The notes beneath the pieces were generated by a model. It searched no databases. It saw only the letters and a program-made list of their open reading frames with translations, and had not been told where the DNA came from. From NCBI GenBank assembly GCA_002068415.1, contig MVZM01000001.1, forward strand, positions 140,597 through 204,596: DNA of 64,000 nucleotides, in the 5' to 3' direction. The number at the start of each line of letters is the position of its first letter. Position 1 is the stretch's first letter. The stretch comes from Tenericutes bacterium ADurb.BinA124. GTDB taxonomy: Bacteria; Bacillota_I; Bacilli_A; ML615J-28; CAG-698. Positions 1 through 64,000 of the stretch are shown piece after piece. The translations under genes were made by a program, and so were the position numbers.

Positions 1-561
1 GCCGGTATTCATTTAATTATGGCGACGCAACGACCGTCTACCGATGTTATTAAAGGAACGATTAAAGCTAACATTCAAACGAGAATCGCTTTTGCTGTTA
101 ATTCACAAGTCGATTCGATGACGATTTTGGATAAAACCGGAGCTGATAAACTATTAGGCAAGGGTGACATGCTTTATAGTGACGGTGTCAGTGAAACACG
201 AGTTCAAGGTGCTTTCATTTCACTTGAGGAAATCATTGCGGTAACGGACTATATTAAAGACAACTACGCTCCTAATTTCATGTTCTCGAAGGAAGATCTC
301 GAACAAAAGATGAATTACGAAGAACAAATGGAAGTTGATCCGCGGGAAGATGAGTATTTTGATATTATTGCCCGCTTTGTGGTGGAAAACGACAGTGCTT
401 CCATTAATCGCATTCAAAAGAAGTTTGGTATTGGTTTTAATCGAGCTCAAAGCATCATGAACGGATTGGAAGATTTGGGTGTTGTTTCGGAAGGCTTATC
501 GGGACGACCACGCCGCGTTTTAGTTACCATTGAAGAATTAGAGAGCTTATTAGATCTTTAA
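1..561 (+). CDS. ftsK: DNA translocase FtsK/SpoIIIE, C-terminal part (5' end outside window)
   Basis: Open frame from base 1. C-terminal ATPase tail plus winged-helix gamma domain (…IQKKFGIGFNRAQSIMNGLEDLG…). Confidence 0.8.
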   Translation, partial: AGIHLIMATQRPSTDVIKGTIKANIQTRIAFAVNSQVDSMTILDKTGADKLLGKGDMLYSDGVSETRVQGAFISLEEIIAVTDYIKDNYAPNFMFSKEDLEQKMNYEEQMEVDPREDEYFDIIARFVVENDSASINRIQKKFGIGFNRAQSIMNGLEDLGVVSEGLSGRPRRVLVTIEELESLLDL

Positions 562-574
562 AAAAGGAAAAACT

Positions 575-1360
575 ATGGAAATAACCAAGAAAAAAATGCT
601 CCAAAAAATCATTTCTTTATTAGTATCGGTGTTATTGTTAGTGCTTTTTATGGCTTTAAACCTCATGAAAGTAGCGATAATCAATCCGAAATATGTGATT
701 GTAGTCATTGTTTTGGCGGTTTTGTTTTCCAGTTTTTCTTTGTTATCCAAATATTTTTCGCTAACAAACAAAATTAAGTATTATTTATACCAAATTTTAG
801 ATTTTTTGATGATGATGCATATCGCCTTATTGGTCTTGCAAATCTTTTTTATGTTTGGTTATTTTCCAGCTACCGTTCACAAAAGTTCCATGTTTCCGAC
901 TTTAGCCGATGGCGATGACTTAATTGTTCGTAGTACTGAGGATGTTCATCGTTTTGATATTGTTGTTCTTAAAGTTGATAAGGAAATCAATGATTTGACT
1001 TATTCATCCGGAGTCCTTGATGAGGAATTATTGGTTAAACGCGTTATTGCGCTTGGGGGAGAAACCATGTCTTTTCGGGATGGCAAACTTTACCTTAACG
1101 AAGTTTTAATCGATGAACCCTTTTTAGCTTTTGCCTACCCGGAATTTGATTTACTGTTAGAAGATGTTTGCAAGATTAAGGGGGTTGAGCAATGTCGGCC
1201 CGGACAAACTTGTGTCGTTCCTGCCGATTATGTTTTTGTTTTAGGAGATAATCGTTCCTCGAGCGTTGACAGCCGGGCTTTAGGTCTCTTCCACAAATCA
1301 CAAATCATTGGGGTTGTGAAATACAAGCGAATGGGCTGGCTGGACTGGAGAAAAGTATGA
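575..1360 (+). CDS. lepB: Signal peptidase I with an extended multi-TM N-terminus
   Basis: Catalytic Ser box SSMFPTL and box E VLGDNRSSSVDSR. About 110 aa of N-terminal hydrophobic segments. Confidence 0.75.
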   Translation: MEITKKKMLQKIISLLVSVLLLVLFMALNLMKVAIINPKYVIVVIVLAVLFSSFSLLSKYFSLTNKIKYYLYQILDFLMMMHIALLVLQIFFMFGYFPATVHKSSMFPTLADGDDLIVRSTEDVHRFDIVVLKVDKEINDLTYSSGVLDEELLVKRVIALGGETMSFRDGKLYLNEVLIDEPFLAFAYPEFDLLLEDVCKIKGVEQCRPGQTCVVPADYVFVLGDNRSSSVDSRALGLFHKSQIIGVVKYKRMGWLDWRKV

Positions 1361-2223
1361 TTCAATGGTATCCCGGCCATATGGCGAAAGCCAAAAAGGA
1401 CATTGAAGCCCGCTTGCGGGTAATTGATATTATTTTTGAACTTGTTGATGCTAGGATTCCTTTTTCTTCCAAAAACCCCATGATTGCATCCATGCTTGCC
1501 AACAAACCGAAATTATTATTATTGACGAAAGCTGATTTAGCTGATGCTTATCAAAGCAAAAAATGGGCTCATTATTATGAAAGGGAAGGTTATCAAGTTT
1601 TGGCCATTGATGCCTTATCCGGTTTGAATGTGAAGCGGATTGGAAAATGGGCCAAAGAGGTTTTAGCAGATAAACTGGCGAAAGAAAAAGCTAAGGGTCT
1701 CTTGGAACGACCTTTGCGGGCGATGATTGTCGGCATTCCCAATGTCGGGAAGTCGACCTTAATCAATACGCTTGTGAAAAGAAAAACGACAATGGTTGGT
1801 AATAAACCAGGTGTAACTAAAGCTCAGCAGTGGGTAAGAGTCAATCCTCAATTTGATTTACTCGACACTCCCGGTGTTTTATGGCCTAAGTTTGATGATG
1901 AAAAAGTTGGCCTTCATTTGGCGCTTGCGGGTGCAATTAAAGATGAAGTGCTGGACGTTTTCAAATTAGGTGAGTATTTAATAGCTTTTTTAGGAAATCA
2001 TTATCCACAAGTTTTATGGGAAAAATGGGAAATTACTTCCCCAATGACTTTTGATGCAGTGCTGGAGCAGATTGCGAAAAAAAACGGTTTTATTAAAACG
2101 GATTATCAAGAACGAGTTCTAGATTTAATCATTAAAGAGTTTCGAAGTGGACGCTTGGGGCGCATTACTTTGGATCGTTTTGCCCAATTTAAGCTTGGAA
2201 ACCCCGAGAATGACGAATTATGA
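1357..2223 (+). CDS. rbgA: Ribosome biogenesis GTPase A (YlqF/RbgA)
   Basis: MIQWYPGHMAKAKKDIE… start, circularly permuted GTPase motifs, 4-nt overlap with lepB. Confidence 0.9.
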   Translation: MIQWYPGHMAKAKKDIEARLRVIDIIFELVDARIPFSSKNPMIASMLANKPKLLLLTKADLADAYQSKKWAHYYEREGYQVLAIDALSGLNVKRIGKWAKEVLADKLAKEKAKGLLERPLRAMIVGIPNVGKSTLINTLVKRKTTMVGNKPGVTKAQQWVRVNPQFDLLDTPGVLWPKFDDEKVGLHLALAGAIKDEVLDVFKLGEYLIAFLGNHYPQVLWEKWEITSPMTFDAVLEQIAKKNGFIKTDYQERVLDLIIKEFRSGRLGRITLDRFAQFKLGNPENDEL

Positions 2224-2294
2224 TACCAATCATAATTCTTTTTTATTGAAAACTTAAGAGATATGATACAATAGGATTGTTTAAAGGGATGATT

Positions 2295-2942
2295 ATGGAT
2301 TATAATTTGTACATTTATGAACATCAGTTACAATTAGAAGGCTATCAAGGGATTGTTGGCATTGATGAAGTAGGGCGGGGGCCGATGGCTGGGCCACTTG
2401 TGGCGTGTGCAGTTATGCTGCCCCATGATTACTATTTAGCAGGGCTTGATGATTCCAAAAAAATGTCAGCAAAACAAAGGGAGAAACTATATACGCAATT
2501 GATTAATGAGGCGATTGAATATCATTATCACTTTATTTCTGTGGCGGATGTTGATCGTTTGAATGTCTACCAAGCCAGCAGATTGGCCATGCTTAAGTGT
2601 TTAGCGGCTTTTAAAAATCCGGTTGATGCCGTTTTAACCGATGCCATGCCTCTTGAAGTCCCGTATTTTTGCCTTGATTTAATTAAAGGTGATCAAAAAA
2701 GTGCTTCCATTGCGGCCGCAAGTATTATGGCAAAGGTCATTAGGGACCGCTATATGGAAGAAATGGATCTCATTTATCCACAATATGGCTTTAAAAAGCA
2801 CAAGGGTTATGTCACTAAACAGCATCTTTTAATGCTTGAACAATATGGTCCCTGTGCCCTTCATCGCCAAAGTTTTCAACCCGTAAAAACCGCTTTAGAA
2901 AAAAAACAGGATGATTTTTGTTTTCAAAACCAAAGGAAATAA
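2295..2942 (+). CDS. rnhB: Ribonuclease HII
   Basis: GIDEVGRGPMAGPLV active-site motif. The longest ORF starts at TTG 2277; the ATG at 2295 has better spacing from its ribosome-binding site. Confidence 0.85.
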   Translation: MDYNLYIYEHQLQLEGYQGIVGIDEVGRGPMAGPLVACAVMLPHDYYLAGLDDSKKMSAKQREKLYTQLINEAIEYHYHFISVADVDRLNVYQASRLAMLKCLAAFKNPVDAVLTDAMPLEVPYFCLDLIKGDQKSASIAAASIMAKVIRDRYMEEMDLIYPQYGFKKHKGYVTKQHLLMLEQYGPCALHRQSFQPVKTALEKKQDDFCFQNQRK

Positions 2943-3234
2943 ACTATTTATGAAGTTAGGGAAGGAAACTTGTTTAGAAAAAATTTAATTATCGATTAAC
3001 TATCCGGGTTATTTTAAAAAAACTTCCTTAAACTTGTTTAATCGCTTCCCTTATTCAGAGGGGTGAGAACGGATTTCTTGTTTACCTGCTTATGGTAAGT
3101 TGGCAAGCGATGACGAATGCGGGCGGATAGAACCAAGTAAATTAACTTTTACATCTAAAGAATGTTATTTACTGACTAATAAAGAAGGTGCTTCATCGTT
3201 ATTTTAACGGATTTTTGAATAAAAACGATTTTGT

Positions 3235-3264
3235 TTGACATTTCGATTTTATCAGTGCTATAAT
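3235..3264 (+). promoter_or_regulatory. SigA-type promoter of topA (TTGACA-18-TGcTATAAT)
   Basis: Consensus -35 hexamer TTGACA (3235-3240) and extended -10 TGcTATAAT (3256-3264), 23 nt upstream of the ATG. Confidence 0.5.
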
Positions 3265-3287
3265 CAATGCCATTGAAGGAGAAAATC

Positions 3288-5255
3288 ATGGATAAAAACT
3301 TAGTGATTGTGGAAAGTCCTGCCAAATCACAAACTATTGCTAAATATTTAGGAGAAAACTTTAGGGTTGTTTCCAGTAAAGGCCATATCCGTGATTTGGT
3401 GACACGGGGTTATGGCGGTTTTGGCGTGGATATTGAAAACAATTTTAAACCGATGTACAGCACGATTAGTGGAAAAGCGCCTTTAATCAAGGAATTGAAA
3501 AAACAAGTCAAAGAAGCTAGCAAAGTCTATTTAGCAACCGACCCCGACCGGGAAGGCGAAGCTATTTCTTGGCATTTGTATGATGTCTTGGATTTACAAA
3601 ACAAAGCTTATGAGCGAGTTGTTTTTCATGAAATCACTAAAAATGCGGTGATTAAAGCCCTGGAAAATGGTCGAGAAATTGATATGGATTTAGTTCATTC
3701 CCAAGAATCACGCCGCATTCTTGATCGCATTATCGGGTTTTCGCTTTCAAAGTTATTACAAAAGAAAATCGGATCGCGTTCTGCTGGTCGCGTTCAATCC
3801 GTAGCCTTAAAGCTTATTTGTGATCGGGAAAAAGAAATTCAAGCTTTTGTTCCTGAGGAATATTGGGAAGTTTATTTAGAGTTTATTAAGGATAATAAAC
3901 AATGGAAAGCGAAATTAACCAGCGACCAAAACGGGAAAATATCCCTTGTTAATGAACAGGAAACGAATCATGTTTTAGCCAAGTTAAAGAGTGATTTTAT
4001 TGTTTCCGAAATCCTTACTAAAAATCGTCAAAAAGCCCCAAAACCGCCTTTTATTACCTCAACACTCCAACAGGAAGCGGCTAATTTGTTGAACTTTCCA
4101 GCCAAAAAAACGATGATGATTGCCCAAAAACTCTATGAAGGTCTTGAGTTGGCCCACGAGCGGGTTGGTTTGATTACTTATATGCGCACTGATTCCTTTC
4201 GTTTAAGTCAGGAATTTGTTTTAGAAGCCCAAGATTTTATCATTAAACAATATGGAAAAGACTATTTTCGGGGTCATTTTGTAGGCAAGGCGAAGGGCAA
4301 GAATATTCAAGATGCTCACGAAGCCATTCGTCCGTCATCATTGAAATATCATCCTGATGAGATTAAGAATTATTTAACGAATGATGAATTTAAATTATAT
4401 AAATTGATTTATAACCGCGCTCTAGCTTCGCAAATGAGTGATGCGAAAATTGAAGACACCAAGATTAAAATCGATAACTCCGGGTTCATCTTCGAATTAA
4501 ACGGCGATAAGATTCTTTTTGATGGGTTTCTTAAATTAGATAAAGATGATGATGAGGTTCATCGCGTTCCGGAATTTACTGTGGGTGAACTTTTGAATGA
4601 ACCTAAAGTCTCTTCCGAACAAAAATTTACTTCGCCACCGCTTCGATTTTCGGAAGCTCGTTTAATTAAAAAGATGGAGGAATTGGGAATTGGCCGGCCC
4701 TCCACTTATGCGATTACCGTTGACACCTTGAAACAACGTTATTATGTCACTGTGGAGAAAAAAATGTTTGTTCCAACCGAACAAGGAACTCTTACCTCCA
4801 ATCAGCTTGATCAATTCTTTAGTTCAATTATCAATGTGAAATACACAGCGGCGATGGAAGTAATCCTTGATCAGATTTCCGAAGGCAAAAAAGTTTGGTA
4901 TCAGGAATTGGATCGTTTCTATCAACAGTTTATGCCATTGTTAGATTATGCAAACACCCATATGGAAAAAATCTATCCCGTGTTTGTGGATGAACTTTGC
5001 CCGCAATGCGGCAGTCAATTAGTGCAAAGAAACGGAAGATTTGGTCGCTTTTTAGCTTGTTCTGCTTTTCCTAAATGTCGATATATTAAAAAAGAACCCC
5101 AAGCAGAACCGCTTAACACGGGGGTTTTGTGTCCAAGTTGTGGCGAAGGATATTTAGTCGAACGCCTTTCGAAAAAGGGAAAATTTCGAGGTCAAAAATT
5201 CTATGCTTGCAATCGCTATCCAAAATGCAAAACAGTTCTCAGCAAATTACCTTAA
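3288..5255 (+). CDS. topA: DNA topoisomerase I
   Basis: Toprim start VIVESPAKSQTIAKYLG and C-terminal Zn-ribbon Cys clusters. Start placed at the ATG preceded by GAAGGAG. Confidence 0.9.
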   Translation: MDKNLVIVESPAKSQTIAKYLGENFRVVSSKGHIRDLVTRGYGGFGVDIENNFKPMYSTISGKAPLIKELKKQVKEASKVYLATDPDREGEAISWHLYDVLDLQNKAYERVVFHEITKNAVIKALENGREIDMDLVHSQESRRILDRIIGFSLSKLLQKKIGSRSAGRVQSVALKLICDREKEIQAFVPEEYWEVYLEFIKDNKQWKAKLTSDQNGKISLVNEQETNHVLAKLKSDFIVSEILTKNRQKAPKPPFITSTLQQEAANLLNFPAKKTMMIAQKLYEGLELAHERVGLITYMRTDSFRLSQEFVLEAQDFIIKQYGKDYFRGHFVGKAKGKNIQDAHEAIRPSSLKYHPDEIKNYLTNDEFKLYKLIYNRALASQMSDAKIEDTKIKIDNSGFIFELNGDKILFDGFLKLDKDDDEVHRVPEFTVGELLNEPKVSSEQKFTSPPLRFSEARLIKKMEELGIGRPSTYAITVDTLKQRYYVTVEKKMFVPTEQGTLTSNQLDQFFSSIINVKYTAAMEVILDQISEGKKVWYQELDRFYQQFMPLLDYANTHMEKIYPVFVDELCPQCGSQLVQRNGRFGRFLACSAFPKCRYIKKEPQAEPLNTGVLCPSCGEGYLVERLSKKGKFRGQKFYACNRYPKCKTVLSKLP

Positions 5256-5281
5256 AAAATCGTATTTAATACGGTTTTTTT
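5256..5281 (+). terminator. Rho-independent terminator after topA
   Basis: Hairpin aaatcgta/tacggttt followed by a T-run. Confidence 0.5.
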
Positions 5282-5374
5282 AATTTTGCTTCTTTAAGAA
5301 AAGATTTTACCTTTTAATTTAATGCTTCCTATGTTATAATAAACAAAAGATTATGATTTAAAAAAGAGGTTCAA

Positions 5375-6349
5375 ATGGGATTTTTTGACTTATTTAAAAG
5401 TAAACAAAAACGCCAAGAAGCGGAAAAATATCGCATCGGGATGGAAAAAACCCGTAAACATTCTTTATCGAAATTAAAAAGGTTGTTTACTAGTTATAAC
5501 GATGTTACGGAAGAGTTATTTGATGAACTCGAAGAAATTTTTGTGATGGCGGATATCGGCGTTGAGACCGTTATTAAGTTCATCGATCAGTTAAAAGAAG
5601 ATGTGCGGACGAAAAAGATTACTTCCGCAAAAGACCTTCAACCGATTATCGTTGATAAAATGTTTGATATTTATTTAAAAGGGGAAATTGTTAACTCCAA
5701 CTTACGGTTTAATCCCCAAGGCGTTTCGGTCTTTTTGTTTGTTGGTGTTAATGGGGTTGGGAAAACGACGACGATTGCGAAAATCGCTCATAAACTGATG
5801 AACGAAGGCAAACGGGTTTTGATTGCGGCCGGAGATACTTTTCGCGCCGGGGCTTTTGAACAACTGCAAATATGGGGCGAGCGTGTTTCCTGTCCCGTTG
5901 TCTCTAAACCCGAGGGCAGTGACCCTTCCAGCGTTATTTACGATGCCATCGTGCAGGCAAAAGCCGAACATTATGATGTTGTGCTCTGTGATACGGCCGG
6001 ACGCTTACAAACTAAAGTCAATTTAATGAAGGAATTGGAAAAAATCAAACGAGTGATTGCTCGCGAAATTCCTGATGCTCCTCAGGATACACTTTTAGTG
6101 ATTGATGCTACCACCGGGCAAAACGGTTTAAATCAAGCCAAAGCGTTTATTGAAGCTACGCAAGTCTCGGGCATTGTTTTAACCAAGCTCGACGGAACGG
6201 CTAAGGGCGGCATCGTTTTAGCAATTCGTGAAAAATATTCCATTCCCATTAAATTTGTTTGTTTAGGGGAAAAATTAGAAGATATCGATTATTTTGATTT
6301 AGAAAAATATGTGTATGGCTTGTTTGCGGAAATGATAGATGAGGAATAA
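5375..6349 (+). CDS. ftsY: Signal recognition particle receptor FtsY
   Basis: SRP GTPase NG domain with GVNGVGKTTT and DTAGR motifs. Confidence 0.9.
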   Translation: MGFFDLFKSKQKRQEAEKYRIGMEKTRKHSLSKLKRLFTSYNDVTEELFDELEEIFVMADIGVETVIKFIDQLKEDVRTKKITSAKDLQPIIVDKMFDIYLKGEIVNSNLRFNPQGVSVFLFVGVNGVGKTTTIAKIAHKLMNEGKRVLIAAGDTFRAGAFEQLQIWGERVSCPVVSKPEGSDPSSVIYDAIVQAKAEHYDVVLCDTAGRLQTKVNLMKELEKIKRVIAREIPDAPQDTLLVIDATTGQNGLNQAKAFIEATQVSGIVLTKLDGTAKGGIVLAIREKYSIPIKFVCLGEKLEDIDYFDLEKYVYGLFAEMIDEE

Positions 6350-6352
6350 AAG

Positions 6353-6673
6353 ATGGATATTTTAGAAAAACATCATCATTATATTCTTTTGTTTGATTTT
6401 TATGGTGCCATTCTAACAAAGAAGCAGCAAGATTATTTTCGTGATTACTATTTTAAAGACGCTTCCTTGGCGGAAATTGCCGCTCAAAATCAAATTAGCC
6501 GTGCTGCGGTCTTTGATCAACTACATCGCGTTCATCAATTATTAGATGAATATGAAGCCAAATTAAAACTGTTTGAAAAATTCCAGTTACGTCATTCTCT
6601 CTATGAGCAATTAGCGAAAACGGCTGATTCCCAAGTTTTAGCCATTATTGAACAATTAAAAGAAATTGAGTAG
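6353..6673 (+). CDS. ylxM: YlxM/UPF0122 small helix-turn-helix protein
   Basis: ILLFDFYGAILTKKQQDYF… matches the YlxM family. Conserved ftsY-ylxM-ffh order. Confidence 0.8.
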   Translation: MDILEKHHHYILLFDFYGAILTKKQQDYFRDYYFKDASLAEIAAQNQISRAAVFDQLHRVHQLLDEYEAKLKLFEKFQLRHSLYEQLAKTADSQVLAIIEQLKEIE

Positions 6674-6681
6674 GTTAGTAT

Positions 6682-8073
6682 ATGCCTTTTGAAAGTTTAT
6701 CTGAAAGAATCCAAATGTCCTTACGCCGGATTACCGGCCGTGGTAAATTAAACGAAAATGATATTGAAGAAATGATGAAAGAAGTCCGCCTTTCCTTGTT
6801 GGAAGCGGATGTCAACTATAAAGTTGTTAAGAGTTTTACTGCCGAATTAAAGCAAAAAGCTTTGGGCGAAAAGATTTTAAAATCGCTTACTCCGGGCGAA
6901 ATGGTTGTGAAAGTCGTTCATGACGAGTTAAAGCGCCTAATGGGTGATGAAGCCGTTTTGGTTAACTATCGCTCCAGCGGGCCTTCCGTTTTTATGTTGG
7001 TGGGTTTGCAAGGCTCGGGGAAGACCACGCAAGTAGGAAAACTAGCCCAATTTTTAAGAAAAAAAGATGGCAAAAAACCTCTTTTGATTGCCGGTGATAT
7101 TTATCGTCCGGCGGCTATTAACCAATTAGAAACGATTGGACGCCAACTGGGGATTGAAGTTTTTCAAATGGGAACAACGACCAAAGTTGTGGACATTGTT
7201 ACCAAAGGGATTGCCTATGCGAAAAGTAAAAGTTATGATTTAGTGATTATTGATACGGCCGGACGCTTGCATATCAACGAAGAAATGATGCAAGAACTCA
7301 ACGATGTGCAAAAAGTAGCTAAACCCGATGAAATTTTATTAGTCATTGATGCCATGATGGGGCAAGATGCCCTCAATGTCATTACGACTTTTAATGAAAA
7401 ATTGCCGATAACGGGATGCATCCTAACCAAGTTAGATGGTGATTCCCGCGGTGGTGCCGCCTTATCCGTTCGTTATTTAACGAAGATTCCGATTAAGTTT
7501 GCGGGAATGGGGGAAAAATTAGACCAAATTGAAATTTTTCATCCCGATCGGATGGCGGGACGGATTCTCGGCATGGGGGATATTGTCACCTTGGTGGAAA
7601 AAGCTTCCGAAAACATCGATGAAGCTGAAGCCATGAAATTGGCCGAACGCATGCAAAAAGGATTGTTTAATTACAATGATTTCATTAAGCAAATCAAGTG
7701 GATTAGAAGAATCGGTTCTTTAAAAGGCATTTTAGGAATGATTCCGGGCCTCGGAAAACAACTAAAAAACATGGAAATTGACGAAAAACAGTTCACTTAT
7801 CTGGAAGCCATCGTTTTATCCATGACACCTGAAGAACGAAAAAATCCGGAAATGTTAACTAAAAGTTTATCAAGGCGGGAACGCTTGTCTCGGGGTTCGG
7901 GTCGACCTTATCCTGAAGTCAATGCTTTGATTAAACGCTTTGAAGATATGAAAACCCAAATGTCGGCGTTTACGAAAATGAGCGAAAATCCGCAAGCCCG
8001 CCCCACAATGCCCAATGTTCAACGCAAAGCAAGCAAGGGTAAAGGCAAAGGTCGAGGTAATTTTCGATTTTGA
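6682..8073 (+). CDS. ffh: Signal recognition particle protein Ffh (SRP54)
   Basis: GLQGSGKTT and DTAGR motifs, M-domain, basic Gly/Lys-rich tail. Confidence 0.95.
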   Translation: MPFESLSERIQMSLRRITGRGKLNENDIEEMMKEVRLSLLEADVNYKVVKSFTAELKQKALGEKILKSLTPGEMVVKVVHDELKRLMGDEAVLVNYRSSGPSVFMLVGLQGSGKTTQVGKLAQFLRKKDGKKPLLIAGDIYRPAAINQLETIGRQLGIEVFQMGTTTKVVDIVTKGIAYAKSKSYDLVIIDTAGRLHINEEMMQELNDVQKVAKPDEILLVIDAMMGQDALNVITTFNEKLPITGCILTKLDGDSRGGAALSVRYLTKIPIKFAGMGEKLDQIEIFHPDRMAGRILGMGDIVTLVEKASENIDEAEAMKLAERMQKGLFNYNDFIKQIKWIRRIGSLKGILGMIPGLGKQLKNMEIDEKQFTYLEAIVLSMTPEERKNPEMLTKSLSRRERLSRGSGRPYPEVNALIKRFEDMKTQMSAFTKMSENPQARPTMPNVQRKASKGKGKGRGNFRF

Positions 8074-8081
8074 GGTGAAAT

Positions 8082-9908
8082 ATGAATTTTAAGGAATTTG
8101 AAGAAAGAATCAGCAATATCAATAACCAGATTTTTGCTTTTTTCATGCAAATTGAGGAAGAGGAGAATAAGCAAATTAATGATGTTTTTCAATCCTTAAA
8201 ACAAAACCTCGATTCCCAAAAAAACATTCTTGTTGATTTTGAAAGGCAACTAAAAGAGGATGATGATCAATATCAAAGTAAAATTGCTGCTTTGGAAAAA
8301 GAAATATTAAATATTGCTAGCGAACCCGAAACTTATTTACATATCTTGGAAGAAAAAAAAGCTTTTCTAAGCCAAAAGAAGAATGATGAACAAAAACGTA
8401 TTTTGGCTTTACAAAGGCGGCGTCGCAGTGAATTTGCCCATCGCATCAACACTCTAAACAAGGAATTGTCGCTTTTATTAAAGGAACATAATAATCAATT
8501 AGAAGAAGAAGAAAAAAACTATAAAGCCAAAGAAACGGAATTAATGCGCCGAATGAATATTGATTTGCAAAAGGCGAATGAAAAAACGGTCAAGGCGTCC
8601 AGCGATTTAGAAAAACAACTTCTTGAAACCAATGATTTAAGCGGGATTGCGGAAATCAAAAAGAAAATTGTAGCCATTCGGACTGAAGGCTTTAAGGAAC
8701 AGGAAAGCATCAAAAACAAATATGAATTTTCCTTTATTGAAAACACCTTGGATTTTAAACGCTTTTACGAAAAGATTTCCTTGGATAATGCTTTAACGCA
8801 AGAAGATTTTGCGGTTAAGATTAAAGCACTCGAAAAACAAAGGAATGATTTAGAATTAGCGGAGCAGCTGGAGTTTGCTTTATTTGGTTTTGAATTGGAT
8901 AAACAATATAACGAATGGGAAAAAGAACAAAATTTACACGCCATTGAATGGCAAATCCAAAATTTTGCTCAACAAATGCTTATTAAAAACCAAATTCAAG
9001 ATGAAAAACATCAATATGATTTGCATCATTTTGAAAATAATAAAAACTATCTTCAAAAAGCTCATGAAGTCGATACCATGCAATTTGCATCATATCGACC
9101 CTTGGAATTATTAATTTCTAATAATATCAAAAAACAATGCGATTGCTTGCTAGAAGGTCTTGCGGACTGCATTGAAATATTCCAAGCCCATTTAATTGCG
9201 ATTGTGGAAAATACTTGGAATTTAAAAAAGAGTTTGCGTAATGATTTATCGAAGTTTTTATTGGTGACCATTAAAAACGAATTGCCGCTCATTGAACCTC
9301 ATTATAGCCATGAATTGACGAAAATTGAGCACTTTTGTTTAGAATATTATAAATTACAAAACAAACGATTTAAAAATTTTTTACGGTCTGTTGCTTCCCA
9401 AGCCCACAATTTACTTCAAGAAGTAAAAGCAACCATGGCTATTTTTAAAAATTACTATCTTGAGGAACAAGCTTACCGAGAAGAAATGGACAAAAAAATG
9501 AATTCGTCGTTATTAAAGAGTTATGAAAATGCTTTGCTTTATTTAGCGGGTGATTATCATCAAGAAGAAAATAACGAAAAAAATTATCATCGCCAAGTCC
9601 AAGACGAAAAGGAAAAACATCGTTTGAGTATGGAATTAAAAAAACAAACGGCGATGAAACTTTATCATGACCAACTAAAAGCCATTGAAGAAAAAAGTAA
9701 AAAGGCGACTTTGGAAAACCAACGATTAGTTGCCGATGAGGAAAACAATTATCAATTATTTATTAAAAATTCCAAACAAAAACAATCAGCTTTTAAACGC
9801 GATTTTAGTGATCATTTAATTCTCCATGAGCGTTCTTTGGATAAACAATATCGTTTGGCTTTACAAAGGAACGAAAAAGAGCGTAAAGCTAAAATCAAAG
9901 CATTATAA
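8082..9908 (+). CDS. 608-aa K/E/Q-rich coiled-coil protein, function unknown
   Basis: Long uninterrupted ORF with heptad-like charged repeats and no enzymatic motif. It sits where rpsP-rimM-trmD-rplS normally follow ffh. Confidence 0.5.
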   Translation: MNFKEFEERISNINNQIFAFFMQIEEEENKQINDVFQSLKQNLDSQKNILVDFERQLKEDDDQYQSKIAALEKEILNIASEPETYLHILEEKKAFLSQKKNDEQKRILALQRRRRSEFAHRINTLNKELSLLLKEHNNQLEEEEKNYKAKETELMRRMNIDLQKANEKTVKASSDLEKQLLETNDLSGIAEIKKKIVAIRTEGFKEQESIKNKYEFSFIENTLDFKRFYEKISLDNALTQEDFAVKIKALEKQRNDLELAEQLEFALFGFELDKQYNEWEKEQNLHAIEWQIQNFAQQMLIKNQIQDEKHQYDLHHFENNKNYLQKAHEVDTMQFASYRPLELLISNNIKKQCDCLLEGLADCIEIFQAHLIAIVENTWNLKKSLRNDLSKFLLVTIKNELPLIEPHYSHELTKIEHFCLEYYKLQNKRFKNFLRSVASQAHNLLQEVKATMAIFKNYYLEEQAYREEMDKKMNSSLLKSYENALLYLAGDYHQEENNEKNYHRQVQDEKEKHRLSMELKKQTAMKLYHDQLKAIEEKSKKATLENQRLVADEENNYQLFIKNSKQKQSAFKRDFSDHLILHERSLDKQYRLALQRNEKERKAKIKAL

Positions 9909-9930
9909 AAAACGCGTTTTATCGCGTTTT
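9907..9930. terminator. Bidirectional hairpin terminator (coiled-coil gene / ruvA)
   Basis: aaaacgcg-ttttat-cgcgtttt perfect stem; overlaps the ruvA stop codon. Confidence 0.5.
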
Positions 9931-10501
9931 AGATTAATTTTTTTAAAACAATTTTAATTAGTTCATTAATGGGTTTATCAATATTGGCTTCCATGGTTGC
10001 TTGCATGGCTTTGATTTCGTTGTTGCTATAACCCATGGCTTTTAGAGCATCCCGCAAATCTTTGAGTTTCGGATTTTCTTTGGCGCTAATTTGATTAAAG
10101 TCCAGTTTTCCGTGTAAATCCAAAATAATTTGTTGGCTGGCTTTTGGACCAATGCCGGGGAAGCGCTGTAAATATTTACTGTCGGCTGTTTGGATGGCTT
10201 GAATGACTTGATCAATGGTCCCGCTAGCAATGATGGCCATTGCTCCTTTCGGGCCAATGCCCTTAACCGAGATTAATTTTAAGAAAAAATCGCGTTCTTC
10301 GACGCTTTTAAACCCATATAAATCGAGGATATCCTCACGAACATGTAAATAGGTATGGACTTGTACTTCCGTACCCATTTCGAAACTAAAAGGATTGCCG
10401 GTTTTTATTAAATAACCGATGCCATTAGTTTCGACAACAACATAGTCACCACGGACAATTGTGACAACACCTTTAAGATAATTATACAATTTATTCACCA
10501 C
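9929..10501 (-). CDS. ruvA: Holliday junction DNA helicase RuvA
   Basis: MVNKLYNYLKGVV…GIGY N-terminal OB domain and HhH motifs (GIGPK). Confidence 0.85.
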   Translation of the reverse strand: MVNKLYNYLKGVVTIVRGDYVVVETNGIGYLIKTGNPFSFEMGTEVQVHTYLHVREDILDLYGFKSVEERDFFLKLISVKGIGPKGAMAIIASGTIDQVIQAIQTADSKYLQRFPGIGPKASQQIILDLHGKLDFNQISAKENPKLKDLRDALKAMGYSNNEIKAMQATMEANIDKPINELIKIVLKKLI

Positions 10502-10566
10502 CTTCCTGATTATAACATTTAATCCCCGTCTTGTAAATCAAAGGTGAAAGAAAGTAAGAGCTGTTT

Positions 10567-11542
10567 ATGGAAAAAAATGATGTACTACTTGAAGAATTTG
10601 ACCGCAGTTTGCGCCCTAAGCGCTTAGTCGATTATATTGGTCAGGACCAAATCAAAGAAAATCTCAATGTTTTCATTTCTTCGGCTTTAAAAAGAAGTGA
10701 AACATTGGACCATGTCCTTTTATATGGTCCTCCCGGTTTGGGTAAAACAACTTTGGCGGGTATTATAGCCAATGAAATGGGTGGAAAATTTCATTCCATG
10801 ACCGCTCCCTCCATTGATCGCATTGGCGATTTGGTCGCTATTTTATCCAATCTTGAAGCTGGTGATATTTTGTTCATTGATGAAATTCATCGTCTTCCTC
10901 GGGTTGTCGAGGAAGTGCTTTATTCCGCAATGGAAGATTTTGTCGTTGATATCATGATTGGCAAAGACGCAACGGCCAATTCCATTCGCATTGATCTTCC
11001 TCCTTTTACCTTAATTGGAGCAACAACGCGGTGTGGTGATTTATCGGCGCCCTTACGCGATCGTTTTGGGATTGTCCACCAACTCAATTATTATCAAACT
11101 TCGGAATTAAAAGAGATTGTTAACCGTACTTCGCGTGTTTTTGATTTTCAAATTGATGAACAAGCCGCTTGGGAAATTGCTCGCCGTTCGCGGGGAACAC
11201 CGCGGGTTGCCAATCGTTTGTTTAGACGCGTTCGCGATTTTGCCCAGTTTGAAGATGAATTTTGCCAAGTGATTGCTTATGAGTTAACAAAATCTTCTTT
11301 AGTAAAACTTGATATTGATGAAGAGGGATTAAATGAAACCGATCATCGCTATTTGCGTTCCCTTGTGGAACGGTTTAAGGGGGGACCGGTTGGTCTTGGA
11401 GCTTTAGCTTCATCGATTTCTGAAGATGTGACGACCCTCGAAGATGTTTACGAACCCTATTTATTACAGGAAGGTTTTATTTTACGAACTTCACGGGGAA
11501 GAGTGGCCACCGAAAAGACATACCGCCATTTGGGATTGGGTT

Positions 11543-11562
<20 letters not shown>
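10567..11562 (+). CDS. ruvB: Holliday junction DNA helicase RuvB
   Basis: [14 protein letters not shown] Walker A, DEIHRL, AAA+ fold. Confidence 0.95.
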
Positions 11563-13704
<2,142 letters not shown>

Positions 13705-14625
13705 ATGAAAAGAATCGGCTTTGTTTTTGTGTTATTATGGGGAATTGTTTTGGTAGGCTGTTCAGGAAACCAAGTTTCTCCCCATGAAGAGGAAATTGTT
13801 TTTCATTTTCCTGATGAATATTTAAGTTATCTACCTTATGAAGAGGTTCCGGATTATCATTTTCATTTTCCCGGCATTGTTAATACGATTGATGCAGCGA
13901 CGACAAGCAATAAAAAAGTTTTTGGGAAGAATGATGATTTTGTTATCAGCGCTTTGTTAGCAGATTTATTTTCCCAGTATGAACAAAAAAACCGCTTTAC
14001 TACCCGACTATTGTTAACGCAAACGGCTTTTGAAACGCGAATGAACACTTTAGAGACGGATGATGAAGGTAAACCATACCAAAAATCTCATATTTTAAAA
14101 GTGGAAGACGGCAAGATATATGAGGAAATTGCCTATATATTACTAGAAAACGGCTTAACTTTAAGTTTTGAGTATCGCCGGTTTGCCACTAAAATCGATG
14201 GTGTCATTACGATGATGTATTGTTGGAAATACACAACCCCTTTAAATGCTGTTTTGCATTATCCCCTCATTATTCATCAACTGGATGCCAACACCAAGGA
14301 ATTATTGATTGTTCCTTTGCCTTTAAAATCGGTTTATCGGCTTGGTTTAAATGATAAAATTCCCCTTAAAACCTTTCTTGAGAAGGATGAATTTTTAAAG
14401 CCGCTGTATGCTCGCTTTTATTATCCTGATTTTAATGAAGATCCCCGCTCCAGTGATATCTTTGATTTGGAAGGTAATATTGCGCAAGTCAAACAATATT
14501 ACCAAGATTACCATCAAGGCCAAACTCTTGGCGAGCATTTTGTTTTTTCCTATTTAGGAAAAACCTTTAAAGTTGTTTTTGAAACGGATGCTTTCATCAT
14601 TCAGTTATATGAAGAAAGCGTTTAA
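13705..14625 (+). CDS. Putative lipoprotein, function unknown
   Basis: Signal peptide with lipobox LVGC at residues 16-19; no recognisable domain. Confidence 0.55.
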   Translation: MKRIGFVFVLLWGIVLVGCSGNQVSPHEEEIVFHFPDEYLSYLPYEEVPDYHFHFPGIVNTIDAATTSNKKVFGKNDDFVISALLADLFSQYEQKNRFTTRLLLTQTAFETRMNTLETDDEGKPYQKSHILKVEDGKIYEEIAYILLENGLTLSFEYRRFATKIDGVITMMYCWKYTTPLNAVLHYPLIIHQLDANTKELLIVPLPLKSVYRLGLNDKIPLKTFLEKDEFLKPLYARFYYPDFNEDPRSSDIFDLEGNIAQVKQYYQDYHQGQTLGEHFVFSYLGKTFKVVFETDAFIIQLYEESV

Positions 14626-14737
14626 ATATTATTTGTGATAAAAAAACCGTTGAAATTCAAATTAAATTATTTCTTTTTCTGTTTCTTTATGATATAATCA
14701 ATTAATAAATAGATATTAACCTACATAGGAGGAACTT

Positions 14738-15883
14738 ATGTTTAGTCAAGACGCATTTAATGAAAAACCAGTAATTAGAGTTGTTGGTGTTGGTGGTGGT
14801 GGCGGTAATGCCGTCAATCGCATGATTGAAAATGATGTCAAAGGGGTGGAGTTTATTGTTATCAATACTGATGCCCAAGTTTTGCGTCTTGCGAAAGCCG
14901 ATACGCGTTTACAAATCGGAAAACAACTGACGCGTGGCTTGGGCGCCGGAGCTGATCCGGAAATTGGCCAAAAAGCCGCTGAAGAATCCGAAGATGAAAT
15001 CCGGGAAATCTTAAGAGGCAGCGATATGGTTTTCATCACCGCTGGCATGGGTGGGGGAACGGGGACGGGTGCAGCGCCCATTGTGGCGAAAATCTCCAAG
15101 GAATTGGGCTGTTTAACCGTCGGTATCGTTACTAAACCCTTTTCCTTTGAAGGTCGCAAACGCCAAGCGCAAGCTATCCGTGGTTTGGAGCGCTTAAAAC
15201 CGCTTGTTGATACCTTGATTGTGGTCCCGAATGACAAATTATTATCCATGACCGATAAAAACACGCCGATGTTGGAAGCTTTCCGTGAAGTTGATAATGT
15301 GCTTCGTCGCGGGGTGCAGGGGATTGCGGAAATTGTCGCTATTCCCGGTTTAATCAATGTTGACTTTGCCGATGTGCGCACCGTTATGCGTAATAAAGGA
15401 ACGGCATTGATGGGGATTGGGATTGCCTCCGGACCAAATCGGGCTGTTGAAGCCGCTAGAAAAGCCATTCGTAGCCCGCTTCTGGAAATTGATATTAATG
15501 GAGCAACGGATGCCATTGTCTTTATCACCAGTGATGTGGATATTGCCATGCAAGAAGTTGTGGAAGTTATGACGGAAATTCAAAATGCTTCGTCTTCAGA
15601 AATTGATTTAGTTTGTGGAACAGGTTTCAATATGGACCTCCAAGGTGAATTAATTGTAACCGTGATTGCCACGGGTTTCGATGCCAAAGAGATTCCGGAG
15701 GAAGAACAAGCTAATGCCGGTTTCCCTAGCTATAAACCAATTGAAAAGGAAGTAAAACCGACTTTTGTTCCGGAACCAAGTATTGAAATGGGAAAACCAG
15801 CCGATTCGCCCCAAGTGGAAAAGAAAGAACGCATTAAAGGCGATACGACCATTCCCGCTTGGTTAAAAAACCGTTTTAAATAA
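14738..15883 (+). CDS. ftsZ: Cell division protein FtsZ
   Basis: [13 protein letters not shown] tubulin signature. Extended -10 promoter (tgatataat) upstream. No ftsA upstream. Confidence 0.95.
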
Positions 15884-15885
15884 TG

Positions 15886-15913
15886 AGGAAATCGATTCTG
15901 ATTTCCTTTTTTT
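15886..15913 (+). terminator. Rho-independent terminator after ftsZ
   Basis: aggaaatc-gattct-gatttcct hairpin followed by T7. Confidence 0.6.
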
Positions 15914-16099
15914 TATGGAATAAGAATATTGGGCGCAAATTTCGCCGGTAGTGCTTTCTTAGCCTTTAAACTAATAAAAGAACGAATCCCTCCTTTTTAC
16001 AATTAAGAAGGAATTTGCCTATTTTTTTGAAAAATATTATCATTAACAATTGCCTTGATTAGTGATATAATTATTTAGTGAAAAGGACATTTTGAAGAT

Positions 16100-16609
16100 A
16101 TGCGTAATCAAACTATCCGTAAACTTGCTTTAGCATCCTTGTTCGCTTCCATGGCAATTGTCTTGAAAACTTTCTTATCAATTCAACTTGGTGAAAGTAT
16201 GCGAATCAGTTTGTTTCCGATTCCGCTATTGGTGGGCGGTTTTTTATTGGGGCCGTGGTGGGGCTTATTAATCGCTTTTGTAACCGATACCGTTTTTTTT
16301 ATGATTTCCCCTTTTGCCAGTTTTTGGTCCGTTTATACCTTTTCGACGCTGATTTGGGGTTTGGCCGGTGGTCTTATCAAACTAGTTCCGTTTAAAAAGG
16401 ATCTTTGGAAATACATAATTGTTATCACGATTACATCGATTATGGAAACTACGATTAATACCCTGGCTAATTTTATCTATGGTCTTTCCAATGCGACTTT
16501 ACCATGGCGGATTCTTTCGATGATTATTCGGATTCCTCTTTTGGTCTTAGCGACACGGATTATTTTGAAACAATTTTTCCTGTTAATGGATACTAATCCT
16601 TTCAAATGA
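16100..16609 (+). CDS. ECF transporter S-component (solitary; substrate unknown, folate family-like in size)
   Basis: 169 aa with 5-6 TM helices and small-loop architecture typical of ECF S components. No EcfAA'T genes nearby. Confidence 0.55.
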   Translation: MRNQTIRKLALASLFASMAIVLKTFLSIQLGESMRISLFPIPLLVGGFLLGPWWGLLIAFVTDTVFFMISPFASFWSVYTFSTLIWGLAGGLIKLVPFKKDLWKYIIVITITSIMETTINTLANFIYGLSNATLPWRILSMIIRIPLLVLATRIILKQFFLLMDTNPFK

Positions 16610-16635
16610 GTGAATACCTTTTCAAATCACAATTC

Positions 16636-16664
16636 TTGAATTTAGTCATGAAAAGATGTATAAT
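16636..16664 (+). promoter_or_regulatory. SigA-type promoter of gpmI (TTGAAT-17-TATAAT)
   Basis: Consensus-like hexamers with a 17-nt spacer upstream of the ribosome-binding site AAGGAG. Confidence 0.45.
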
Positions 16665-16691
16665 AATTAAAGAAATTAAGGAGTAGTATTC

Positions 16692-19534
<2,843 letters not shown>

Positions 19535-19663
19535 GTAAATTAAATGGAGCATTTCCTTTTTAAAGAATTGCTCCTTTTTATTTGGCTAAATAAGGCTGGT
19601 TTGTATTCATTTTTTTGAAGAATAATGGTATAATAATATTTAAAGTAGAGAAGTGTAGCGCCA

Positions 19664-20580
19664 TGAAGAAAAAAGACAAATTTACCATGCCTCAAGAAAA
19701 AATTAATATTACGATTCCCGAAACGCCGAGTGGGAAAAGAAAACCCCAAGTTCATGATGATGAAATTTATTTCGAGCGAGTTGTTTTCACTAATATGGGC
19801 AATAATATTAATAAATTGCCTGATTTGAAGTCGAAGATTGCGAAAATCAAGGATACTTTAAAGAAGTTCGAAGAAAAAGGTGAAATCGTTTGGCATCAAT
19901 TTTATTTTCTTAAATTGTTTTCGCGAGCGCGAGGTAAAAAAGCCGAAGTAATCAACTTAGTTCATGAATTTGATAAACAAGTTACGCGGATGCGAAGAAT
20001 CCTTGATGACTTGAAAAACAAGGTTGATTTATTCCAGTACATGGAAAAGATTGATGACCAAGAACTGGAAGATAGCTATACCAAAGTGTTGGATTTATTT
20101 GTCTTTTTAGATGATTTAAGTAAAGAACTTTCTAGTTTTCAAAACAAATATTTTAAAAAAATGAAAATGACTTCTTATAGCATTTGTAATGATAAAAATT
20201 ATCAGGAATTAGAAGCCCTCAATCGTAATATTGCTTTATTACTTGATGGTTTTAAATCGTTTGCGGAAGCCCATGACTATATTTATTACCATAGTGGTGA
20301 GTTGATTACCAATACGATTAAAGCCTTGGTTCATTGTTTAGAAACTAGTAAACTCACTAATTATTCAACTACCTATAACTATTACTATTTTCTAAGTACG
20401 GATGCAGTAGTAGCGATGAAATTAACTGAGTGGGTCGATTTGTTTAACAAAATTCGTTTTGTCATGCGGATTACCGCCGGTGTCGAATTATTTGATTATT
20501 TAATTTTTAAAGATTATTATCAAGAATTAGAAAAAAGATTTATTATGCTGTTAATTAATGACGAAATGGAGAATGTATGA
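19664..20580 (+). CDS. Hypothetical helical protein (about 305 aa), translationally coupled to the PHP phosphoesterase
   Basis: No recognisable motif. Extended -10 (tggtataat) upstream. ATGA overlap with the next gene. The longest ORF starts at 19615. Confidence 0.4.
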
Positions 20581-21386
20581 AAGGTGACTTTCACATCCAT
20601 ACCACTTACTCCGATGGGGCTTTAAGCGTTGAAGAAGTTCTAACACAGGGGAAAAAACTTGATTTTATCAGTATTACCGATCATGATTTTCTCCAAGGCT
20701 CCTTTGATGCGGTCGCACTGGGATGGGAAAAACCGCGGGTCATTGTCGGCTTCGAACTCTCCACCGAATTCTTAAATGAAAGCATTCATCTTTTAGCTTA
20801 TTTTCCCACCATCGTTGGTCTTGAAGAATTGAATCTTCATTTACAAGACCAACGAAAACATCGTCTTCAACGCGCTTTTTTAATCAAAGACCGTTTGCAA
20901 GAACACTTTCAAATCAATTTAAATATGGATTTTACCAAACAAATCGATAGCATCACCCGTGGAACAATTGCGGACCAGATAATTAAACAAGGCTACCCTT
21001 ATTCTCGGGAAGAGATATTCAAACGGATGATTGGTAGAAATTGTCCCGCCTATCTTCCCAGCACGAAACTTTCTCCTTCCCAAGGTATTGCCTTAATTCA
21101 TCATTATGGAGGACGAGCGGTTTTGGCTCATCCCACTCATTTAAAAACAGTGTCGGTGGAAACGATTATAGCCATGGGCCTTGATGGTTTGGAAGCCATC
21201 TATTCACAGAATAAACCGGATGAAGAAAGTAAGTTTCGCCAATTAGCCTTAGACAATCAGTTGTTTATTACGGCGGGAAGTGATTTCCATCGTTTTAATG
21301 ATGAAAAACATGGCGATATTGGTTGCGTTACTTTAGAAAATGACGATTTAGCAATTTTTTTAAATAAATTAGGTATAAGAATATGA
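20577..21386 (+). CDS. PHP-domain phosphoesterase (TrpH/YciV, RNase AM-like family)
   Basis: N-terminal FHIHTTYSDG metal-binding motif, later His/Asp ligands (AHP, DFH), about 270 aa. Confidence 0.7.
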   Translation: MKGDFHIHTTYSDGALSVEEVLTQGKKLDFISITDHDFLQGSFDAVALGWEKPRVIVGFELSTEFLNESIHLLAYFPTIVGLEELNLHLQDQRKHRLQRAFLIKDRLQEHFQINLNMDFTKQIDSITRGTIADQIIKQGYPYSREEIFKRMIGRNCPAYLPSTKLSPSQGIALIHHYGGRAVLAHPTHLKTVSVETIIAMGLDGLEAIYSQNKPDEESKFRQLALDNQLFITAGSDFHRFNDEKHGDIGCVTLENDDLAIFLNKLGIRI

Positions 21387-22651
21387 TGAATCCCCGAAAA
21401 TTAGCTTTGGAAGCGATTGAAAAAATAATCGCCAAAAAAGCTTATTCCAATTTAGTGGTTAATGACTATTTGAACCGCTTTGAATTTAGTCCCGAAGATA
21501 AAAGTTTATTTGCGAAATTAGTATATGGTACTTTGGAACGCATGTTGACCCTTGATTTTTATTTGGAGCCATATTTCGGTAAAAAAGCCCCTAAACCCTG
21601 GGTGAAGTATTTATTGGAAATGTCCGCTTATCAGCTTATTTTCCTGCGCATTCCCGATTATGCTGTTGTCAATGAAGCCGTGGATATCGCTAACTTGAAA
21701 GACCGTCACATCGGTTCTTTTGTGAATGCCGTGTTACGCAATTTGCAAAGGAATCCGCTTCGGACTTTTGATTATTTGGAAGCCGAAGAACTTTTGGCAG
21801 TTAAATATTCTTTTCCTTTATGGCTTGTGACTTATCTATTGAAAGATTATTCTTTAGAAGTTGTGGAAAAGATATTAGAAGCTTATTTTAATGATAGAAA
21901 TGAAGGCATACGGATTAACAGCTTGAAAATAAGCAAGGATGACTTATTATTTAAACTTGCTGAAAACAATTTAGCATTTCAACTAGCCCCCATTGGGGAA
22001 AACGCTTTAGTGATGAAAGGCGATATTCAAAAGCATCCTTTGTTTACTTCGGGCTTCATTACCATTCAAGATTTGTCATCGCAACGGGTTGCGGAAATCA
22101 TCAATCCCCAAGAAGAAGATGTTGTCTTGGATGTTTGTGCTGCCCCCGGAGGTAAAAGTGCTCACTTGGCGGCATTAATGAACAATACAGGGCAGATTTT
22201 TGCTTGTGATATCCATGCTCACAAAATTAAATTAATGGAAAAGACCTTTAAACGTTTGGGTGTCATCAATGTAAAAACTCAGCAAATTGATGCTTTGTTA
22301 TTATCGGAAGTGGTCAAAGCGGAAACTTTTGACCATGTTTTAGCGGATGTTCCTTGTTCCGGCTTAGGGGTATTATCACATAAGGTTGACATTAAATATC
22401 ATTTGTCTTTAAACAGTATCCAAGAAATAAAAAAGCTGCAAGCTGCCATTTTAGAAAAAACCTGGGGGATTGTGAAAAAGGGTGGTTTTTATACTTATTC
22501 CACTTGTACAATCAATAAAGAGGAGAACGAGGAACAAATTAGGACCTTTTTAAGTAATCACCCTGAGTTTAAGATTGTTCATGAAGAAACAATTTTACCA
22601 CACGAATATCAATGTGACGGTTTCTATATATGTAAAATGAGGAGAGGTTAA
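21383..22651 (+). CDS. rsmB: 16S rRNA (cytosine967-C5)-methyltransferase RsmB/Sun
   Basis: NusB-like N-terminus, SAM-binding DVCAAPGGKS, catalytic Cys motifs (DVPCSG, TCT). Confidence 0.85.
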   Translation: MMNPRKLALEAIEKIIAKKAYSNLVVNDYLNRFEFSPEDKSLFAKLVYGTLERMLTLDFYLEPYFGKKAPKPWVKYLLEMSAYQLIFLRIPDYAVVNEAVDIANLKDRHIGSFVNAVLRNLQRNPLRTFDYLEAEELLAVKYSFPLWLVTYLLKDYSLEVVEKILEAYFNDRNEGIRINSLKISKDDLLFKLAENNLAFQLAPIGENALVMKGDIQKHPLFTSGFITIQDLSSQRVAEIINPQEEDVVLDVCAAPGGKSAHLAALMNNTGQIFACDIHAHKIKLMEKTFKRLGVINVKTQQIDALLLSEVVKAETFDHVLADVPCSGLGVLSHKVDIKYHLSLNSIQEIKKLQAAILEKTWGIVKKGGFYTYSTCTINKEENEEQIRTFLSNHPEFKIVHEETILPHEYQCDGFYICKMRRG

Positions 22652-22652
22652 T

Positions 22653-23693
22653 TTGCAAACTTCAATCTATAATTATGCCAAAGACCAATTAGAACAATAT
22701 TTTCTAAGTATTGATAGCCCTAAATTTCGGGCTACTCAGGTTTTTGAAGCCGTTTATAAACAAAGGCTGACGGATTTTACTAAGATGAGCAATTTTAAAA
22801 AAGAATTTGTTGGCAAATTACAGGATGATTTTTATTTTTCCCAATTGAAAGTTGTGAAAGTCCAAAGCTCTGAAGATGGAACAAAGAAAATTCTATATCA
22901 GCTTGATGATGGCAATTTAATTGAAACGGTTTTAATGAAAAATAATTATGGCTACAGTGTGTGTGTGACCACCCAAGTTGGCTGCAACATGGGTTGTGCT
23001 TTTTGCGCCAGCGGTTTAACTAAACGAGTGCGTAATTTAGAAACAGCGGAAATGGTGTTGCAAGTTTTAACGATTGACAATTGCTTGCGTGAGCAAAATG
23101 AACGTGTTAGCCATGTGGTGATTATGGGCATCGGCGAACCCTTTGATAACTATGATAATGTGCTTAGTTTTATTAAAATCATTAATGATGGAAAGGGTTT
23201 AGAAATTGGTAGTCGCCATATTACCTTATCAACTTGCGGTATTATTCCGAAAATCTATCAATTTAGCGAATTCCCGTTGCAAGTTAATTTAGCAGTGTCT
23301 TTGCATTTTGCTACCGATGAAAAACGCAGCCAGTATATGAAGATTAATCGTAGTTATAATTTAACGGAATTAAAAAAGGCCTTGCAATACTACTTTGCCA
23401 AGACCAAACGGCGGATTACTTTTGAATATATTTTACTTGATGGGATTAATGATAGTTTAGAAGATGCCAAATTACTGCTTGATTATGTGAGGGATATGAA
23501 TGCTTATATTAATTTAATCCCTTATAATGAAACCGGGAAGCAGTTTAAACGGTCAAAAGATGGTCGCTCCCGTTCCTTTTTTGATTTTTTAATGAAAAAT
23601 AAACTCCAAGTGACCTTAAGAAGAGAACAGGGCCATGATATTGATGCGGCTTGTGGTCAATTACGTGTAAAGGAACTCTTATGCAAGGATTAG
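22653..23693 (+). CDS. rlmN: 23S rRNA / tRNA m2A methyltransferase RlmN (radical SAM)
   Basis: CNMGCAFCASG radical-SAM cluster motif. TTG start 6 nt after AGGAGAGG. Confidence 0.9.
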   Translation: MQTSIYNYAKDQLEQYFLSIDSPKFRATQVFEAVYKQRLTDFTKMSNFKKEFVGKLQDDFYFSQLKVVKVQSSEDGTKKILYQLDDGNLIETVLMKNNYGYSVCVTTQVGCNMGCAFCASGLTKRVRNLETAEMVLQVLTIDNCLREQNERVSHVVIMGIGEPFDNYDNVLSFIKIINDGKGLEIGSRHITLSTCGIIPKIYQFSEFPLQVNLAVSLHFATDEKRSQYMKINRSYNLTELKKALQYYFAKTKRRITFEYILLDGINDSLEDAKLLLDYVRDMNAYINLIPYNETGKQFKRSKDGRSRSFFDFLMKNKLQVTLRREQGHDIDAACGQLRVKELLCKD

Positions 23694-24541
23694 TCATCAA
23701 ATCACTAAGTGGTGATTTCACCGTTTTTTCTAACCATCAAAATTATATTTGTAAACCTAAGGGTTTATTTAAATATCAAGAAAAACTAGTGAAAGTTGGC
23801 GATAAAGTTGTTTTTGATCCTGAAACTTTGATAATCGATGAAGTTCTCCCTCGCAAAAACGATTTAATTCGGCCGGCAATCGCTAATATTGATAAAATCT
23901 TTTGCGTTTTTTCCGTTAAAGAACCGGAATTAAATCTTAATTTGTTGGATCGCCTGCTATCAATCTTCACTTATCATAATCTTCATTGTCTTATTATCTT
24001 CACCAAATTAGATTTATTAACTGATTATCAAGATATTGATGTGCTTATTCAGTATTATCAAAAGATTGGTTATGCGGTTTATACTTCCGCCAGTGCATTG
24101 GACTTAGAGGCTATCAAAAAGGAAATTAGTCAATCCATTTGTGCCTTTGCCGGCCAAAGCGGGGTAGGCAAAAGCACCTTGCTCAACCTTTTTGATGAAA
24201 GCTTGAATATTAAAACGGATGTTATTTCTAAAGCTCTAGGTCGAGGGAAGCATACCACTCGACATGTGGAGTTACTACCCTTGTTTGACGGTTGGGTGGC
24301 GGACACCCCCGGGTTTGGGACGGTGGATTTTTCCTTTGATGATTTATTGAGTTTTTCGCATTCGTTTGTGGAGTTTTTTCATCATTCCTCGTCTTGTAAA
24401 TACCCCAAATGTTTGCATTTAGAAGAACCGGATTGCTTTATTAAAACGATGGTTCAGAAGCATGAGATTTTACCAAGTCGTTATGAAAACTATGTTCTTT
24501 TTTCTCAAGAAATAAAACAAACGCTTAAAAACAAATATTAG
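23681..24541 (+). CDS. rsgA: Ribosome small-subunit-dependent GTPase A
   Basis: OB domain, circularly permuted GTPase (GQSGVGKSTLLN), C-terminal Zn-finger Cys. Confidence 0.85.
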   Translation: MQGLVIKSLSGDFTVFSNHQNYICKPKGLFKYQEKLVKVGDKVVFDPETLIIDEVLPRKNDLIRPAIANIDKIFCVFSVKEPELNLNLLDRLLSIFTYHNLHCLIIFTKLDLLTDYQDIDVLIQYYQKIGYAVYTSASALDLEAIKKEISQSICAFAGQSGVGKSTLLNLFDESLNIKTDVISKALGRGKHTTRHVELLPLFDGWVADTPGFGTVDFSFDDLLSFSHSFVEFFHHSSSCKYPKCLHLEEPDCFIKTMVQKHEILPSRYENYVLFSQEIKQTLKNKY

Positions 24542-24549
24542 GAGGCTTT

Positions 24550-25194
24550 ATGATTGTCGCACCTTCCATTTTGTCGGCTGATTTTTCCCGCTTATATGAA
24601 GAAACCAAAGATTTGTATGCATATGGTGCTGAATGGTTACACATTGATGTAATGGATGGCCATTTTGTTCCGAATATTACGATTGGGCCAGTGGTTGTTC
24701 AAAGCTTAAAAAAACATCTCAAAATGGTTTTTGATGTCCATTTAATGATTAGTGATCCGCGCTTTTTTGCGAAAGCCTTCGTTGATGCGGGTGCGGATAT
24801 CATTACTTTCCATTATGAAGCCACTAATGATGTGTTGGGGATGCTTTCTTACCTGAAATCATTGGGTGTTAAGGTCGGTTTATCCATTAAACCGCATACT
24901 CCGGTTGTTGTTTTGGAGCCCTTTTTAAAAGAACTTGATGTCGTTTTAGTGATGTCCGTGGAGCCCGGCTTTGGTGGTCAAAGCTTTATGCCCCTAGCTC
25001 TAGATAAAATTAAATATCTTGCGAAACAAAAACAAGAAAACCATTACCCTTATCTCATTGAAGTTGATGGCGGGATTAATGAGCAAACAGGGCAGCTATG
25101 TGCCCAAGCTCAAGCTGAAGTATTAGTGGCGGGAACGGCGATTTTTAAAGCTTCAAACCGCCAAGAAGTTATTGGCAGGTTAAAACAATTATGA
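24550..25194 (+). CDS. rpe: Ribulose-phosphate 3-epimerase
   Basis: APSILSADF…HIDVMDGHFVPN and a conserved TIM-barrel layout. Confidence 0.9.
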   Translation: MIVAPSILSADFSRLYEETKDLYAYGAEWLHIDVMDGHFVPNITIGPVVVQSLKKHLKMVFDVHLMISDPRFFAKAFVDAGADIITFHYEATNDVLGMLSYLKSLGVKVGLSIKPHTPVVVLEPFLKELDVVLVMSVEPGFGGQSFMPLALDKIKYLAKQKQENHYPYLIEVDGGINEQTGQLCAQAQAEVLVAGTAIFKASNRQEVIGRLKQL

Positions 25195-25796
25195 TTATTA
25201 AAATTGTGGTGGCGGGTGAAAACCAATTCACGCGTTTATATCAGCCCGATGCTGATGAGATGTTAGTTGGCGTTGATGGCGGAATCAATTACATCATCCA
25301 AATGGGCTTGACAGCCGATTTAGGAATCGGTGATTTTGATTCATGCAATATTGAAGAAGTCGTTATGGCTTGTTCCAAAGTCAAAGTTTTCCCCAAGGAA
25401 AAAGAAAAAAGCGATTTGGAACTCGCTATTTTAGAGGTGAAAGACCTTCATCATGAGAAAATTGTTATTTATAACGGTACGGGCGGGAGGCTGGATCATT
25501 TCATCGCCATTCTCAATGTCTTAATCAAATATTCCGAAGCGAATATTGAGGTGGTCGATGAACATAATTTAATGCGGATTATTAGCCAACCGACTAAACT
25601 GGTGAAGCGTGATTATAAATATTTTTCTTTGTTTGCCTTAGAAGAAGGAACGATTATTTCTTTACAAGGTTTTAAATATCCCTTAACTAATTATCATTTA
25701 GCCATTCATGATAATTTATGTTTAAGCAACGAACTGGTTGAAGATGGTTTTTTGGAAGTTAATAACAAAAAAATATTAGTCATTGAAAGCAAGTAA
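25191..25796 (+). CDS. Thiamine pyrophosphokinase
   Basis: GVDGG…GDFDS motif; same position as B. subtilis yloS/thiN after rpe. Confidence 0.75.
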   Translation: MIIKIVVAGENQFTRLYQPDADEMLVGVDGGINYIIQMGLTADLGIGDFDSCNIEEVVMACSKVKVFPKEKEKSDLELAILEVKDLHHEKIVIYNGTGGRLDHFIAILNVLIKYSEANIEVVDEHNLMRIISQPTKLVKRDYKYFSLFALEEGTIISLQGFKYPLTNYHLAIHDNLCLSNELVEDGFLEVNNKKILVIESK

Positions 25797-25802
25797 AACC
25801 AT

Positions 25803-25830
25803 AAAAAAAAGGCTTTAACAGCCCTTTTCG
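25803..25830. terminator. Bidirectional terminator between the thiamine pyrophosphokinase gene and rpmB
   Basis: A-run, ggct-ttaac-agcc hairpin, then a T-run. Confidence 0.4.
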
Positions 25831-25836
25831 GAATCA

Positions 25837-26028
25837 TTAAGCGCGTTGCACTAAACCTGACTTCAATGCTTTTGCGGAAACATAAACGCGTTTCACTTTA
25901 CCATCAGTATCAACGATTCTGACTTTTTGTAAATTTGCTTTCCAACTACGGCGGGTAGCAACAAGTGAGTGGGGACGATTATTTCCTGTAACTGTGCCTA
26001 AGCCGGTTATATAACATTTACGTGGCAT
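25837..26028 (-). CDS. rpmB: 50S ribosomal protein L28
   Basis: MPRKCYITG…[11 protein letters not shown] canonical L28 sequence. Confidence 0.9.
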
Positions 26029-26168
26029 GATGAACCTCCTTAAAAATGTATTGACTACTTTTTACTTTTAATATTATACCATTAAGGCCATTTAAAGGCA
26101 AGTAATATTTACTTTTTCGCCTTTTTATTGTTGATTTGTGGGGTTTTCATCTGTTCAAAGCACATTTT

Positions 26169-26199
26169 TCTTGCTAGAAAGCAAGATTTGTGGTATAAT
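26169..26199 (+). promoter_or_regulatory. fakA promoter with overlapping palindromic operator (TCTTGCTagaaAGCAAGA; extended -10 TGgTATAAT)
   Basis: 7-bp inverted-repeat arms centred on the -35 position, 17 nt upstream of TATAAT (26194-26199). Confidence 0.4.
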
Positions 26200-26273
26200 C
26201 CTTTAATGTATTAGTATTTGTAGGTGGAATTTAATAAAAATATATGAATTTTGATTAATTTTCGGAGGATTTA

Positions 26274-27956
26274 ATGGAAATCTTTAAATTAGATGGATTA
26301 TTATTCAAGACCCTAATTGTTAATGGGGCAGAGAATTTAAAAATAAATTATAAACAAGTGGATGCTTTAAATGTTTTTCCCGTCCCTGATGGTGATACCG
26401 GAACCAATATGCGGATGACCTTGGAAGGCGGAATTAATGAAATTTATAATCTGGATGAATCCAACATCGGTGAATTAGCCAAAAGACTGCAACGCGGAAT
26501 GTTAATGGGAGCAAGAGGAAATTCCGGTGTTATTTTGTCGCAATTTTTTCGCGGCATTTATAAAGGCTTTGAAGATCGTTCCCATGTCGATGCCATTGGT
26601 TTAGCTAAAGCATTTGAGATGGGTGTTAAACAAGCTTATAAAGCCGTGATGAAACCCGTTGAAGGAACGATTTTAACAGTTGCTCGTGAAGCAACCGAAA
26701 AATTAATGATTATTTCTTCTTCAAGAATGTCGATTAATGAGTTTTTCCAAGAATTTATTGAGGAAGCCAAAGCTTCACTCGTTAGGACCCCCAATCTGCT
26801 TCCCGTTTTGAAAGAAGCTGGGGTTGTTGATAGTGGTGGAGCGGGATTAGTATATGTTCTTGAAGGAATGGCTTTAGCTTTAGAAGGTAAATTTTTGTCG
26901 GAACGCCCGGTTGAAGTTGATATGCACACCGTCAGTACCAAATTCTTACATAAGGATGTTGATGTCACTTTTGGTTATTGTACGGAATTTATTGTGAAGA
27001 TGAAGGCGGAAGCTAATACCAAAGATTTCGATGAAAGCATTGTTGCTAAGATGCTTTCCGCAATCGGTGATTCAATTGTTGTTGTCCACGATGAAGATAT
27101 TTTGAAAGTCCATGTCCATACTTTAACGCCCGGTGATGTCTTAAATATCGGCCAGAAATTCGGTGAATTTATGTCATGTAAAATTGAAAACATGACGATT
27201 CAACATAATGAAAGCAAAGACTTTGTCCATGTTGAGGAAGGTCTTTGTGAATGCGGTGAAGAACACCATGTGGCACCGAAAAAACCCGAGGTCCGCAAAA
27301 AATACGCCATTGTGGCCGTTGCTAGCGGTAAAGGCATTGAAAAAACCTTTATGGAAATGGGAGCGGATTATATTGTTTCCGGTGGTCAAAGTATGAATCC
27401 GTCCACGGAAGACTTCATTCGGGGCTTTGATACGCTCAATGCCGAGAATATCATTGTCTTCCCCAACAACAAAAACATTGTTTTAGCGGCTCGTCAATCA
27501 GCAAAAATCTATAAAGAAAGTAAGATTCATGTTTTAGAAACGAAGAGCATTGCTCAGGGTTTTTCCGCTTTAACCATGATTGACTTAAATGGGGAACCCG
27601 ACCAAATCTTAAACGATTTAAAGAAAGTCATTGAAAATGTGACTACAGGTTTGATTACATATTCGATTCGTGATACTGACCTTAATGGCGTTCATATTAA
27701 AAAAGATGATTATATCGGGATTTGCGATAACAAAATTGTGGCTTCCAACCGTCGTCGTGTGGATGCTGTCAAATCCTTATTAAAAGCAGGTATTACGGAA
27801 GAAAAAGAGATTATTACCATTATTTATGGTCAAGATGTCCCTTCAAAAGAAGTAAATGAATTAGTTAAGTTTATTGAGAGAAATTATAGCAATCTTGAAG
27901 TTGATGTTATTGAAGGAAATCAAGAAGTCTATAGTTATATTCTAGCAATAGAATAG
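26274..27956 (+). CDS. fakA: DAK2-domain protein of the YloV family (fatty acid kinase FakA-like)
   Basis: N-terminal DhaL/DAK2 domain (PVPDGDTGTNM), about 560 aa. Conserved position before recG-plsX, as for S. aureus fakA. Confidence 0.7.
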   Translation: MEIFKLDGLLFKTLIVNGAENLKINYKQVDALNVFPVPDGDTGTNMRMTLEGGINEIYNLDESNIGELAKRLQRGMLMGARGNSGVILSQFFRGIYKGFEDRSHVDAIGLAKAFEMGVKQAYKAVMKPVEGTILTVAREATEKLMIISSSRMSINEFFQEFIEEAKASLVRTPNLLPVLKEAGVVDSGGAGLVYVLEGMALALEGKFLSERPVEVDMHTVSTKFLHKDVDVTFGYCTEFIVKMKAEANTKDFDESIVAKMLSAIGDSIVVVHDEDILKVHVHTLTPGDVLNIGQKFGEFMSCKIENMTIQHNESKDFVHVEEGLCECGEEHHVAPKKPEVRKKYAIVAVASGKGIEKTFMEMGADYIVSGGQSMNPSTEDFIRGFDTLNAENIIVFPNNKNIVLAARQSAKIYKESKIHVLETKSIAQGFSALTMIDLNGEPDQILNDLKKVIENVTTGLITYSIRDTDLNGVHIKKDDYIGICDNKIVASNRRRVDAVKSLLKAGITEEKEIITIIYGQDVPSKEVNELVKFIERNYSNLEVDVIEGNQEVYSYILAIE

Positions 27957-27978
27957 AAAGGGCTTTGGCCCTTTTTAT
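27957..27978 (+). terminator. Rho-independent terminator after fakA
   Basis: aaagggc-tttg-gccctttt hairpin followed by a T-run. Confidence 0.6.
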
Positions 27979-28012
27979 TGTATTAAAGAGCAGTTTGTGA
28001 AAAGGAAGGTCT

Positions 28013-30043
28013 ATGAAGAATACTTTACTCAGCCAGATTGAATATATTACTCCTAAACAAGTAAGTTATTTTAAAAAAAGTAATATTTTTACCGTTGAGG
28101 ATTTATTGTTAAATTATCCAAGTAAATTTGATGACTATACGATTATTCCCCTTAAAGAAGCGCAGCCAGGCGTTAGTTTAACAATTGCCGGGATTGTTCA
28201 GTCCAAGGCTACTGTGACTTCGGTAAAAACCAAATTATCGGTGATGAACTTCTATATTGATGTCGAGGGTCATAAAATTCGCATTTCCATTTTTAACCGC
28301 CATTTTTTAAAAACACGGTTATTCTATGGTGTTTATGTGCGCTTAACGGGAAAATTTAGTGATAATATGAAATCCTTTACGGCCGCGGAAATCCATTTTG
28401 AAGAATTAGGGAGTAATATTAATCCCGTTTTTGGTATTAAAGGGATTACGGATGCCAAGGTTTTAGAAATTAAAGAAAAAGTCTTTGAAGATTTCGGAGA
28501 CGAAATTAAAGATATTTTTCCGGACTATTTACTGCAGAAATATGATTTGATTCCTTATCATGATGCTTTAAAATACATTAATATTCCCGAGAATACTGAA
28601 GAAATCAATCAAGCGATTAAAAGAATCAAGTTTGAGGAATTATTCTTATATCAAATGAAAATCAAGTACATGTTTTACATGCGCAAACATTTTCCTCAAG
28701 GAGTAGCGATTAATTACGATCGGCAAAAGGTGAGCCAATTTATTGACCGCTTGCCCTTTAAATTAACCCCCGACCAAAATAAAGCATTGGATGATATTTT
28801 AGGGGATATGGCACAAGAATATAAGATGAATCGCCTTTTACAAGGGGAAGTCGGTAGTGGTAAAACCGTTGTTGCGGCCATTTGTCTTTATGCGGCGATT
28901 ACCGCCGGCTATCAAGGAGCAATCATGGTGCCGACAGAAGTTTTGGCGCAGCAGCATTACCAAACTTTTTTAGCTTTATTTAAAAATGAACCCATCCAAA
29001 TTGCCATGTTGTCCTCGTCCGTTGCCACAAAAGATAAAAAGTTTACCCTTTCCGGTTTAGCCGATAAAAAAGTTGATATTGTTATCGGTACGCATTCCTT
29101 GTTTCAAAAAGATGTGGAATTTGAACGTTTAGGCTTGGTGGTAACCGATGAAGAACATCGTTTTGGGGTTAAACAACGCGTTTCTATTGTGGGGAAAGGT
29201 CATTTAATTGATCATTTAAAAATGAGTGCGACGCCCATCCCCCGCACCTTGGCCATTTCGATTCTTGGAGAAACGGATATTTCCATTATCAAAACGATGC
29301 CCGGTAGTAAAAAACCGGTCATTACCAAATATCTTTCGGAAAATAATCTTCCCCAAGTGATTCTTCACATGAAGGAAGAATTGGCGCGCAACCATCAAAT
29401 CTATGTAATTACCCCGATGATTGAAGAATCTGAAGTGATGGATTTGCGCAATGCAACGGAAATATATGAAAAAATGAGTATCTATTTTAAAGGGATTTGT
29501 CAGGTTGGTTTAATTCATAGCCGCCTTAAACCGCAAGAAAAAGAACAGGTTATGAAGATGTTTGCGGAAAACAAAATTCAAATTCTTGTTTCCACAAGTG
29601 TTATTGAAGTCGGTGTCAACATCATCAATGCGACGACGATGATTATCTTTAATGCTGACCGCTTTGGGATTGCCCAGCTCCACCAAATGCGGGGGCGTGT
29701 TCGTCGCAGTGATGAACAAGCTTACTGCTTTTTAATCAGCGATACGACCATTCCCTCAGCGATTGCTCGTTTAAAATTGGTGGAAGAAAATAGTGACGGT
29801 TTTGTGTTGGCCGAAGAAGATTTAATTATTCGCGGTCCCGGTGACTTTTTTGGAGAAAAACAATCGGGAACCGTGGCCTTCAAAATGGCGGATTTAGTTT
29901 TGGATAAAGATTTATTGTTGACGGTTAACCAAGAAACGGAAGCAATCATTAATGATGGACGATTATTTAATGATTCTCAATATAAAGAAGTTTTAAAAAT
30001 TGTTAAAGACAATTATGATACGAAAAAGGAAATGCTTGATTAA
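28013..30043 (+). CDS. recG: ATP-dependent DNA helicase RecG
   Basis: Wedge domain plus SF2 helicase motifs (GEVGSGKT, DEEHRFG). Confidence 0.9.
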   Translation: MKNTLLSQIEYITPKQVSYFKKSNIFTVEDLLLNYPSKFDDYTIIPLKEAQPGVSLTIAGIVQSKATVTSVKTKLSVMNFYIDVEGHKIRISIFNRHFLKTRLFYGVYVRLTGKFSDNMKSFTAAEIHFEELGSNINPVFGIKGITDAKVLEIKEKVFEDFGDEIKDIFPDYLLQKYDLIPYHDALKYINIPENTEEINQAIKRIKFEELFLYQMKIKYMFYMRKHFPQGVAINYDRQKVSQFIDRLPFKLTPDQNKALDDILGDMAQEYKMNRLLQGEVGSGKTVVAAICLYAAITAGYQGAIMVPTEVLAQQHYQTFLALFKNEPIQIAMLSSSVATKDKKFTLSGLADKKVDIVIGTHSLFQKDVEFERLGLVVTDEEHRFGVKQRVSIVGKGHLIDHLKMSATPIPRTLAISILGETDISIIKTMPGSKKPVITKYLSENNLPQVILHMKEELARNHQIYVITPMIEESEVMDLRNATEIYEKMSIYFKGICQVGLIHSRLKPQEKEQVMKMFAENKIQILVSTSVIEVGVNIINATTMIIFNADRFGIAQLHQMRGRVRRSDEQAYCFLISDTTIPSAIARLKLVEENSDGFVLAEEDLIIRGPGDFFGEKQSGTVAFKMADLVLDKDLLLTVNQETEAIINDGRLFNDSQYKEVLKIVKDNYDTKKEMLD

Positions 30044-30055
30044 GGAGGAAAGCAT

Positions 30056-31066
30056 ATGGTGAAATTAGCAATCGACATTATGGGTGGTGATTTTGCCCCC
30101 TTAGCCATTATTGATGGCGTCAAATTAGCTCTTAATCAATTTGACGATTTGGAATTTGTCCTCTTTGGGGATGAAGAAATAATTAAAAAACACCTTCCCT
30201 CCCATCCGCGCGTGGTCGTTGTTCATGCACCGGATAAAATTGACATGGGGGAAAAAGACCCCATTGGTGAAATTCGCCGTAATCGCAATACTTCATTAGT
30301 TAAAGCTTTTCAGGCGGTTAAGAATAAGGAAGTTGATGGTGCTGTCACGGCCGGACCAACACAGGGGACGATTGCAGCAGCTCATTTAATCATTCGCCGG
30401 ATTCCCGGGATGAAACGCGTTGCCCTATGCCCGATTTTACCTAATTTAGGCGGAAAACATCGCTTGTTATTAGATGTCGGAGCGAACCTAGAATTGCGTA
30501 GCGAACATTTGTTGCAAATTGCTCAATATGCGAGCATTTTTATAAAAGAAGTTTGGAATATTGACAAACCGATTGTTGGTTTAATGAACATTGGAACGGA
30601 ACCGGGAAAAGGTCGTGAATTGGAAAGAGAAACCTTTGACATCTTGCAAAAAGATGAAAATATTACTTTTGCCGGCAATATTGAAGGCAAAGAAATTTTT
30701 TCGACCTCATGCGATATTTTAATTACCGATGGTTTTACGGGTAATATGATTATGAAAACAAGTGAAGGGGTTGCTAAAGCGGTTGGTGTTTTCCTAAAAC
30801 AGGAAATTAAGAAGAATTTACGCTCCAAATTAGGATATTTATTTTTAAAACCAGTTTTTAAGAATTTTAAAAAAATCCTCAGTCCCGATGAAGTTGGTGG
30901 TGCTCATTTATTCGGTGTTGATGGCGTGGTGGTAAAAGCCCATGGCTCCAGCGATGCCTATGCCTTTTCCAATGCTATTAAACAAGCCCGCAATGCTGTT
31001 GTTGGGAAGGTCATTGAAAAAATGAAAAAAATCATTGGTGAGCAAAATGAGGTCATCAGTGAATAA
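30056..31066 (+). CDS. plsX: Phosphate acyltransferase PlsX
   Basis: MVKLAIDIMGGDFAP N-terminus, typical length. Confidence 0.9.
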   Translation: MVKLAIDIMGGDFAPLAIIDGVKLALNQFDDLEFVLFGDEEIIKKHLPSHPRVVVVHAPDKIDMGEKDPIGEIRRNRNTSLVKAFQAVKNKEVDGAVTAGPTQGTIAAAHLIIRRIPGMKRVALCPILPNLGGKHRLLLDVGANLELRSEHLLQIAQYASIFIKEVWNIDKPIVGLMNIGTEPGKGRELERETFDILQKDENITFAGNIEGKEIFSTSCDILITDGFTGNMIMKTSEGVAKAVGVFLKQEIKKNLRSKLGYLFLKPVFKNFKKILSPDEVGGAHLFGVDGVVVKAHGSSDAYAFSNAIKQARNAVVGKVIEKMKKIIGEQNEVISE

Positions 31067-31751
31067 TGTCCCTGAAAAAGTCAAAGAATTAGCCCATCAT
31101 CTTCATTTGCCACTTCAGCGTTGGGATTTATACCAATTGGCCTTCACCCATCAATCATATGCCAATGAACATCATGAAGCAAGCAATGAGCGTTTAGAAT
31201 ATCTAGGTGATGCTATTTTGGATTTTTTGGTGGCTGAGTTTTTATATCATCGTTATCCGGATTTACCGGAAGGCCAATTAACCAAAATTCGCGCCAAATA
31301 TGTTTGTGCGAATGCCAACAGTAAATATGCCCAAGCTTTAAAACTCGATCGTTATTTATTACTGGGTAAGGGCGAGTTAGAACAAGGCGGGAAATCCAAA
31401 CCCTCTGTTTTAGCGGATTTATTTGAAGCGTTTTTAGGGGCTTTGTATCTTGATTTAGGTATTGAAGTTGTTCGCAGTGTTTTAGAAAAATATGTTTTTA
31501 ACCAAATTGAAACTATGGATACCGGTTTCTTTGTTGACTATAAGAGCCGTTTACAAGAATTTGTGCAGGCAGAAAGCCGGGAAGGTGTTCGCTATGTCTT
31601 GCAAGAAGCCAGCGGTTTAGCTCATGATAAAACTTTCCGGTTTGCGGTTTTCCATGAAAACCTTCGTTTAGGTGTTGGGGTTGGTAAAAGCAAAAAAGAA
31701 GCCCAACAAAATGCCGCCAAGGATGCTTTGGAGAAATTAGCGCTTAATTAA
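31035..31751 (+). CDS. rnc: Ribonuclease III
   Basis: NERLEYLGDA catalytic signature and C-terminal dsRBD. The start overlaps the plsX end (alternative ATG at 31047). Confidence 0.85.
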   Translation: MVSKMRSSVNNVPEKVKELAHHLHLPLQRWDLYQLAFTHQSYANEHHEASNERLEYLGDAILDFLVAEFLYHRYPDLPEGQLTKIRAKYVCANANSKYAQALKLDRYLLLGKGELEQGGKSKPSVLADLFEAFLGALYLDLGIEVVRSVLEKYVFNQIETMDTGFFVDYKSRLQEFVQAESREGVRYVLQEASGLAHDKTFRFAVFHENLRLGVGVGKSKKEAQQNAAKDALEKLALN

Positions 31752-31761
31752 GGAGGTCAAA

Positions 31762-32382
31762 ATGTATACATTATTAAAAAACAACATTATTGATTTTGAT
31801 CGCTTGTTATTGGAAAAATATCGAGCATTAAAACTTGATGAAGCCAATACGATTATTTTAATTAAGCTTAATAATTTATTAAAGCAAGGTAAACGCTTCT
31901 TGGTTGTAGAAGAGCTTGTGGAAACGATGGCCCTTTCCAAAGAAGAAGTGGCGAAACGGATTGTTCAGTTAGTCAATGATGGCTTTGTAGCCTTGGAGTT
32001 GTCGGAAATCGATGCCAAAGAACAATTCAATTTAGATGAGACTTATAAGCGTTTGTCTTATTTATTAGAAGGAGTCAAACAAGCCAATCAGGAAAACCAT
32101 GTTAACGATAAAATTAAAGCGCTTGTGAAGGTTTTGGAAAAGGAGTTTAAGAAAATCTTAAGTCCGATTGAACTAGAGATGGTTTCCAAATGGCATATTG
32201 AATATCAATATACCGATGCTGCCATTGAAGAAGCAATTATTAAAACATTGAGATATAAAAATCGCAGTATCAATTATGTTGATCGCCTCTTAAGGCTTAA
32301 TCATCAGGAAGTAAAAAAAGAACCTTCAACAACGGAGAATATTCAAGAATTGTTTAATAAAGTTTATGTTCACAGCAAATGA
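31762..32382 (+). CDS. DnaD-domain protein (replication initiation / membrane attachment family)
   Basis: C-terminal DnaD-like repeat (…SKWHIEYQYTDAAIEEAI…YVDRLL…). Confidence 0.55.
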   Translation: MYTLLKNNIIDFDRLLLEKYRALKLDEANTIILIKLNNLLKQGKRFLVVEELVETMALSKEEVAKRIVQLVNDGFVALELSEIDAKEQFNLDETYKRLSYLLEGVKQANQENHVNDKIKALVKVLEKEFKKILSPIELEMVSKWHIEYQYTDAAIEEAIIKTLRYKNRSINYVDRLLRLNHQEVKKEPSTTENIQELFNKVYVHSK

Positions 32383-32989
32383 GATTTTAGAACAATTAGT
32401 CAAACTTTACCCTGTTGCCCATAGTGATCTTCATTTTCAAAATCATTACCAATTAACAATTGCGGTGGTTTTGTCCGCGCAAACAACGGATGTTTTAGTT
32501 AATCGGGCCACTAAAACTTTGTTTTTGGCTTATCCGGATTTTGCCAGTTTAAGTAAAGCTAAAATCCCCGATGTTTTAGCGCATATTCGCTTTTTAGGTT
32601 TAGCCAACACCAAGGCCAAAAATATTATCTTGCTTTCCCAAAAAGTGATGGCAGAAAAGCAAGGCGTTTTACCCGGTGATTGGGATTATTTATTAAGTTT
32701 GCCGGGAATCGGCCGAAAAAGTGCCAATGTTATTTTAAGTGAAGGTTTTGGCATTCCGCGGATTGCTGTTGATACTCATGTTTTAAGGGTTTCCAATCGC
32801 TTGGGTTTAGTCCAAACAAACAATCCCTTGGTGGTCGAAGAAACCTTGATGAAACTTTATGATCCGTCCGTTTGGCATTCCCTTCATTTACGCTTCGTCT
32901 TTTTTGGGCGCTATCTTTGTAAAGCTAAAAAGCCTAGTTGTGCTCTTTGTCCATTTCATTCAATTTGTACTTATGAAAAGAAGTCCTAA
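32366..32989 (+). CDS. nth: Endonuclease III
   Basis: HhH-GPD motif LPGIGRKSANVIL and C-terminal 4Fe-4S Cys cluster CKAKKPSCALCPFHSIC. Confidence 0.85.
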   Translation: MFTANEILEQLVKLYPVAHSDLHFQNHYQLTIAVVLSAQTTDVLVNRATKTLFLAYPDFASLSKAKIPDVLAHIRFLGLANTKAKNIILLSQKVMAEKQGVLPGDWDYLLSLPGIGRKSANVILSEGFGIPRIAVDTHVLRVSNRLGLVQTNNPLVVEETLMKLYDPSVWHSLHLRFVFFGRYLCKAKKPSCALCPFHSICTYEKKS

Positions 32990-32995
32990 CACCAG

Positions 32996-34588
32996 CTAAG
33001 ACTTCTTAATTATTTTAGTTTTAATATGCTCCCAATCAGGAGTGACAAATAAGGTTTTTTGTTTAGTGTAAGTGACAAATGAGCCCTTCATTTTCGGAAC
33101 TTTTTTAACATTCTTCACAAGTGTATAATCAACAGCGACTTGACCGGAATGTTTTTGCGGGGAATGGAAGGCAGCAATTTCCGCTGCCAAGTTGAGCGTC
33201 TCGAAAGAAGGATTTTCCGCCTGTAAAATTGTGTGACTTCCCGGTGCATCTTTCACATGGAAGAAATAATCATGTTTTTTAGCCAAGGAATGGGTTAAAT
33301 AATTGTTTTGCACATTGTTTTTGCCAACGATAATGCTGTGACCGTAATGGTCTTCATAAGTTAATAAAAGCGGTTTGGTCTTTTTCTTAGGACTAGTTTT
33401 ACTTTTACCGAGGCCTAATTCCTGCATGATTTCTGTTAAGTCGCTTTTCTTGGCCTGGCGAGCTTGATTTTCCAAACATTGGAAATATTGTAAATCATTC
33501 TTAGTTAGTTCAATTTGCTCTTGTAAATGGATAAGCGTGCGCTTGGCCTTCTTGTATTTCGCAAACATTTGATGAAGGTTTTTAGTTGGTTCTAAAAGTG
33601 GATCAAGCGGAATTTCGATAGGGATGTCATGATTGTAAAAATTGGCGACGGTTATGGTGGAATCGCCTTTTTGGATACGATATAAATTGGCTTGCAGGAG
33701 ATTACCGTATTGTTCATAAATGAGATTAGTTTCTGCTTGTTGTTGCTCCTGTTTTTGTTTTTCCAGTTTATTAGTCAATTTGGTGATTTCTTTTTTTAAG
33801 AAGTTTTCAACAAGTTTTTGTTCAACATTGAGGGTGTTTTGGGCTTTCAGATGGACATAAAAATGCTCTAAAAGGGCCGATAAATTGGGAAAATAAGTTC
33901 TTTCACCGACAATCGAAGGTAAATCAAAACAGTAAAAATAATTTTTGGTAGCAGTTTTAATCATCGTCGGTAAAGCAGTTTGATGAATGAGGGAAAAAGA
34001 GTTTTGCTTGATTAGTTCTTGATAAAGGAGAGCGGAAACCCCGGAATAAAGATTTTGGCTGGCCAATTCTTTTTCAAGAAAGGGGTTTAATTTGTTATCT
34101 TGAGGAAAGGTATAAGCTAGTTTTGGGAGCATAATCCGCTTTTCATGTTCACCAAGCGTAAAAATCTTTTTAGCACACTCGATTACTTTCATTTGGGCAT
34201 CAACCAAGATGAGGTTGGCATTCCTGCCAAAAAATTCCATAATTAAATGGGTAGTTGTTTTTGCTCCCAAATGATTCTCGTTTTCGGAATCCATCATCAC
34301 TAAGCGGTCATTATCTTTTTGTACAAGTTTTTTTATGATAGCCCCTTCCAAATGTTTTTTAAGCATATTCAAAAGGGGAGAAGTTTTTTGGTCAAAAATA
34401 AAATCCCCTTCCGCCATTCGCAAATGAGGAGAATCGGCTTGCATGATAATGAGCAAATGTTTTTGATTGCTAAGGCTTAGGATAAAATTGGACTGATCAA
34501 GGCTGTTGACCTTGTTAATCCTTTGCTTAATTAACTGGGGGGTAATTTCTTGCAGCAAATTGTGAATAAAAACACCATCAAAACTCAT
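32996..34588 (-). CDS. rqcH: Rqc2-homologue RqcH / fibronectin-binding protein A (NFACT family)
   Basis: NFACT-N start MSFDGVFIHNL…, central coiled coil, NFACT-R-like C-terminus, about 530 aa. Confidence 0.8.
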   Translation of the reverse strand: MSFDGVFIHNLLQEITPQLIKQRINKVNSLDQSNFILSLSNQKHLLIIMQADSPHLRMAEGDFIFDQKTSPLLNMLKKHLEGAIIKKLVQKDNDRLVMMDSENENHLGAKTTTHLIMEFFGRNANLILVDAQMKVIECAKKIFTLGEHEKRIMLPKLAYTFPQDNKLNPFLEKELASQNLYSGVSALLYQELIKQNSFSLIHQTALPTMIKTATKNYFYCFDLPSIVGERTYFPNLSALLEHFYVHLKAQNTLNVEQKLVENFLKKEITKLTNKLEKQKQEQQQAETNLIYEQYGNLLQANLYRIQKGDSTITVANFYNHDIPIEIPLDPLLEPTKNLHQMFAKYKKAKRTLIHLQEQIELTKNDLQYFQCLENQARQAKKSDLTEIMQELGLGKSKTSPKKKTKPLLLTYEDHYGHSIIVGKNNVQNNYLTHSLAKKHDYFFHVKDAPGSHTILQAENPSFETLNLAAEIAAFHSPQKHSGQVAVDYTLVKNVKKVPKMKGSFVTYTKQKTLFVTPDWEHIKTKIIKKS

Positions 34589-34698
34589 CTTTAGGTCCTC
34601 TGAGTTATTTTATCATATCATTTTGCTTAATTCAAAAATTTCTTTCTTTTTTTACTTTTTAGTAGTATAATAAGAGCAAATAATTTTTCGAGGGCCAA

Positions 34699-35319
34699 AT
34701 GAAATTAGATCTCAAAGGTTTATTAATTGTTATTTCCGGACCTTCCGGAGTTGGTAAAGGGACTGTTCGCAGTGCTTTATTTAATATGAGCGGGCATGAT
34801 TTAGTTTATTCCATCTCGATGACAACTAGAAAACCGCGTGAAGGCGAAGTCAACGGTCGGGAATATTATTTTGTTTCCAAAGAAGAATTCCAAAAATATA
34901 TTCAAGAGGACAAAATGCTCGAGTATGCGGAGTTTGTCAATAATTACTATGGTACACCCCGAGATAAAGTTATGGAACTATTGGAACAAGGCAAAGAAGT
35001 CGTCTTAGAAATTGAAGTTCAAGGGGCGGAAATTGTTCGGGAAAAAATGCCGGAAGCCATTTTCATCTTTATTGCACCGCCATCAATGCAAGATTTATAT
35101 AAGCGCTTGCTTTCCCGAGGAACGGAACCTCAGGAAGTGATTGCGGAACGCGTCCAAAAAGCCCAAAGAGAAATCAAATTAGCTTATTTATATGATTATA
35201 TTGTTGTCAATGATACCGTTGAAAATGCGGCGGACAAAATTATGGCCATCATTCGGGCTGAACATGCGAAAGTTGAAAGAACAATTCATCAATACAAAGA
35301 AATGTTGGAGGTTAAATAA
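34699..35319 (+). CDS. gmk: Guanylate kinase
   Basis: P-loop ISGPSGVGKGT; conserved gmk-rpoZ pairing. Confidence 0.9.
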   Translation: MKLDLKGLLIVISGPSGVGKGTVRSALFNMSGHDLVYSISMTTRKPREGEVNGREYYFVSKEEFQKYIQEDKMLEYAEFVNNYYGTPRDKVMELLEQGKEVVLEIEVQGAEIVREKMPEAIFIFIAPPSMQDLYKRLLSRGTEPQEVIAERVQKAQREIKLAYLYDYIVVNDTVENAADKIMAIIRAEHAKVERTIHQYKEMLEVK

Positions 35320-35532
35320 ATGAATAATACTCATGATGGGATGCGTTATCCATCGATTGATCAATTAGTGTCCATTACTAAATCCAAATACAAATTGGTT
35401 GTGGGGACGGCTAAACGCGCTCGCAAGATTGAAAAAGGCGGAAATATTTTAATCACTAATCCGCGCAACAAAAAAAGCATCGGCATTGCCTTAGAAGAAA
35501 TTCTTCAAGGGAAAGTTATTATTACGGATTGA
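35320..35532 (+). CDS. rpoZ: DNA-directed RNA polymerase subunit omega
   Basis: 70 aa with the …KYKLVVGTAKRARKI… signature, immediately after gmk. Confidence 0.8.
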   Translation: MNNTHDGMRYPSIDQLVSITKSKYKLVVGTAKRARKIEKGGNILITNPRNKKSIGIALEEILQGKVIITD

Positions 35533-35541
35533 TAAATAGAA

Positions 35542-35567
35542 AACTTGACGGCGGTCAAGTTTTTTTT
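35542..35567 (+). terminator. Hairpin plus T8 after rpoZ
   Basis: cttgac-ggcg-gtcaag stem followed by tttttttt. Confidence 0.5.
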
Positions 35568-35637
35568 GAAGAAAAAGGATAGTTCTTTATTTATCGTTTT
35601 AGTTATGGTAAAATCAATTAAAGGTGGGGTGAAAAAG

Positions 35638-37914
35638 ATGTTTGCGAAAGTCGTTGTCGAAGTTCCTTCGGAAAACACCGATGAATTATATACATACAAA
35701 ATACCCGATGAATTCATCGATAATCTTTATGTGGGGTCGCGCGTTTTTGTCGAGTTTGGTTTTCAGAAAATCATGGGTTATGTTTTGGAAATCATTGATG
35801 AAATCGATATTAACATGGATGTAAAAGACATCCTTGATGTGATTGATTTTGAACAAGGCTTAACATTAGAACAAATTGACCTAGCGAAATACCTTAAAGA
35901 GGAAACAAAGAGTTATTTAATTCAAACCCTTGGTCTTATGTATCCGAGTTTTTTAAAAAGTCGAGTCCGCAAGTATTTAGAAATCATCAATTTTGCGGCT
36001 CTTGATGGGGAACTGGCCTTAATTTTAGGACCGAAAAAGAAAATCTTGATGACTAAGGAGTTAGTAAAGCATTATCCAAAAATAAAAAAAGAGATTAATC
36101 GCGGGAATATCGCCTTAACAAGCGATGTTTTTAGCTACGGCCAGCGTAAACTGGTGAAGTTTTACACATTGACTGATGAAAGTGCCCCAGTTAAAGGGGT
36201 GATGCGCCAAAACATTAGGGCTTTTTTAAGCCATCACCAAGAAGCCAGCGAAGAAGAAATCATTGAGAATACTGGTTGTAGTAGCAATTTGTTAAGAAAA
36301 ATGGTGGAAGAAAAAATCTTAGTGATGACGGAAAAACGGTTGGTGCCGGAAAATCCTGGTCCTCTCGTTTATAAACCAATCAACTGGGATTTTGAACAAA
36401 CCATGCTTAAAGAAAAATATCAGGCTTTAAGTAAAAAACCGTTTTTGTTGTTTACCAATGATGAACAATTTAAATTGGATTTCTTACTTGATATGGCGAT
36501 AGACATGATTACTAAACAAAAACAGGTGCTGATTATCACCCCGACAATCTTAGCAAACACATTAGTGTTTAATTTTTTTTCCAAAAACATTCAAGGCTGT
36601 CGCCTTCTTAGTTTTTCTTCTCGTTTATCCAATAGCGAATACTATGATAATTATTGGCGGGTCAAAGAACAAAATGTGGACATCGTTATCGGCACTAAAC
36701 AAAGTGCTTTTTTACCGCTGGACCATCTTGGTTTAATCATTGTCGTTGATGAGGGAAGTCCCTTTTATGTGAACGAACAAAACCCGAAATATCGTTTAGC
36801 CGAAGTCGTCCGTTTTCGGAGTGAATACCAGCAAGCCCGCTTGGTTTTTACAAGCAGCATCCCCCAAATAACCAGTTATTACCAATATTATTTATCGAAT
36901 TATTACTTATTGGAATATCGGAAACAAACTACCAGGGAGTTGGTTTTAATCAATATGCGCAATGAATTGGAAGATATGGTATTAAGCCAAGCTCTCAAAC
37001 AAGCCCTGTCTTCGCAAATGGAACAGGGGCAAAAATCCTTGTTAATTCTTAACACTTTAGGTTATAGTCCCATTACCATTTGTGCGGATTGTGGACAGAC
37101 CTTAAAATGTGCCAAGTGTCAAATTACCTTGACTTATCACAAAGAAAAAGATTTGTATCGTTGCCCATATTGCGGACTTGCTTATGAAAAACCGCAATGT
37201 CAGAAGTGCCAAGGTCATCATTTCCAGAATTATGGCGTTGGTTTAGAGAAATTAAAAGAACGCTTAATGACGGTGTTTCCTAAAATTCGCTTGGTTCAAG
37301 TTGATTCGGAAACGATGGTTGAGCGTTGGGCTTATGAAAAGTTTTTAGATAAATTTGAGAATGACCAATTTGATGTGATTATTGGGACTTCGATTTTACT
37401 CGCCTTGATTAATCAAGGGATTAGCCTTGTGGGAGTGATAAACGCTGATAATTTATTGAATTACGGTGATTATCGGAGTGCCGAAAATGTCTTTTCATTA
37501 ATTGCCACTCTTCGTGATTCTTCGGTACCCTTAGTTTATGTTCAAGGCTTAAACCTTGAGCACGAAGTGATTGCGAAAGCTGCTGCCCAAAATTATCTTG
37601 ATTTCTATCAACAAGAAATTACCACTCGACAAAATTTATTCTATCCGCCTTTTTGTGAGATTAATCGCTTGGTAATTATCGGTCCTTATCGCAACATCTA
37701 TCATTATGCTAATTATTTTAAAAAAGTATTTCGACGCATCAGTCGCGGTGAAGCTTTGGGGCCGGTTTATCTTCCGGCAGTTAGAGGAGTTCAACTCATA
37801 CTCAAGCATGAAGATTTTCCCAAGGTTTCGCAGCTCATTGATGAAGTGAATGAAAAATTTAAACCGCAAAAGCTGATTGTTAATTTTGAAAGATATCCTC
37901 TTTCATTTCGTTAG
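35638..37914 (+). CDS. priA: Primosomal protein N' (PriA helicase)
   Basis: MFAKVVVEVP start after AAGGTGGGG. Cys4 Zn-binding insert (CxxC…CxxC). The longest ORF (from 35545) probably overextends. Confidence 0.9.
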   Translation: MFAKVVVEVPSENTDELYTYKIPDEFIDNLYVGSRVFVEFGFQKIMGYVLEIIDEIDINMDVKDILDVIDFEQGLTLEQIDLAKYLKEETKSYLIQTLGLMYPSFLKSRVRKYLEIINFAALDGELALILGPKKKILMTKELVKHYPKIKKEINRGNIALTSDVFSYGQRKLVKFYTLTDESAPVKGVMRQNIRAFLSHHQEASEEEIIENTGCSSNLLRKMVEEKILVMTEKRLVPENPGPLVYKPINWDFEQTMLKEKYQALSKKPFLLFTNDEQFKLDFLLDMAIDMITKQKQVLIITPTILANTLVFNFFSKNIQGCRLLSFSSRLSNSEYYDNYWRVKEQNVDIVIGTKQSAFLPLDHLGLIIVVDEGSPFYVNEQNPKYRLAEVVRFRSEYQQARLVFTSSIPQITSYYQYYLSNYYLLEYRKQTTRELVLINMRNELEDMVLSQALKQALSSQMEQGQKSLLILNTLGYSPITICADCGQTLKCAKCQITLTYHKEKDLYRCPYCGLAYEKPQCQKCQGHHFQNYGVGLEKLKERLMTVFPKIRLVQVDSETMVERWAYEKFLDKFENDQFDVIIGTSILLALINQGISLVGVINADNLLNYGDYRSAENVFSLIATLRDSSVPLVYVQGLNLEHEVIAKAAAQNYLDFYQQEITTRQNLFYPPFCEINRLVIIGPYRNIYHYANYFKKVFRRISRGEALGPVYLPAVRGVQLILKHEDFPKVSQLIDEVNEKFKPQKLIVNFERYPLSFR

Positions 37915-37922
37915 GAGCCTTT

Positions 37923-38849
37923 ATGAAAATTATTTTTATGGGAACACCCTTATTTGCTGTTAATATTTTAGAAAGCTTGGCTACCCAACATGAAATCTTG
38001 ATGGTCGTTACTCAACCTGACCAAGGAACAAAGAATAAACCCTTGATTCCGGCGGTTAAAACCTGGGCTTTAAATCATCATTTTGAACTTAGACAGCCTC
38101 CGAAAATAGCGACATTAACCGAGGAAATTTTATCTCTCCCCGTTGATTTAATCGTAACGGCTGCTTATGGTCAATTTATTCCTTTAAAAATTCTTCATCA
38201 TCCCCGTTTTCAAAGCATTAATGTTCATGGCTCCTTGTTACCCAAATATCGGGGTGGGGCCCCTATTCAAAGAGCCATTATGAATGGGGACAAGGAAACG
38301 GGCATTTCCATTATTCGTATGGTTAAAAGAATGGATGCGGGACCAATTTTGGCCCAACAAGCCCTCCCCATTTTGGATTCTGACAACCAAGATTCCCTGT
38401 TTTCTAAATTAAGCGAGTTAGGAGCAAAGATGATTTTGCGGACGATTGAGGAATTACAAAACAATCCTTTATTAGGGCAAGCTCAAGATGAAACAAAGGC
38501 TACTTATGCTTTCAATCTTCAAAAGGAAGACGAAAAACTGGATTTTTCCCAAACAGCCTTGACCTGCTTTAATCGCATTCGGGGCCTATGTTCCAATCCG
38601 GGCGCTTTTTTTCAACTTGATGGATTAAATATAAAGGTTTATAATAGTGTTGTCAGCCCCTTAATCCCGAATCAAGCCCCCGGTGTAATTGTTGAAAAAA
38701 CCAAAAAACACTTTACGATAAGTTGTGGTGGCAACACCGCTTTATCGATGCTTGAAGTTCAGCTACCTTCGGGAAAACGGATGGCAACTCAGGACTTTCT
38801 AAATGGCAAAGGGAAAGATTTAATTGTATTGCATAAGGAGATTAAATAA
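37923..38849 (+). CDS. fmt: Methionyl-tRNA formyltransferase
   Basis: MKIIFMGTP…, SLLPKYRGGAPIQ motif. Confidence 0.9.
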   Translation: MKIIFMGTPLFAVNILESLATQHEILMVVTQPDQGTKNKPLIPAVKTWALNHHFELRQPPKIATLTEEILSLPVDLIVTAAYGQFIPLKILHHPRFQSINVHGSLLPKYRGGAPIQRAIMNGDKETGISIIRMVKRMDAGPILAQQALPILDSDNQDSLFSKLSELGAKMILRTIEELQNNPLLGQAQDETKATYAFNLQKEDEKLDFSQTALTCFNRIRGLCSNPGAFFQLDGLNIKVYNSVVSPLIPNQAPGVIVEKTKKHFTISCGGNTALSMLEVQLPSGKRMATQDFLNGKGKDLIVLHKEIK

Positions 38850-39412
38850 TGAAACCAAGAATTTATTTTTCACGTGAAGAAATGTTTAAACTAAACCGTG
38901 AGCGCTTATTGGAGCGTGGTGTTAAAATCGAAGATATTGCGGAAATCGCTTTTCATCAGCAAGGCCGGTATAACAAAAACATTTCGATGAAAACATGTAT
39001 TGAAAGTGTCGAAAAAATCCTCTCTTATCGGGATGTTTTTCACATTGTTCAACTCAGTATTGAAATTGACCGTTTGACCGAAGAAGGCATGTTTAGAAGC
39101 CCAATTCAAGATATTATGCGGGCTGATTTTGGGATGTTTGGAATTGATGAAATACTGGGTCTCAATATTGCGGCCATGTATGGGGTGATTGGTCAAACTA
39201 ATTTTGGTGATATTGATGTCAATAAACCGGGGATTGTGAAAAAATTGAATGCTGATGGAAAGGGTGACCAAGAACACTGCCATACTTTCTTAGATGATGT
39301 TGTTGGCGCCCTTGGGGCTGCGGCTTCCACCAGGGTTGCCCAAATCCTAAGTGAAGAAGAATCGCGGAAAGATCCTCATGTAACCACAATCCAATTAGAA
39401 TTGGAGGAATAA
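38849..39412 (+). CDS. PgpA-like / YutG-family protein (COG1267-like)
   Basis: Resembles B. subtilis YutG: …GIDEIL…NFG…HTFLDDVVGALGAAA…. Soluble, 187 aa. Confidence 0.45.
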   Translation: MKPRIYFSREEMFKLNRERLLERGVKIEDIAEIAFHQQGRYNKNISMKTCIESVEKILSYRDVFHIVQLSIEIDRLTEEGMFRSPIQDIMRADFGMFGIDEILGLNIAAMYGVIGQTNFGDIDVNKPGIVKKLNADGKGDQEHCHTFLDDVVGALGAAASTRVAQILSEEESRKDPHVTTIQLELEE

Positions 39413-39413
39413 G

Positions 39414-40445
39414 ATGACACAAATTAAATTGACGCCCGGTCCACTGCTGGATGAAAAAGGGAATTTAACTGAAGCCGGTTATGCCACCAGTTTAGTTAAA
39501 GATTATGATCGTTCCCAAATTAAGGCTTGTTCGCTTCGCATTAAGGAATGGGATTATTACTATATTGGCAATCAACGCTATGGCGTGGCCTTAACGATTG
39601 CCGATAATTCGTATATGGGTTTAGGCAGTATTTCCGTTATGAATTTTGAAACGGGTTTTTGGAAAACGCGTAGCCAAATGACCTTGATGCCCAAGGGAAA
39701 AACCAATTTCCCGTCGACTTCTGCCATCGGTGATGTTTCTTTCCACCATAAAAATGTGCGGATTGACTTTTTTAATGATGGAAAAAAGCGGCGTTTAATT
39801 GCTCACTTCGGTAATTTTCTTGGTAACCGAGATTTTGATTGCGATCTTACTTTAAAAGAATTACCTAACCATCAAAGTATGGTTATTGCGACGCCTTTTT
39901 CTAAACCTAAACACTTTTATTACAATCAAAAGATTAATAATCTCCAAGCCAGTGGACGAGCTACAGTTGGGAGCGAGGAGTTTTTATTTGCTGGTAACGA
40001 TAGCCAAGCGGTTTTGGACTGGGGTCGGGGTGTTTGGACTTATAAAAACACTTGGTATTGGTCATCTTTATCCGGGCTGGTTGATGGTCACAAAATCGGT
40101 TTTAATTTAGGTTACGGTTTCGGTGATACTTCCAAAGCCACGGAAAATATGTTATTTTTAGATGGGAAAGCCTATAAAACCGGTCGGGTAATGTTCATTA
40201 TTCCCAAAAATGAAAAGGGTAAATTTGATTATTTGTCTATGTGGCGTTTTACTTCCGGTGATGAAAAAGTGGAATTGACCTTTGAACCGATTTTGGACCG
40301 CTGTGATAATACTGATGCTTTGATAATCAAATCATTGCAGCATCAAGTTTTTGGTCGTTTCAGTGGGCGTTTGGTTTTTGATGAGCAAATAATCGAAATT
40401 ACGGATTTGCTTGGGTTTGCTGAGCGAGTTACGAATTATTGGTAA
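39414..40445 (+). CDS. DUF2804-like protein of unknown function
   Basis: 343-aa Firmicutes family recalled from memory; no catalytic motif identified. Confidence 0.4.
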   Translation: MTQIKLTPGPLLDEKGNLTEAGYATSLVKDYDRSQIKACSLRIKEWDYYYIGNQRYGVALTIADNSYMGLGSISVMNFETGFWKTRSQMTLMPKGKTNFPSTSAIGDVSFHHKNVRIDFFNDGKKRRLIAHFGNFLGNRDFDCDLTLKELPNHQSMVIATPFSKPKHFYYNQKINNLQASGRATVGSEEFLFAGNDSQAVLDWGRGVWTYKNTWYWSSLSGLVDGHKIGFNLGYGFGDTSKATENMLFLDGKAYKTGRVMFIIPKNEKGKFDYLSMWRFTSGDEKVELTFEPILDRCDNTDALIIKSLQHQVFGRFSGRLVFDEQIIEITDLLGFAERVTNYW

Positions 40446-40461
40446 AACGAAAGGAGATTGT

Positions 40462-41442
40462 ATGAAGGTTTTAATTGCTGGGGGCGCCGGATACATTGGT
40501 AGCCATTGCGTCAAAAGGATGAGTGAATTAGGATATGAAGTTGTCGTCGTTGACAATTTGTCAACCGGACACCGAGCTTCCATTAAATCACCCTTCTATC
40601 TTGGTGATATTCGTGACGCTTTTTTTCTTGATCATGTTTTTGAAAAAGAAAAGGTTGATTTAGTTATTCATTTTTGTGCTAAATCCCTAGTTGGGGAATC
40701 GGTTTTACAACCTCTTGATTATTTTGAGAACAATGTTTTTGGCACTTTGCAATTATTGCAAGCGATGCAAAAAGCAAAAGTTAATAAAATTGTGTTTTCG
40801 TCTAGTGCAGCTGTTTACGGTGAGCATGAAATCATGCCTATTACCGAAGACTATCCGACCATCCCCACTAACCCCTACGGGGAAACTAAGTTGATGATGG
40901 AAAAAATGATGAAATGGGCGGAAAAAGCTTATGGCTTGAAATATATGAGTCTTCGCTACTTCAATGTGGCGGGGGCTTGCGAAAGTGGAACTATTGGGGA
41001 AGACCATCATCCGGAAACCCACTTAATTCCTTTAGTGCTGGAAGTAGCATTAGGAAAGCGCGCTCAAATCAATGTTTTTGGAAATGATTATCCAACGAAG
41101 GATGGCACTTGCATCCGCGACTATATTCATGTCTCGGATTTGATTGAGGCCCATATTTTGGCGGCCCAAGCTTTATTGAATAATGAAGCAAGCCAAATCT
41201 TTAATTTAGGGAGTGAAGAAGGATTTTCCGTTTTGGAAATCATCAAAACGGCTTCCCAAGTAACGAAGGTTAATATTCCTTATCAAATTTCTCCTCGACG
41301 GCCAGGTGATCCTGCGAAACTGGTGGCGGCGAGTTCCAAAATAAAAGACCTTTTAGGTTGGGAACCCAAAAAGTCGATTGAGGATATTGTTAGAACAGCT
41401 TGGGAATGGCATCGAAACCATCCCCAAGGTTATGAAAAATAA
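40462..41442 (+). CDS. galE: UDP-glucose 4-epimerase
   Basis: MKVLIAGGAGYIGSH Rossmann start; YxxxK in short-chain dehydrogenase context; typical length. Confidence 0.9.
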   Translation: MKVLIAGGAGYIGSHCVKRMSELGYEVVVVDNLSTGHRASIKSPFYLGDIRDAFFLDHVFEKEKVDLVIHFCAKSLVGESVLQPLDYFENNVFGTLQLLQAMQKAKVNKIVFSSSAAVYGEHEIMPITEDYPTIPTNPYGETKLMMEKMMKWAEKAYGLKYMSLRYFNVAGACESGTIGEDHHPETHLIPLVLEVALGKRAQINVFGNDYPTKDGTCIRDYIHVSDLIEAHILAAQALLNNEASQIFNLGSEEGFSVLEIIKTASQVTKVNIPYQISPRRPGDPAKLVAASSKIKDLLGWEPKKSIEDIVRTAWEWHRNHPQGYEK

Positions 41443-41464
41443 AAATGTGCCGGCGCACATTTTT

Positions 41465-42124
41465 TTACTTTTGATGAACTAATTCCGCAAATTTATCAAA
41501 AATTATTTGACTTTCTTTTTCGTCAATGATTATTTCCGGATGCCATTGGATACCAATAATGGGTAATTCTTCATGAATGAAGGCTTCAATCGTTCCATCA
41601 AGATGGTAGGCAATTGCTTTTAACTTTGGTGCCAAGGTTTTAACCGTTTGATGATGATAACTATTGACTAGGATTTCGTCTTCAAATGGCAATAATTGAT
41701 TTTTTTGGGTTGTGACTTTATGGTTATCCTTAATGTTACGGTGATTGTTACCGACATCTTGATGTAAAGAACCACCTAAAAAGACATTGATAGCTTGGTG
41801 ACCGCGGCAAATACCTAAAACAGGTAATTGATGTTTTTTCGCATATTCAACGACTAGGCGATCGACTTCATCTAAACCGATTAAACAATCATGGGATTGA
41901 CCTTCATTAGTTTCATGGTAGTATTTAGGATCGATATCCGCTCCCCCAGTGATTAAAAAACCATCGCATAGAGCTAGGATTGCTTCAAGGTCGGGATTGT
42001 CCATGGTTAACATAATGGTGTTTAAGTGGCGCTTTTGTAGGGGCCTTAAGTATCGGGTATTAACAAATTGTTTTTGAACGCCCTCTTCCGTTAAAACGCG
42101 GGGCGTAATGCCGATTAATTTCAT
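41465..42124 (-). CDS. Class I glutamine amidotransferase / gamma-glutamyl-GABA hydrolase family (peptidase C26)
   Basis: GICRGHQ catalytic Cys motif and GIQWHPE His motif. Confidence 0.75.
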   Translation of the reverse strand: MKLIGITPRVLTEEGVQKQFVNTRYLRPLQKRHLNTIMLTMDNPDLEAILALCDGFLITGGADIDPKYYHETNEGQSHDCLIGLDEVDRLVVEYAKKHQLPVLGICRGHQAINVFLGGSLHQDVGNNHRNIKDNHKVTTQKNQLLPFEDEILVNSYHHQTVKTLAPKLKAIAYHLDGTIEAFIHEELPIIGIQWHPEIIIDEKESQIIFDKFAELVHQK

Positions 42125-42223
42125 AGATTCCTCGCTTTCATTCGGCTGAATTATACCTTATTTTGCTGACAAAAGCAACTAATAATAATGCTTTTATCCT
42201 AGGGCTATGATATAATTAGGCCG

Positions 42224-43429
42224 GTGATTAATATGGATACACAGAAAGAATTATTTCGGATTGGCTATGGACCGTCCAGCTCACATACCATGGGACCCCA
42301 AAAAGCGGCCCAATTGTTTCTTGAAAAATATCCCCAAGCTAATCGGTTTGTAGTTGATTTATATGGTGCTTTAGCTTTAACCGGTCGGGGTCATTTAACG
42401 GATTTCATCATTAAACGAATGTTAGGAGAAGAACGAACTGAAATTCGGTTTTTGGGAGAACTCTTTTATGAATATCATCCCAACGGGATGAAATTTTATG
42501 CTTATCGCGATGAGCAATTATTAGGCGATTGGTTAGTGTTTTCCGTGGGTGGGGGTGCTTTAAAAGAACTGAATGAAAATCGCGAATCCCATCCCAACCA
42601 TTTTTATCGTTTTAAAACGATGAAAGATATTCTTAATTATTTAACGACTTATAAACGATCTTTTCTTGATTATGTGCTGGAATCGGAGCCTAGTGATATT
42701 TTAACTTGGGCAGAAGAAGTCATCGATGTAATGTTTGCGAGCGTTGAAAAAGGCTTGGTTAATCATCGGGTTCTTCCAGGGCCCTTAAAAATAAAACGGC
42801 GGGCAGCCAACTTTTATAAGCAATATCAAAAAAATAATGATTTTAATGCTTTAATTTTTGCGGCTACTTTAGCGGTTTCCGAAGAAAATGCTGGTGGCGG
42901 TTTAATCGTTACAGCGCCAACTTGCGGTTCGAGCGGGCTTGTTCCGGGCGTGCTTTATTCATATGCTATTAAGGAAAAAATCCCTAAACAAAACTTAGCC
43001 CAAGCTTTGTTGGTTGGCGGTCTTTTCGGCAATCTTGTGAAGGAAAATGCTTCGATTAGTGGTGCTGAAGTCGGTTGTCAAGGTGAAATTGGGACGGCCT
43101 GCTGTATGGCGGCGGCGGCTTTAGCGTATTTACGAGGTGGGACTAATTTCCAAATTGAATATGCGGCGGAAATTGCTTTAGAACATCATTTAGGAATGAC
43201 ATGTGATCCGGTGTTAGGTTATGTGCAAATTCCTTGCATTGAAAGAAATGCCATTTCCGCTAAACGGGCAATCGATGCTTGTGATTATGCTTTATTAACG
43301 GATGGAAAACATTTTATTGATTTTGACAGCGTTGTGACGACTTTAAAAGAAACAGGAAAAGACTTAAATGCCATCTATCGGGAGACTTCACTTGGTGGCT
43401 TGGCTAAGGTCAAAATTGATTATGAATAA
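42224..43429 (+). CDS. sdaA: L-serine dehydratase (single-chain, Fe-S dependent)
   Basis: Beta-domain N-terminus GYGPSSSHT; alpha-domain motifs TAPTCGSSG and CQGEIGTACCMAAAAL. GTG 42224 or ATG 42233, very close to a TATAAT. Confidence 0.7.
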   Translation: MINMDTQKELFRIGYGPSSSHTMGPQKAAQLFLEKYPQANRFVVDLYGALALTGRGHLTDFIIKRMLGEERTEIRFLGELFYEYHPNGMKFYAYRDEQLLGDWLVFSVGGGALKELNENRESHPNHFYRFKTMKDILNYLTTYKRSFLDYVLESEPSDILTWAEEVIDVMFASVEKGLVNHRVLPGPLKIKRRAANFYKQYQKNNDFNALIFAATLAVSEENAGGGLIVTAPTCGSSGLVPGVLYSYAIKEKIPKQNLAQALLVGGLFGNLVKENASISGAEVGCQGEIGTACCMAAAALAYLRGGTNFQIEYAAEIALEHHLGMTCDPVLGYVQIPCIERNAISAKRAIDACDYALLTDGKHFIDFDSVVTTLKETGKDLNAIYRETSLGGLAKVKIDYE

Positions 43430-44552
43430 TCAAGGTCATACTTCACTGGGGCTTATCAATGCCCTCTTAGCGCATTTTAATGTTCCTATTCATCATGCAC
43501 CGCTGTTGCTTCTTAAGCCCTATTTGGAAAAACAACCGCAAAATGTCGTTTTACTAGTTCTTGATGGACTGGGTGAAAGCATTCTCAATTATTTTGAACC
43601 CCAAGGTTTTTTAAAAAAACATCAACTGGCCACAATCAAGGCGGTTTTTCCGCCAACAACGGTGGCGAGTATTAATACTTTAGAGTCGGGAAAGTCACCG
43701 AAAGAACATGCTTGGTTGGGATGGAGTCTTTATTTCCATGAATGGGATCGCTTTATTGACATTTTTCCTTATCAAGATTCATTGACAAATGAAAAAATAC
43801 CGCTTGAACGCGGTAATGCTAAGGAAATCTTGCAGTATCAAGATGTTTATAGCCAAATCGCTACTCATAGTGATACTAAATGTTATGTTATTCATCCGCA
43901 CAATATAGAAAGAACGGGGGAACATTTTGAAACGGTCTATAGTCAAAACTTTGAAGAAACCGTTAAAATAATCCGTGAGTTATGTAAAGACGATGTTCGA
44001 AAATACATCTATGCCTATAGCCCGGAACCGGATTATTCCTTACATGTTTTGGGAACCAAAAACCTTGAAGTTGGGAATAAGATTGCGGAAATGGAATGGT
44101 TAATTAAAACTTATTTGCAAGATGTCAAGGATTCATTAATTATCATTACGGCTGACCACGGCTTGGTTGATATTGAGGAACATATTGACATCAGTGCGAT
44201 TCCCGAATTAAATGCATGTTTAATTAGGCCTTGTTTTTTGGAACCGCGTTGTACTAGTTATTTTGTGAAGGCGGAAAAAAAGGAACATTTTAAAACCTTG
44301 TTTAACCAAAGGTTTCACCAAGACTTTATCTTATATGAAAAAAACGATCCCTTTTTACACCAATTATTTGGTGAAGGTCATCCCCATGCGAAATTTATGG
44401 ACTTTATTGGCGATTTTGTGAGTGTGGCGATGACAAACAAAACGATTATTTATAAAGGTAAGCGCGATAAATTCAGTTTTTCTTTTAAAGCTCATCATGC
44501 TGGAATGACGGATGCGGAAATGAATGTCCCTTTAATTATTATATCCAATTAA
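43422..44552 (+). CDS. Alkaline-phosphatase-superfamily protein (type I phosphodiesterase / nucleotide pyrophosphatase-like)
   Basis: LVLDGLG…FPPTTVASINTLESGKSPKEHAWLG…TADHG metal-site motifs. Its 3' end carries the island's left direct repeat. Confidence 0.6.
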   Translation: MNNQGHTSLGLINALLAHFNVPIHHAPLLLLKPYLEKQPQNVVLLVLDGLGESILNYFEPQGFLKKHQLATIKAVFPPTTVASINTLESGKSPKEHAWLGWSLYFHEWDRFIDIFPYQDSLTNEKIPLERGNAKEILQYQDVYSQIATHSDTKCYVIHPHNIERTGEHFETVYSQNFEETVKIIRELCKDDVRKYIYAYSPEPDYSLHVLGTKNLEVGNKIAEMEWLIKTYLQDVKDSLIIITADHGLVDIEEHIDISAIPELNACLIRPCFLEPRCTSYFVKAEKKEHFKTLFNQRFHQDFILYEKNDPFLHQLFGEGHPHAKFMDFIGDFVSVAMTNKTIIYKGKRDKFSFSFKAHHAGMTDAEMNVPLIIISN

Positions 44553-44559
44553 AAAAGTA
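44512..44559 (+). repeat. Left 48-bp direct repeat (attL-like); last 13 codons plus stop of the AlkP-family gene
   Basis: gatgcgg[a]aatgaatgtccctttaattattatatccaattaaaaaagta; recurs at 47516-47563 with one mismatch. Confidence 0.65.
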
Positions 44560-44565
44560 GATAAT

Positions 44566-44597
44566 GGACCATTAAAAGTAGCCCCTAGTAAAAGGGC
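44566..44597 (+). terminator. Perfect 11-bp hairpin just inside the island
   Basis: aaaagtagccc-ctagtaaaa-gggctactttt. Confidence 0.4.
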
Positions 44598-44743
44598 TAC
44601 TTTTAATGTAGAATTGCCAATGTGATATGCGACTAAAAGAACAAAAGAGGAAGAAAAAAGGAGCTAATTAACAGTTTCCAACTAAGTCTTAGTTGATTCT
44701 TATTAAGTTTTTAAAAAAAACTATATTTAAGATGAAAATTTAA

Positions 44744-45693
44744 TCACTCGCGATAGTTTTTAATAATTGTTGGCAAAATCCCTCGATTGTAAATTTCATT
44801 TATAGATTCAATGCATTCCAAATATGTTAATTTTTGATGAACTAATGTCGTTGTTACTGATTCATAATCTTCTTTATATGGGTTCGTGTTTACGATTTCA
44901 TGTAAAATTGATTGCGGATTTTCACCTGGATTACAAGAGAGGTTTTGTTTCCCGTGAATCTGTCGATCTTTTATGACATCATCGATAATGTTTTCAATTA
45001 ATTTTTCATCTATTAATTTACTAGTCCACATTTTATGTAAATCATAGATGTGTCTTGAATGTCTAAAATATTTTTTTTGTAGATGGTAATCACAAATTGC
45101 AAACAACTTATCAATTAAAGTTCTTTCGATTGTTTGAACTAACATTTTAAATGGTTCAAGATGATATTGTTTAATTAAATTCATTTGGTTGTTTTTATTT
45201 AGATACTTAGTAATGTAATTACTTACTTCCATTTCTTTGACTGGATAAGGTTTATAAACTACAATTGTTTCAACAATTATAAATGGTACTGTATTTTGTT
45301 CTTTTTCAAAGTGATTACTGAAGCCAATACGGTACTCATTATGATCTTTTCTTGAGAGAACATCATTATGATTAAGTAATTCCATTTTTAATGTCTCAAT
45401 AATTTGCAATATATCTGCTTTTAGTTGTTTTCTTTGCCCTTGCGTTACTTGTTTATTATTAAATCTTATTGCTAAATCAATATCCTCTGAAAACTATCAA
45501 TTACATCATAACATTTTGATAATGATGTTCCTCCTTTAAACACAACTTGGATATTTGATTTAAGTTTGGTTAACTCTTTCAAAAACAAAGACACAAAATA
45601 ATCTTTTTCAACTTGAAATTCACTTAATCCGTATTCCTCTGCTACCGTTTTGATAATTGTTTCAAATATTTCCTTATGATTGTGTAATTGCAT
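44744..45693 (-). pseudogene. abiEii: AbiEii/AbiGii-family nucleotidyltransferase toxin (type IV TA / abortive infection), disrupted by a -1 frameshift in an A4 run at 45490-45493
   Basis: N-terminus has FKGGTSLSKCY; restoring one A gives …DSFSEDIDLAIRFNNKQ…QGQRKQLKADILQIIETLK…, continuous with ORF 44744-45409. Confidence 0.65.
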
Positions 45694-46348
45694 TTAATCC
45701 ACCTATCTTATAAAACTTTACTTGTGCTTCTAGCGGATATGCTGATAATATCTCTTCCACTTCTTGTTCTTTTAAATCAATGGTACTTAAAAACGATAAT
45801 ATTTGCGTTGATGATTTCTTTAAATCATACTCACTATACTTCTCAAAGTTATTTAATAAATCTAGTACTTGGAGTAGTTTATAGTTTTTATTATTCACCA
45901 TTACTCTTGGAGCATTTACGATTACTCGATTGTTTTTGATTTTTATTTCTCTTTTTTTATTTGAAACTTGATTTGAATAGATTGTTGAAACAACAGCTAT
46001 TTGTGATGTAAGTCCAAGTTGGTTTGCAAAGTTAATTCCACTTTCGTAACCAATTCTTATACCAGAATCATTAAATATATACTTCTTTTGAATCACATCA
46101 CTCACATAGACTGTTGTCTTTCCGAAAATGCTACTTTTATTTGGTAAGCCATAAACACCTTTGTCAAGTTTTTCAAGTTGTCCTGATTCAGTAAATCTTT
46201 TAAAAATTGATCTTATCGTCCCCTTGCTAATATTAGGAAATTCTTGATAAATATCTTTAACAAAAATAGGAGTTTGTTTATCATAATTATTCATAATATA
46301 GTTTAGGATGTTATCCTTCGTTTTTAATGCTTTCATTATTTTTATCAC
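45674..46348 (-). CDS. abiEi: AbiEi-family antitoxin / transcriptional regulator
   Basis: N-terminal winged-HTH-like region (…ISKGTIRSIFKRFTESGQLEKLDKGVYGLP…). Directly upstream of abiEii with a 20-nt overlap. Confidence 0.6.
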   Translation of the reverse strand: MIKIMKALKTKDNILNYIMNNYDKQTPIFVKDIYQEFPNISKGTIRSIFKRFTESGQLEKLDKGVYGLPNKSSIFGKTTVYVSDVIQKKYIFNDSGIRIGYESGINFANQLGLTSQIAVVSTIYSNQVSNKKREIKIKNNRVIVNAPRVMVNNKNYKLLQVLDLLNNFEKYSEYDLKKSSTQILSFLSTIDLKEQEVEEILSAYPLEAQVKFYKIGGLNAITQS

Positions 46349-46384
46349 CCTTTTTAAGCATAGTATAACATGGTTTTTATATTA

Positions 46385-46425
46385 TTGCAACGGTTTTTCT
46401 TTTTTTAGTAGAAATACCGTTGCAA
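46385..46425 (-). promoter_or_regulatory. Putative AbiEi operator: 10-bp perfect inverted repeat TTGCAACGGT-N21-ACCGTTGCAA upstream of abiEi
   Basis: Seen directly in the sequence 37-77 nt upstream of the abiEi start; AbiEi antitoxins are known to autorepress through inverted repeats. Confidence 0.35.
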
Positions 46426-46918
46426 AATATTGTGAAACTTATTTTGTTAATTTTATTATTAATTACATAAATTTTTCTTTTGCTGTTTTTTCAGTTGTGG
46501 AGAAAGCGTTTAATATTTGTTCTTATGCTTTGATTGAGATAGCTTTATTTTGCTTAATGATAGTGAATTATTTTTAGCTTTTTTCTTTACCATTTTTGTG
46601 ATAGCATTTTAACTTCTAGTCTTAATCTTTTTATGATTGTCAATGATATGAGACTAAAAGCACAAAAGAAGAAGGAAAATAAAGGCTACTTTTTAGGGGT
46701 GTGTTATTCAAACGGTGGTCGTTTTTTTATTATTAATAGGTTTTATTTTTTCGTTTACAAATAGAAACGGGAATAATGTGGTGGGATGCCTGGCTTTCAT
46801 TAATCTTTGTGTGTCAAATAACTCCCTCGGATTCTCGCTACACCTCTTTTAGATTATCAATTATTGAGGAGTTCGATGGATTTTTACTGATATGATTAGC
46901 TGTCTTTTTTATCATATT

Positions 46919-47440
46919 CTAGAGCTGGCATCTAACTTTTTTACACGTTGAATATCTCATTATAACTAATGTCAAAATTATGTTTACTTCACTTAGAAAT
47001 TCCTCTGTTGGAACAAACGGTTGATGATATGCTTTGTCATAAATCTTTCTTAAGGTAAATCCTTGTAGACTAATAATTCCTACTCGACCAGCCAAAGTTT
47101 CGACAACACTTTTCATTAAAGGGAATGACTGTGATTCTGTTAGATAGAAAAACCGACTTCACTACTTTTGTTAGCTCCATCTAATGTGCGAAAATAACCC
47201 TAAATCATATTGAACATCATCAATTATAAGCTGGTCTATATGTTTTAAAAAAATATTTGGCTTCTCTTTTACGATTATCAACATAACGGAATTATTAAAA
47301 GAAACATATTCCAAATTGCCTAGGTTGTTTTTCAAGCGTGGTTTTGCTAACTTACCTTATCCCGTCAGTGAGATAACTGAAAACATTTTTGCTGCTTTTT
47401 TATAATTCCTTCGACATGCTTCTTGATATACATGTGCTCA
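46919..47440 (-). pseudogene. Remnant of a DUF4143/COG1373 AAA+ ATPase gene (fragmented)
   Basis: The 65-aa ORF 46919-47116 encodes …ETLAGRVGIISLQGFTLRKIYDK…. A family-like N-terminus MYIKKHVEGIIKKQQ… lies near 47435 on the minus strand in a different frame. Confidence 0.35.
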
Positions 47441-47515
47441 CATTCTTTCGACTAAATCAAATTGCAACTTTATTTTAGTCGAAAACAACCGCTTTGTAAC
47501 ACCTTCTAATTTGTA

Positions 47516-47563
47516 GATGCGGGAATGAATGTCCCTTTAATTATTATATCCAATTAAAAAAGT
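47516..47563 (+). repeat. Right 48-bp direct repeat (attR-like)
   Basis: 47/48 identical to 44512-44559; followed by the original hairpin gtacaccgcgtgtac. Confidence 0.65.
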
Positions 47564-47580
47564 ACACCGCGTGTACTTTA
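47555..47580. terminator. Bidirectional terminator (ancestral AlkP gene / coaD)
   Basis: aaaaaagtacac-cgc-gtgtacttt perfect 6-bp stem with flanking A/T runs; abuts the coaD stop. Confidence 0.5.
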
Positions 47581-48087
47581 CAATTTAGAATTCTTATTTA
47601 AAACGGCTGATATTCGTTCTTTAATTCTGTCTGCTAAACCGGCAGGCACATAATCTTTTATTTCACTGTCAAACATCACCAATTCTTTAATGGAAGAAGA
47701 GGACAAAAAGAGATTATTGGTCGAAGGGAAGAGGACAAAAGTGTCAATGTCTTGATCAATCGAATGATTGAACTGGAAAAGGGTTATCTCATTTTGATAA
47801 TCGATAAAATTTCTTAAACCACGAATAATGACTTTGGCTTGCTTTTGTTTGGCATAATTTAAAACCAATTGGTTGCTGGCTTCTACTTCAACATTATCTA
47901 AATGTTTGGTAGCGAATTTTAATAATTCAACGCGTTCTTCACCGGAGAAAATATATGTTTTATAAGGGTTTAATGAAACCAGGACATATACTTTATCAAA
48001 AACTTTCGAAACTCGTTCGATAATATCTAAATGACCATTGGAAACGGGATCAAATGACCCGGGATACACAGCTATTTTCATATTCAC
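47578..48087 (-). CDS. coaD: Phosphopantetheine adenylyltransferase
   Basis: AVYPGSFDPVSNGHLDIIER (HxGH nucleotidyltransferase motif). Confidence 0.9.
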   Translation of the reverse strand: MNMKIAVYPGSFDPVSNGHLDIIERVSKVFDKVYVLVSLNPYKTYIFSGEERVELLKFATKHLDNVEVEASNQLVLNYAKQKQAKVIIRGLRNFIDYQNEITLFQFNHSIDQDIDTFVLFPSTNNLFLSSSSIKELVMFDSEIKDYVPAGLADRIKERISAVLNKNSKL

Positions 48088-48206
48088 CTCGCAATTAATT
48101 ATAAAGCAATTTTGGGACTATTGCAATTGTTTTCGCTTTCCTTTGACAAAATCCCTATTTTAGTGTATCATAAAACTAATTAAATGAGGAAAAAGAGGGA
48201 AGATTA

Positions 48207-49952
48207 ATGTCAACAAAAGCCATTATCTCGGAAGCCGTTTCCGAAAAAAAACCTGCCATCATTTTACTGGCCTTAATCATTTTACTTGGCACGGCCTTTA
48301 AAATTGCCATGGCCTTTATTCTTCAAACCATCATTGATCGCGTCCTTCCCATTGATCCAGCTTTAAATCCTCCCCTCGGGATGTGGGTTGGAGCCTTTGT
48401 TTTAGCGATGGTGTTTGCGATTGGGATGGATTTTTTAGGCTCTTTCCAAGCGATTAAGATTGGCACTTTTGTGACGGAATCACTTGGTAAAGCGGTTTTT
48501 TCTCATGCGCTTCGGGCCGAATATCAACAAGTATCCGAACTTAATCCCCATGATTTAGCAATTTCAACTACTAAGGACTGCCAGGTCATCGGCAATGAGT
48601 TCATTGGCAAAAATTGGGTGCAATTTTGGAAGCAAATTATTGTTATATTGGCTTTGTTTTCCACAATGATGGCTATTATGCCCTTGTGGGGATTACTGGT
48701 CTTTATCGTTTTGCCACTTTTTTATATGTCCATGTTTAGTTTAAAGAAATTCATCATGAAAGTTGATCAGGATACGGTTGAAAAAATCCAAATCTTGCAA
48801 CAAAATAACCATCATTGTTTTAAGATGATTAAGGGGATTAAATTAAAAAACGGGATTGTTCCGATGGAAGAACAATTTGGAAAAGAATTAGACCGTTTAT
48901 TGAAAAAACACCGCTTTTTGGAATTACTCAAGCGCTTATATGATTCCCAACTAAGCGATTTATTTGTGGGATCATTAATTGCCATTATTTTAGGAATCGG
49001 GGGCTATTTAACGATTCAAGGTGATATGGAAGCTACTGTTGGTAAATTAATGGCCTTTGTCATCATGATTCCCTTTGTTTATCATGCTTTCAAAACCTTA
49101 ATGAACACGAGCATTAGTTTTAAGATGATTGAAAAAGAAAGACAAGCCCTTGATTTGATTTTGACTCTTCGAAGCGAAATGAAATCGGAACCAATTACTC
49201 AAATTGAAGAAGTACTGTCTTTAAAATTTCAAAGTGTTAGTTATGATGGTGAAGGAAAAGACCAAAGCCTTAATCGAGTCTCTTTTGAGATTAAACGCGG
49301 TGAAAAACTAGGGATTCTCTCCTATGAAGCTGAAAGCCGCCAAATCATTTTTGAACTCTTGACCAAATTAATCCGCCCTAAAAATGGTGTGATTGCCATT
49401 AATAATTGCGATATCAATAAAATGAATACCCAATATTTACGGGAATTAGTGACATCCGTTTCTTCCGAACAATATGTCAATGAGGATTCCATTGCTAATA
49501 ATATTACTTTCCCGCTGCCTTTTGATGAATATAAATACAATGATGCGCTTAACCGCACCGGTTTAAAAGAAATCATTGCTGGGCTAGAGTTAAAGGATCA
49601 AAGCATTGTTAATGAAGCAGCCGCTTTTTCCAAAGCCTTCATTCAAAGATTGCAATTGGCTAATGCCTTTTATAAGGATTCTAAAATATTTGTTTTAAAA
49701 AATGCGACCACTTATTTAGATGTTCGCAGTGAAGAAGCCATCATGAAAGAAGTTAACAAATTAAAAAACAAGATGGTCATTATTATGTCGGATAAAGTTT
49801 ACAATGTTTTAGGTTGCGACAAAATCCTGATTCTCATGGGTGGTCAAGTTGTGGAATACGGTAAATTACCGGAGTTATTGCAAAACAAAGATTCCGAATT
49901 TAATAAAATGATTAAAAAGGTGAAAACCACTAAAACGATAAGAGCGTCTTAG
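48207..49952 (+). CDS. ABC exporter-like membrane protein with a fully degenerate nucleotide-binding domain
   Basis: About 300-aa 6-TM domain plus a C-terminal NBD-like fold with Walker A (SYEAESRQI), signature (FSKAF), Walker B/catalytic base (VLKNAT) and H-loop all replaced. Confidence 0.6.
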   Translation: MSTKAIISEAVSEKKPAIILLALIILLGTAFKIAMAFILQTIIDRVLPIDPALNPPLGMWVGAFVLAMVFAIGMDFLGSFQAIKIGTFVTESLGKAVFSHALRAEYQQVSELNPHDLAISTTKDCQVIGNEFIGKNWVQFWKQIIVILALFSTMMAIMPLWGLLVFIVLPLFYMSMFSLKKFIMKVDQDTVEKIQILQQNNHHCFKMIKGIKLKNGIVPMEEQFGKELDRLLKKHRFLELLKRLYDSQLSDLFVGSLIAIILGIGGYLTIQGDMEATVGKLMAFVIMIPFVYHAFKTLMNTSISFKMIEKERQALDLILTLRSEMKSEPITQIEEVLSLKFQSVSYDGEGKDQSLNRVSFEIKRGEKLGILSYEAESRQIIFELLTKLIRPKNGVIAINNCDINKMNTQYLRELVTSVSSEQYVNEDSIANNITFPLPFDEYKYNDALNRTGLKEIIAGLELKDQSIVNEAAAFSKAFIQRLQLANAFYKDSKIFVLKNATTYLDVRSEEAIMKEVNKLKNKMVIIMSDKVYNVLGCDKILILMGGQVVEYGKLPELLQNKDSEFNKMIKKVKTTKTIRAS

Positions 49953-49983
49953 ACGCTTTTTTATTAAGAAAAAAGGAAAGATT

Positions 49984-51435
49984 ATGGGAGATAATTTAAA
50001 ACAAAAAGTTCGTACTCGTTTTGCCCCCAGTCCAACAGGCTTTATGCATGTGGGAAATTTACGTTCCGCTCTCTATGGCTTTTTGTTCGCCCGCCAAAAT
50101 GGAGGGAGTTTTATTCTTCGCATTGAGGACACTGATTTAGAGCGCTTTGTTCCCGGAGCGGTGGATGTGATTTACAGCACTTTAAAACAAGCGGGGATTA
50201 GCTTCGATGAAGGTCCAAATGAAGGGGGGGCTTATGGCCCCTATGTGCAGTCCGAACGCAAACATCTTTATTTAGAATATGCGAAGAAACTATTGGCATC
50301 AAAACATGCCTACTATTGTTTTTGTACAAAAGAACGTTTGGACAGTTTAAAAGATGAGATGGGTGTGGCTCGTTATGATAAACATTGTTTGCATTTATCA
50401 GAAGAAGAGGTTAATGAGCGCTTGGCTCGCGGTGAAAAATTTGTCATTCGTCAAAATATGCCGACTCAAGGAACCAGTTCCTTTCATGATTTAGTTTTTG
50501 GCAATATTACCATTGACAATAGCGAACTGGAGGATCATATTTTAATCAAATCGGACGGGATGCCGACTTATAATTTTGCTAATGTCGTCGATGATCACCT
50601 TATGGCGATTACTCATGTGATACGGGGCAATGAGTATTTAAGCAGTACGCCTAAATATAATTTGCTTTATCAAGCCTTTGGGTGGACGATTCCCGAGTAC
50701 ATGCACTTAACACCAATTATGAAAGATGAAACCCGCAAATTAAGCAAGCGTCATGGCGATGCCAACTTTGATGATTTTATCAACAAAGGCTATTTAAGTC
50801 AGGCCATTGTTAATTATATCGCTTTGCTAGGTTGGAGTCCTAAATCCACGGAAGAGAAATTCACGATGGACGAATTGATTGAAAAATTCAGCATTGCCGG
50901 TTTATCCAAATCCAGCAGTATTTTTGATGAGAATAAAATGAAATGGTTGAATGGCGAATATATCAAAGAGCTTAGTTTTGCGGATTTTATGAAGTATGCC
51001 CGACCGTTTTTTGAGAAATCGGTGATTAAAGACCGCTATGATTATGAAAAGTTTGGGAAGATATTGCAAAGCCGGATTGAAATCTTTAGTGAAATTCCCG
51101 AAAAAGTGGCTTTCATTGACCAATATCATTTCATTGACCCCATCATGTATGACAATAAAAAATTTAAAATCGATGCTGGTGTTGCGAAAGAAGTTCTTTT
51201 GGAAGCCATTCTTGTTTTAGACGATTGTCAGTTGTGGAATGAGGAAATGCTACATGCCGCCATCAAGACAATAAGCGAAAAGATGCAAATTAAAAGTGGG
51301 GCTGTGTACTCCGTTTTACGAATTGCCTTAAGCAGTGTCGCTGTGACCCCGGGAGGATCAGTGGAAATCGCCGATATTTTAGGAAAAAAAGAATCCATGC
51401 GTCGTTTGCGTCAAAGTTTATTGTGGCTTAACTAA
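49984..51435 (+). CDS. gltX: Glutamyl-tRNA synthetase
   Basis: HVGNLRSALY (HIGH motif) and KLSKR (KMSKS motif). Confidence 0.95.
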   Translation: MGDNLKQKVRTRFAPSPTGFMHVGNLRSALYGFLFARQNGGSFILRIEDTDLERFVPGAVDVIYSTLKQAGISFDEGPNEGGAYGPYVQSERKHLYLEYAKKLLASKHAYYCFCTKERLDSLKDEMGVARYDKHCLHLSEEEVNERLARGEKFVIRQNMPTQGTSSFHDLVFGNITIDNSELEDHILIKSDGMPTYNFANVVDDHLMAITHVIRGNEYLSSTPKYNLLYQAFGWTIPEYMHLTPIMKDETRKLSKRHGDANFDDFINKGYLSQAIVNYIALLGWSPKSTEEKFTMDELIEKFSIAGLSKSSSIFDENKMKWLNGEYIKELSFADFMKYARPFFEKSVIKDRYDYEKFGKILQSRIEIFSEIPEKVAFIDQYHFIDPIMYDNKKFKIDAGVAKEVLLEAILVLDDCQLWNEEMLHAAIKTISEKMQIKSGAVYSVLRIALSSVAVTPGGSVEIADILGKKESMRRLRQSLLWLN

Positions 51436-51459
51436 AAAGCATCATCGCGATGCTTTTTT
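51436..51459 (+). terminator. Rho-independent terminator after gltX
   Basis: aaaagcatc-atcgc-gatgctttttt. Confidence 0.6.
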
Positions 51460-51524
51460 ACTTTCATTGTTTTACTTGATATTACTTGGTTTTTTTAGTA
51501 TAATCTTTAATTATAAAGGATGTG

Positions 51525-52922
51525 ATGTTAATGATTACTAAGGAACTTTGTCAAGAAGTTTTACAACACGCTTTACAAACGGGCGGCGATTTTGCGGAGA
51601 TTTTTTGCGAATCGACTTATAATAACGCCTATGAAATGACAAGCGGAAAGACGACTAAAATAACCGGGAATCACACTTATGGCTTATCATTAAGGATTCT
51701 CAAAGGCTTTTTAGAAGTAAATGGTTATACCAATAATTTAAGTCGTGCCAGTTTATTGGATTTAGCAGCTAAGCTAGCGGCCACTTTTAATGACCAAGCA
51801 CTGGGAATTAAGTTTTTATTAAAAGAAGAACCGGTTAAACAAATTAACTCAATTCTTCGTCGACCTTCCCAATTATCTAATGATCAAAAATTAAATTACT
51901 TAAGCAAAGCTTATGAAGCGGTGAAAGATTTTTCACCGGAAATTATCCAAACGATTGGTAATATCCGTGATGAAGAACAAACGGTGCTTATTGCCAATTC
52001 GCATGGTCGCTTCGTTAAGGATTTTCGCAGTCACTTATTTATGAATTTTTCCGTGGTGGTTAGCGATGGTAAGTCCACCCAAACGCAAACGGACAATATC
52101 GGCGGTCATCAAGGCTATGAACTCTTGGATGGAAAAGATATCAAGGATTTTGCACAAAAGATTGCCACATCCGCATTAACAATGCTCCATGCTGAGGAAA
52201 TGGTCGGTGGAAAAATGACGGTCGTTGTTCACAATGCCTTCGGTGGGGTTTTATTGCATGAAGCTTGTGTCCATTCCTTGGAAGCGACGATGGTGGCGAA
52301 AGGAGCTTCCGTCTTTTGCAACAAGCTGGGAACTAAAGTGGCGACCGACATTGTGACAGCCATTGATGATGGAACGATCCCTAATGCTTGGGGCTCCTTG
52401 AATGTCGATGATGAAGGCGAACCAACTAAGCGGAATGTCTTAATTGAAAACGGCATTCTCAAAAGTTATTTAGTGGATTATCGTAATAGTCGCTTGATGA
52501 AACATCATTTAACGGGTAGCAGTCGTCGCCAAAACTATCGCTTTGGAACGACTTCACGGATGACGAATACTTTTTTTGCTCCGGGCAAGAGTACTTTTGA
52601 GGAAATCATTGCGGCCACTTCCTTTGGTTTGTTTGCGAAGAAAATGGGTGGCGGTAGTGTTGATCCCTCAACCGGAGAATTCAATTTTGCTGTCAATGAA
52701 GGCTATATGATTGAAAATGGGAAAATCACTAAACCGGTGCGGGGGGCAACGCTCGTTGGCAGCGGCTCCCAAGTTTTACTAAACATCGACATGATTGCTG
52801 ATAATCTAGCCTTTGGTTATGGAATGTGCGGATCCTTAAGTGGATCGATTCCGACCAATGTCGGTCAACCAACGATTCGGGTCCAAAATATGACAGTAGG
52901 AGGAAGGGGGACCAAAGCATGA
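51525..52922 (+). CDS. tldD: Metalloprotease TldD
   Basis: HEACVH (HExxxH) motif, about 465 aa, followed by its paralogue pmbA with an ATGA overlap. Start ambiguous (GTG 51522, ATG 51525 or 51531). Confidence 0.8.
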   Translation: MLMITKELCQEVLQHALQTGGDFAEIFCESTYNNAYEMTSGKTTKITGNHTYGLSLRILKGFLEVNGYTNNLSRASLLDLAAKLAATFNDQALGIKFLLKEEPVKQINSILRRPSQLSNDQKLNYLSKAYEAVKDFSPEIIQTIGNIRDEEQTVLIANSHGRFVKDFRSHLFMNFSVVVSDGKSTQTQTDNIGGHQGYELLDGKDIKDFAQKIATSALTMLHAEEMVGGKMTVVVHNAFGGVLLHEACVHSLEATMVAKGASVFCNKLGTKVATDIVTAIDDGTIPNAWGSLNVDDEGEPTKRNVLIENGILKSYLVDYRNSRLMKHHLTGSSRRQNYRFGTTSRMTNTFFAPGKSTFEEIIAATSFGLFAKKMGGGSVDPSTGEFNFAVNEGYMIENGKITKPVRGATLVGSGSQVLLNIDMIADNLAFGYGMCGSLSGSIPTNVGQPTIRVQNMTVGGRGTKA

Positions 52923-54247
52923 ATTACCAAAGCTTAATTAAAAAATCCCAAACCATGGGTTTTTCAGATTTTGAAATTTATGTTGATCATTCCAAGGCCA
53001 TTAGTCTTTCGGTTTTTAATGGTCATATTGATAAAAACACGATTAGCGATAACAAAACGATTTCGGTTCGTGGTATTTACCAAGGGAAAATGGCATATTT
53101 GACAATCGAAAACGACCAGGAAGATTTCGATTATCTTTTAACCACTTTAAAAAACAATGCCCTGTCCTTAACAAGCGATGAAGAATTTGTTATTTTTGGT
53201 GGTAGCGATTCCTACCCACAAGTGCAAGCCATTGACAGTGGTTTTGAAAAAGTCACGATTGATAAAAAAGTGGAAATGGTCTTATCCTTGGAAAAGCACA
53301 TTAAAGCACTTGACCAAAGAATTGTTTTTGTTCCGTACTGTGGGTATTCGGAAGTTAAACAAAGCATTACGATTATTAATTCTTTAGGCTTAAACTTAAC
53401 AAAGGCCAACGAATATGCTTATTTAGTTGCGCAAGCGGTGGCGAAAGAAAATGATGATACACAGTCCTGCTTTGATGTTGAAGTGAAACTGCGATATGAT
53501 GATTTGCATGTGGAAACGCTGGCGAAAAAAGTTGTGGACAAGACTTTAGCAAAATTAAATGCGAGCCCGGTTGCTTCAAAGAACTACCCCATTATTTTTG
53601 AGAGAGAGGCCATGGGAGACTTGTTTAACACTTTTGACAGCTTTTTTTCGGGAGAAGCAGCGATTAAGAAATTAACCCCTTTATTAAATAAAGAAGGCGA
53701 AAAAATAATGAGTGATAAAATCACGATTGTTGATGACCCACTCCATCGTGATGCCATTAACTTACAGCCTTTTGATGATGAAGGTGTTGCTTGTTATCGC
53801 AAGACGGTTGTGGAAAAAGGGGTCTTTAAGACCTTATTGCATAATTTAAAGACCGCCAAATACTTTAAAACGACTTCCACCGGCAATGGTTTTAAACCCT
53901 CGGTGGCGGCGACTGTTAATGTCAGTGGCACCAATCTCTTGATTGAACCGGGGGAAAAAACTTTAGCACAATTGGTTTCGGAAACCCAAGAAGGCTTGTT
54001 AATTACCGAATTGGCCGGACTCCATGCCGGAGCTAATCCGATTACCGGTGATTTTAGTGCTCAATCTTCGGGTTTTCTCATCAAAGACGGCAAAATTGAC
54101 CGTCCGGTTAACTTAATTGTTGTTTCCGGAAATTTCTTAAAAATGATGAATGATGTCGAGAGCGTCGGCAGTGATCTTAAGTTAGGATATAATGGGATTG
54201 GAACACCATCGATCAAATTTGTTGGTCTGCAAGTTTCCGGTAAATAA
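52919..54247 (+). CDS. pmbA: TldD partner protein PmbA/TldE
   Basis: TldD/PmbA fold without HExxxH; start MNYQSLIKKSQ; C-terminal Gly-rich beta-strands. Confidence 0.75.
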   Translation: MNYQSLIKKSQTMGFSDFEIYVDHSKAISLSVFNGHIDKNTISDNKTISVRGIYQGKMAYLTIENDQEDFDYLLTTLKNNALSLTSDEEFVIFGGSDSYPQVQAIDSGFEKVTIDKKVEMVLSLEKHIKALDQRIVFVPYCGYSEVKQSITIINSLGLNLTKANEYAYLVAQAVAKENDDTQSCFDVEVKLRYDDLHVETLAKKVVDKTLAKLNASPVASKNYPIIFEREAMGDLFNTFDSFFSGEAAIKKLTPLLNKEGEKIMSDKITIVDDPLHRDAINLQPFDDEGVACYRKTVVEKGVFKTLLHNLKTAKYFKTTSTGNGFKPSVAATVNVSGTNLLIEPGEKTLAQLVSETQEGLLITELAGLHAGANPITGDFSAQSSGFLIKDGKIDRPVNLIVVSGNFLKMMNDVESVGSDLKLGYNGIGTPSIKFVGLQVSGK

Positions 54248-54362
54248 TTTATAAATATCTCTTTTTTAAGAGGTATTTTTTTAGAAGATAATTTTCAATA
54301 ATATGTAAAGATTGGTGCTTTTATTTAAAGAAAGCGAAAACCAAAAAAGAAGGAGAGTGAAA

Positions 54363-55505
54363 ATGAAATATTTATTTACTTCAGAATCTGTTACTGAAGG
54401 CCATCCCGATAAGGTTTGTGACCAAATTGCTGATGCCATTTTAGATGCGATTTTAAAAGATGATGCTCATGCGAAAGTGGCTTGTGAAGCTGTTGCAACA
54501 ACGGGTTTAGTCCTTGTTATGGGGGAAATCACCACCACAACTTATGTCGATATTCAAAAGATTGTGCGGGAAACCGTGGCTGCCATCGGTTATGATCGTG
54601 GGAAGATTGGCTTTGATGCGGAAAATTTAGCTGTTTTAGTATGTGTTAACGAACAATCTCCCGATATTGCCAATGCTGTTCGGGATGGCGAAGGAGCGGG
54701 TGATCAAGGCTTAATGTTCGGTTTTGCCTGCAACGAAACAGAAGAACTAATGCCCTTACCGATTAGTTTAGCTCATAAATTAGCCAAACGCTTGGCCGAT
54801 GTGCGCAAGGCCGGTCTTGTTGATTTTCTAAGACCGGATGGAAAATCACAAGTGACGGTTGAATATGATGATAATCGTGCCGTTCGGGTTGACAGTGTGG
54901 TTATTTCCACCCAACATAATGAGCAAGTTAAACTAGAAACTTTGCAGTCCTTTATTTTAGAACAAGTCATTAAACCGGTCATTCCCGCATCTTTACTTGA
55001 TGAAAAGACCAAGTATTATATTAATCCGTCGGGGCGCTTTGTGATTGGGGGACCGAAAGGTGATTCCGGCTTAACCGGTCGCAAAATCATTGTTGATACT
55101 TATGGGGGTTATGCTCACCATGGTGGTGGAGCTTTTAGTGGCAAAGATGCCACCAAAGTTGATCGCAGTGCTTCCTATATGGCTCGATATATTGCGAAGA
55201 ACTTGGTTGCTGCCAAAGTGGCCACTAAATTGGAAGTCGGCTTAAGTTATGTTATCGGCATGAGTGAACCAACCTCTGTTTTAGTCAATACTTTTGGCAC
55301 CAGCTCATTTAGTGATGAAGAAATTGTTAGAGGCATCCGTCAGTTGTTTGCTTTAACACCGCAAGCCATTATCACAACCTTGGGTTTAAGAAGACCAATT
55401 TATCAACAGCTTGCTGCTTATGGTCATTTTGGGCGTTCTGATTTAGATTTGCCTTGGGAAAAACTGGACCGCGTTAATGATGTGAAAAAACATTTTAATT
55501 TATAA
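54363..55505 (+). CDS. metK: S-adenosylmethionine synthetase
   Basis: [17 protein letters not shown] and GGGAFSGKD signatures; ribosome-binding site AAGGAGAG. Confidence 0.95.
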
Positions 55506-55510
55506 ATTTG

Positions 55511-55543
55511 AAAAAAACCGCTTCTTTAAAGGCGGTTTTTTGA
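55511..55543 (+). terminator. Rho-independent terminator after metK
   Basis: aaccgc-ttctttaaag-gcggtt stem followed by a T-run. Confidence 0.6.
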
Positions 55544-55629
55544 TTAAAAAACAAATATTTCGTAAAAAATGAGGGTTTAATCTAGAATTATAGTTGATGA
55601 TGTGCTATAATAAAATGTAAACGTTTTTC

Positions 55630-56520
55630 ATACTGACAAAAATAAAAGTGGAGGAAAGTAATTTAAGCCCGTCAGTATGCAAGGGTTTAAGTTATTAGAA
55701 ATGTATGCGTAAATTTTCAAAATTAGTCGTTCTATGCTTGACCTTGGTGATGGCTCTTTTCTTAGCATCTTGTAAAGAGACAATTGAACTAAGCTTTGAA
55801 AACGAAACGATGACGATGATTGTTGGTGATACGAAAACATTAGTTCCGGTGGCCAACAAAGAAGGTTTAACTTATGAATGGACGTCGGATAAAACCGCAG
55901 TTGTTACGGTTGATGCCGGGCTTGTTACCGCTGTTAGTGCGGGGACGGCTAAAGTAACTGTCAAGGTTAAAGACAAAGATGTCAGTGCGACCATTACCAT
56001 TACGGTTAATCCTGTCGTCATTAGTTTTACGGAAAAAACGATGACCATTGCCATCGATCAAAGCGTGACTTTAACGCCAACGGTTGTGCCAGCCCAAACG
56101 ATGACTTATACCTGGACAACTAGCGATGCAAGTGTGGCGACGGTTACTAACGGTGTTGTTAAGGGAATAAAAGTCGGAACAGCGACGGTTACAGCATCGG
56201 GGAAGGGTGGAAGTGCTTCCATTACAATTAATGTTGTTTTACCTAATCCGACCCAAGTAACGATTACTGGGGCATCGGCAAGTGCTAAAGTTGGCGCTAC
56301 TATGCAACTTGGAGCAACAATCTTACCAGCGAAAGCTTCCCAAGCTGTTACTTGGAAATCAAGTGATACCAAGCTGGCAACGGTTTCCGCAAGCGGTTTA
56401 GTGACTTTCGTCGGTGTTGGTAAAGTGACCATTACGGCAACATCGGTCGCTTTGGATAGCCAAAAGGCAAGTGTGACCATTGATGTTGGGGCTCCTGATC
56501 CGACTAAAGTAGCGATTACC
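55630..56520 (+). repeat. 891-bp segment identical to 61687-62577 (copy 1: leader plus 5' end of lipoprotein gene 1)
   Basis: Identity checked at both ends and through identical embedded ORF translations. Divergence starts abruptly at 56521/62578. Confidence 0.85.
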
Positions 56521-59500
56521 GGGGCTTCTACAACCGCTAAAGTTGGCGATAAAATGCAACTTAGCGCTACGGTATTACCGGCTACAGCTTTACAAACTGT
56601 TGCTTGGAAATCAAGTGATACCACATTGGCAACTGTTACACCAGCCGGTTTAGTGACTTTCCTTGGCATGGGAAGTGTTACCATTACCGCGACATCTACC
56701 GTTTTGAATACTCTTAAAGCAACAGTGACCATTGAGGTTGGCGCTCCCGATCCAGCAAGCATTGCTGTTACCGGCACTGATGGCAAGGATCGAGTTATTA
56801 TTGGTGAAACCTTGCAAATGCTTGCGGTTGTTTCTCCGGAACTAGCTAATCAAGGTGTAAGATGGTCAACCTCGGATGAAACCATTGCGACGATTGATGA
56901 AAATGGTTTATTAAATGCTTTGAAAGTCGGAGAAATTACTGTTATTGCGACTTCAACAGTTTTAGAAACAGTGTCTGGTCAAGTGACCATTAATGTGGTT
57001 CTTCCTGAACCGGTCGGTATTGAGGTAAAGGGTGATGAATCTGTTCTTCAAGTTGCGGAAACGGTTCAGTTAACTACGGTTATTCAACCATTACATGCTT
57101 CACAAGAAGTCATTTATTCTTCGAGTGATGAAGCAATCGCCACGGTTTCCGAAAGTGGTTTAGTTACCGGTGTTAGTGCTGGTACGGCGGCGATTATTGT
57201 TAAGAGTAAGGCTTTAGAAACCGTATTAATGACTTACACAGTTAAAATTGTTGCCAAGATTGAAAATCCTGATTATTCTCATATTTTAGTTGATGCTAAT
57301 TTGGAAGCTGAACGTTATTCAACGCTTACTTTTGATGGTGTTGATTACATTGTTGGTATCAATGCTTTCAAATCATTAGCACAAGGCTTTGGAAAAATCG
57401 TTGAAGGTTCAACGGTTATGATTCTTGCTGGAACTTATGAAGAAGCCGCTGCTGTTAACTTTAACAATGTCACGATTCTTGGTCCTAATGCCCTTATTAA
57501 TCCGGTAACTGATTTAGAATCGCGTTTGCCGGAAGCAATTCTTACTAAGAAATTGACATTAGGTGCTGTTCAAAATATCGTTATCAAAGGGATTGAATTG
57601 ACCGCTCAAGGGCAAATTTACTCTGCGAAAAACTTGAAAAACATCACAGTTGAAAATGTCTATACGGTTTATTCTTCCGTTGAGGCCGCTCAAGGGGTCA
57701 TTTATTTCGGTATTTCCGATGATAGCTTGAAAAATGAAGACTTATTATTTAAGAACAATTCCTTGAATGATACGAGAAAACAAGGTTATCGGGGAATTCG
57801 TGTTAATAATGCCTATAATATCACGATTGAAGGCAACTATTTTTATGGTTTCTTTGATACTATTCGTTTAGAAGGAACGGGTAATAGCGGCTGGACGCAA
57901 CCCGGAACTGGTTGTGGGGCTGCGGGAGTTGTTTTAATCCAAAACAATACTTTCCGGATGAATATCCAATATCCAATTCTTCTTGGCCGTTACAGTGCAA
58001 CAAAAGTTGACATTTTAAATAATGATATCGGTGTTGACCCGGATCATAGCGGTGTTTATGGCTTAACGAACATTATTAACTTTGCTCCGGAAGCCGGTGC
58101 TCCAAAAACCGTTGTTAACATTAAATACAATAATTTCTTACACAACACTGCTTGGCATGATGTTCGTTTCAAAACGGGAACGGCTACGGCTGACCAACTA
58201 GAAATCAATGTTAACTTCAACAAATTTAATGAAGGAGTTTGCATTGATCCGACTGATGGACCATGTAATTATATTGACAATGGTGGGACAAGTGCTTCCA
58301 AAAACAACATCATTAACGGTCAATTTAACTATTTCGCCGTTAAACCGATTGAAGATGAATTCCGTGGTTTGAATGACAAGGGCTTTGCTCCTTATTATCT
58401 TACTTTGGAAGAATACAACGATGCTTTAACAGCATACTTCGTTGATCCAAGCTTGGTTGGTAAAGCTGGCGGTGATGCTGTAGTTGTCCAAGGTCTTAAC
58501 TTAGTCTTTGGCGAACGTGCTTTCGCAACCCTAGCTTCCGCTTTAGAAGCGGTACCGGCAAAAGCGACGATTATCGTTTTACCGGGTACTTATTCGGAAA
58601 AGATTACGATTGACAAAGGTGTGACCTTAAAGACTTTGAATGCCAATGTTAATCCAACAGAAGATGCGACCGCTTTCTTGGCTGCTTCGCCAACGGCTAC
58701 TATTTCCAATGAAGTATGGTATATCAAAGATGATGCCAATACAAGTGTTAATGACCTCACGATTAAGGGCTTTACTTTTACGGGTGGTGCGCGAATCAGT
58801 GAATATGGCGCTTCCGGCAATCAATATCGTTTCTTGTATGAAAACAATTATGCTTTTGACACAACGGCTCCGACCCTTGCTTGGAAACAGGACGCTTATT
58901 CTTCATATGGTGTGGGAACCGAAGCTGATACCGCTAAAGTTCCTGGTTTCATTAGCTTAGCTCCTAATGGTTTGTGGATGTATAATGTCGTTTTCCGCAA
59001 CAATAAATTCGTTAATGTAAAAGACACGAATATTTACTTAATGTGCTTACAAGGCGTAACGATTGAAGGTAATGAATTCTCGGGTGGTGACCGTGATGCG
59101 ATTCGTTTAGAATACGGCTCACAAGGTGGAATCTTCAACATTAAGAATAATACCTTTGAAAATATGAACTACAATGGTATTTATATTAGATCTTATAGTG
59201 GTAGCATTTATGCTCCGGATTTTGTTGCTAATATTTATTATAATACTTTCAAGAATGTCGGCTTGGCCGGGGCAACGGAAACACCAACACATACGAGAAT
59301 TGGCGCGATAGCAACAAGAGGCTATGGCGAAAAAATGAACGCTACTTTCAACATTCGCTATAATGCTTTTGAGAACTGCACCAATTATATTAGTTTACGT
59401 GCCAATGTCTCTAATGTTGAGAAATGGAATGCGGGAACGAAAAAGTGGATGGCTACGATTGAGTACAACTCCTTCATCGATGCTGATGGCGTTACCAAAT

Positions 59501-61578
59501 ATTTCCAAAACTTACTTAATGCTGGCGATACTGCTGCAACTAATGTCGATGATGTTTATATTAATTATAACTTCTACGGCACCGATGCGAATACGAAAGC
59601 CATAACCACGCTTGAACAATTTGATCATCATAAAGTGGCGGCCAGCAACTTAGTTGTTTACAATACCCTGGCAGAATTAGAAGCCGGAAGAGCTACTTCC
59701 CTCATTCCTGCTTCCGTTGTTGTCACGGGAAAAGCTGAGCTGAAAGGTGGCGAAGTGGCCAACTTTAGTGCGACAGTTCTTCCGAATACCGCTCCGCAAG
59801 ATGTTGTATGGAGTACATCTAATGCTAGTATTGCGATTGTTGATGAAAATGGCAAAGTAACGGGATTGAAACCGGGAACTGCAAAAATTAAAGCAACAGC
59901 TAAAGATTTAGATACTGTTTTTGGGGAATTTGATGTTACGGTTGAAGGTGTGCTGACTGCTAGTTTCTTAGTTGATGCTGAAACAGCAACGATGGAAGAA
60001 CTTGCGAAAGTAACTTATGGCGGCAAAGATTATTATGTCGGCGTGAACGCTTTTGATACTTTAGCAAAAGCGATGGCCGTTGCTGATACTGGTACAACTA
60101 TCTATGTCAATAAAGGGACTTACTTAGACACTGATGCGATTACCATTAATAAAGACAATCTTTCACTTTTAGGACCGAATGCTAATATTGATGGTGTTAT
60201 CGGTGCTCGCGGTGATGAAGCAATTATCAACAGCAAGATTACCCTTGCTAGCGGCGTTAAAAATGTCGTTATCAATGGTTTCTATTTCAATCACAAGCCG
60301 GGTACTTGCGTTGTTACCGGTGAAGCTGCGGGCTTAATTGATGGCTTTAAGTTCATTAATAATATTGTTGATGGCTATGGCGGTGATGGTAGCAGTGGCT
60401 TCATTGTCTTCAAACAAGCAAGTGCTGAAGCTAAAATAATGAACTTCACCATTAGCCATAACAAATTCTTCAGTTTCGGCTCAGATCGGATAGTCCGGAT
60501 GGCTTATGTAGAAAACCTAATCTTCACCAACAACTTACTCCTTGATGCTTCGACGGATGGGCTTCGTTTACACGATAATGCCGGCGGCATTATGGGCACA
60601 TTGCAGATTGTTGGTAACACCTTTAACAATGTTGGTCAATTCGCTGTCTTTATTGGTACATCAGCTTGTACGAGCATCGTTATTACCGATAACAATTTTG
60701 TCAGCAACGGTCATGTATATGATGGTGCTGCACTTTCCCTTCGCAAAACCGGCGTTGATGCCGCTGGAACAACAATTTTAATCGCTAATAACTTCTTTGA
60801 TCGCAGTTCCGATTATGATATTCGGATTGATCATAGTGCTGTTGAAGCTGATAATCTAGTAATTACCGTTTCCGGAAATGTCTTCAAGACCGCTCCTAAG
60901 CGCTTCTATTATTATAACAATATTTCCGATCCAGTTCCGGCAGTTAAGACAAACTTTACGGGCAATATCATTTATGCGGCTGACGGTGTTACCGTAGCTG
61001 ATCCGGCGACGGTCGCTGATAAGATTAAAAATGCGACGGTTGCTGATGCTAACCCAGCTTTAGACTTATTCTTTAGTGAATATGGCGAAGGCTCAAGCAA
61101 TAACAAGTGGTTGGAAATCTATAACCCAACTAATGCCGCTATTGATTTAAGTGGCTACAAAGTAGAACTATATACCAATGGTAATACTAATGTTCAAAAC
61201 AGCTTAACCTTCCAAGCCGGAACCATGCTGGCAGCCGGCGATGTCCTCTTAATTGTCAATGATAAAATCGAGGCTTCCCAAAAATTACCGGGAGCTATCG
61301 AAAGCAATGTTACTTACTTCAATGGTAACGATGCCCTTGTCTTGAAAAAAGGCGATGTCGTAATTGATATTATCGGTTTAGTGGGCAATGATCCAGGAAC
61401 TAACTGGGCGGTTGGTGTCGGTGCAACTTCGGAATACACCCTAGTTCGTAAATCTTCTTATGCTGGACTTCCGTTAACCGTCTTTGCTCCGGAACAATGG
61501 GATGTTTACCCGCAAAATTATTTCGGGAATATGGATAGCCATGCCTATTTACCGGCTTATGTAGCTCCGGCTTCATAA
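55705..61578 (+). CDS. Giant surface lipoprotein (1957 aa): lipobox, about 8 Big_2 Ig-like domains, beta-helix I, Big_2, beta-helix II, C-terminal lamin-tail domain
   Basis: - Signal peptide …LFLASC.
- Repeated about 85-aa …TVKVGDTxxL…VxWxSSD…ATVxxxGxVTAVxxGTAxITA units.
- PbH1-type repeats (NNTFRMN, YNNFLHN, YNTFKN, RYNAFEN).
- C-terminal …LFFSEYGEGSSNNKWLEIYNPT…GYKVELY… lamin-tail fold (about 61051-61575). Confidence 0.7.
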   Translation: MRKFSKLVVLCLTLVMALFLASCKETIELSFENETMTMIVGDTKTLVPVANKEGLTYEWTSDKTAVVTVDAGLVTAVSAGTAKVTVKVKDKDVSATITITVNPVVISFTEKTMTIAIDQSVTLTPTVVPAQTMTYTWTTSDASVATVTNGVVKGIKVGTATVTASGKGGSASITINVVLPNPTQVTITGASASAKVGATMQLGATILPAKASQAVTWKSSDTKLATVSASGLVTFVGVGKVTITATSVALDSQKASVTIDVGAPDPTKVAITGASTTAKVGDKMQLSATVLPATALQTVAWKSSDTTLATVTPAGLVTFLGMGSVTITATSTVLNTLKATVTIEVGAPDPASIAVTGTDGKDRVIIGETLQMLAVVSPELANQGVRWSTSDETIATIDENGLLNALKVGEITVIATSTVLETVSGQVTINVVLPEPVGIEVKGDESVLQVAETVQLTTVIQPLHASQEVIYSSSDEAIATVSESGLVTGVSAGTAAIIVKSKALETVLMTYTVKIVAKIENPDYSHILVDANLEAERYSTLTFDGVDYIVGINAFKSLAQGFGKIVEGSTVMILAGTYEEAAAVNFNNVTILGPNALINPVTDLESRLPEAILTKKLTLGAVQNIVIKGIELTAQGQIYSAKNLKNITVENVYTVYSSVEAAQGVIYFGISDDSLKNEDLLFKNNSLNDTRKQGYRGIRVNNAYNITIEGNYFYGFFDTIRLEGTGNSGWTQPGTGCGAAGVVLIQNNTFRMNIQYPILLGRYSATKVDILNNDIGVDPDHSGVYGLTNIINFAPEAGAPKTVVNIKYNNFLHNTAWHDVRFKTGTATADQLEINVNFNKFNEGVCIDPTDGPCNYIDNGGTSASKNNIINGQFNYFAVKPIEDEFRGLNDKGFAPYYLTLEEYNDALTAYFVDPSLVGKAGGDAVVVQGLNLVFGERAFATLASALEAVPAKATIIVLPGTYSEKITIDKGVTLKTLNANVNPTEDATAFLAASPTATISNEVWYIKDDANTSVNDLTIKGFTFTGGARISEYGASGNQYRFLYENNYAFDTTAPTLAWKQDAYSSYGVGTEADTAKVPGFISLAPNGLWMYNVVFRNNKFVNVKDTNIYLMCLQGVTIEGNEFSGGDRDAIRLEYGSQGGIFNIKNNTFENMNYNGIYIRSYSGSIYAPDFVANIYYNTFKNVGLAGATETPTHTRIGAIATRGYGEKMNATFNIRYNAFENCTNYISLRANVSNVEKWNAGTKKWMATIEYNSFIDADGVTKYFQNLLNAGDTAATNVDDVYINYNFYGTDANTKAITTLEQFDHHKVAASNLVVYNTLAELEAGRATSLIPASVVVTGKAELKGGEVANFSATVLPNTAPQDVVWSTSNASIAIVDENGKVTGLKPGTAKIKATAKDLDTVFGEFDVTVEGVLTASFLVDAETATMEELAKVTYGGKDYYVGVNAFDTLAKAMAVADTGTTIYVNKGTYLDTDAITINKDNLSLLGPNANIDGVIGARGDEAIINSKITLASGVKNVVINGFYFNHKPGTCVVTGEAAGLIDGFKFINNIVDGYGGDGSSGFIVFKQASAEAKIMNFTISHNKFFSFGSDRIVRMAYVENLIFTNNLLLDASTDGLRLHDNAGGIMGTLQIVGNTFNNVGQFAVFIGTSACTSIVITDNNFVSNGHVYDGAALSLRKTGVDAAGTTILIANNFFDRSSDYDIRIDHSAVEADNLVITVSGNVFKTAPKRFYYYNNISDPVPAVKTNFTGNIIYAADGVTVADPATVADKIKNATVADANPALDLFFSEYGEGSSNNKWLEIYNPTNAAIDLSGYKVELYTNGNTNVQNSLTFQAGTMLAAGDVLLIVNDKIEASQKLPGAIESNVTYFNGNDALVLKKGDVVIDIIGLVGNDPGTNWAVGVGATSEYTLVRKSSYAGLPLTVFAPEQWDVYPQNYFGNMDSHAYLPAYVAPAS
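56253..56768 (+). repeat. Internal tandem duplication of a 258-nt Big_2-domain unit (2 copies, about 80% nt identity)
   Basis: Units 56253-56510 and 56511-56768 encode near-identical 86-aa Ig-like domains. Confidence 0.5.
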
Positions 61579-61592
61579 TCATGCTCAAGACT

Positions 61593-61627
61593 AGTCCTAA
61601 AAGGTAAGCCTTTTGGGACTTTTTTTA
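61593..61627 (+). terminator. Rho-independent terminator after lipoprotein gene 1
   Basis: agtcctaaaagg-taag-ccttttgggact followed by T7. Confidence 0.6.
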
Positions 61628-61686
61628 TTGAAAGAAAATAAGTAGTTATCTAAGATTTAATATGTTATAATTGATACGGAAAAATA

Positions 61687-62577
61687 ATACTGACAAAAAT
61701 AAAAGTGGAGGAAAGTAATTTAAGCCCGTCAGTATGCAAGGGTTTAAGTTATTAGAAATGTATGCGTAAATTTTCAAAATTAGTCGTTCTATGCTTGACC
61801 TTGGTGATGGCTCTTTTCTTAGCATCTTGTAAAGAGACAATTGAACTAAGCTTTGAAAACGAAACGATGACGATGATTGTTGGTGATACGAAAACATTAG
61901 TTCCGGTGGCCAACAAAGAAGGTTTAACTTATGAATGGACGTCGGATAAAACCGCAGTTGTTACGGTTGATGCCGGGCTTGTTACCGCTGTTAGTGCGGG
62001 GACGGCTAAAGTAACTGTCAAGGTTAAAGACAAAGATGTCAGTGCGACCATTACCATTACGGTTAATCCTGTCGTCATTAGTTTTACGGAAAAAACGATG
62101 ACCATTGCCATCGATCAAAGCGTGACTTTAACGCCAACGGTTGTGCCAGCCCAAACGATGACTTATACCTGGACAACTAGCGATGCAAGTGTGGCGACGG
62201 TTACTAACGGTGTTGTTAAGGGAATAAAAGTCGGAACAGCGACGGTTACAGCATCGGGGAAGGGTGGAAGTGCTTCCATTACAATTAATGTTGTTTTACC
62301 TAATCCGACCCAAGTAACGATTACTGGGGCATCGGCAAGTGCTAAAGTTGGCGCTACTATGCAACTTGGAGCAACAATCTTACCAGCGAAAGCTTCCCAA
62401 GCTGTTACTTGGAAATCAAGTGATACCAAGCTGGCAACGGTTTCCGCAAGCGGTTTAGTGACTTTCGTCGGTGTTGGTAAAGTGACCATTACGGCAACAT
62501 CGGTCGCTTTGGATAGCCAAAAGGCAAGTGTGACCATTGATGTTGGGGCTCCTGATCCGACTAAAGTAGCGATTACT
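61687..62577 (+). repeat. 891-bp segment identical to 55630-56520 (copy 2)
   Basis: Same as copy 1; its own extended -10 (tgttataat, 61663-61671) lies just upstream. Confidence 0.85.
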
Positions 62578-64000
62578 GGGGCAAATTCCTTTGCTAAGGT
62601 TGGTGAAACGATGGATTTGAAAGCGACGGTTTTACCAAGCAAAGCATCTCAGGAAGTAACTTGGTCCGTCAGCGATGAAGCTTTAGCGACGGTTTCAAAG
62701 ACTGGCTTAGTAACTTTTTTAGGCATCGGTAAAGTAAGCATTACCGCAACTTCGGTCGCTTTGGCTAGCCAAAAAGCGACAGTATCCGTCAATATCATTG
62801 AACCGGATCCGGTGAGTATTACCGTCAGTGGAGCGGATGGAAAAACCGAACTGCAATTGGCCAAGACCTTACAAATGACTGCCGTCGTTAAGCCCGATTT
62901 AGCCGATCAAAGTGTCACTTGGTCAACTTCGGATATGTCGATTGCTTTCATTGATGAGACGGGATTGTTGACAGCTGTCAAAGTGGGAACCGTCGATGTG
63001 ATTGCGACTTCACAGGCTTTAGGAAGCCTTAGTGGCACTATTACCATTAATGTTATTTTGCCACTCCCGGAAGAAATCAATGCTACAATTCCGGAAACGG
63101 TTTTACAAATTGAAGAAACGATGCAATTATCAGCGACGATTACTCCGGCTTTAGCCAATCAACAAGTCACTTACCAAACGAGCAATGAAGCAGTGGCAAC
63201 GGTTTCCACAAGCGGTTTAGTGACTGGTGTTGCGGCCGGAACGGCGACTATCACCATTACCAGTCAAGAATTATCTTCGCTTGTGAAAACATTTGAAGTG
63301 AAAATCATCAATAAATTGCCGGCGCCAAGCTCTAGTGATGTTGTTGTTGATAGTGCTTTAAAAACGGTTGAGCGTTATTCCCAGGTTGTCTATGAAAATG
63401 TCGATTATATTGTCGGCATCAATGCTTTTGCGGATTTTGGGAAAATAGTTACCCAAGAAAAAATGGCTATTTTTGTACAAGCCGGAACCTATACGGAAGA
63501 TTTAATGATTACAAGCAGTAAAGTGACCATTTTAGGACCGAATTCCGATAAGGATCCTAATAAGGATGCAAGAGTTGCCGCTGCGATAATTAGCGGAAAA
63601 ATCACCATCGAGGCTTCACTGGAATACATCATGATTAACGGCTTTGATTTTACCGGTAACGGCGCTGTTTATGGCAATGGGCCGGCTAAAAATATTTCGT
63701 TTATTTACAATAAAGTCTATGATACGGCGGAAAACACTGTTGCTTGGTCAGGCTTGAGAAACTATAATTTAGTTGGTTTCTTCACCTTCTGGAAACAAGG
63801 AAAGGTAATGGAAGACTTTGTTATCACTAACAATGCCTTTTCCAATGTCCCGCAAATCAATATCATGATGGGTAATTTACTTAATTTAACGATTAAAGAT
63901 AATACGTTTAAAGATTTTGCTCAAGACGCCATCCGTCTTGATGGGGGATATAATAGCGGATTACTGTTAGTTGACAATAATTTGTTTGCTAACACGACTT
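61762..64000 (+). CDS. Second giant surface lipoprotein paralogue (3' end beyond window): Big_2 array followed by a beta-helix domain
   Basis: Identical first 272 codons to gene 1, then divergent Big_2 units and PbH1-like repeats. No stop before the window end, which is why it is missing from the ORF track. Confidence 0.7.
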   Translation, partial: MRKFSKLVVLCLTLVMALFLASCKETIELSFENETMTMIVGDTKTLVPVANKEGLTYEWTSDKTAVVTVDAGLVTAVSAGTAKVTVKVKDKDVSATITITVNPVVISFTEKTMTIAIDQSVTLTPTVVPAQTMTYTWTTSDASVATVTNGVVKGIKVGTATVTASGKGGSASITINVVLPNPTQVTITGASASAKVGATMQLGATILPAKASQAVTWKSSDTKLATVSASGLVTFVGVGKVTITATSVALDSQKASVTIDVGAPDPTKVAITGANSFAKVGETMDLKATVLPSKASQEVTWSVSDEALATVSKTGLVTFLGIGKVSITATSVALASQKATVSVNIIEPDPVSITVSGADGKTELQLAKTLQMTAVVKPDLADQSVTWSTSDMSIAFIDETGLLTAVKVGTVDVIATSQALGSLSGTITINVILPLPEEINATIPETVLQIEETMQLSATITPALANQQVTYQTSNEAVATVSTSGLVTGVAAGTATITITSQELSSLVKTFEVKIINKLPAPSSSDVVVDSALKTVERYSQVVYENVDYIVGINAFADFGKIVTQEKMAIFVQAGTYTEDLMITSSKVTILGPNSDKDPNKDARVAAAIISGKITIEASLEYIMINGFDFTGNGAVYGNGPAKNISFIYNKVYDTAENTVAWSGLRNYNLVGFFTFWKQGKVMEDFVITNNAFSNVPQINIMMGNLLNLTIKDNTFKDFAQDAIRLDGGYNSGLLLVDNNLFANTT

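Follow-up and report, generated by a model that had tools for sequence, protein, structure and literature searches.

A probable remnant of an integrative element with decayed defence genes and without integrase at the 3' end of an AlkP-family gene

The locus was studied within a stretch of 64 kb that was analysed as a whole and is referred to below as the window. A gene of the AlkP superfamily and the convergent coaD gene, its right-hand neighbour that adjoins it in all close relatives, are separated by an island of 2,956 nt (44560-47515) located between two outer direct repeats. The features of the locus are, in window coordinates:

43422-44552, plus strand: AlkP-superfamily type I phosphodiesterase / nucleotide pyrophosphatase, the target gene (Pfam PF01663, 7e-12)
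44511-44559, plus strand: left direct repeat, attL-like (13 AlkP codons, stop and 7 nt downstream)
44570-44608, no strand: island-borne hairpin with a perfect 15-bp stem (inverted repeat, 100% complementary)
44600-44658, plus strand: inner repeat, copy 1 (core 44623-44658)
44744-45693, minus strand: abiEii pseudogene, DUF1814 nucleotidyltransferase toxin (Pfam AbiEii matches on both pieces)
45674-46348, minus strand: abiEi, antitoxin / transcriptional repressor, intact (PADLOC AbiEi, 2e-62)
46362-46435, minus strand: abiE promoter and putative operator region (promoter match and inverted repeat)
46626-46679, plus strand: inner repeat, copy 2 (core 46644-46679)
46919-47440, minus strand: remnant of an AAA_14 / PDC-S01-type (DUF4143-type) ATPase gene (three-frame reading)
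47446-47484, no strand: hairpin TTTCGACTAAA...TTTAGTCGAAA, flanked by the ATPase remnant and the right repeat (folding and motif search)
47516-47564, plus strand: right direct repeat, attR-like, non-coding (repeat search)
47559-47579, no strand: ancestral bidirectional terminator hairpin GTACACCGCGTGTAC / AAAGTACACCGCGTGTACTTT (terminator-like in the terminator scan)
47578-48081, minus strand: coaD, phosphopantetheine adenylyltransferase (Pfam CTP_transf_like, 5e-20)

A repeat search of the window returned the outer direct repeat as 49 nt with 48/49 identities and a spacing of 3005. The first-pass annotation had recognized the duplicated gene tail of 13 codons and the stop, which stands, but gave it 48 nt (47/48 identical) with 8 downstream nucleotides instead of 7 and placed the first copy one base off. 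When up to 3 mismatches are allowed, the 49-mer is found at these two sites only in the window and gives no match in 100 shuffles. No degenerate third copy was found inside the island. Identity is lost abruptly at both repeat edges and the island starts and ends exactly there. The AlkP stop (44550-44552) lies within the left repeat. The sole mismatch opposes GAA (Glu366) on the left to GGA on the right: the expressed copy retains a codon that is invariant in homologues and the change sits in the free right copy. The AlkP gene is intact and encodes 376 aa when read from the ATG at 43422, its stop and the 13 codons before it being contributed by the left repeat. A full-length alignment of the product with 8 homologues extends through the invariant E366 and the VPLI C-terminus, in agreement with the earlier proposal that the 3' end of the target gene had been rebuilt.

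Direct repeats of a target sequence on both sides of an insert could also be left by transposition, here with a target-site duplication of 49 bp. Known target-site duplications are about 2-15 bp long, far shorter than the present repeat; terminal inverted repeats of the island were not found and no transposase domain is present in it, so that this origin is scarcely credible. The base composition of the island is foreign. As the first reading of an AT-rich content had suggested, its interior has a GC content of 28.6% versus 38.5% for the rest of the window (sd 1.85%, minimum 34.4%; 552 equal-sized windows), i.e. more than 5 sd lower.

The comparison with related genomes that had been proposed beforehand revealed a single-copy empty site, composed of the AlkP stop, a terminator hairpin and coaD, in six related lineages (L011/L012/L017, L013/L019, L097, L099/L100, L102 and L103) whose AlkP proteins are 50-72% identical and in which AlkP and coaD are 25-225 nt apart. 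In L013 and L097, a GTACAC..GTGTAC/GTGTGC hairpin orthologous to the one at 47559-47579 directly follows the AlkP stop. Once the island and one repeat are removed, the window matches these two lineages for the succession of stop, A-run, GTACAC hairpin and coaD. In the window itself, the hairpin sits at the end of the right repeat, its first bases (GTA) being the last bases of the repeat. The six empty sites therefore identify the island as a derived insertion that moved the former terminator next to coaD, as the first-pass annotation had it. The island-borne hairpin at 44570-44608, with T-runs on both strands and a fold energy of -22.3 kcal/mol, probably serves AlkP and abiEii as a substitute bidirectional terminator; it was not flagged in the consensus terminator scan because its loop measures 9 nt and the scan is limited to 8.

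The same empty sites bear on a scenario in which the AlkP tail was first duplicated locally in tandem and the AbiE module and the ATPase gene were later inserted between the copies. Nested inner repeats (see below) reveal that the interior has a rearrangement history of its own, as this scenario would have it. Two repeat copies without the island, the configuration sought as evidence against the insertion, were encountered in no relative, all six empty sites being single-copy, and the limits of the island coincide exactly with the repeat edges. We consider the scenario very improbable.

Independent metagenome assemblies, at least 8 in number, contain the occupied structure with no less than 99.96% identity; it is consequently not an assembly artefact. 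Within the species, every contig has the island, the contigs are nearly clonal and an empty-site allele was not encountered; the island is fixed in the sampled population. A sister lineage (L018/L098) contains a different decayed foreign DNA that starts within a few nucleotides of the same point between AlkP and coaD and displays a KwaB-like signal, albeit weak (E about 0.002).

Recombination need not have involved a site-specific enzyme. A circular DNA with an AlkP 3' end, e.g. one derived from a relative's genome by excision or transduction, could have undergone RecA-dependent Campbell integration over the 49 nt of homology, with the same direct duplication topology as in site-specific integration; the failure to find an integrase fits this route. 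Nevertheless, 49 nt is near the lower limit for efficient RecA recombination and the homology ends abruptly on both sides like an att core, where captured chromosomal DNA would fade. The route moreover leaves unexplained the presence of the exact gene tail plus 7 nt on foreign DNA of 28% GC, and the other foreign DNA of the sister lineage argues for a preferred site. A RecA-dependent origin is on balance unlikely.

The island was initially described as carrying an AbiEi/AbiEii module. Both genes were identified, but the module is not intact since abiEii is frameshifted. The likely start of abiEi is the ATG at 46336, yielding a protein of 220 aa, and the gene overlaps the start of abiEii by 20 nt in the manner of a bicistronic operon. 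AbiEi matches Pfam DUF6088 just under the cut-off (3e-5) and has 236 homologues, the nearest outside the species being 80% identical. Its promoter comprises a -35/-10 match with an extended TG (46390-46362), overlapped by an inverted repeat TTGCAACGG...CCGTTGCAA at 46385-46425 (94% complementary, -20.3 kcal/mol). Such a promoter inverted repeat is expected of AbiE systems and is, from its sequence, a putative AbiEi site; AbiEi was reported to bind inverted repeats within its own promoter (PMC3985639).

The toxin gene is split into ORFs of 73 aa (45472-45693) and 221 aa (44744-45409). In comparison with three intact 316-aa homologues, the lesion is a 1-nt deletion at about 45494, in the arginine codon of motif II, that puts motif I (KGGT) and motif II (RFSEDID) in separate frames; an intact AbiEii with motifs I-IV in one frame is not encoded. 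The repaired reading of 316 aa matches AbiEii profiles strongly (Pfam 6.9e-28; PADLOC 1.2e-80). The split is identical in all independent assemblies, with an extra 1-nt deletion at 44951 in one of them (L002). Mutagenesis established that G49, R63, D67 and D69 of motifs I and II are each needed for AbiEii toxicity, and AbiE is described there both to stabilise mobile elements and to resist phage (PMC3985639). Because the frameshift falls between nucleotidyltransferase motifs I and II, the present module cannot act in toxin-antitoxin or abortive infection. Judging from the sequences, nothing in the cargo looks functional apart from abiEi and its presumably autoregulated promoter.

The broken AAA ATPase gene noticed at first belongs to the AAA_14 family (Pfam PF13173, 8.1e-12 after repair) and its decay is heavier than first noted. 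Only the N-terminal ~170 codons are left, interrupted by 4 in-frame stops and 2 frameshifts and with the Walker A motif destroyed, and the C-terminal ~270 codons are deleted; no full-length ATPase with an intact Walker A is encoded. The repaired reading also matches PADLOC PDC-S01 (9.2e-16) at profile positions 31-147 of 422. Between the ATPase remnant and the AbiE promoter, the 480-nt stretch 46436-46918 contains no recognisable coding remnant in any of the six frames scanned. It holds the second copy of an inner repeat whose 36-nt core is 89% identical between copies, the match extending to ~59 nt if two small gaps are allowed. The two copies enclose the AbiE module and are nested within the outer 49-nt pair. 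The motif CGACTAAA occurs three times in the non-coding ends of the island, two of them in the hairpin at 47446-47484. The truncation of the ATPase gene and the 480-nt non-coding gap imply at least one sizeable internal deletion.

In line with the earlier statement that the contents include no integrase, domain scans of all ORFs and of the six frames of the gap region detected no integrase, excisionase, replication or transfer gene in the island. Remnants of tyrosine integrase, serine recombinase, Xis or Rep genes still recognisable by sequence were likewise absent from the island and from the 64-kb window in tblastn searches with queries from the nearest AbiE elements. No element with the same 49-nt site was retrieved from viral, metagenome, phage and plasmid collections, the metagenome negative being weak because that collection evidently lacks even the contigs of this species. 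A parent element with the ends of the island was not found in the collections searched. Searches of phage and plasmid collections, of which the former had been suggested earlier, yielded nothing beyond an AbiEii motif of ~70 nt: the sole phage match covers 68 nt of Mycoplasma phage phiMFV1, where no feature is annotated, and the lone plasmid match corresponds to the same AbiEii stretch. A prophage or phage satellite was rejected, as phage structural, replication and packaging genes are lacking and phage similarity amounts to that one match.

Taken together, 44560-47515 is in all likelihood a decayed, att-flanked remnant of an integrative element devoid of integrase, similar to a cis-mobilizable element (CIME). 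A circular element would have possessed a copy of the terminal ~49 nt of the AlkP-family gene and undergone Campbell-type recombination with the chromosomal AlkP end, most probably through a tyrosine integrase; it is a site-specific integrase that we infer to have made the junctions. The recombination would have turned the 49 nt into two copies, attL and attR, while leaving the AlkP reading frame intact, and the element would have provided AlkP with a new terminator (44570-44608), the old one being pushed to the coaD side. Its cargo would have been an anti-phage defence, i.e. the AbiE type IV toxin-antitoxin module and the PDC-S01-type AAA_14 ATPase, both of which are dead today, the former with the 1-nt deletion in abiEii and the latter reduced to a stop-riddled N-terminal stub. 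The mobility genes would have been deleted after integration rather than supplied in trans.

The timing of the decay bears on this last step. Over its ~170 codons, the ATPase stub has 2 frameshifts as well as 4 stops, versus a divergence of 1/49 for the free repeat copy. Decay so far above repeat divergence suggests that the element was already degraded on arrival, and mobilisation in trans then fits better than decay in place. The islet may never have had its own integrase at this site and may have arrived decayed as an att-flanked passenger (CIME- or satellite-like), integrated by a recombinase in trans or with a helper that was later precisely excised. The island and window are free of any integrase fossil and little room is left for deleted end modules, with ~75 nt between the right repeat and the ATPase remnant and ~185 nt between the left repeat and abiEii; units of this type are known to undergo accretion and cis-mobilisation (PMC5704250). 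Against such a passenger, the window shows neither a helper element nor a second att-related site, and the internal deletion deduced above did happen. We hold this course of events to be possible rather than probable.

Regardless of how it was mobilised, the remnant of an integrative element is a clean example of integration at a gene end leading to a duplicated tail, a terminator swap and decay into a stub that lacks an integrase and whose defence genes are dead. Its wider significance is small. For the annotation of this digester metagenome-assembled genome, the appropriate labels are pseudogene for abiEii and the ATPase gene, and orphan antitoxin/repressor for abiEi. The locus also points to the AlkP 3' end as an attachment site in the lineage, and one further data point is added for AbiE modules as cargo of small tyrosine-integrase elements. 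The case would gain weight only if the site were a recurrent hot spot or the inner repeats functional recombination sites. A bolder and improbable proposal combines both: in this uncultured lineage, defence islets would repeatedly dock at the AlkP stop/terminator junction, where the window species and the L018/L098 species have different decayed DNA, the islet would be built by cassette-wise accretion, and the outer repeats, the ~36-59-nt inner repeats and the CGACTAAA motifs would be recombined by an undescribed trans-acting recombinase system, itself encoding no integrase, that shuffles the defence cassettes.

Several known systems can be compared with the island. Like defence islands and integration hot spots, it is a variable low-GC segment with defence genes between two syntenic core genes, and other decayed DNA is present at the same junction in the sister lineage. 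It differs in that only two lineages were seen to be occupied, the identification of the second being weak (E about 0.002), and in that all defence genes of the island are called inactivated. With the AbiE type IV system of Streptococcus agalactiae and Lactococcus (Dy et al. 2014, PMC3985639), it shares the overlapping abiEi-abiEii pair, the inverted repeat in the promoter and strong profile matches for both products; contrary to that system, its toxin gene is frameshifted and only the antitoxin/repressor is left.

The closest AbiE module (78% nucleotide identity, 78-80% for the AbiEi protein) is carried by the small tyrosine-integrase elements L014, L015 and L016, whose gene order is HTH_3, Phage_integrase, HTH_17, Lin1244_N, variable cargo, AbiEi and AbiEii. 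An upstream slot for ATPase-type cargo followed by abiEi and then abiEii is common to these elements and the island. By contrast, the shared DNA is restricted to the module (44737-46435) and excludes the island ends, nothing is left in the island of their integrase, Xis and Rep genes, their cargo ATPase is AAA_21 instead of AAA_14, and their integration site is another one.

The nearest likeness in structure is to the CIMEs, as defined in PMC5704250, and the decayed ICE/IME remnants of Firmicutes, e.g. those described at gene 3' ends in streptococci. As in these, attL/attR-type repeats flank the island, the target gene has its 3' end rebuilt by one of the repeats, integrase and transfer genes are absent, the cargo is of an accessory toxin-antitoxin/defence type and relatives retain an unoccupied single-copy site. 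The differences lie in the target, here an AlkP-family phosphodiesterase gene of an uncultured 'Tenericutes/Bacilli' digester bacterium, and in the cargo, which is itself dead; signs of residual mobility were not found either. What is new is the instance and not the kind, which is well known: the island is an ordinary scar left by an old mobile element.

The longest repeat of the region is a direct repeat of 49 nt (44511-44559 and 47516-47564), whose two copies are 48/49 identical and lie 3005 nt apart from start to start. The left copy holds the last 13 codons and the stop of a gene for an AlkP-superfamily phosphodiesterase, then 7 nt; the first-pass annotation, which was right about the pair, had placed the left copy one base off and counted 8 nt after the stop. 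Identity ends sharply at the edges of both copies. When up to three mismatches are allowed, the 49-mer has only these two copies in the window, and it did not occur in 100 dinucleotide-preserving shuffles. Between the copies lie 2,956 nt with a GC content of 28.6%, against 38.5% in the remainder of the window, where equal-sized windows show a standard deviation of 1.85% and a minimum of 34.4%; the interior is AT-rich, as first described. The only other low-GC stretch of the window, 8001-10000 (1-kb bins of 33% and 31%), spans a 608-aa ORF (8082-9908). The host, an uncultured bacterium from digesters, has been deposited under the names 'Tenericutes bacterium ADurb.BinA124' and 'Bacilli bacterium'. 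Digester metagenomes in which the species is present include ERZ2648042, ERZ795027, JGI 3300010365 and PRJEB14051. The island structure recurs at 99.96% identity or more in at least eight independent assemblies from separate samples, and their agreement rules out an assembly artefact. The following genes are found in and around the island.

Genes of the island and its flanks
Left flank, before the AlkP gene: serine dehydratase
43422-44552: AlkP-superfamily type I phosphodiesterase (PF01663), its 3' end inside the left repeat
Between the repeats: abiEii, broken into ORFs of 73 aa and 221 aa in different frames
45674-46348, minus strand: abiEi, intact (PADLOC AbiEi, 2e-62)
About 47440-46919, minus strand: AAA_14 ATPase remnant
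47578-48081, minus strand: coaD, followed in the right flank by an ABC transporter and gltX

Farther along the window, a very large ORF (55705-61578, 1,957 aa) probably codes for a surface protein unrelated to the island; Big_2, Beta_helix and LTD domains are present in the corresponding product of matching contigs.

Relatives were reached through the AlkP protein. As a lone query it returned nothing from the genome collection, and an alignment query returned four close relatives only. In the relatives compared synteny is kept and AlkP and coaD are directly convergent.

AlkP identity and distance from the AlkP stop to coaD in related genomes
L011, L012 and L017: 72%, 63 nt
L013 and L019: 65%, 24 nt
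L097: 68%, 25 nt
L102: 55%, about 37 nt
L103: 50%, about 90 nt
L099 and L100: 54%, 212 nt, small ORF included

The small ORF of the last pair (L099:9134-9355, L100:2475-2696) codes for 73 aa without a family match, so the AlkP-coaD spacer varies even in 'empty' genomes. Farther Acholeplasmataceae-type relatives carry two conserved genes (about 2 kb) between AlkP and coaD. Past the AlkP stop, the relative L013 reads TAA followed by AAAGTACACTTTCGTGTAC and the relative L097 TAA followed by AAAAAGTACACAATTTGTGTGC, while the window reads, from the right repeat onward, TAA followed by AAAAGTACACCGCGTGTAC. Removing the island and one repeat therefore gives back the gene end, a bidirectional terminator and coaD. 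The reconstructed empty attB junction would be ...GGAATGACGGATGCGGAAATG...AAAAAAGTACACCGCGTGTAC and the predicted circular attP junction ...CTAATTTGTAGATGCGGGAATG...AAAAAAGTAGATAATGGACC. As the first-pass annotation proposed, the original AlkP terminator has been displaced and is now located at 47559-47579; its hairpin matches the arrangement that follows the stop in L013 and L097. An island-borne hairpin (44570-44608), with a perfect 15-bp stem and T-runs on both sides, now lies 3' of the AlkP stop. Judged from these alignments, the island is an insertion, derived with respect to the empty site. The same annotation had read the locus as site-specific integration rebuilding a gene 3' end and had proposed a search for empty sites; single-copy AlkP-coaD sites in six related lineages now back that reading. 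They also contradict the view that the gene tail was first duplicated in tandem and unrelated DNA inserted later, which is very improbable. Within the species, all contigs examined are occupied and none carries an empty allele; two of them (L005 and L010) break inside the repeat because of the repeat itself.

At this locus a gene tail is directly duplicated on either side of foreign DNA, the edges are sharp and the target gene is intact. Such a topology would result if a circle bearing the same short sequence integrated at the AlkP 3' end in a Campbell-type event. In bacteria, such integration is normally performed by a tyrosine (or serine) integrase, and from the topology we infer an integrase step at this site. 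RecA-mediated integration over the 49-nt homology would produce an identical topology, but it leaves unaccounted for both the att-like sharp edges and the fact that low-GC foreign DNA bore exactly the gene tail; it is an improbable route. A transposition generating a 49-bp target duplication is scarcely credible, being without transposase, terminal inverted repeats (none were found at the island ends) or precedent at this length. The sole mismatch of the repeat separates a GAA codon in the left, expressed copy (Glu366, invariant across nine aligned AlkP homologues) from GGA in the right, non-coding copy. This mismatch is informative and not decisive; it could stem from a variant carried by the element or from subsequent drift.

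Mobility proteins of the nearest AbiE elements, used as tblastn queries, and Pfam searches covering all frames of 46436-46918 revealed no remnant of an integrase, excisionase, replication protein or serine recombinase, either within the island or outside it in the window; the earlier description of the island as integrase-less holds. Neither Rfam nor tRNA searches gave a match in the island or its flanks, and the AlkP site is accordingly not a tRNA- or tmRNA-type att site. A search within the island for a third, degenerate repeat copy, which would be the signature of accretion, gave no score above those of shuffled controls. An exact search with the repeat core gave no match in viral contigs. 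A 32-nt exact piece gave none in metagenome contigs, though JGI contig Ga0116251_10000055 (L001) contains it, so that negatives from this collection are weak or uninformative for this species. The phage search suggested at first pass was carried out against phages and plasmids with the whole island in distant mode: it yielded 68-71-nt matches to one abiEii stretch but no wider element match.

The cargo was annotated at first pass as an AbiEi/AbiEii module with a broken AAA ATPase gene. The pair is present and abiEi is intact, but abiEii is frameshifted. Alignment to three intact 316-aa homologues places a 1-nt deletion at about 45494, in the Arg codon (AGR once repaired) of '...KGGTSLSKCYDVID-R-FSEDIDLA...', between NTase motifs I and II; after conceptual repair the product matches PADLOC AbiEii at 1.2e-80. 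Mutagenesis showed that AbiEii toxicity needs each of the motif I glycine, the motif II arginine and the aspartates (PMC3985639), so the toxin is dead. One other assembly of the locus (L002) has an additional 1-nt abiEii deletion at 44951. Upstream of abiEi, a promoter-like site accompanies a 16-nt inverted repeat, TTGCAACGG...CCGTTGCAA, a layout described for AbiEi autoregulation (PMC3985639). The ATPase is indeed broken, being readable only across two frameshifts and four stops. Its repaired reading matches Pfam AAA_14 (8.1e-12) and the candidate defence protein profile PADLOC PDC-S01 (9.2e-16, confined to profile positions 31-147 of 422), and was too degraded to match anything in a word-indexed protein search. 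In the adjoining 46436-46918 (about 480 nt), Pfam recognised no trace of coding sequence in any frame. No functional defence system is left in the island. Part of this decay probably preceded arrival in this genome, because the right repeat, which is under no constraint, has diverged by only 1/49, and far less decay than the ATPase stub shows would be predicted from that. The same disparity leaves room for an already integrase-less unit integrated in trans, a possible though rather unlikely course.

The nearest AbiE modules have AbiEi proteins 78-80% identical, and their 78% nucleotide identity is limited to 44737-46435. Three belong to small elements (L014:7629-12772, L015 and L016:3787-10877) that carry HTH_3, a tyrosine Phage_integrase, HTH_17, Lin1244_N, variable cargo, abiEi and abiEii, then two small ORFs, and adjoin a pair of large serine recombinases. 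The cargo slot of L016 holds an extra AAA_21 ATPase and a 175-aa gene. No convincing att repeats flank the integrase elements of L014 and L016. Another AbiE homologue (L184), in contrast, has no integrase within 8 kb, which indicates that the module moves between contexts. By analogy, its presence in tyrosine-integrase elements lends indirect support to the integrase step.

In a sister species with 71% AlkP identity, two independent assemblies (L018:2458-3006 and L098:2166-2667) depart from the empty-site pattern 2-3 bases past the AlkP stop into stop-riddled DNA, in which only KwaB (Kiwa) is matched, below threshold (E 0.002-0.003); both contigs stop short of coaD. This may be a separate, likewise decayed insertion that took the same site. 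The sister lineage is represented by GCA JBFXGS01 and ERZ28615402. Within the species, contigs from independent assemblies begin at 47363 (L008 and L009) or end at 47368 (L182), a 6-nt overlap, and another (L183) switches at 47416 to 72 nt of unrelated GC-rich sequence without match among the compared loci or in Rfam. Breaks of this kind, towards the right end of the island, may mean that some samples carry a structural variant there, such as a polymorphic insertion.

The AbiE module is surrounded by an inner direct repeat (44600-44658 and 46626-46679), whose 36-nt core (44623-44658 and 46644-46679, 89% identity) can be lengthened to about 59 nt if two small gaps are allowed. Its pattern has no further copies in the window, no match in viral contigs and occurs only in contigs of this species; it could be the trace of an earlier nested event or the end-point of a deletion. 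The window has 8 copies of the octamer CGACTAAA where about 2 are expected, a post hoc count on small numbers. Three copies lie in the non-coding ends of the island (44630, 47449 and 47474), with a variant, GAGACTAAA, at 46651, and those at 47449 and 47474 form the arms of a hairpin (47446-47484) adjoining the right repeat. The octamer could be a protein-binding motif.

Overall, the locus is very likely a fossil defence islet resembling a cis-mobilizable element (CIME), and the published definition of CIMEs (PMC5704250) suits what was observed. The AlkP-terminator junction as a recurrent docking site, or the nested repeats as recombination sites, would be of greater interest if true. The islet itself is of a kind already well known; its host lineage and its target gene are new.

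Follow-up and report, generated by a model that had tools for sequence, protein, structure and literature searches.

How did two neighbouring genes come to be identical over their first few hundred coding nucleotides and to have so little in common beyond them? The question is raised by a tandem pair of lipoprotein genes (gene 1 and gene 2; Table 1) in the window, by which we mean the whole 64-kb stretch of DNA that was analysed. Direct alignment gives an exact direct repeat of 890 bp at an offset of 6057, and BLAST found the same repeat. The block consists of 75 nt of leader and 815 nt of coding sequence (271 codons plus 2 nt). The original prediction had put it at 891 bp, with an edge at 56521/62578; the measured ends, 56519 and 62576, lie inside the ±3 nt given there. 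Past this 3' edge, in-register identity is 0.52 to 0.72 per 50 nt up to about position 57250 and at random level beyond.

Table 1. Features of the tandem lipoprotein locus, in window coordinates.
Feature	Position	Strand	Basis or remark
Extended -10 of gene 1, TGCTATAAT	55603..55611	+	Read from sequence; outside block
Structured 5' leader	55629..55704	+	Fold z-score -2.46
Shared block copy 1 (leader, lipobox-bearing signal peptide, Ig-like D1 to D3*)	55630..56519	+	Exact 890-bp match
Gene 1 (A type), lipoprotein of 1957 aa	55705..61578	+	ORF and domain search
Tandem domain duplication, 252 bp (D3* and next domain)	56242..56753	+	Only tandem repeat found
Intrinsic terminator of gene 1, 12-bp stem then T run	61593..61620	+	Strong
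Extended -10 of gene 2, TGTTATAAT	61663..61671	+	Read from sequence; outside block
Shared block copy 2	61687..62576	+	Exact 890-bp match
Gene 2 (B type), runs off window	61762..64000	+	Full length 909 aa

The two genes lie on the same (+) strand, 183 nt apart. The product of gene 1, which is identical to OPZ34042.1/HPX83920.1, begins with six Ig-like domains and continues, in order, with two beta-helix modules, another Big_2 domain, one further beta-helix module, and, at the C-terminus, LTD (domain matches, Big_2 seven times, Beta_helix, and LTD). The product of gene 2 starts with the same three Ig-like domains, which are followed by another three and by a single beta-helix module; it gives six Big_2 matches (E about 1e-66 for the Big_2 matches of the two genes). 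The signal peptide of gene 1 ends in the lipobox MRKFSKLVVLCLTLVMALFLAS followed by C, and L-A-S-C occupies residues 20 to 23 in both products. The description of gene 2 as giant does not hold, as it is 909 aa long in three independent assemblies, and its stop codon would fall about 490 nt beyond the window. In independent assemblies it is followed by degV, a metallophosphatase gene, citXG, and fumarase genes, which refutes the possible array of further paralogues downstream. No third copy of the block occurs in the 64-kb window (BLAST) or in the adjoining 10 kb downstream, and neither leader nor block was found at other Big_2 loci. The products would be cell-surface lipoproteins with a lipid anchor, an Ig-like stalk, and one or more heads. 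The heads have the right-handed beta-helix fold and probably bind or cut a glycan. They are only 12 to 18% identical to pectin-lyase-fold proteins such as the Streptococcus pneumoniae adhesin PfbA, enzymes of families GH110, GH87, GH28, and PL6, and phage tailspike depolymerases.

The history of the pair can be read from five lineages, that of the window and those designated L059, L060, L061, and L064. The gene order metK, A, B, and, further on, degV is kept in L059, L060, and L061, and L064 shows the A and B pair only. The 5' block common to A and B is exact in the window (890 bp) and in L059 (615 bp) and has one mismatch over about 645 bp in L061; its first base, in the leader, is the same in all three. 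No such block occurs in L060 and L064, which form one clade and have paralogues that are 68 to 69% identical at the 5' end. Identity matrices for segment 1 (signal peptide, D1, and D2) show paralogues 100% identical in the window lineage, L059, and L061, compared to 74 to 82% identity between these lineages. In segment 2 (the next three Ig domains) the order is reversed, with paralogues 59 to 62% and orthologues 69 to 78% identical, and the same reversal is seen in segment 3, so that the downstream parts group by type, A or B. This pairing of the downstream parts across lineages bears out the view that the locus is not a young whole-gene duplication. The proposal that gene conversion keeps the N-terminal module alike also stands, given complete paralogue identity in three lineages that differ by 18 to 26% in that very segment. 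Uniformly diverged 5' ends, which the original prediction had set against conversion, are indeed seen in L060 and L064; L059 and L061 have conversion tracts instead. As metK is only about 80% identical between the lineages, the conversions must be later than the lineage split. We consider it highly probable that gene conversion at this locus is recurrent and acts on the 5' module only.

The explanation that best fits these data, and that we think very likely correct, is that A and B, in an uncultured member of the Mycoplasmatota, are tandem paralogues of long standing whose 5' parts have been homogenised by conversion. Ordinary homologous recombination between the direct copies would repeatedly transfer 5' sequence from one gene to its neighbour, non-reciprocally, and A appears to have been the donor in most cases. 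The 5' limit of the tract would be fixed where homology between A and B ends; as the B promoter is unrelated to that of A in this clade, this point is the leader's first base. The 3' limit falls within the conserved inter-domain linker motif P-D/N-P-T-K-V-A-I-T-G, at a point that differs by lineage. The two genes would then differ in promoter but have in common the structured leader, the start of translation, the signal peptide and its lipobox, and the part of the stalk next to the membrane.

The window lineage adds one step to this scheme. D3* is an extra domain found in this lineage only and present in both genes. Its closest match is the next A domain (75%; the two units of the 252-bp duplication are 76% alike), and its residues are of A type. 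We infer that a newly duplicated A domain was carried into B by conversion. Counting against our preferred explanation, good homology to the right of the window's block extends for only about 20 nt; the transfer of D3* therefore either needed short-homology resolution or predates the divergence of the flank.

The assemblies are apparently all metagenomic, and NODE_ and k141 contig names suggest short-read assemblers. The risk of mis-assembly, already raised in the original prediction, is real for the exact identity of the copies, but not for the existence of two of them. Were the tandem arrangement a chimera, with the block in truth belonging to one gene only, contig L053 would be readily understood: it runs from metK through the block directly into the body of gene 2, without the body of gene 1. 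However, the same tandem layout is present in L058 and L054, which are independent of the window assembly, and in other assemblies with both genes on one contig. The two junctions of the block are covered separately by partial contigs, that with the gene 1 body by P0239 and that with the gene 2 body by P0246. The Logan contigs L056 and L057 end 30 nt inside the block, as expected at a k=31 graph branch, and the orthologous pair is found in L059, L060, L061, and L064. A chimeric origin therefore has practically no probability.

The exactness of the repeat is judged differently. Every available assembly shows an exact match, as first claimed; this exactness is not trustworthy, as repeat collapse predicts the same. 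Compared to the window over 18 to 21 kb, independent assemblies differ inside the block only, bar one indel at 44951, giving nine substitution sites in 890 bp, whereas flanking sequence of more than 20 kb yields roughly one SNP plus one indel. At all variable sites of the block, both copies always carry the same allele within an assembly. For T26K and I106V, four assemblies show all four combinations, with both genes alike in each, and at sites 56020 and 56046 (26 nt apart) there are three haplotypes, A-C, G-C, and A-A. Seven of the nine variable sites are synonymous third positions, and variation in the block looks neutral at the sequence level. In the gene bodies, there are no substitutions in gene 1 across L054, L058, and L068 to L071, and one in gene 2 (N705K, in one assembly).

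These patterns could be a product of assembly. An assembler that collapses an 890-bp repeat, pops the SNP bubbles, and writes one consensus twice would generate exact copies from true copies of about 99% identity, with up to about nine differences between them, in which case conversion would be real but less recent. It fits such a process that the window proteins are those of a metagenome bin (ADurb.BinA124), that nearly all differences between the window and other assemblies fall in the block, and that the four T26K/I106V combinations are always the same in both genes; the jump of L053 into the gene 2 body also resembles an assembler skipping a loop. Yet two fixed copies per clone give only two haplotypes per bubble, whereas three occur at 56020/56046, so some of the between-population variation is real. 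In addition, other assemblies show an exact block (L059) or one with a single mismatch (L061). We rate assembly as the source of the exactness at slightly less than an even chance. The excess of sites in the block over its flank, the identical allele in both copies every time, and the three haplotypes at two closely linked sites would equally be expected of a block that is truly hypervariable between otherwise identical strains and homogenised within each, by fast conversion and possibly by import from co-resident relatives. However, repeat collapse predicts the same data, the predominance of synonymous changes gives no sign of selection for diversity, and a donor locus was found neither by BLAST in the window nor in a protein search, though the latter also missed gene 1, which it should have listed. 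We therefore regard true hypervariability as unlikely. In practice, this is a warning that repeats of this kind in metagenome bins assembled from short reads appear as perfect copies and give rise to spurious SNP hotspots.

The locus had been read as fitting gene conversion or cassette exchange with diversifying C-terminal parts, a pattern typical of surface-protein variation systems. Programmed variation, of which mycoplasma vsa/vsp/vlp, pilE/pilS, and vlsE are examples, could work by phase variation, by a diversity-generating retroelement, or by exchange of cassettes. It would suit a relative of wall-less bacteria with large surface lipoproteins that have a conserved 5' end, and also contig L053, which joins the A promoter and block to the gene 2 body. 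However, there are two copies only, both complete genes with their own promoters and a terminator between them, and no silent or promoterless cassettes in the 64 kb or the 10 kb downstream. At the locus, no relevant inverted repeats or simple-sequence tracts were found, the 252-bp domain duplication being the sole tandem repeat, and the scanned neighbours, which are housekeeping genes, include no recombinase or reverse transcriptase. Rather than diversifying or being shuffled, the gene bodies remain stable and orthologous from species to species and, apart from N705K, are identical between assemblies; leader and block were also not found at other Big_2 loci. A diversity-generating retroelement was rejected on the lack of a reverse transcriptase domain in the scanned neighbours and because the differences are mostly third-position transitions; the substitutions between assemblies (A>G, T>C, C>T, T>G, and C>A) are not adenine-specific. 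The lipoprotein families of mycoplasmas (vlp of Mycoplasma hyorhinis, vsp of M. bovis, and vsa of M. pulmonis) belong to a related phylum and, like the present pair, are clustered genes with a highly conserved 5' end for the prolipoprotein signal peptide. They have many members with repetitive C-termini and switch either by means of poly(A) tracts in their promoters or by inversion at vis/vrs sites, the work of a nearby site-specific recombinase; such tracts, inversion sites, recombinase, and numbers are absent here. We consider programmed variation very improbable, and the sequence data do not support antigen shuffling or a new kind of variation system.

Each gene was predicted to keep its own extended -10 promoter just outside the block, and both elements are confirmed. 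Block identity begins 18 nt (gene 1) or 15 nt (gene 2) past the gene's own TGnTATAAT, and the sequences further upstream are unrelated. The element of gene 1 is kept upstream of the A genes in L059, L061, and L064; having no -35 match, it was missed by a consensus promoter scan. An element similar to that of gene 2 lies upstream of the B genes in L059 and L061. Contigs L068 to L071 stop at 61584 to 61590, just upstream of the gene 1 terminator. To judge from the terminator and second promoter between them, genes 1 and 2 are separate transcription units.

The leader that the two genes have in common contains two helices, one pairing 55629-55637 with 55671-55679 and the other 55657-55670 with 55683-55696, and a Shine-Dalgarno sequence (GGAGG, 55650-55654) ahead of the AUG at 55705. 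Among nine distinct leaders, 93.7% of cells pair, versus 26 to 36% in slid controls, and compensatory changes occur at 10 pairs. Rfam gave no match at gathering thresholds in the whole window and only noise for 55500-55800 at E<=10. By this covariation, the leader is a conserved RNA structure. The boldest reading of the locus joins a live conversion hotspot that works at the time-scale of strain turnover, with population-specific block alleles that are the same in both genes, to a leader that is a new pseudoknotted translational control element; we think it quite improbable that both hold. If it were true, both lipoproteins would be under one post-transcriptional switch despite their separate promoters.

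We conclude that the locus is a real but fairly ordinary case of a pattern already known from ligA/ligB of Leptospira interrogans. There, identity runs from -266 to +1890, from the 5' untranslated region (UTR) into the seventh Ig domain, with distinct C-terminal parts, and is ascribed to gene conversion aided by the tandem arrangement; the common 5' UTR is structured and works as an RNA thermometer (PMC7821625). As in lig, the present genes are tandem and encode Big_2-array surface proteins, the block spans from a structured leader to an inter-domain point, and paralogues are closer than orthologues in the 5' region alone. The two cases differ in phylum and have no specific sequence relationship beyond Big_2. 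The block is 890 bp here and about 2.1 kb in lig; the promoters differ and lie outside the block here, whereas the lig promoter is within the identical region, giving transcriptional co-regulation. The distal parts are beta-helix modules and LTD here and further Ig domains in lig. The present host lives in anaerobic digesters and is no known pathogen, and its leader is a candidate control element. A further parallel is offered by the PE/PPE and esx loci of Mycobacterium tuberculosis, where homogenisation of paralogues is described as producing local hotspots of apparent diversity in clonal genomes that are hard for short reads (PMC13061034). The likeness lies in homogenised paralogues with local apparent diversity; the gene families are others, and the present locus consists of one pair with a single fixed tract.

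The pair thus offers a clean case, repeated in several lineages, of paired surface proteins in which concerted evolution is limited to the anchor and stalk. Little is known of this group of Mycoplasmatota, for which the conserved leader RNA provides a small candidate regulatory element. As the clade includes lineages in which conversion has stopped, it should be useful for studying the limits of conversion tracts and the passage of domains between paralogues.

The two tandem Big_2 lipoprotein genes share a 5' direct repeat, seen as an 890-bp exact self-match at an offset of 6057 that comprises the 75-nt leader and the first 815 coding nucleotides. The original prediction described this block correctly within its own stated error, as the match, both genes, and the extended -10 elements were all found again; a terminator separates the genes. 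A BLAST search of the entire window with the block returned two full copies; the other matches are weak (69 to 76%) and fall in neighboring Ig domains, apart from one 32-nt match within gene 2. The sequences that precede the two copies (upstream of position 55630 in the first) are unrelated. Downstream of the block, in-register identity is 0.52 to 0.72 as far as ~57250 and is random beyond.

Features of the lipoprotein locus and its surroundings, in window coordinates
Feature	Position	Description
Block (signal peptide, Ig-like domains D1, D2, and D3*, and leader), copies 1 and 2	55630-56519 and 61687-62576	Identical in the window
Gene 1 (A type)	55705-61578	1957 aa; lipoprotein signal peptide (MRKFSKLVVLCLTLVMALFLAS, then C), 7 Big_2 matches, beta-helix regions, C-terminal lamin-tail domain (LTD)
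Gene 2 (B type)	Starts at 61762, runs off window	909 aa in contig L058
Extended -10 element, gene 1	55603-55611	TGCTATAAT, just 5' of block
Extended -10 element, gene 2	61663-61671	TGTTATAAT, just 5' of block
Terminator between genes	61593-61620	12-bp stem
Leader, both copies	55629-55704 and 61687-61761	Covarying 5' RNA, two helices; also in L059, L060, L061, L064, and L067
Leader helix 1	55629-55637 with 55671-55679	Leader 5' end
Leader helix 2	55657-55670 with 55683-55696	Between GGAGG (55650-55654) and AUG
Variable block sites	55781, 56020, 56046, 56238, 56268, 56319, 56346, 56352, 56370	Nine over all assemblies
AbiEii-like toxin gene and DUF6088 (AbiEi-like) gene	44744-46348 (- strand)	Low-GC island, 29-30% GC (~38% elsewhere)

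The order metK, A, B, ... degV recurs in three related lineages, L059 and L061 (NCBI "Bacilli bacterium" bins) and L060, and an A-B pair is carried on the 8-kb contig L064; L072 (P0123) lacks the 5' end. The exact shared 5' block is 890 bp in the window and 615 bp in L059, and L061 has a shared block of ~645 bp with one mismatch. All three begin at the same first leader base (ATACTGAC...). No exact shared block is present in L060 or L064. When segments were codon aligned, the signal peptide, D1, and D2 were found to be 100% identical between paralogues in one genome (window, L059, and L061) but only 74 to 82% identical between these lineages, among which metK is ~80% identical. For the same segment in L060 and L064, the paralogues are 68 to 69% identical, the A orthologues 93%, and the B orthologues 86%. 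Over the next three Ig domains of the homogenized lineages, paralogues are 59 to 62% identical, compared to 72 to 78% for A-A and 69 to 76% for B-B pairs, and the start of the beta-helix follows this pattern both within genomes and between lineages. We conclude that the A/B duplication is older than the split of all five lineages and that the 5' module was homogenized separately in at least three of the five after that split. The pattern is concerted evolution by gene conversion, limited to the 5' end; the reading of gene conversion first offered for this locus was right, given that paralogues exceed the between-lineage identity in the 5' segment only. Extreme purifying selection as the cause of the identity is ruled out: between species, this segment has diverged to a normal degree (18 to 26% different), and within a genome synonymous sites are identical.

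The 5' limit of the block is the point where A/B homology ends. A and B have unrelated promoter regions in the window, L059, and L061, and the B upstream region has remained A-like in L060 and L064. On its 3' side, the block ends within or beside a conserved linker (...PDPTKVAITG...) that opens an Ig domain, and this end is one domain earlier in L059 and L061 than in the window. The window lineage has an extra Ig domain, D3* (residues 182 to 266), in both genes; together with the following A domain, it forms a 252-bp tandem duplication (76% by TRF and 75% by pairwise alignment). The residues of D3* are A-type, and comparison with the unconverted L060 pair suggests that D1 and D2 of the block are A-like too. 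In the simplest history, the domain duplication would have occurred in A first, and conversion from A to B would then have brought D3* into B. We infer from these sequences that A was probably the donor.

Other public assemblies of the region were reached by exact look-up of the neighboring gltX product, and protein clusters for genes 1 and 2 were obtained by protein search. Two of the cluster members, OPZ34042.1 and OPZ34043.1, come from "Tenericutes bacterium ADurb.BinA124" (unclassified Mycoplasmatota in the NCBI taxonomy; a literature search on the bin name found no paper). The gene 1 member from this bin is identical to the window product, as is P0238. The full layout is present in L058 (ENA ERZ2648158), a 256-kb contig, in the order metK, gene 1 (1957 aa), gene 2 (909 aa), degV, metallophosphatase, citXG, and fumarase. 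No further paralogue follows gene 2, so the array suggested to lie downstream does not exist, and the product of gene 2, taken to be giant, is of ordinary size. The Logan contigs L056 and L057 stop 30 nt inside the block, as expected for a branch in a k=31 graph, and the junctions of the block with gene 1 and with gene 2 are each covered by separate partial contigs; thus, the two block copies are real. In L053 (JGI 3300010365, positions 15647 to 18451), metK and the block lead straight into the body of gene 2 and the 6057-bp unit of gene 1 is missing, reflecting either an assembler that skipped a loop or loss of the unit through crossing-over between the two repeat copies. A scan of genome contigs with the block's protein, in which the source species was not among the representatives reached, yielded no more than distant Big_2 proteins (full-length matches at ≤43%, and one fragment of 70 residues at 53%). 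The gene 2 protein search returned no third paralogue, which is weak evidence, as gene 1 was also unlisted there despite 271 identical residues.

How exact the identity is can be judged from the differences between assemblies. Over 18.3 kb, L058 differs from the window at 16 positions, which are the same 8 sites in both block copies, and nowhere else. Seven substitutions, all in block copy 1, and one indel at 44951 separate L054 from the window over 21.4 kb; L053 differs at one block site over ~18.8 kb, and contigs L068 to L071 differ over ~5.95 kb at 7 block sites and at none in the gene 1 body. Synonymous third positions account for seven of the nine variable sites, and the remaining two produce T26K and I106V. 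All four T/K and I/V combinations occur over four assemblies, with genes 1 and 2 matching within each. Repeat collapse with bubble popping, starting from two copies that are ~1% different, would produce an exact repeat, and it predicts exactly this distribution, the same in both genes of each assembly. However, two sites separated by just 26 nt carry three haplotypes, which points to some real variation between populations. It is safe to consider the block copies at least 99% identical; exact 100% identity does not share this safety.

Every A and B gene, that of the distant relative L067 among them, carries the conserved leader. A 14-bp hairpin separates the leader's Shine-Dalgarno sequence from the AUG, which is ~50 nt away. 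Pairing is preserved in 93.7% of cells, compared to 26 to 36% in slid controls (9 distinct sequences), and there are compensatory changes in 10 pairs; helix 1 is 100% paired with 3 covarying pairs. The loop of helix 2 contains the 3' arm of helix 1, so the helices represent either a pseudoknot or two alternative folds. The leader has no Rfam match, its covariance model matches only at these lipoprotein genes (52 other Big_2 loci yielded none), and a metagenome scan with the leader pattern returned only L063/L064 and two chance matches. Contigs L068 to L071, from four samples, start at 55635 to 55637, ~5 nt inside the block, run straight from the block into gene 1, and end at 61584 to 61590, just 5' of the terminator. 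From these ends, they may be assembled full-length monocistronic gene 1 mRNA.

The proposal that the locus is a surface-protein variation system proved wrong, as there are two complete genes with their own promoters and stable bodies (invariant between assemblies) and no switching elements. No third block copy occurs in the window or within 10 kb downstream. A diversity-generating retroelement (DGR) was rejected given the lack of a reverse transcriptase among the neighbors scanned and block substitutions without adenine specificity; an invertible promoter, given no inverted repeats at the locus and no recombinase among the neighbors, which are housekeeping genes; and slipped-strand switching, given no simple-sequence tracts at the locus.

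Elsewhere in the neighborhood, the AbiEii ORF is shortened in L054 by the 1-nt deletion at 44951. A DEAD-box helicase gene lies between tldD/pmbA and metK in L059 (3093 to 4793), L060 (6866 to 8590), and L061 (1136 to 2836) and is missing from this interval in the window lineage. At Rfam gathering scores, no family was found over window positions 1 to 64000 (no tRNA, rRNA, or riboswitch), including no SAM riboswitch ahead of metK.

The closest known case is the ligA/ligB pair of Leptospira, and the present pair operates alike. The two lig genes, also in tandem, encode Big_2 surface proteins and have identical sequence between -266 and +1890, a stretch that stops inside the 7th Ig domain; the identity has been attributed to gene conversion, and the common 5' untranslated region acts as an RNA thermometer (PMC7821625). 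The present case differs in that neither promoter is part of the tract, beta-helices make up the distal domains, and the genes belong to an environmental Mycoplasmatota bacterium. The feature itself is genuine, and its kind is already known.

The AlphaFold model of the gene 2 product (mean pLDDT, 80.8, with 8 aligned homologues as input) has six Ig-like domains (residues 35 to 516) followed by a beta-helix (~560 to 900). The window B protein lacks the second beta-helix module (~290 aa) of the B orthologues in L059, L060, and L061 (1196 to 1203 aa) and ends at an exact module boundary. Gene 1 encodes three beta-helix modules, based on a recurring N-cap motif, and its LTD is similar to the N terminus of ExeM; sequence searches of PDB and NCBIfam gave almost no informative matches. 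In L067 (positions 16066 to 25952), a single A-type gene is followed by GH30, GH94, GH16, LacI, and CBM4_9 genes. Based on this neighborhood, which hints at a role involving beta-glucan or another glycan for the lipoprotein family, its function at the cell surface is likely glycan binding or glycan cleavage.

Follow-up and report, generated by a model that had tools for sequence, protein, structure and literature searches.

The question raised by this locus is what a single giant gene of Tenericutes bacterium ADurb.BinA124 contributes to the surface of its host. A sequence-only reading of the window (the whole stretch of 64,000 nucleotides of contig MVZM01000001.1 that was analysed) had proposed a 1957-aa lipid-anchored protein with nine Ig-like Big_2 domains, two beta-helix modules and a C-terminal lamin-tail domain (LTD), which together with a tandem paralogue would form an undescribed glycan-binding or glycan-degrading apparatus. 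The open reading frame was read from its ATG start exactly where it had been placed, and none of the domain features of its product is due to chance. The features of the locus are collected in Table 1.

Table 1. Features of the giant gene, its product and its tandem paralogue (positions in the window).
Feature	Position	Strand	Basis
Putative extended -10 promoter element TGCTATAAT	55603..55611	+	Upstream of giant gene, read from sequence
890-nt tract identical to 61687-62576 of paralogue	55630..56519	+	Sequence comparison
ORF, 1957 aa, ATG start	55705..61578	+	Translation, called real
Lipoprotein signal peptide, lipobox LASC (Cys23)	55705..55773	+	Translation, lipobox pattern scan
Six tandem Big_2 Ig-like domains, stalk (residues 33-518)	55801..57258	+	Pfam Big_2, repeat mapping
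Beta-helix module 1 (residues 509-884)	57229..58356	+	Module profile E 3.1e-130, AlphaFold, Foldseek
Beta-helix module 2 (residues 901-1302), extra loop insertions	58405..59610	+	Module profile E 4.3e-50, AlphaFold, alignment
Seventh Big_2 (residues 1334-1415), spacer between modules 2 and 3	59704..59949	+	iE 1.2e-9
Beta-helix module 3 (residues 1406-1769)	59920..61011	+	Module profile E 4.6e-114, Pfam, AlphaFold, Foldseek
Lamin-tail domain (residues 1784-1891; ExeM N-terminal similarity to 1944), then short tail	61054..61536	+	Pfam, NCBIfam
Intrinsic terminator of giant gene	61593..61630	+	12-bp stem then T-run
Tandem paralogue, extends past window end	61762..64000	+	Lipo-signal, Big_2 x6, one beta-helix module, no LTD

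The order of the domains is lipoprotein signal, six Big_2, beta-helix 1, beta-helix 2, one Big_2, beta-helix 3 and LTD. Pfam matched Big_2, Beta_helix and LTD, the three types that had been named, but the domain counts proposed were wrong. For Big_2 (PF02368; 222.3 bits against a gathering threshold of 22.8, E 4.9e-67, seven stretches), Pfam and repeat mapping gave seven domains instead of nine, and the stalk could be divided into units at residues 33-104, 102-180, 181-264, 265-348, 349-434 and 435-518. The LTD (PF00932) was recovered as expected (55.3 bits against 34.3, E 1e-14). That no characterised protein presents such an architecture also held in PDB searches and NCBIfam: nothing appeared below E 1e-6 in PDB sequence searches, residues 515-1335 and 1396-1957 gave no useful match there, and no publication on such an architecture in Mollicutes turned up in a literature search.

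In the N-terminus, MRKFSKLVVLCLTLVMALFLASC, a charged n-region and a hydrophobic core precede the lipobox L-A-S-C; the segment MRKFSK-LVVLCLTLVMALF-LASC agrees with the pattern [LVI][ASTVI][GAS]C of lipoproteins of the Lgt/Lsp pathway, which upholds the lipid anchor proposed before. After the LTD there is a short tail without anchor motif. A lipid-anchored, multi-domain surface protein is supported by these sequence features. Regarding the host, its Ffh is 78-81% identical to those of Acholeplasmatales and Acholeplasmataceae MAGs, and it is an uncultured bacterium close to Acholeplasmatales. Because of this relatedness, together with two gene-order hints (rsgA directly after rlmN, and no stp/pknB there), the host is probably wall-less.

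A terminator-like hairpin of metK (about 55517-55541) lies just upstream of TGCTATAAT, which we infer to be the promoter element of the giant gene; a promoter consensus scan did not flag it. Since an Rfam scan of the whole window matched no family, the 5'UTR has no known riboswitch or leader, and the folding of this region is not compelling (z = -2.2). The gene is monocistronic and encodes a predicted lipid-anchored cell-surface fibre. The housekeeping genes around it in its own genome offer no hint of its function.

The central part of the protein was expected to contain a right-handed parallel, pectate-lyase-like beta-helix, and confident AlphaFold models agree with this: residues 505-1345 (pLDDT 84.4) and module 3 (pLDDT 87.9, pTM 0.90) are built entirely of short beta-strands. 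However, the single helix proposed at about residues 520-1300 corresponds, by the module profile and the AlphaFold model of this region, to two modules with a short alpha-helical linker between them, so that three modules are present and not two. They are homologous copies of one module of about 365 residues, mutually about 25% identical. Pfam Beta_helix (PF13229) matched the whole protein (36.2 bits against a cut-off of 25.9, best stretch 1517-1696), module 3 scanned by itself did not match it, and 10 of 24 family modules did at E<=1 (best 1.2e-9). Almost all of the Foldseek matches listed are described as beta-helix or pectate-lyase-type proteins. The nearest solved folds, all distantly similar, are PL6 alginate lyases, the RbmB lyase, the PfbA adhesin and phage tailspikes, and the best structural matches reached E 1e-6 to 1e-8, with TM 0.45-0.54 for a single module. 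What the models share with these folds does not go beyond a generic beta-helix.

The explanation that we favour, with a confidence slightly short of even, is that the giant protein would be a surface glycan-binding, possibly glycan-degrading fibre. The acylated N-terminal Cys would hold the fibre in the membrane, which in a probably wall-less host is the only one and would leave the protein directly exposed. The stalk of six Ig-like domains would bear three divergent copies of the beta-helix module, with the LTD at the distal tip. Every beta-helix would most likely recognise polysaccharide along its groove, probably at a site centred on the conserved R-x-I-R / D-A-I-R-L-E-G coils, the presumed counterparts of the Ca2+-binding NGGExIRxG coil of PL6 lyases; with such recognition, the fibre would take hold of glycans from plants or microbes, or fasten the cell to them. 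The ligand, the substrate and the activity are not readable from the sequence. Of the apparatus proposed in the sequence-only reading, the surface protein is the part that is supported, while catalysis and a multi-gene assembly are not.

A possible but distinctly less probable explanation is that the protein is a multi-catalytic polysaccharide depolymerase, in which each beta-helix would be an active lyase or hydrolase of an undescribed CAZy-like family, kept at the cell surface and releasing oligosaccharides for uptake. Enzymes head the structural matches (PL6 lyases, RbmB and also rhamnogalacturonan lyase and phage depolymerases). PL6 lyases are the best of them (E 1.5e-6 for one module), and the pair of modules 1 and 2 (bH1-bH2) aligns over about 900 columns (E 1.7e-8) with the two-domain enzymes AlyGC (5gkd) and BcAlyPL6 (7dmk), which, like chondroitinase B, have tandem beta-helix domains; TM-scores of the modules with PL6 lyases are only 0.2-0.5, and identity is 12-16%. 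Furthermore, hhalign against a PL6 protein (93.7% probability) placed DAIRLEG on GGESIRLG, with the Asp on the Glu of NGGE, so the D-x-I-R coil appears homologous to the PL6 Ca2+ coil NGGE(S/T)IR(L/V)G. In one relative the positional orthologue is followed by GH30, GH94, GH16 and LacI genes, and distant family members are fused to CE2/GDSL esterases.

Against catalysis, neither the 1957-aa protein nor its modules matched any Pfam CAZyme family. PF14592 (PL6, chondroitinase B / alginate lyase) did not match the whole protein or any of the 24 family modules, and the HMMs of GH28, pectate lyase (PL1/3/9) and pectinesterase (CE8) did not match the protein; the 24 modules gave generic Beta_helix, NosD and DUF1565 matches only, plus one weak pectinesterase match confined to an N-terminal cap. 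The residue comparison with PL6 covered the NGGE Ca2+ coil and the ExExxSxK coil, which we take, from AlyGC and chondroitinase B, to provide Ca2+ ligands (NGGE, ExE) and the catalytic Lys. The three modules carry QYPILLGR, YNGIYIRS and QFAVFIGT in place of ExExxSxK; with PF14592 also unmatched, membership in the PL6 lyases was rejected. In an alignment of 264 modules, the conserved polar positions are R 72%, E 70%, D 62%, R 57% and R 71%; the D/R positions, kept in about 60-70% of modules, could be structural. The positions invariant across modules are Gly, Tyr and the Asn ladder, with no acidic or basic residue among them. With no CAZyme match and the PL6 coil missing there is no evidence for catalysis; glycan cleavage by the modules is possible, not indicated.

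The best sequence-level match in the PDB, moreover, is the adhesin PfbA, the plasmin- and fibronectin-binding protein A of Streptococcus pneumoniae (3zpp/4mr0), a surface-anchored protein of Gram-positive type that binds through a right-handed parallel beta-helix at its core and was also a Foldseek match. The module profile reached PfbA at E 1.3e-6 over about 140 profile positions, BcAlyPL6 at 1.7e-6 (best-scoring stretch, chain residues 437-675) and a pectinesterase N-cap at 4e-5. Unlike the giant protein, PfbA lacks both an Ig stalk and an LTD and contains a single beta-helix, and its PDB name is 'cell wall surface anchor family protein', whereas the anchor here is an N-terminal lipid. The preferred fibre also shares its fold class with phage tailspikes and capsule depolymerases and, like them, would carry a glycan-recognising helix at the fibre end. 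Tailspikes are typically trimeric, an assembly at which the tandem arrangement of the modules by itself gives no hint, and the giant gene is chromosomal, with housekeeping neighbours and a lipoprotein signal. Structure matches in BFVD were only generic (E about 1e-5, TM 0.3-0.55), and PHROGs gave no match at E<=0.01 for the modules or the LTD. A phage origin was rejected on the housekeeping flanks, the conserved synteny and the lack of PHROGs matches.

The module family comprises 674 representative clusters at E<=1e-30, a size that comes from an exhaustive representative search; a word-indexed profile search gave mostly fragments, and a single-protein genome scan only 4 loci. A lipobox-like motif is present in 93 of the 159 members with a full start. 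Members are mostly Ig-stalked (Big_2 in 31 of 38 sampled), and the accessory domains vary among LTD, Flg_new (8 of 38) and Amidase_2 (11) or CHAP (2); the tip would be the exchangeable part of the family. The exact architecture was found only in a few related MAGs, always immediately 3' of metK.

The amidase-bearing members bring in another explanation, an improbable one in our judgement: a part in a contact-dependent antibacterial machinery, in which the beta-helices, tailspike-like, would attach to the envelope polysaccharides of cells nearby or strip them off, the LTD-tipped form being non-lytic or accessory. Amidase_2 and CHAP tips, the former present in the member P0011 (lipo-signal, Big_2, two modules, Big_2, Amidase_2), would cut peptidoglycan, and in a probably wall-less lineage such a hydrolase would not serve the own wall of the cell. 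Bacteriolytic Anaeroplasma exist in the rumen, which was also counted in its favour. However, the giant protein and its paralogue have no hydrolase domain, and the PHROGs result speaks against it too. We give an equally small chance to a broader conjecture, in which wall-less, Acholeplasma-like bacteria of guts and digesters would make contact chiefly through this family with swappable tips, a cell-anchored analogue of tailspikes that would grip and strip envelope or plant polysaccharides; amidase-tipped members would lyse neighbours, and gene conversion would maintain the common 5' cassette of the tandem paralogues and so allow their bodies to be swapped or lost.

The LTD leads to a reading that is somewhat less probable again, the scavenging of phospho-polymers or extracellular DNA, in which the tip would cooperate with a secreted purple-acid-phosphatase-like metallophosphoesterase encoded three genes downstream. 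The sole NCBIfam match of the protein is the LTD part of the nuclease ExeM (NF033680, 81.5 bits against a cut-off of 1300), where model positions 24-172 of 884 match residues 1786-1944, that is, the LTD and its flanking region. LTDs typically accompany nucleases and phosphoesterases (PMC6085458, PMC8289736). In addition, the Metallophos gene is kept across related loci, and P0023, a homologue of its product (E 2e-74), carries one fused beta-helix module. On the other hand, ExeM has OB-fold and EEP nuclease domains and an N-terminal LTD, whereas the giant protein has neither nuclease nor phosphoesterase domain and its LTD is C-terminal; an ExeM-like nuclease identity was rejected on the score and the short stretch of the model covered. 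A DegV gene separates the paralogue from the Metallophos gene, joined by a radical-SAM gene in two related loci (L002 and L003). The function of the LTD in bacteria is not known, and ExeM degrades extracellular DNA without needing its own (PMC6085458).

The tandem paralogue that had been noticed earlier was confirmed; it continues beyond the window and has 909 aa in a matching public contig. A shorter tandem paralogue also follows the giant gene in the closest of the related genomes. The identity between both genes is exact from -75 to +815, covering 75 nt of 5'UTR and codons 1-271, which encode the signal peptide, Ig1-Ig3 and the very start of Ig4, and then falls sharply to about 55-65%; this 890-nt identity may be overstated, since assemblers may collapse copies that are about 99% identical. 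The pattern is also present in two other species. The (near-)identical tract indicates gene conversion between the paralogues, which would keep the promoter-proximal 5' ends of both genes homogenised.

Families of variable lipoproteins in Mycoplasma (Vsp, Vlp) have a conserved 5' cassette (upstream region and signal peptide) and divergent bodies. Our locus resembles them in its paralogous lipoprotein genes, the probably wall-less host and the common 5' cassette, and differs from them in having just two tandem copies, and large folded domains instead of short repeats. The least probable explanation is that the protein serves mainly as a surface coat or antigen that has no specific ligand and varies through recombination between the tandem paralogues. 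This would fit the cassette (promoter-proximal UTR, signal peptide and first Ig domains) homogenised in three species, the orthologues that differ in module order and Ig number, and the even divergence of all domains, none being specially conserved, but only two copies exist, no phase-variable repeat, invertible element or repeat- or invertase-based switch was seen at the locus, and well-folded large modules that persist in hundreds of clusters point to binding or enzyme activity.

The term 'undescribed system' was too strong, because the giant protein and its paralogue belong to a large family and stand among housekeeping genes, not in a multi-gene apparatus. The protein is a member of a large uncharacterised modular family, and nothing shows a new kind of system. 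At present it offers a clearly bounded object for expression studies and glycan arrays and establishes no new biological principle. The likeness of the 5' ends of the two tandem genes is a small and neat example of concerted evolution, for which long reads are needed as confirmation. Finding a ligand or an activity would assign a function to a module family of at least 674 representative clusters without specific Pfam or NCBIfam model, and would show by what means uncultured Bacilli that live in ruminant guts and digesters, and are probably wall-less, attach to polymers or feed on them.

The main gene is an uninterrupted reading frame of 1957 codons, and the N-terminus of its product, MRKFSKLVVLCLTLVMALFLASC, carries a textbook lipoprotein signal with the lipobox LASC and Cys23, which supports the lipid anchor proposed in the sequence-only reading. 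The C-terminal lamin-tail domain (LTD) that had also been proposed was recovered by Pfam (55.3 bits, cut-off 34.3). Pfam placed Big_2 in seven stretches (E 4.9e-67) and repeat mapping separated them into six plus one, instead of the nine Ig-like domains counted before. Internal comparison of the protein revealed three related regions, not two, and a module profile of about 365 positions, made from these regions and their homologues, gave three full copies (bH1, bH2 and bH3) where two beta-helices had been described. The corrected architecture is a lipoprotein signal, six Big_2 domains, bH1, bH2, one Big_2 domain, bH3 and the LTD. The generic Beta_helix family of Pfam was also matched (36.2 bits, cut-off 25.9); the ExeM model of NCBIfam was matched only in its LTD-containing N-terminal part (81.5 bits, cut-off 1300). 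There are six N-terminal Ig domains in the main protein versus five in the orthologues, and Ig3 and Ig4 reflect a recent internal duplication, since both correspond to a single domain in the orthologues P0002 and P0003. In P0005, a more distant relative, the module types lie at other positions than in the main protein, an arrangement that indicates module shuffling.

Coordinates of the features discussed (window positions unless otherwise stated)
Feature	Location	Basis or remark
Main gene	55705-61578 (+)	
Ig units 1-6	residues 33-518	repeat mapping
Ig3 + Ig4	56245-56748 (residues 181-348)	
bH1	residues 509-884	module profile, E 3e-130
bH2	residues 901-1302	module profile, E 4e-50
Ig unit 7	residues 1334-1415	repeat mapping
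bH3	residues 1406-1769	module profile, E 5e-114
LTD	residues 1784-1891	Pfam
metK	end at 55505	terminator-like hairpin follows
TGCTATAAT element	55603-55611	putative, read from the sequence
5'UTR	55630-55704	
11-codon uORF	ATG at 55677	
3' terminator	61593-61620	12-bp stem + T-run
Direct repeat, 890 nt	55630-56519 = 61687-62576	main gene vs paralogue
Exact 5' identity, this genome	-75 to +815	relative to ATG
Exact 5' identity, L002	-75 to +540	relative to ATG
Exact 5' identity, L004	-56 to +569	relative to ATG
Exact 5' identity, L003 / L007	none	68% identity
Secreted purple-acid-phosphatase-like metallophosphoesterase	L001 20285-22594	~4.5 kb past window end; conserved in locus
P0005, GH30, GH94, GH16, LacI	L009 14066-19878	
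AbiEii/DUF6088 pair	44744-46348 (-)	
608-aa ORF	8082-9908 (+)	
ftsZ region	13705-15883	
rlmN-rsgA	22653-24541	

The proposal that the central regions are beta-helices was upheld by AlphaFold2 models, Foldseek matches and Pfam Beta_helix. The model of bH3 (24 module sequences) reached pLDDT 87.9 and pTM 0.90, with short strands all along, and residues 505-1345 (10 sequences; pLDDT 84.4, pTM 0.76) were modelled as two strand-only units with a short helix after each. Almost every PDB match of Foldseek was to a protein with a beta-helix or pectate-lyase-type description (PL6 alginate lyases, RbmB lyase, PfbA adhesin, tailspikes, pectin methylesterase and GH87/GH55 enzymes; E 1e-6 to 1e-8, single-module TM 0.45-0.54), and BFVD returned generic beta-helix proteins of phages and giant viruses (E ~1e-5). 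By sequence profile, the nearest solved proteins were PfbA (1.3e-6) and BcAlyPL6 (1.7e-6, best-scoring stretch at chain residues 437-675), followed by pectinesterases in their N-terminal cap (4e-5).

The main protein is perhaps a surface glycan-binding fibre, a reading that we favour tentatively; the main rival, a true depolymerase, seems rather unlikely. When 24 modules were scanned against Pfam (E<=1), Beta_helix appeared in 10, NosD in 4, DUF1565 in 3 and pectinesterase weakly in one, and no CAZyme family was matched. The comparison of the module profile with a PL6 protein by hhalign gave a probability of 93.7% and paired the module's best-conserved polar motif, D-A-I-R-L-E-G, with a PL6 coil that reads GGESIRLG there and NGGETIRVG in BcAlyPL6. 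Coils of this type are the source of Ca2+ ligands in AlyGC and chondroitinase B, and the next PL6 coil, ExExxSxK, supplies the remaining Ca2+ ligands and the catalytic Lys. At the latter position the three modules have QYPILLGR, YNGIYIRS and QFAVFIGT instead. Among 264 near-full modules Gly, Tyr and an Asn ladder made up the invariant positions, and conserved charged positions reached only 57-72%. For these reasons PL6 membership was rejected, and catalysis is not indicated. For a glycan-binding fibre, the conserved charged site, homologous to a Ca2+/uronate site, would be a reasonable place for binding. Less likely roles are those of a variable coat, of an LTD-assisted scavenger of phospho-polymers and of a device for contact-dependent attack on other bacteria.

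An exhaustive profile search for the module in 1.84 billion representatives gave 674 clusters at E<=1e-30, 4108 at E<=1e-10 and 18258 at E<=1e-3. Among the matches listed, proteins ranged from ~500 to 6600 aa with 1-14 matched stretches, and a lipobox-like motif was present in 93 of the 159 listed members having a Met start. A sample of 38 members contained Big_2 (31), Amidase_2 (11), Flg_new (8) and CHAP (2), and the LTD in none; further relatives are fusions to CE2/GDSL esterases or a metallophosphoesterase. The module is thus a widespread member of the pectate-lyase-like superfamily that has no name of its own. Close full-length relatives were few, all in 'Bacilli bacterium' MAGs (60-79% identity), and the LTD-tipped architecture is restricted to one small clade.

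The neighbours in the host genome are an ABC transporter, gltX, tldD/pmbA and metK. The slot directly 3' of metK is kept in relatives down to 40% identity, one of them of 2476 aa and with an LTD. The main gene looks monocistronic, because the metK hairpin and a putative TGCTATAAT element lie upstream and a terminator follows the stop codon. Downstream come the shorter paralogue (909 aa in this genome, six Big_2 domains and one module, no LTD), DegV and the metallophosphoesterase; DegV is preceded by a radical-SAM gene in the related loci L002 and L003, the latter also with a CBS-domain gene. P0023, a homologue of the metallophosphoesterase (29% identity, E 2e-74), combines dockerin, Flg_new and Big_2 with a single beta-helix module of the kind seen in the main protein, which links the two gene families through a domain fusion. 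At L009, P0005 has a Flg_new tip and occupies the post-metK slot; the genes that follow form a beta-glucan-type utilisation set, which is absent at the main gene's own locus. The idea of an undescribed system was not sustained, as there was no sign of a multi-gene system or of a categorically new mechanism.

The two paralogues are identical over the 5'UTR and 271 codons, and past +815 their identity falls sharply to 55-65%. A homogenised 5' tract was also found in two other species. Since the copies are identical within the genome and just 74.5% identical between species, the pattern has the signature expected of lineage-specific gene conversion. Over 18.3 kb the window departs from the public contig L001 at just 16 sites, which are the same 8 substitutions in each copy; assemblers may have collapsed two ~99% identical copies or, alternatively, there may be two strains, each with homogenised copies. 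The 5'UTR common to both paralogues contains an 8-bp inverted repeat, ATACTGAC...GTCAGTAT, flanking GGAGG, and a uORF; the stop codon of the latter overlaps codons 2-3 of the main reading frame. The RNA fold z-score of this UTR was only -2.2, and no match for it was found in Rfam.

Elsewhere in the window, a low-GC islet (GC ~0.30) with housekeeping genes on either side contains a gene for an AbiEii-type nucleotidyltransferase toxin paired with a DUF6088 (AbiEi-like) gene; the pair is probably a small mobile module for toxin-antitoxin function or abortive infection. The 608-aa ORF adjoining ffh, Lys/Glu-rich, coiled-coil-like and with no Pfam family, lies in a low-GC (0.32), AT-skewed stretch.

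With regard to the host, Ffh showed 78-81% identity to proteins from MAGs labelled Acholeplasmatales and Acholeplasmataceae. In walled Firmicutes rlmN is usually followed by the stp/pknB pair; here rsgA follows directly, with no stp/pknB between. The ftsZ region has no ftsA or mur neighbours, and 5' of ftsZ there is a 306-aa lipoprotein (lipobox LVGC, no Pfam match). Both surroundings fit a wall-less, Acholeplasma-like host and, together with the kinship of Ffh, they make it probable that the host has no wall. UBA2253, the genus label of one relative, turns up in ruminant faecal surveys. The sequence-only reading had pointed to something real, with details in need of correction, and the main protein is best seen as a new variation in architecture within a known class, the beta-helix surface proteins with an Ig stalk. 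If the host is wall-less, this lipoprotein would be directly exposed.
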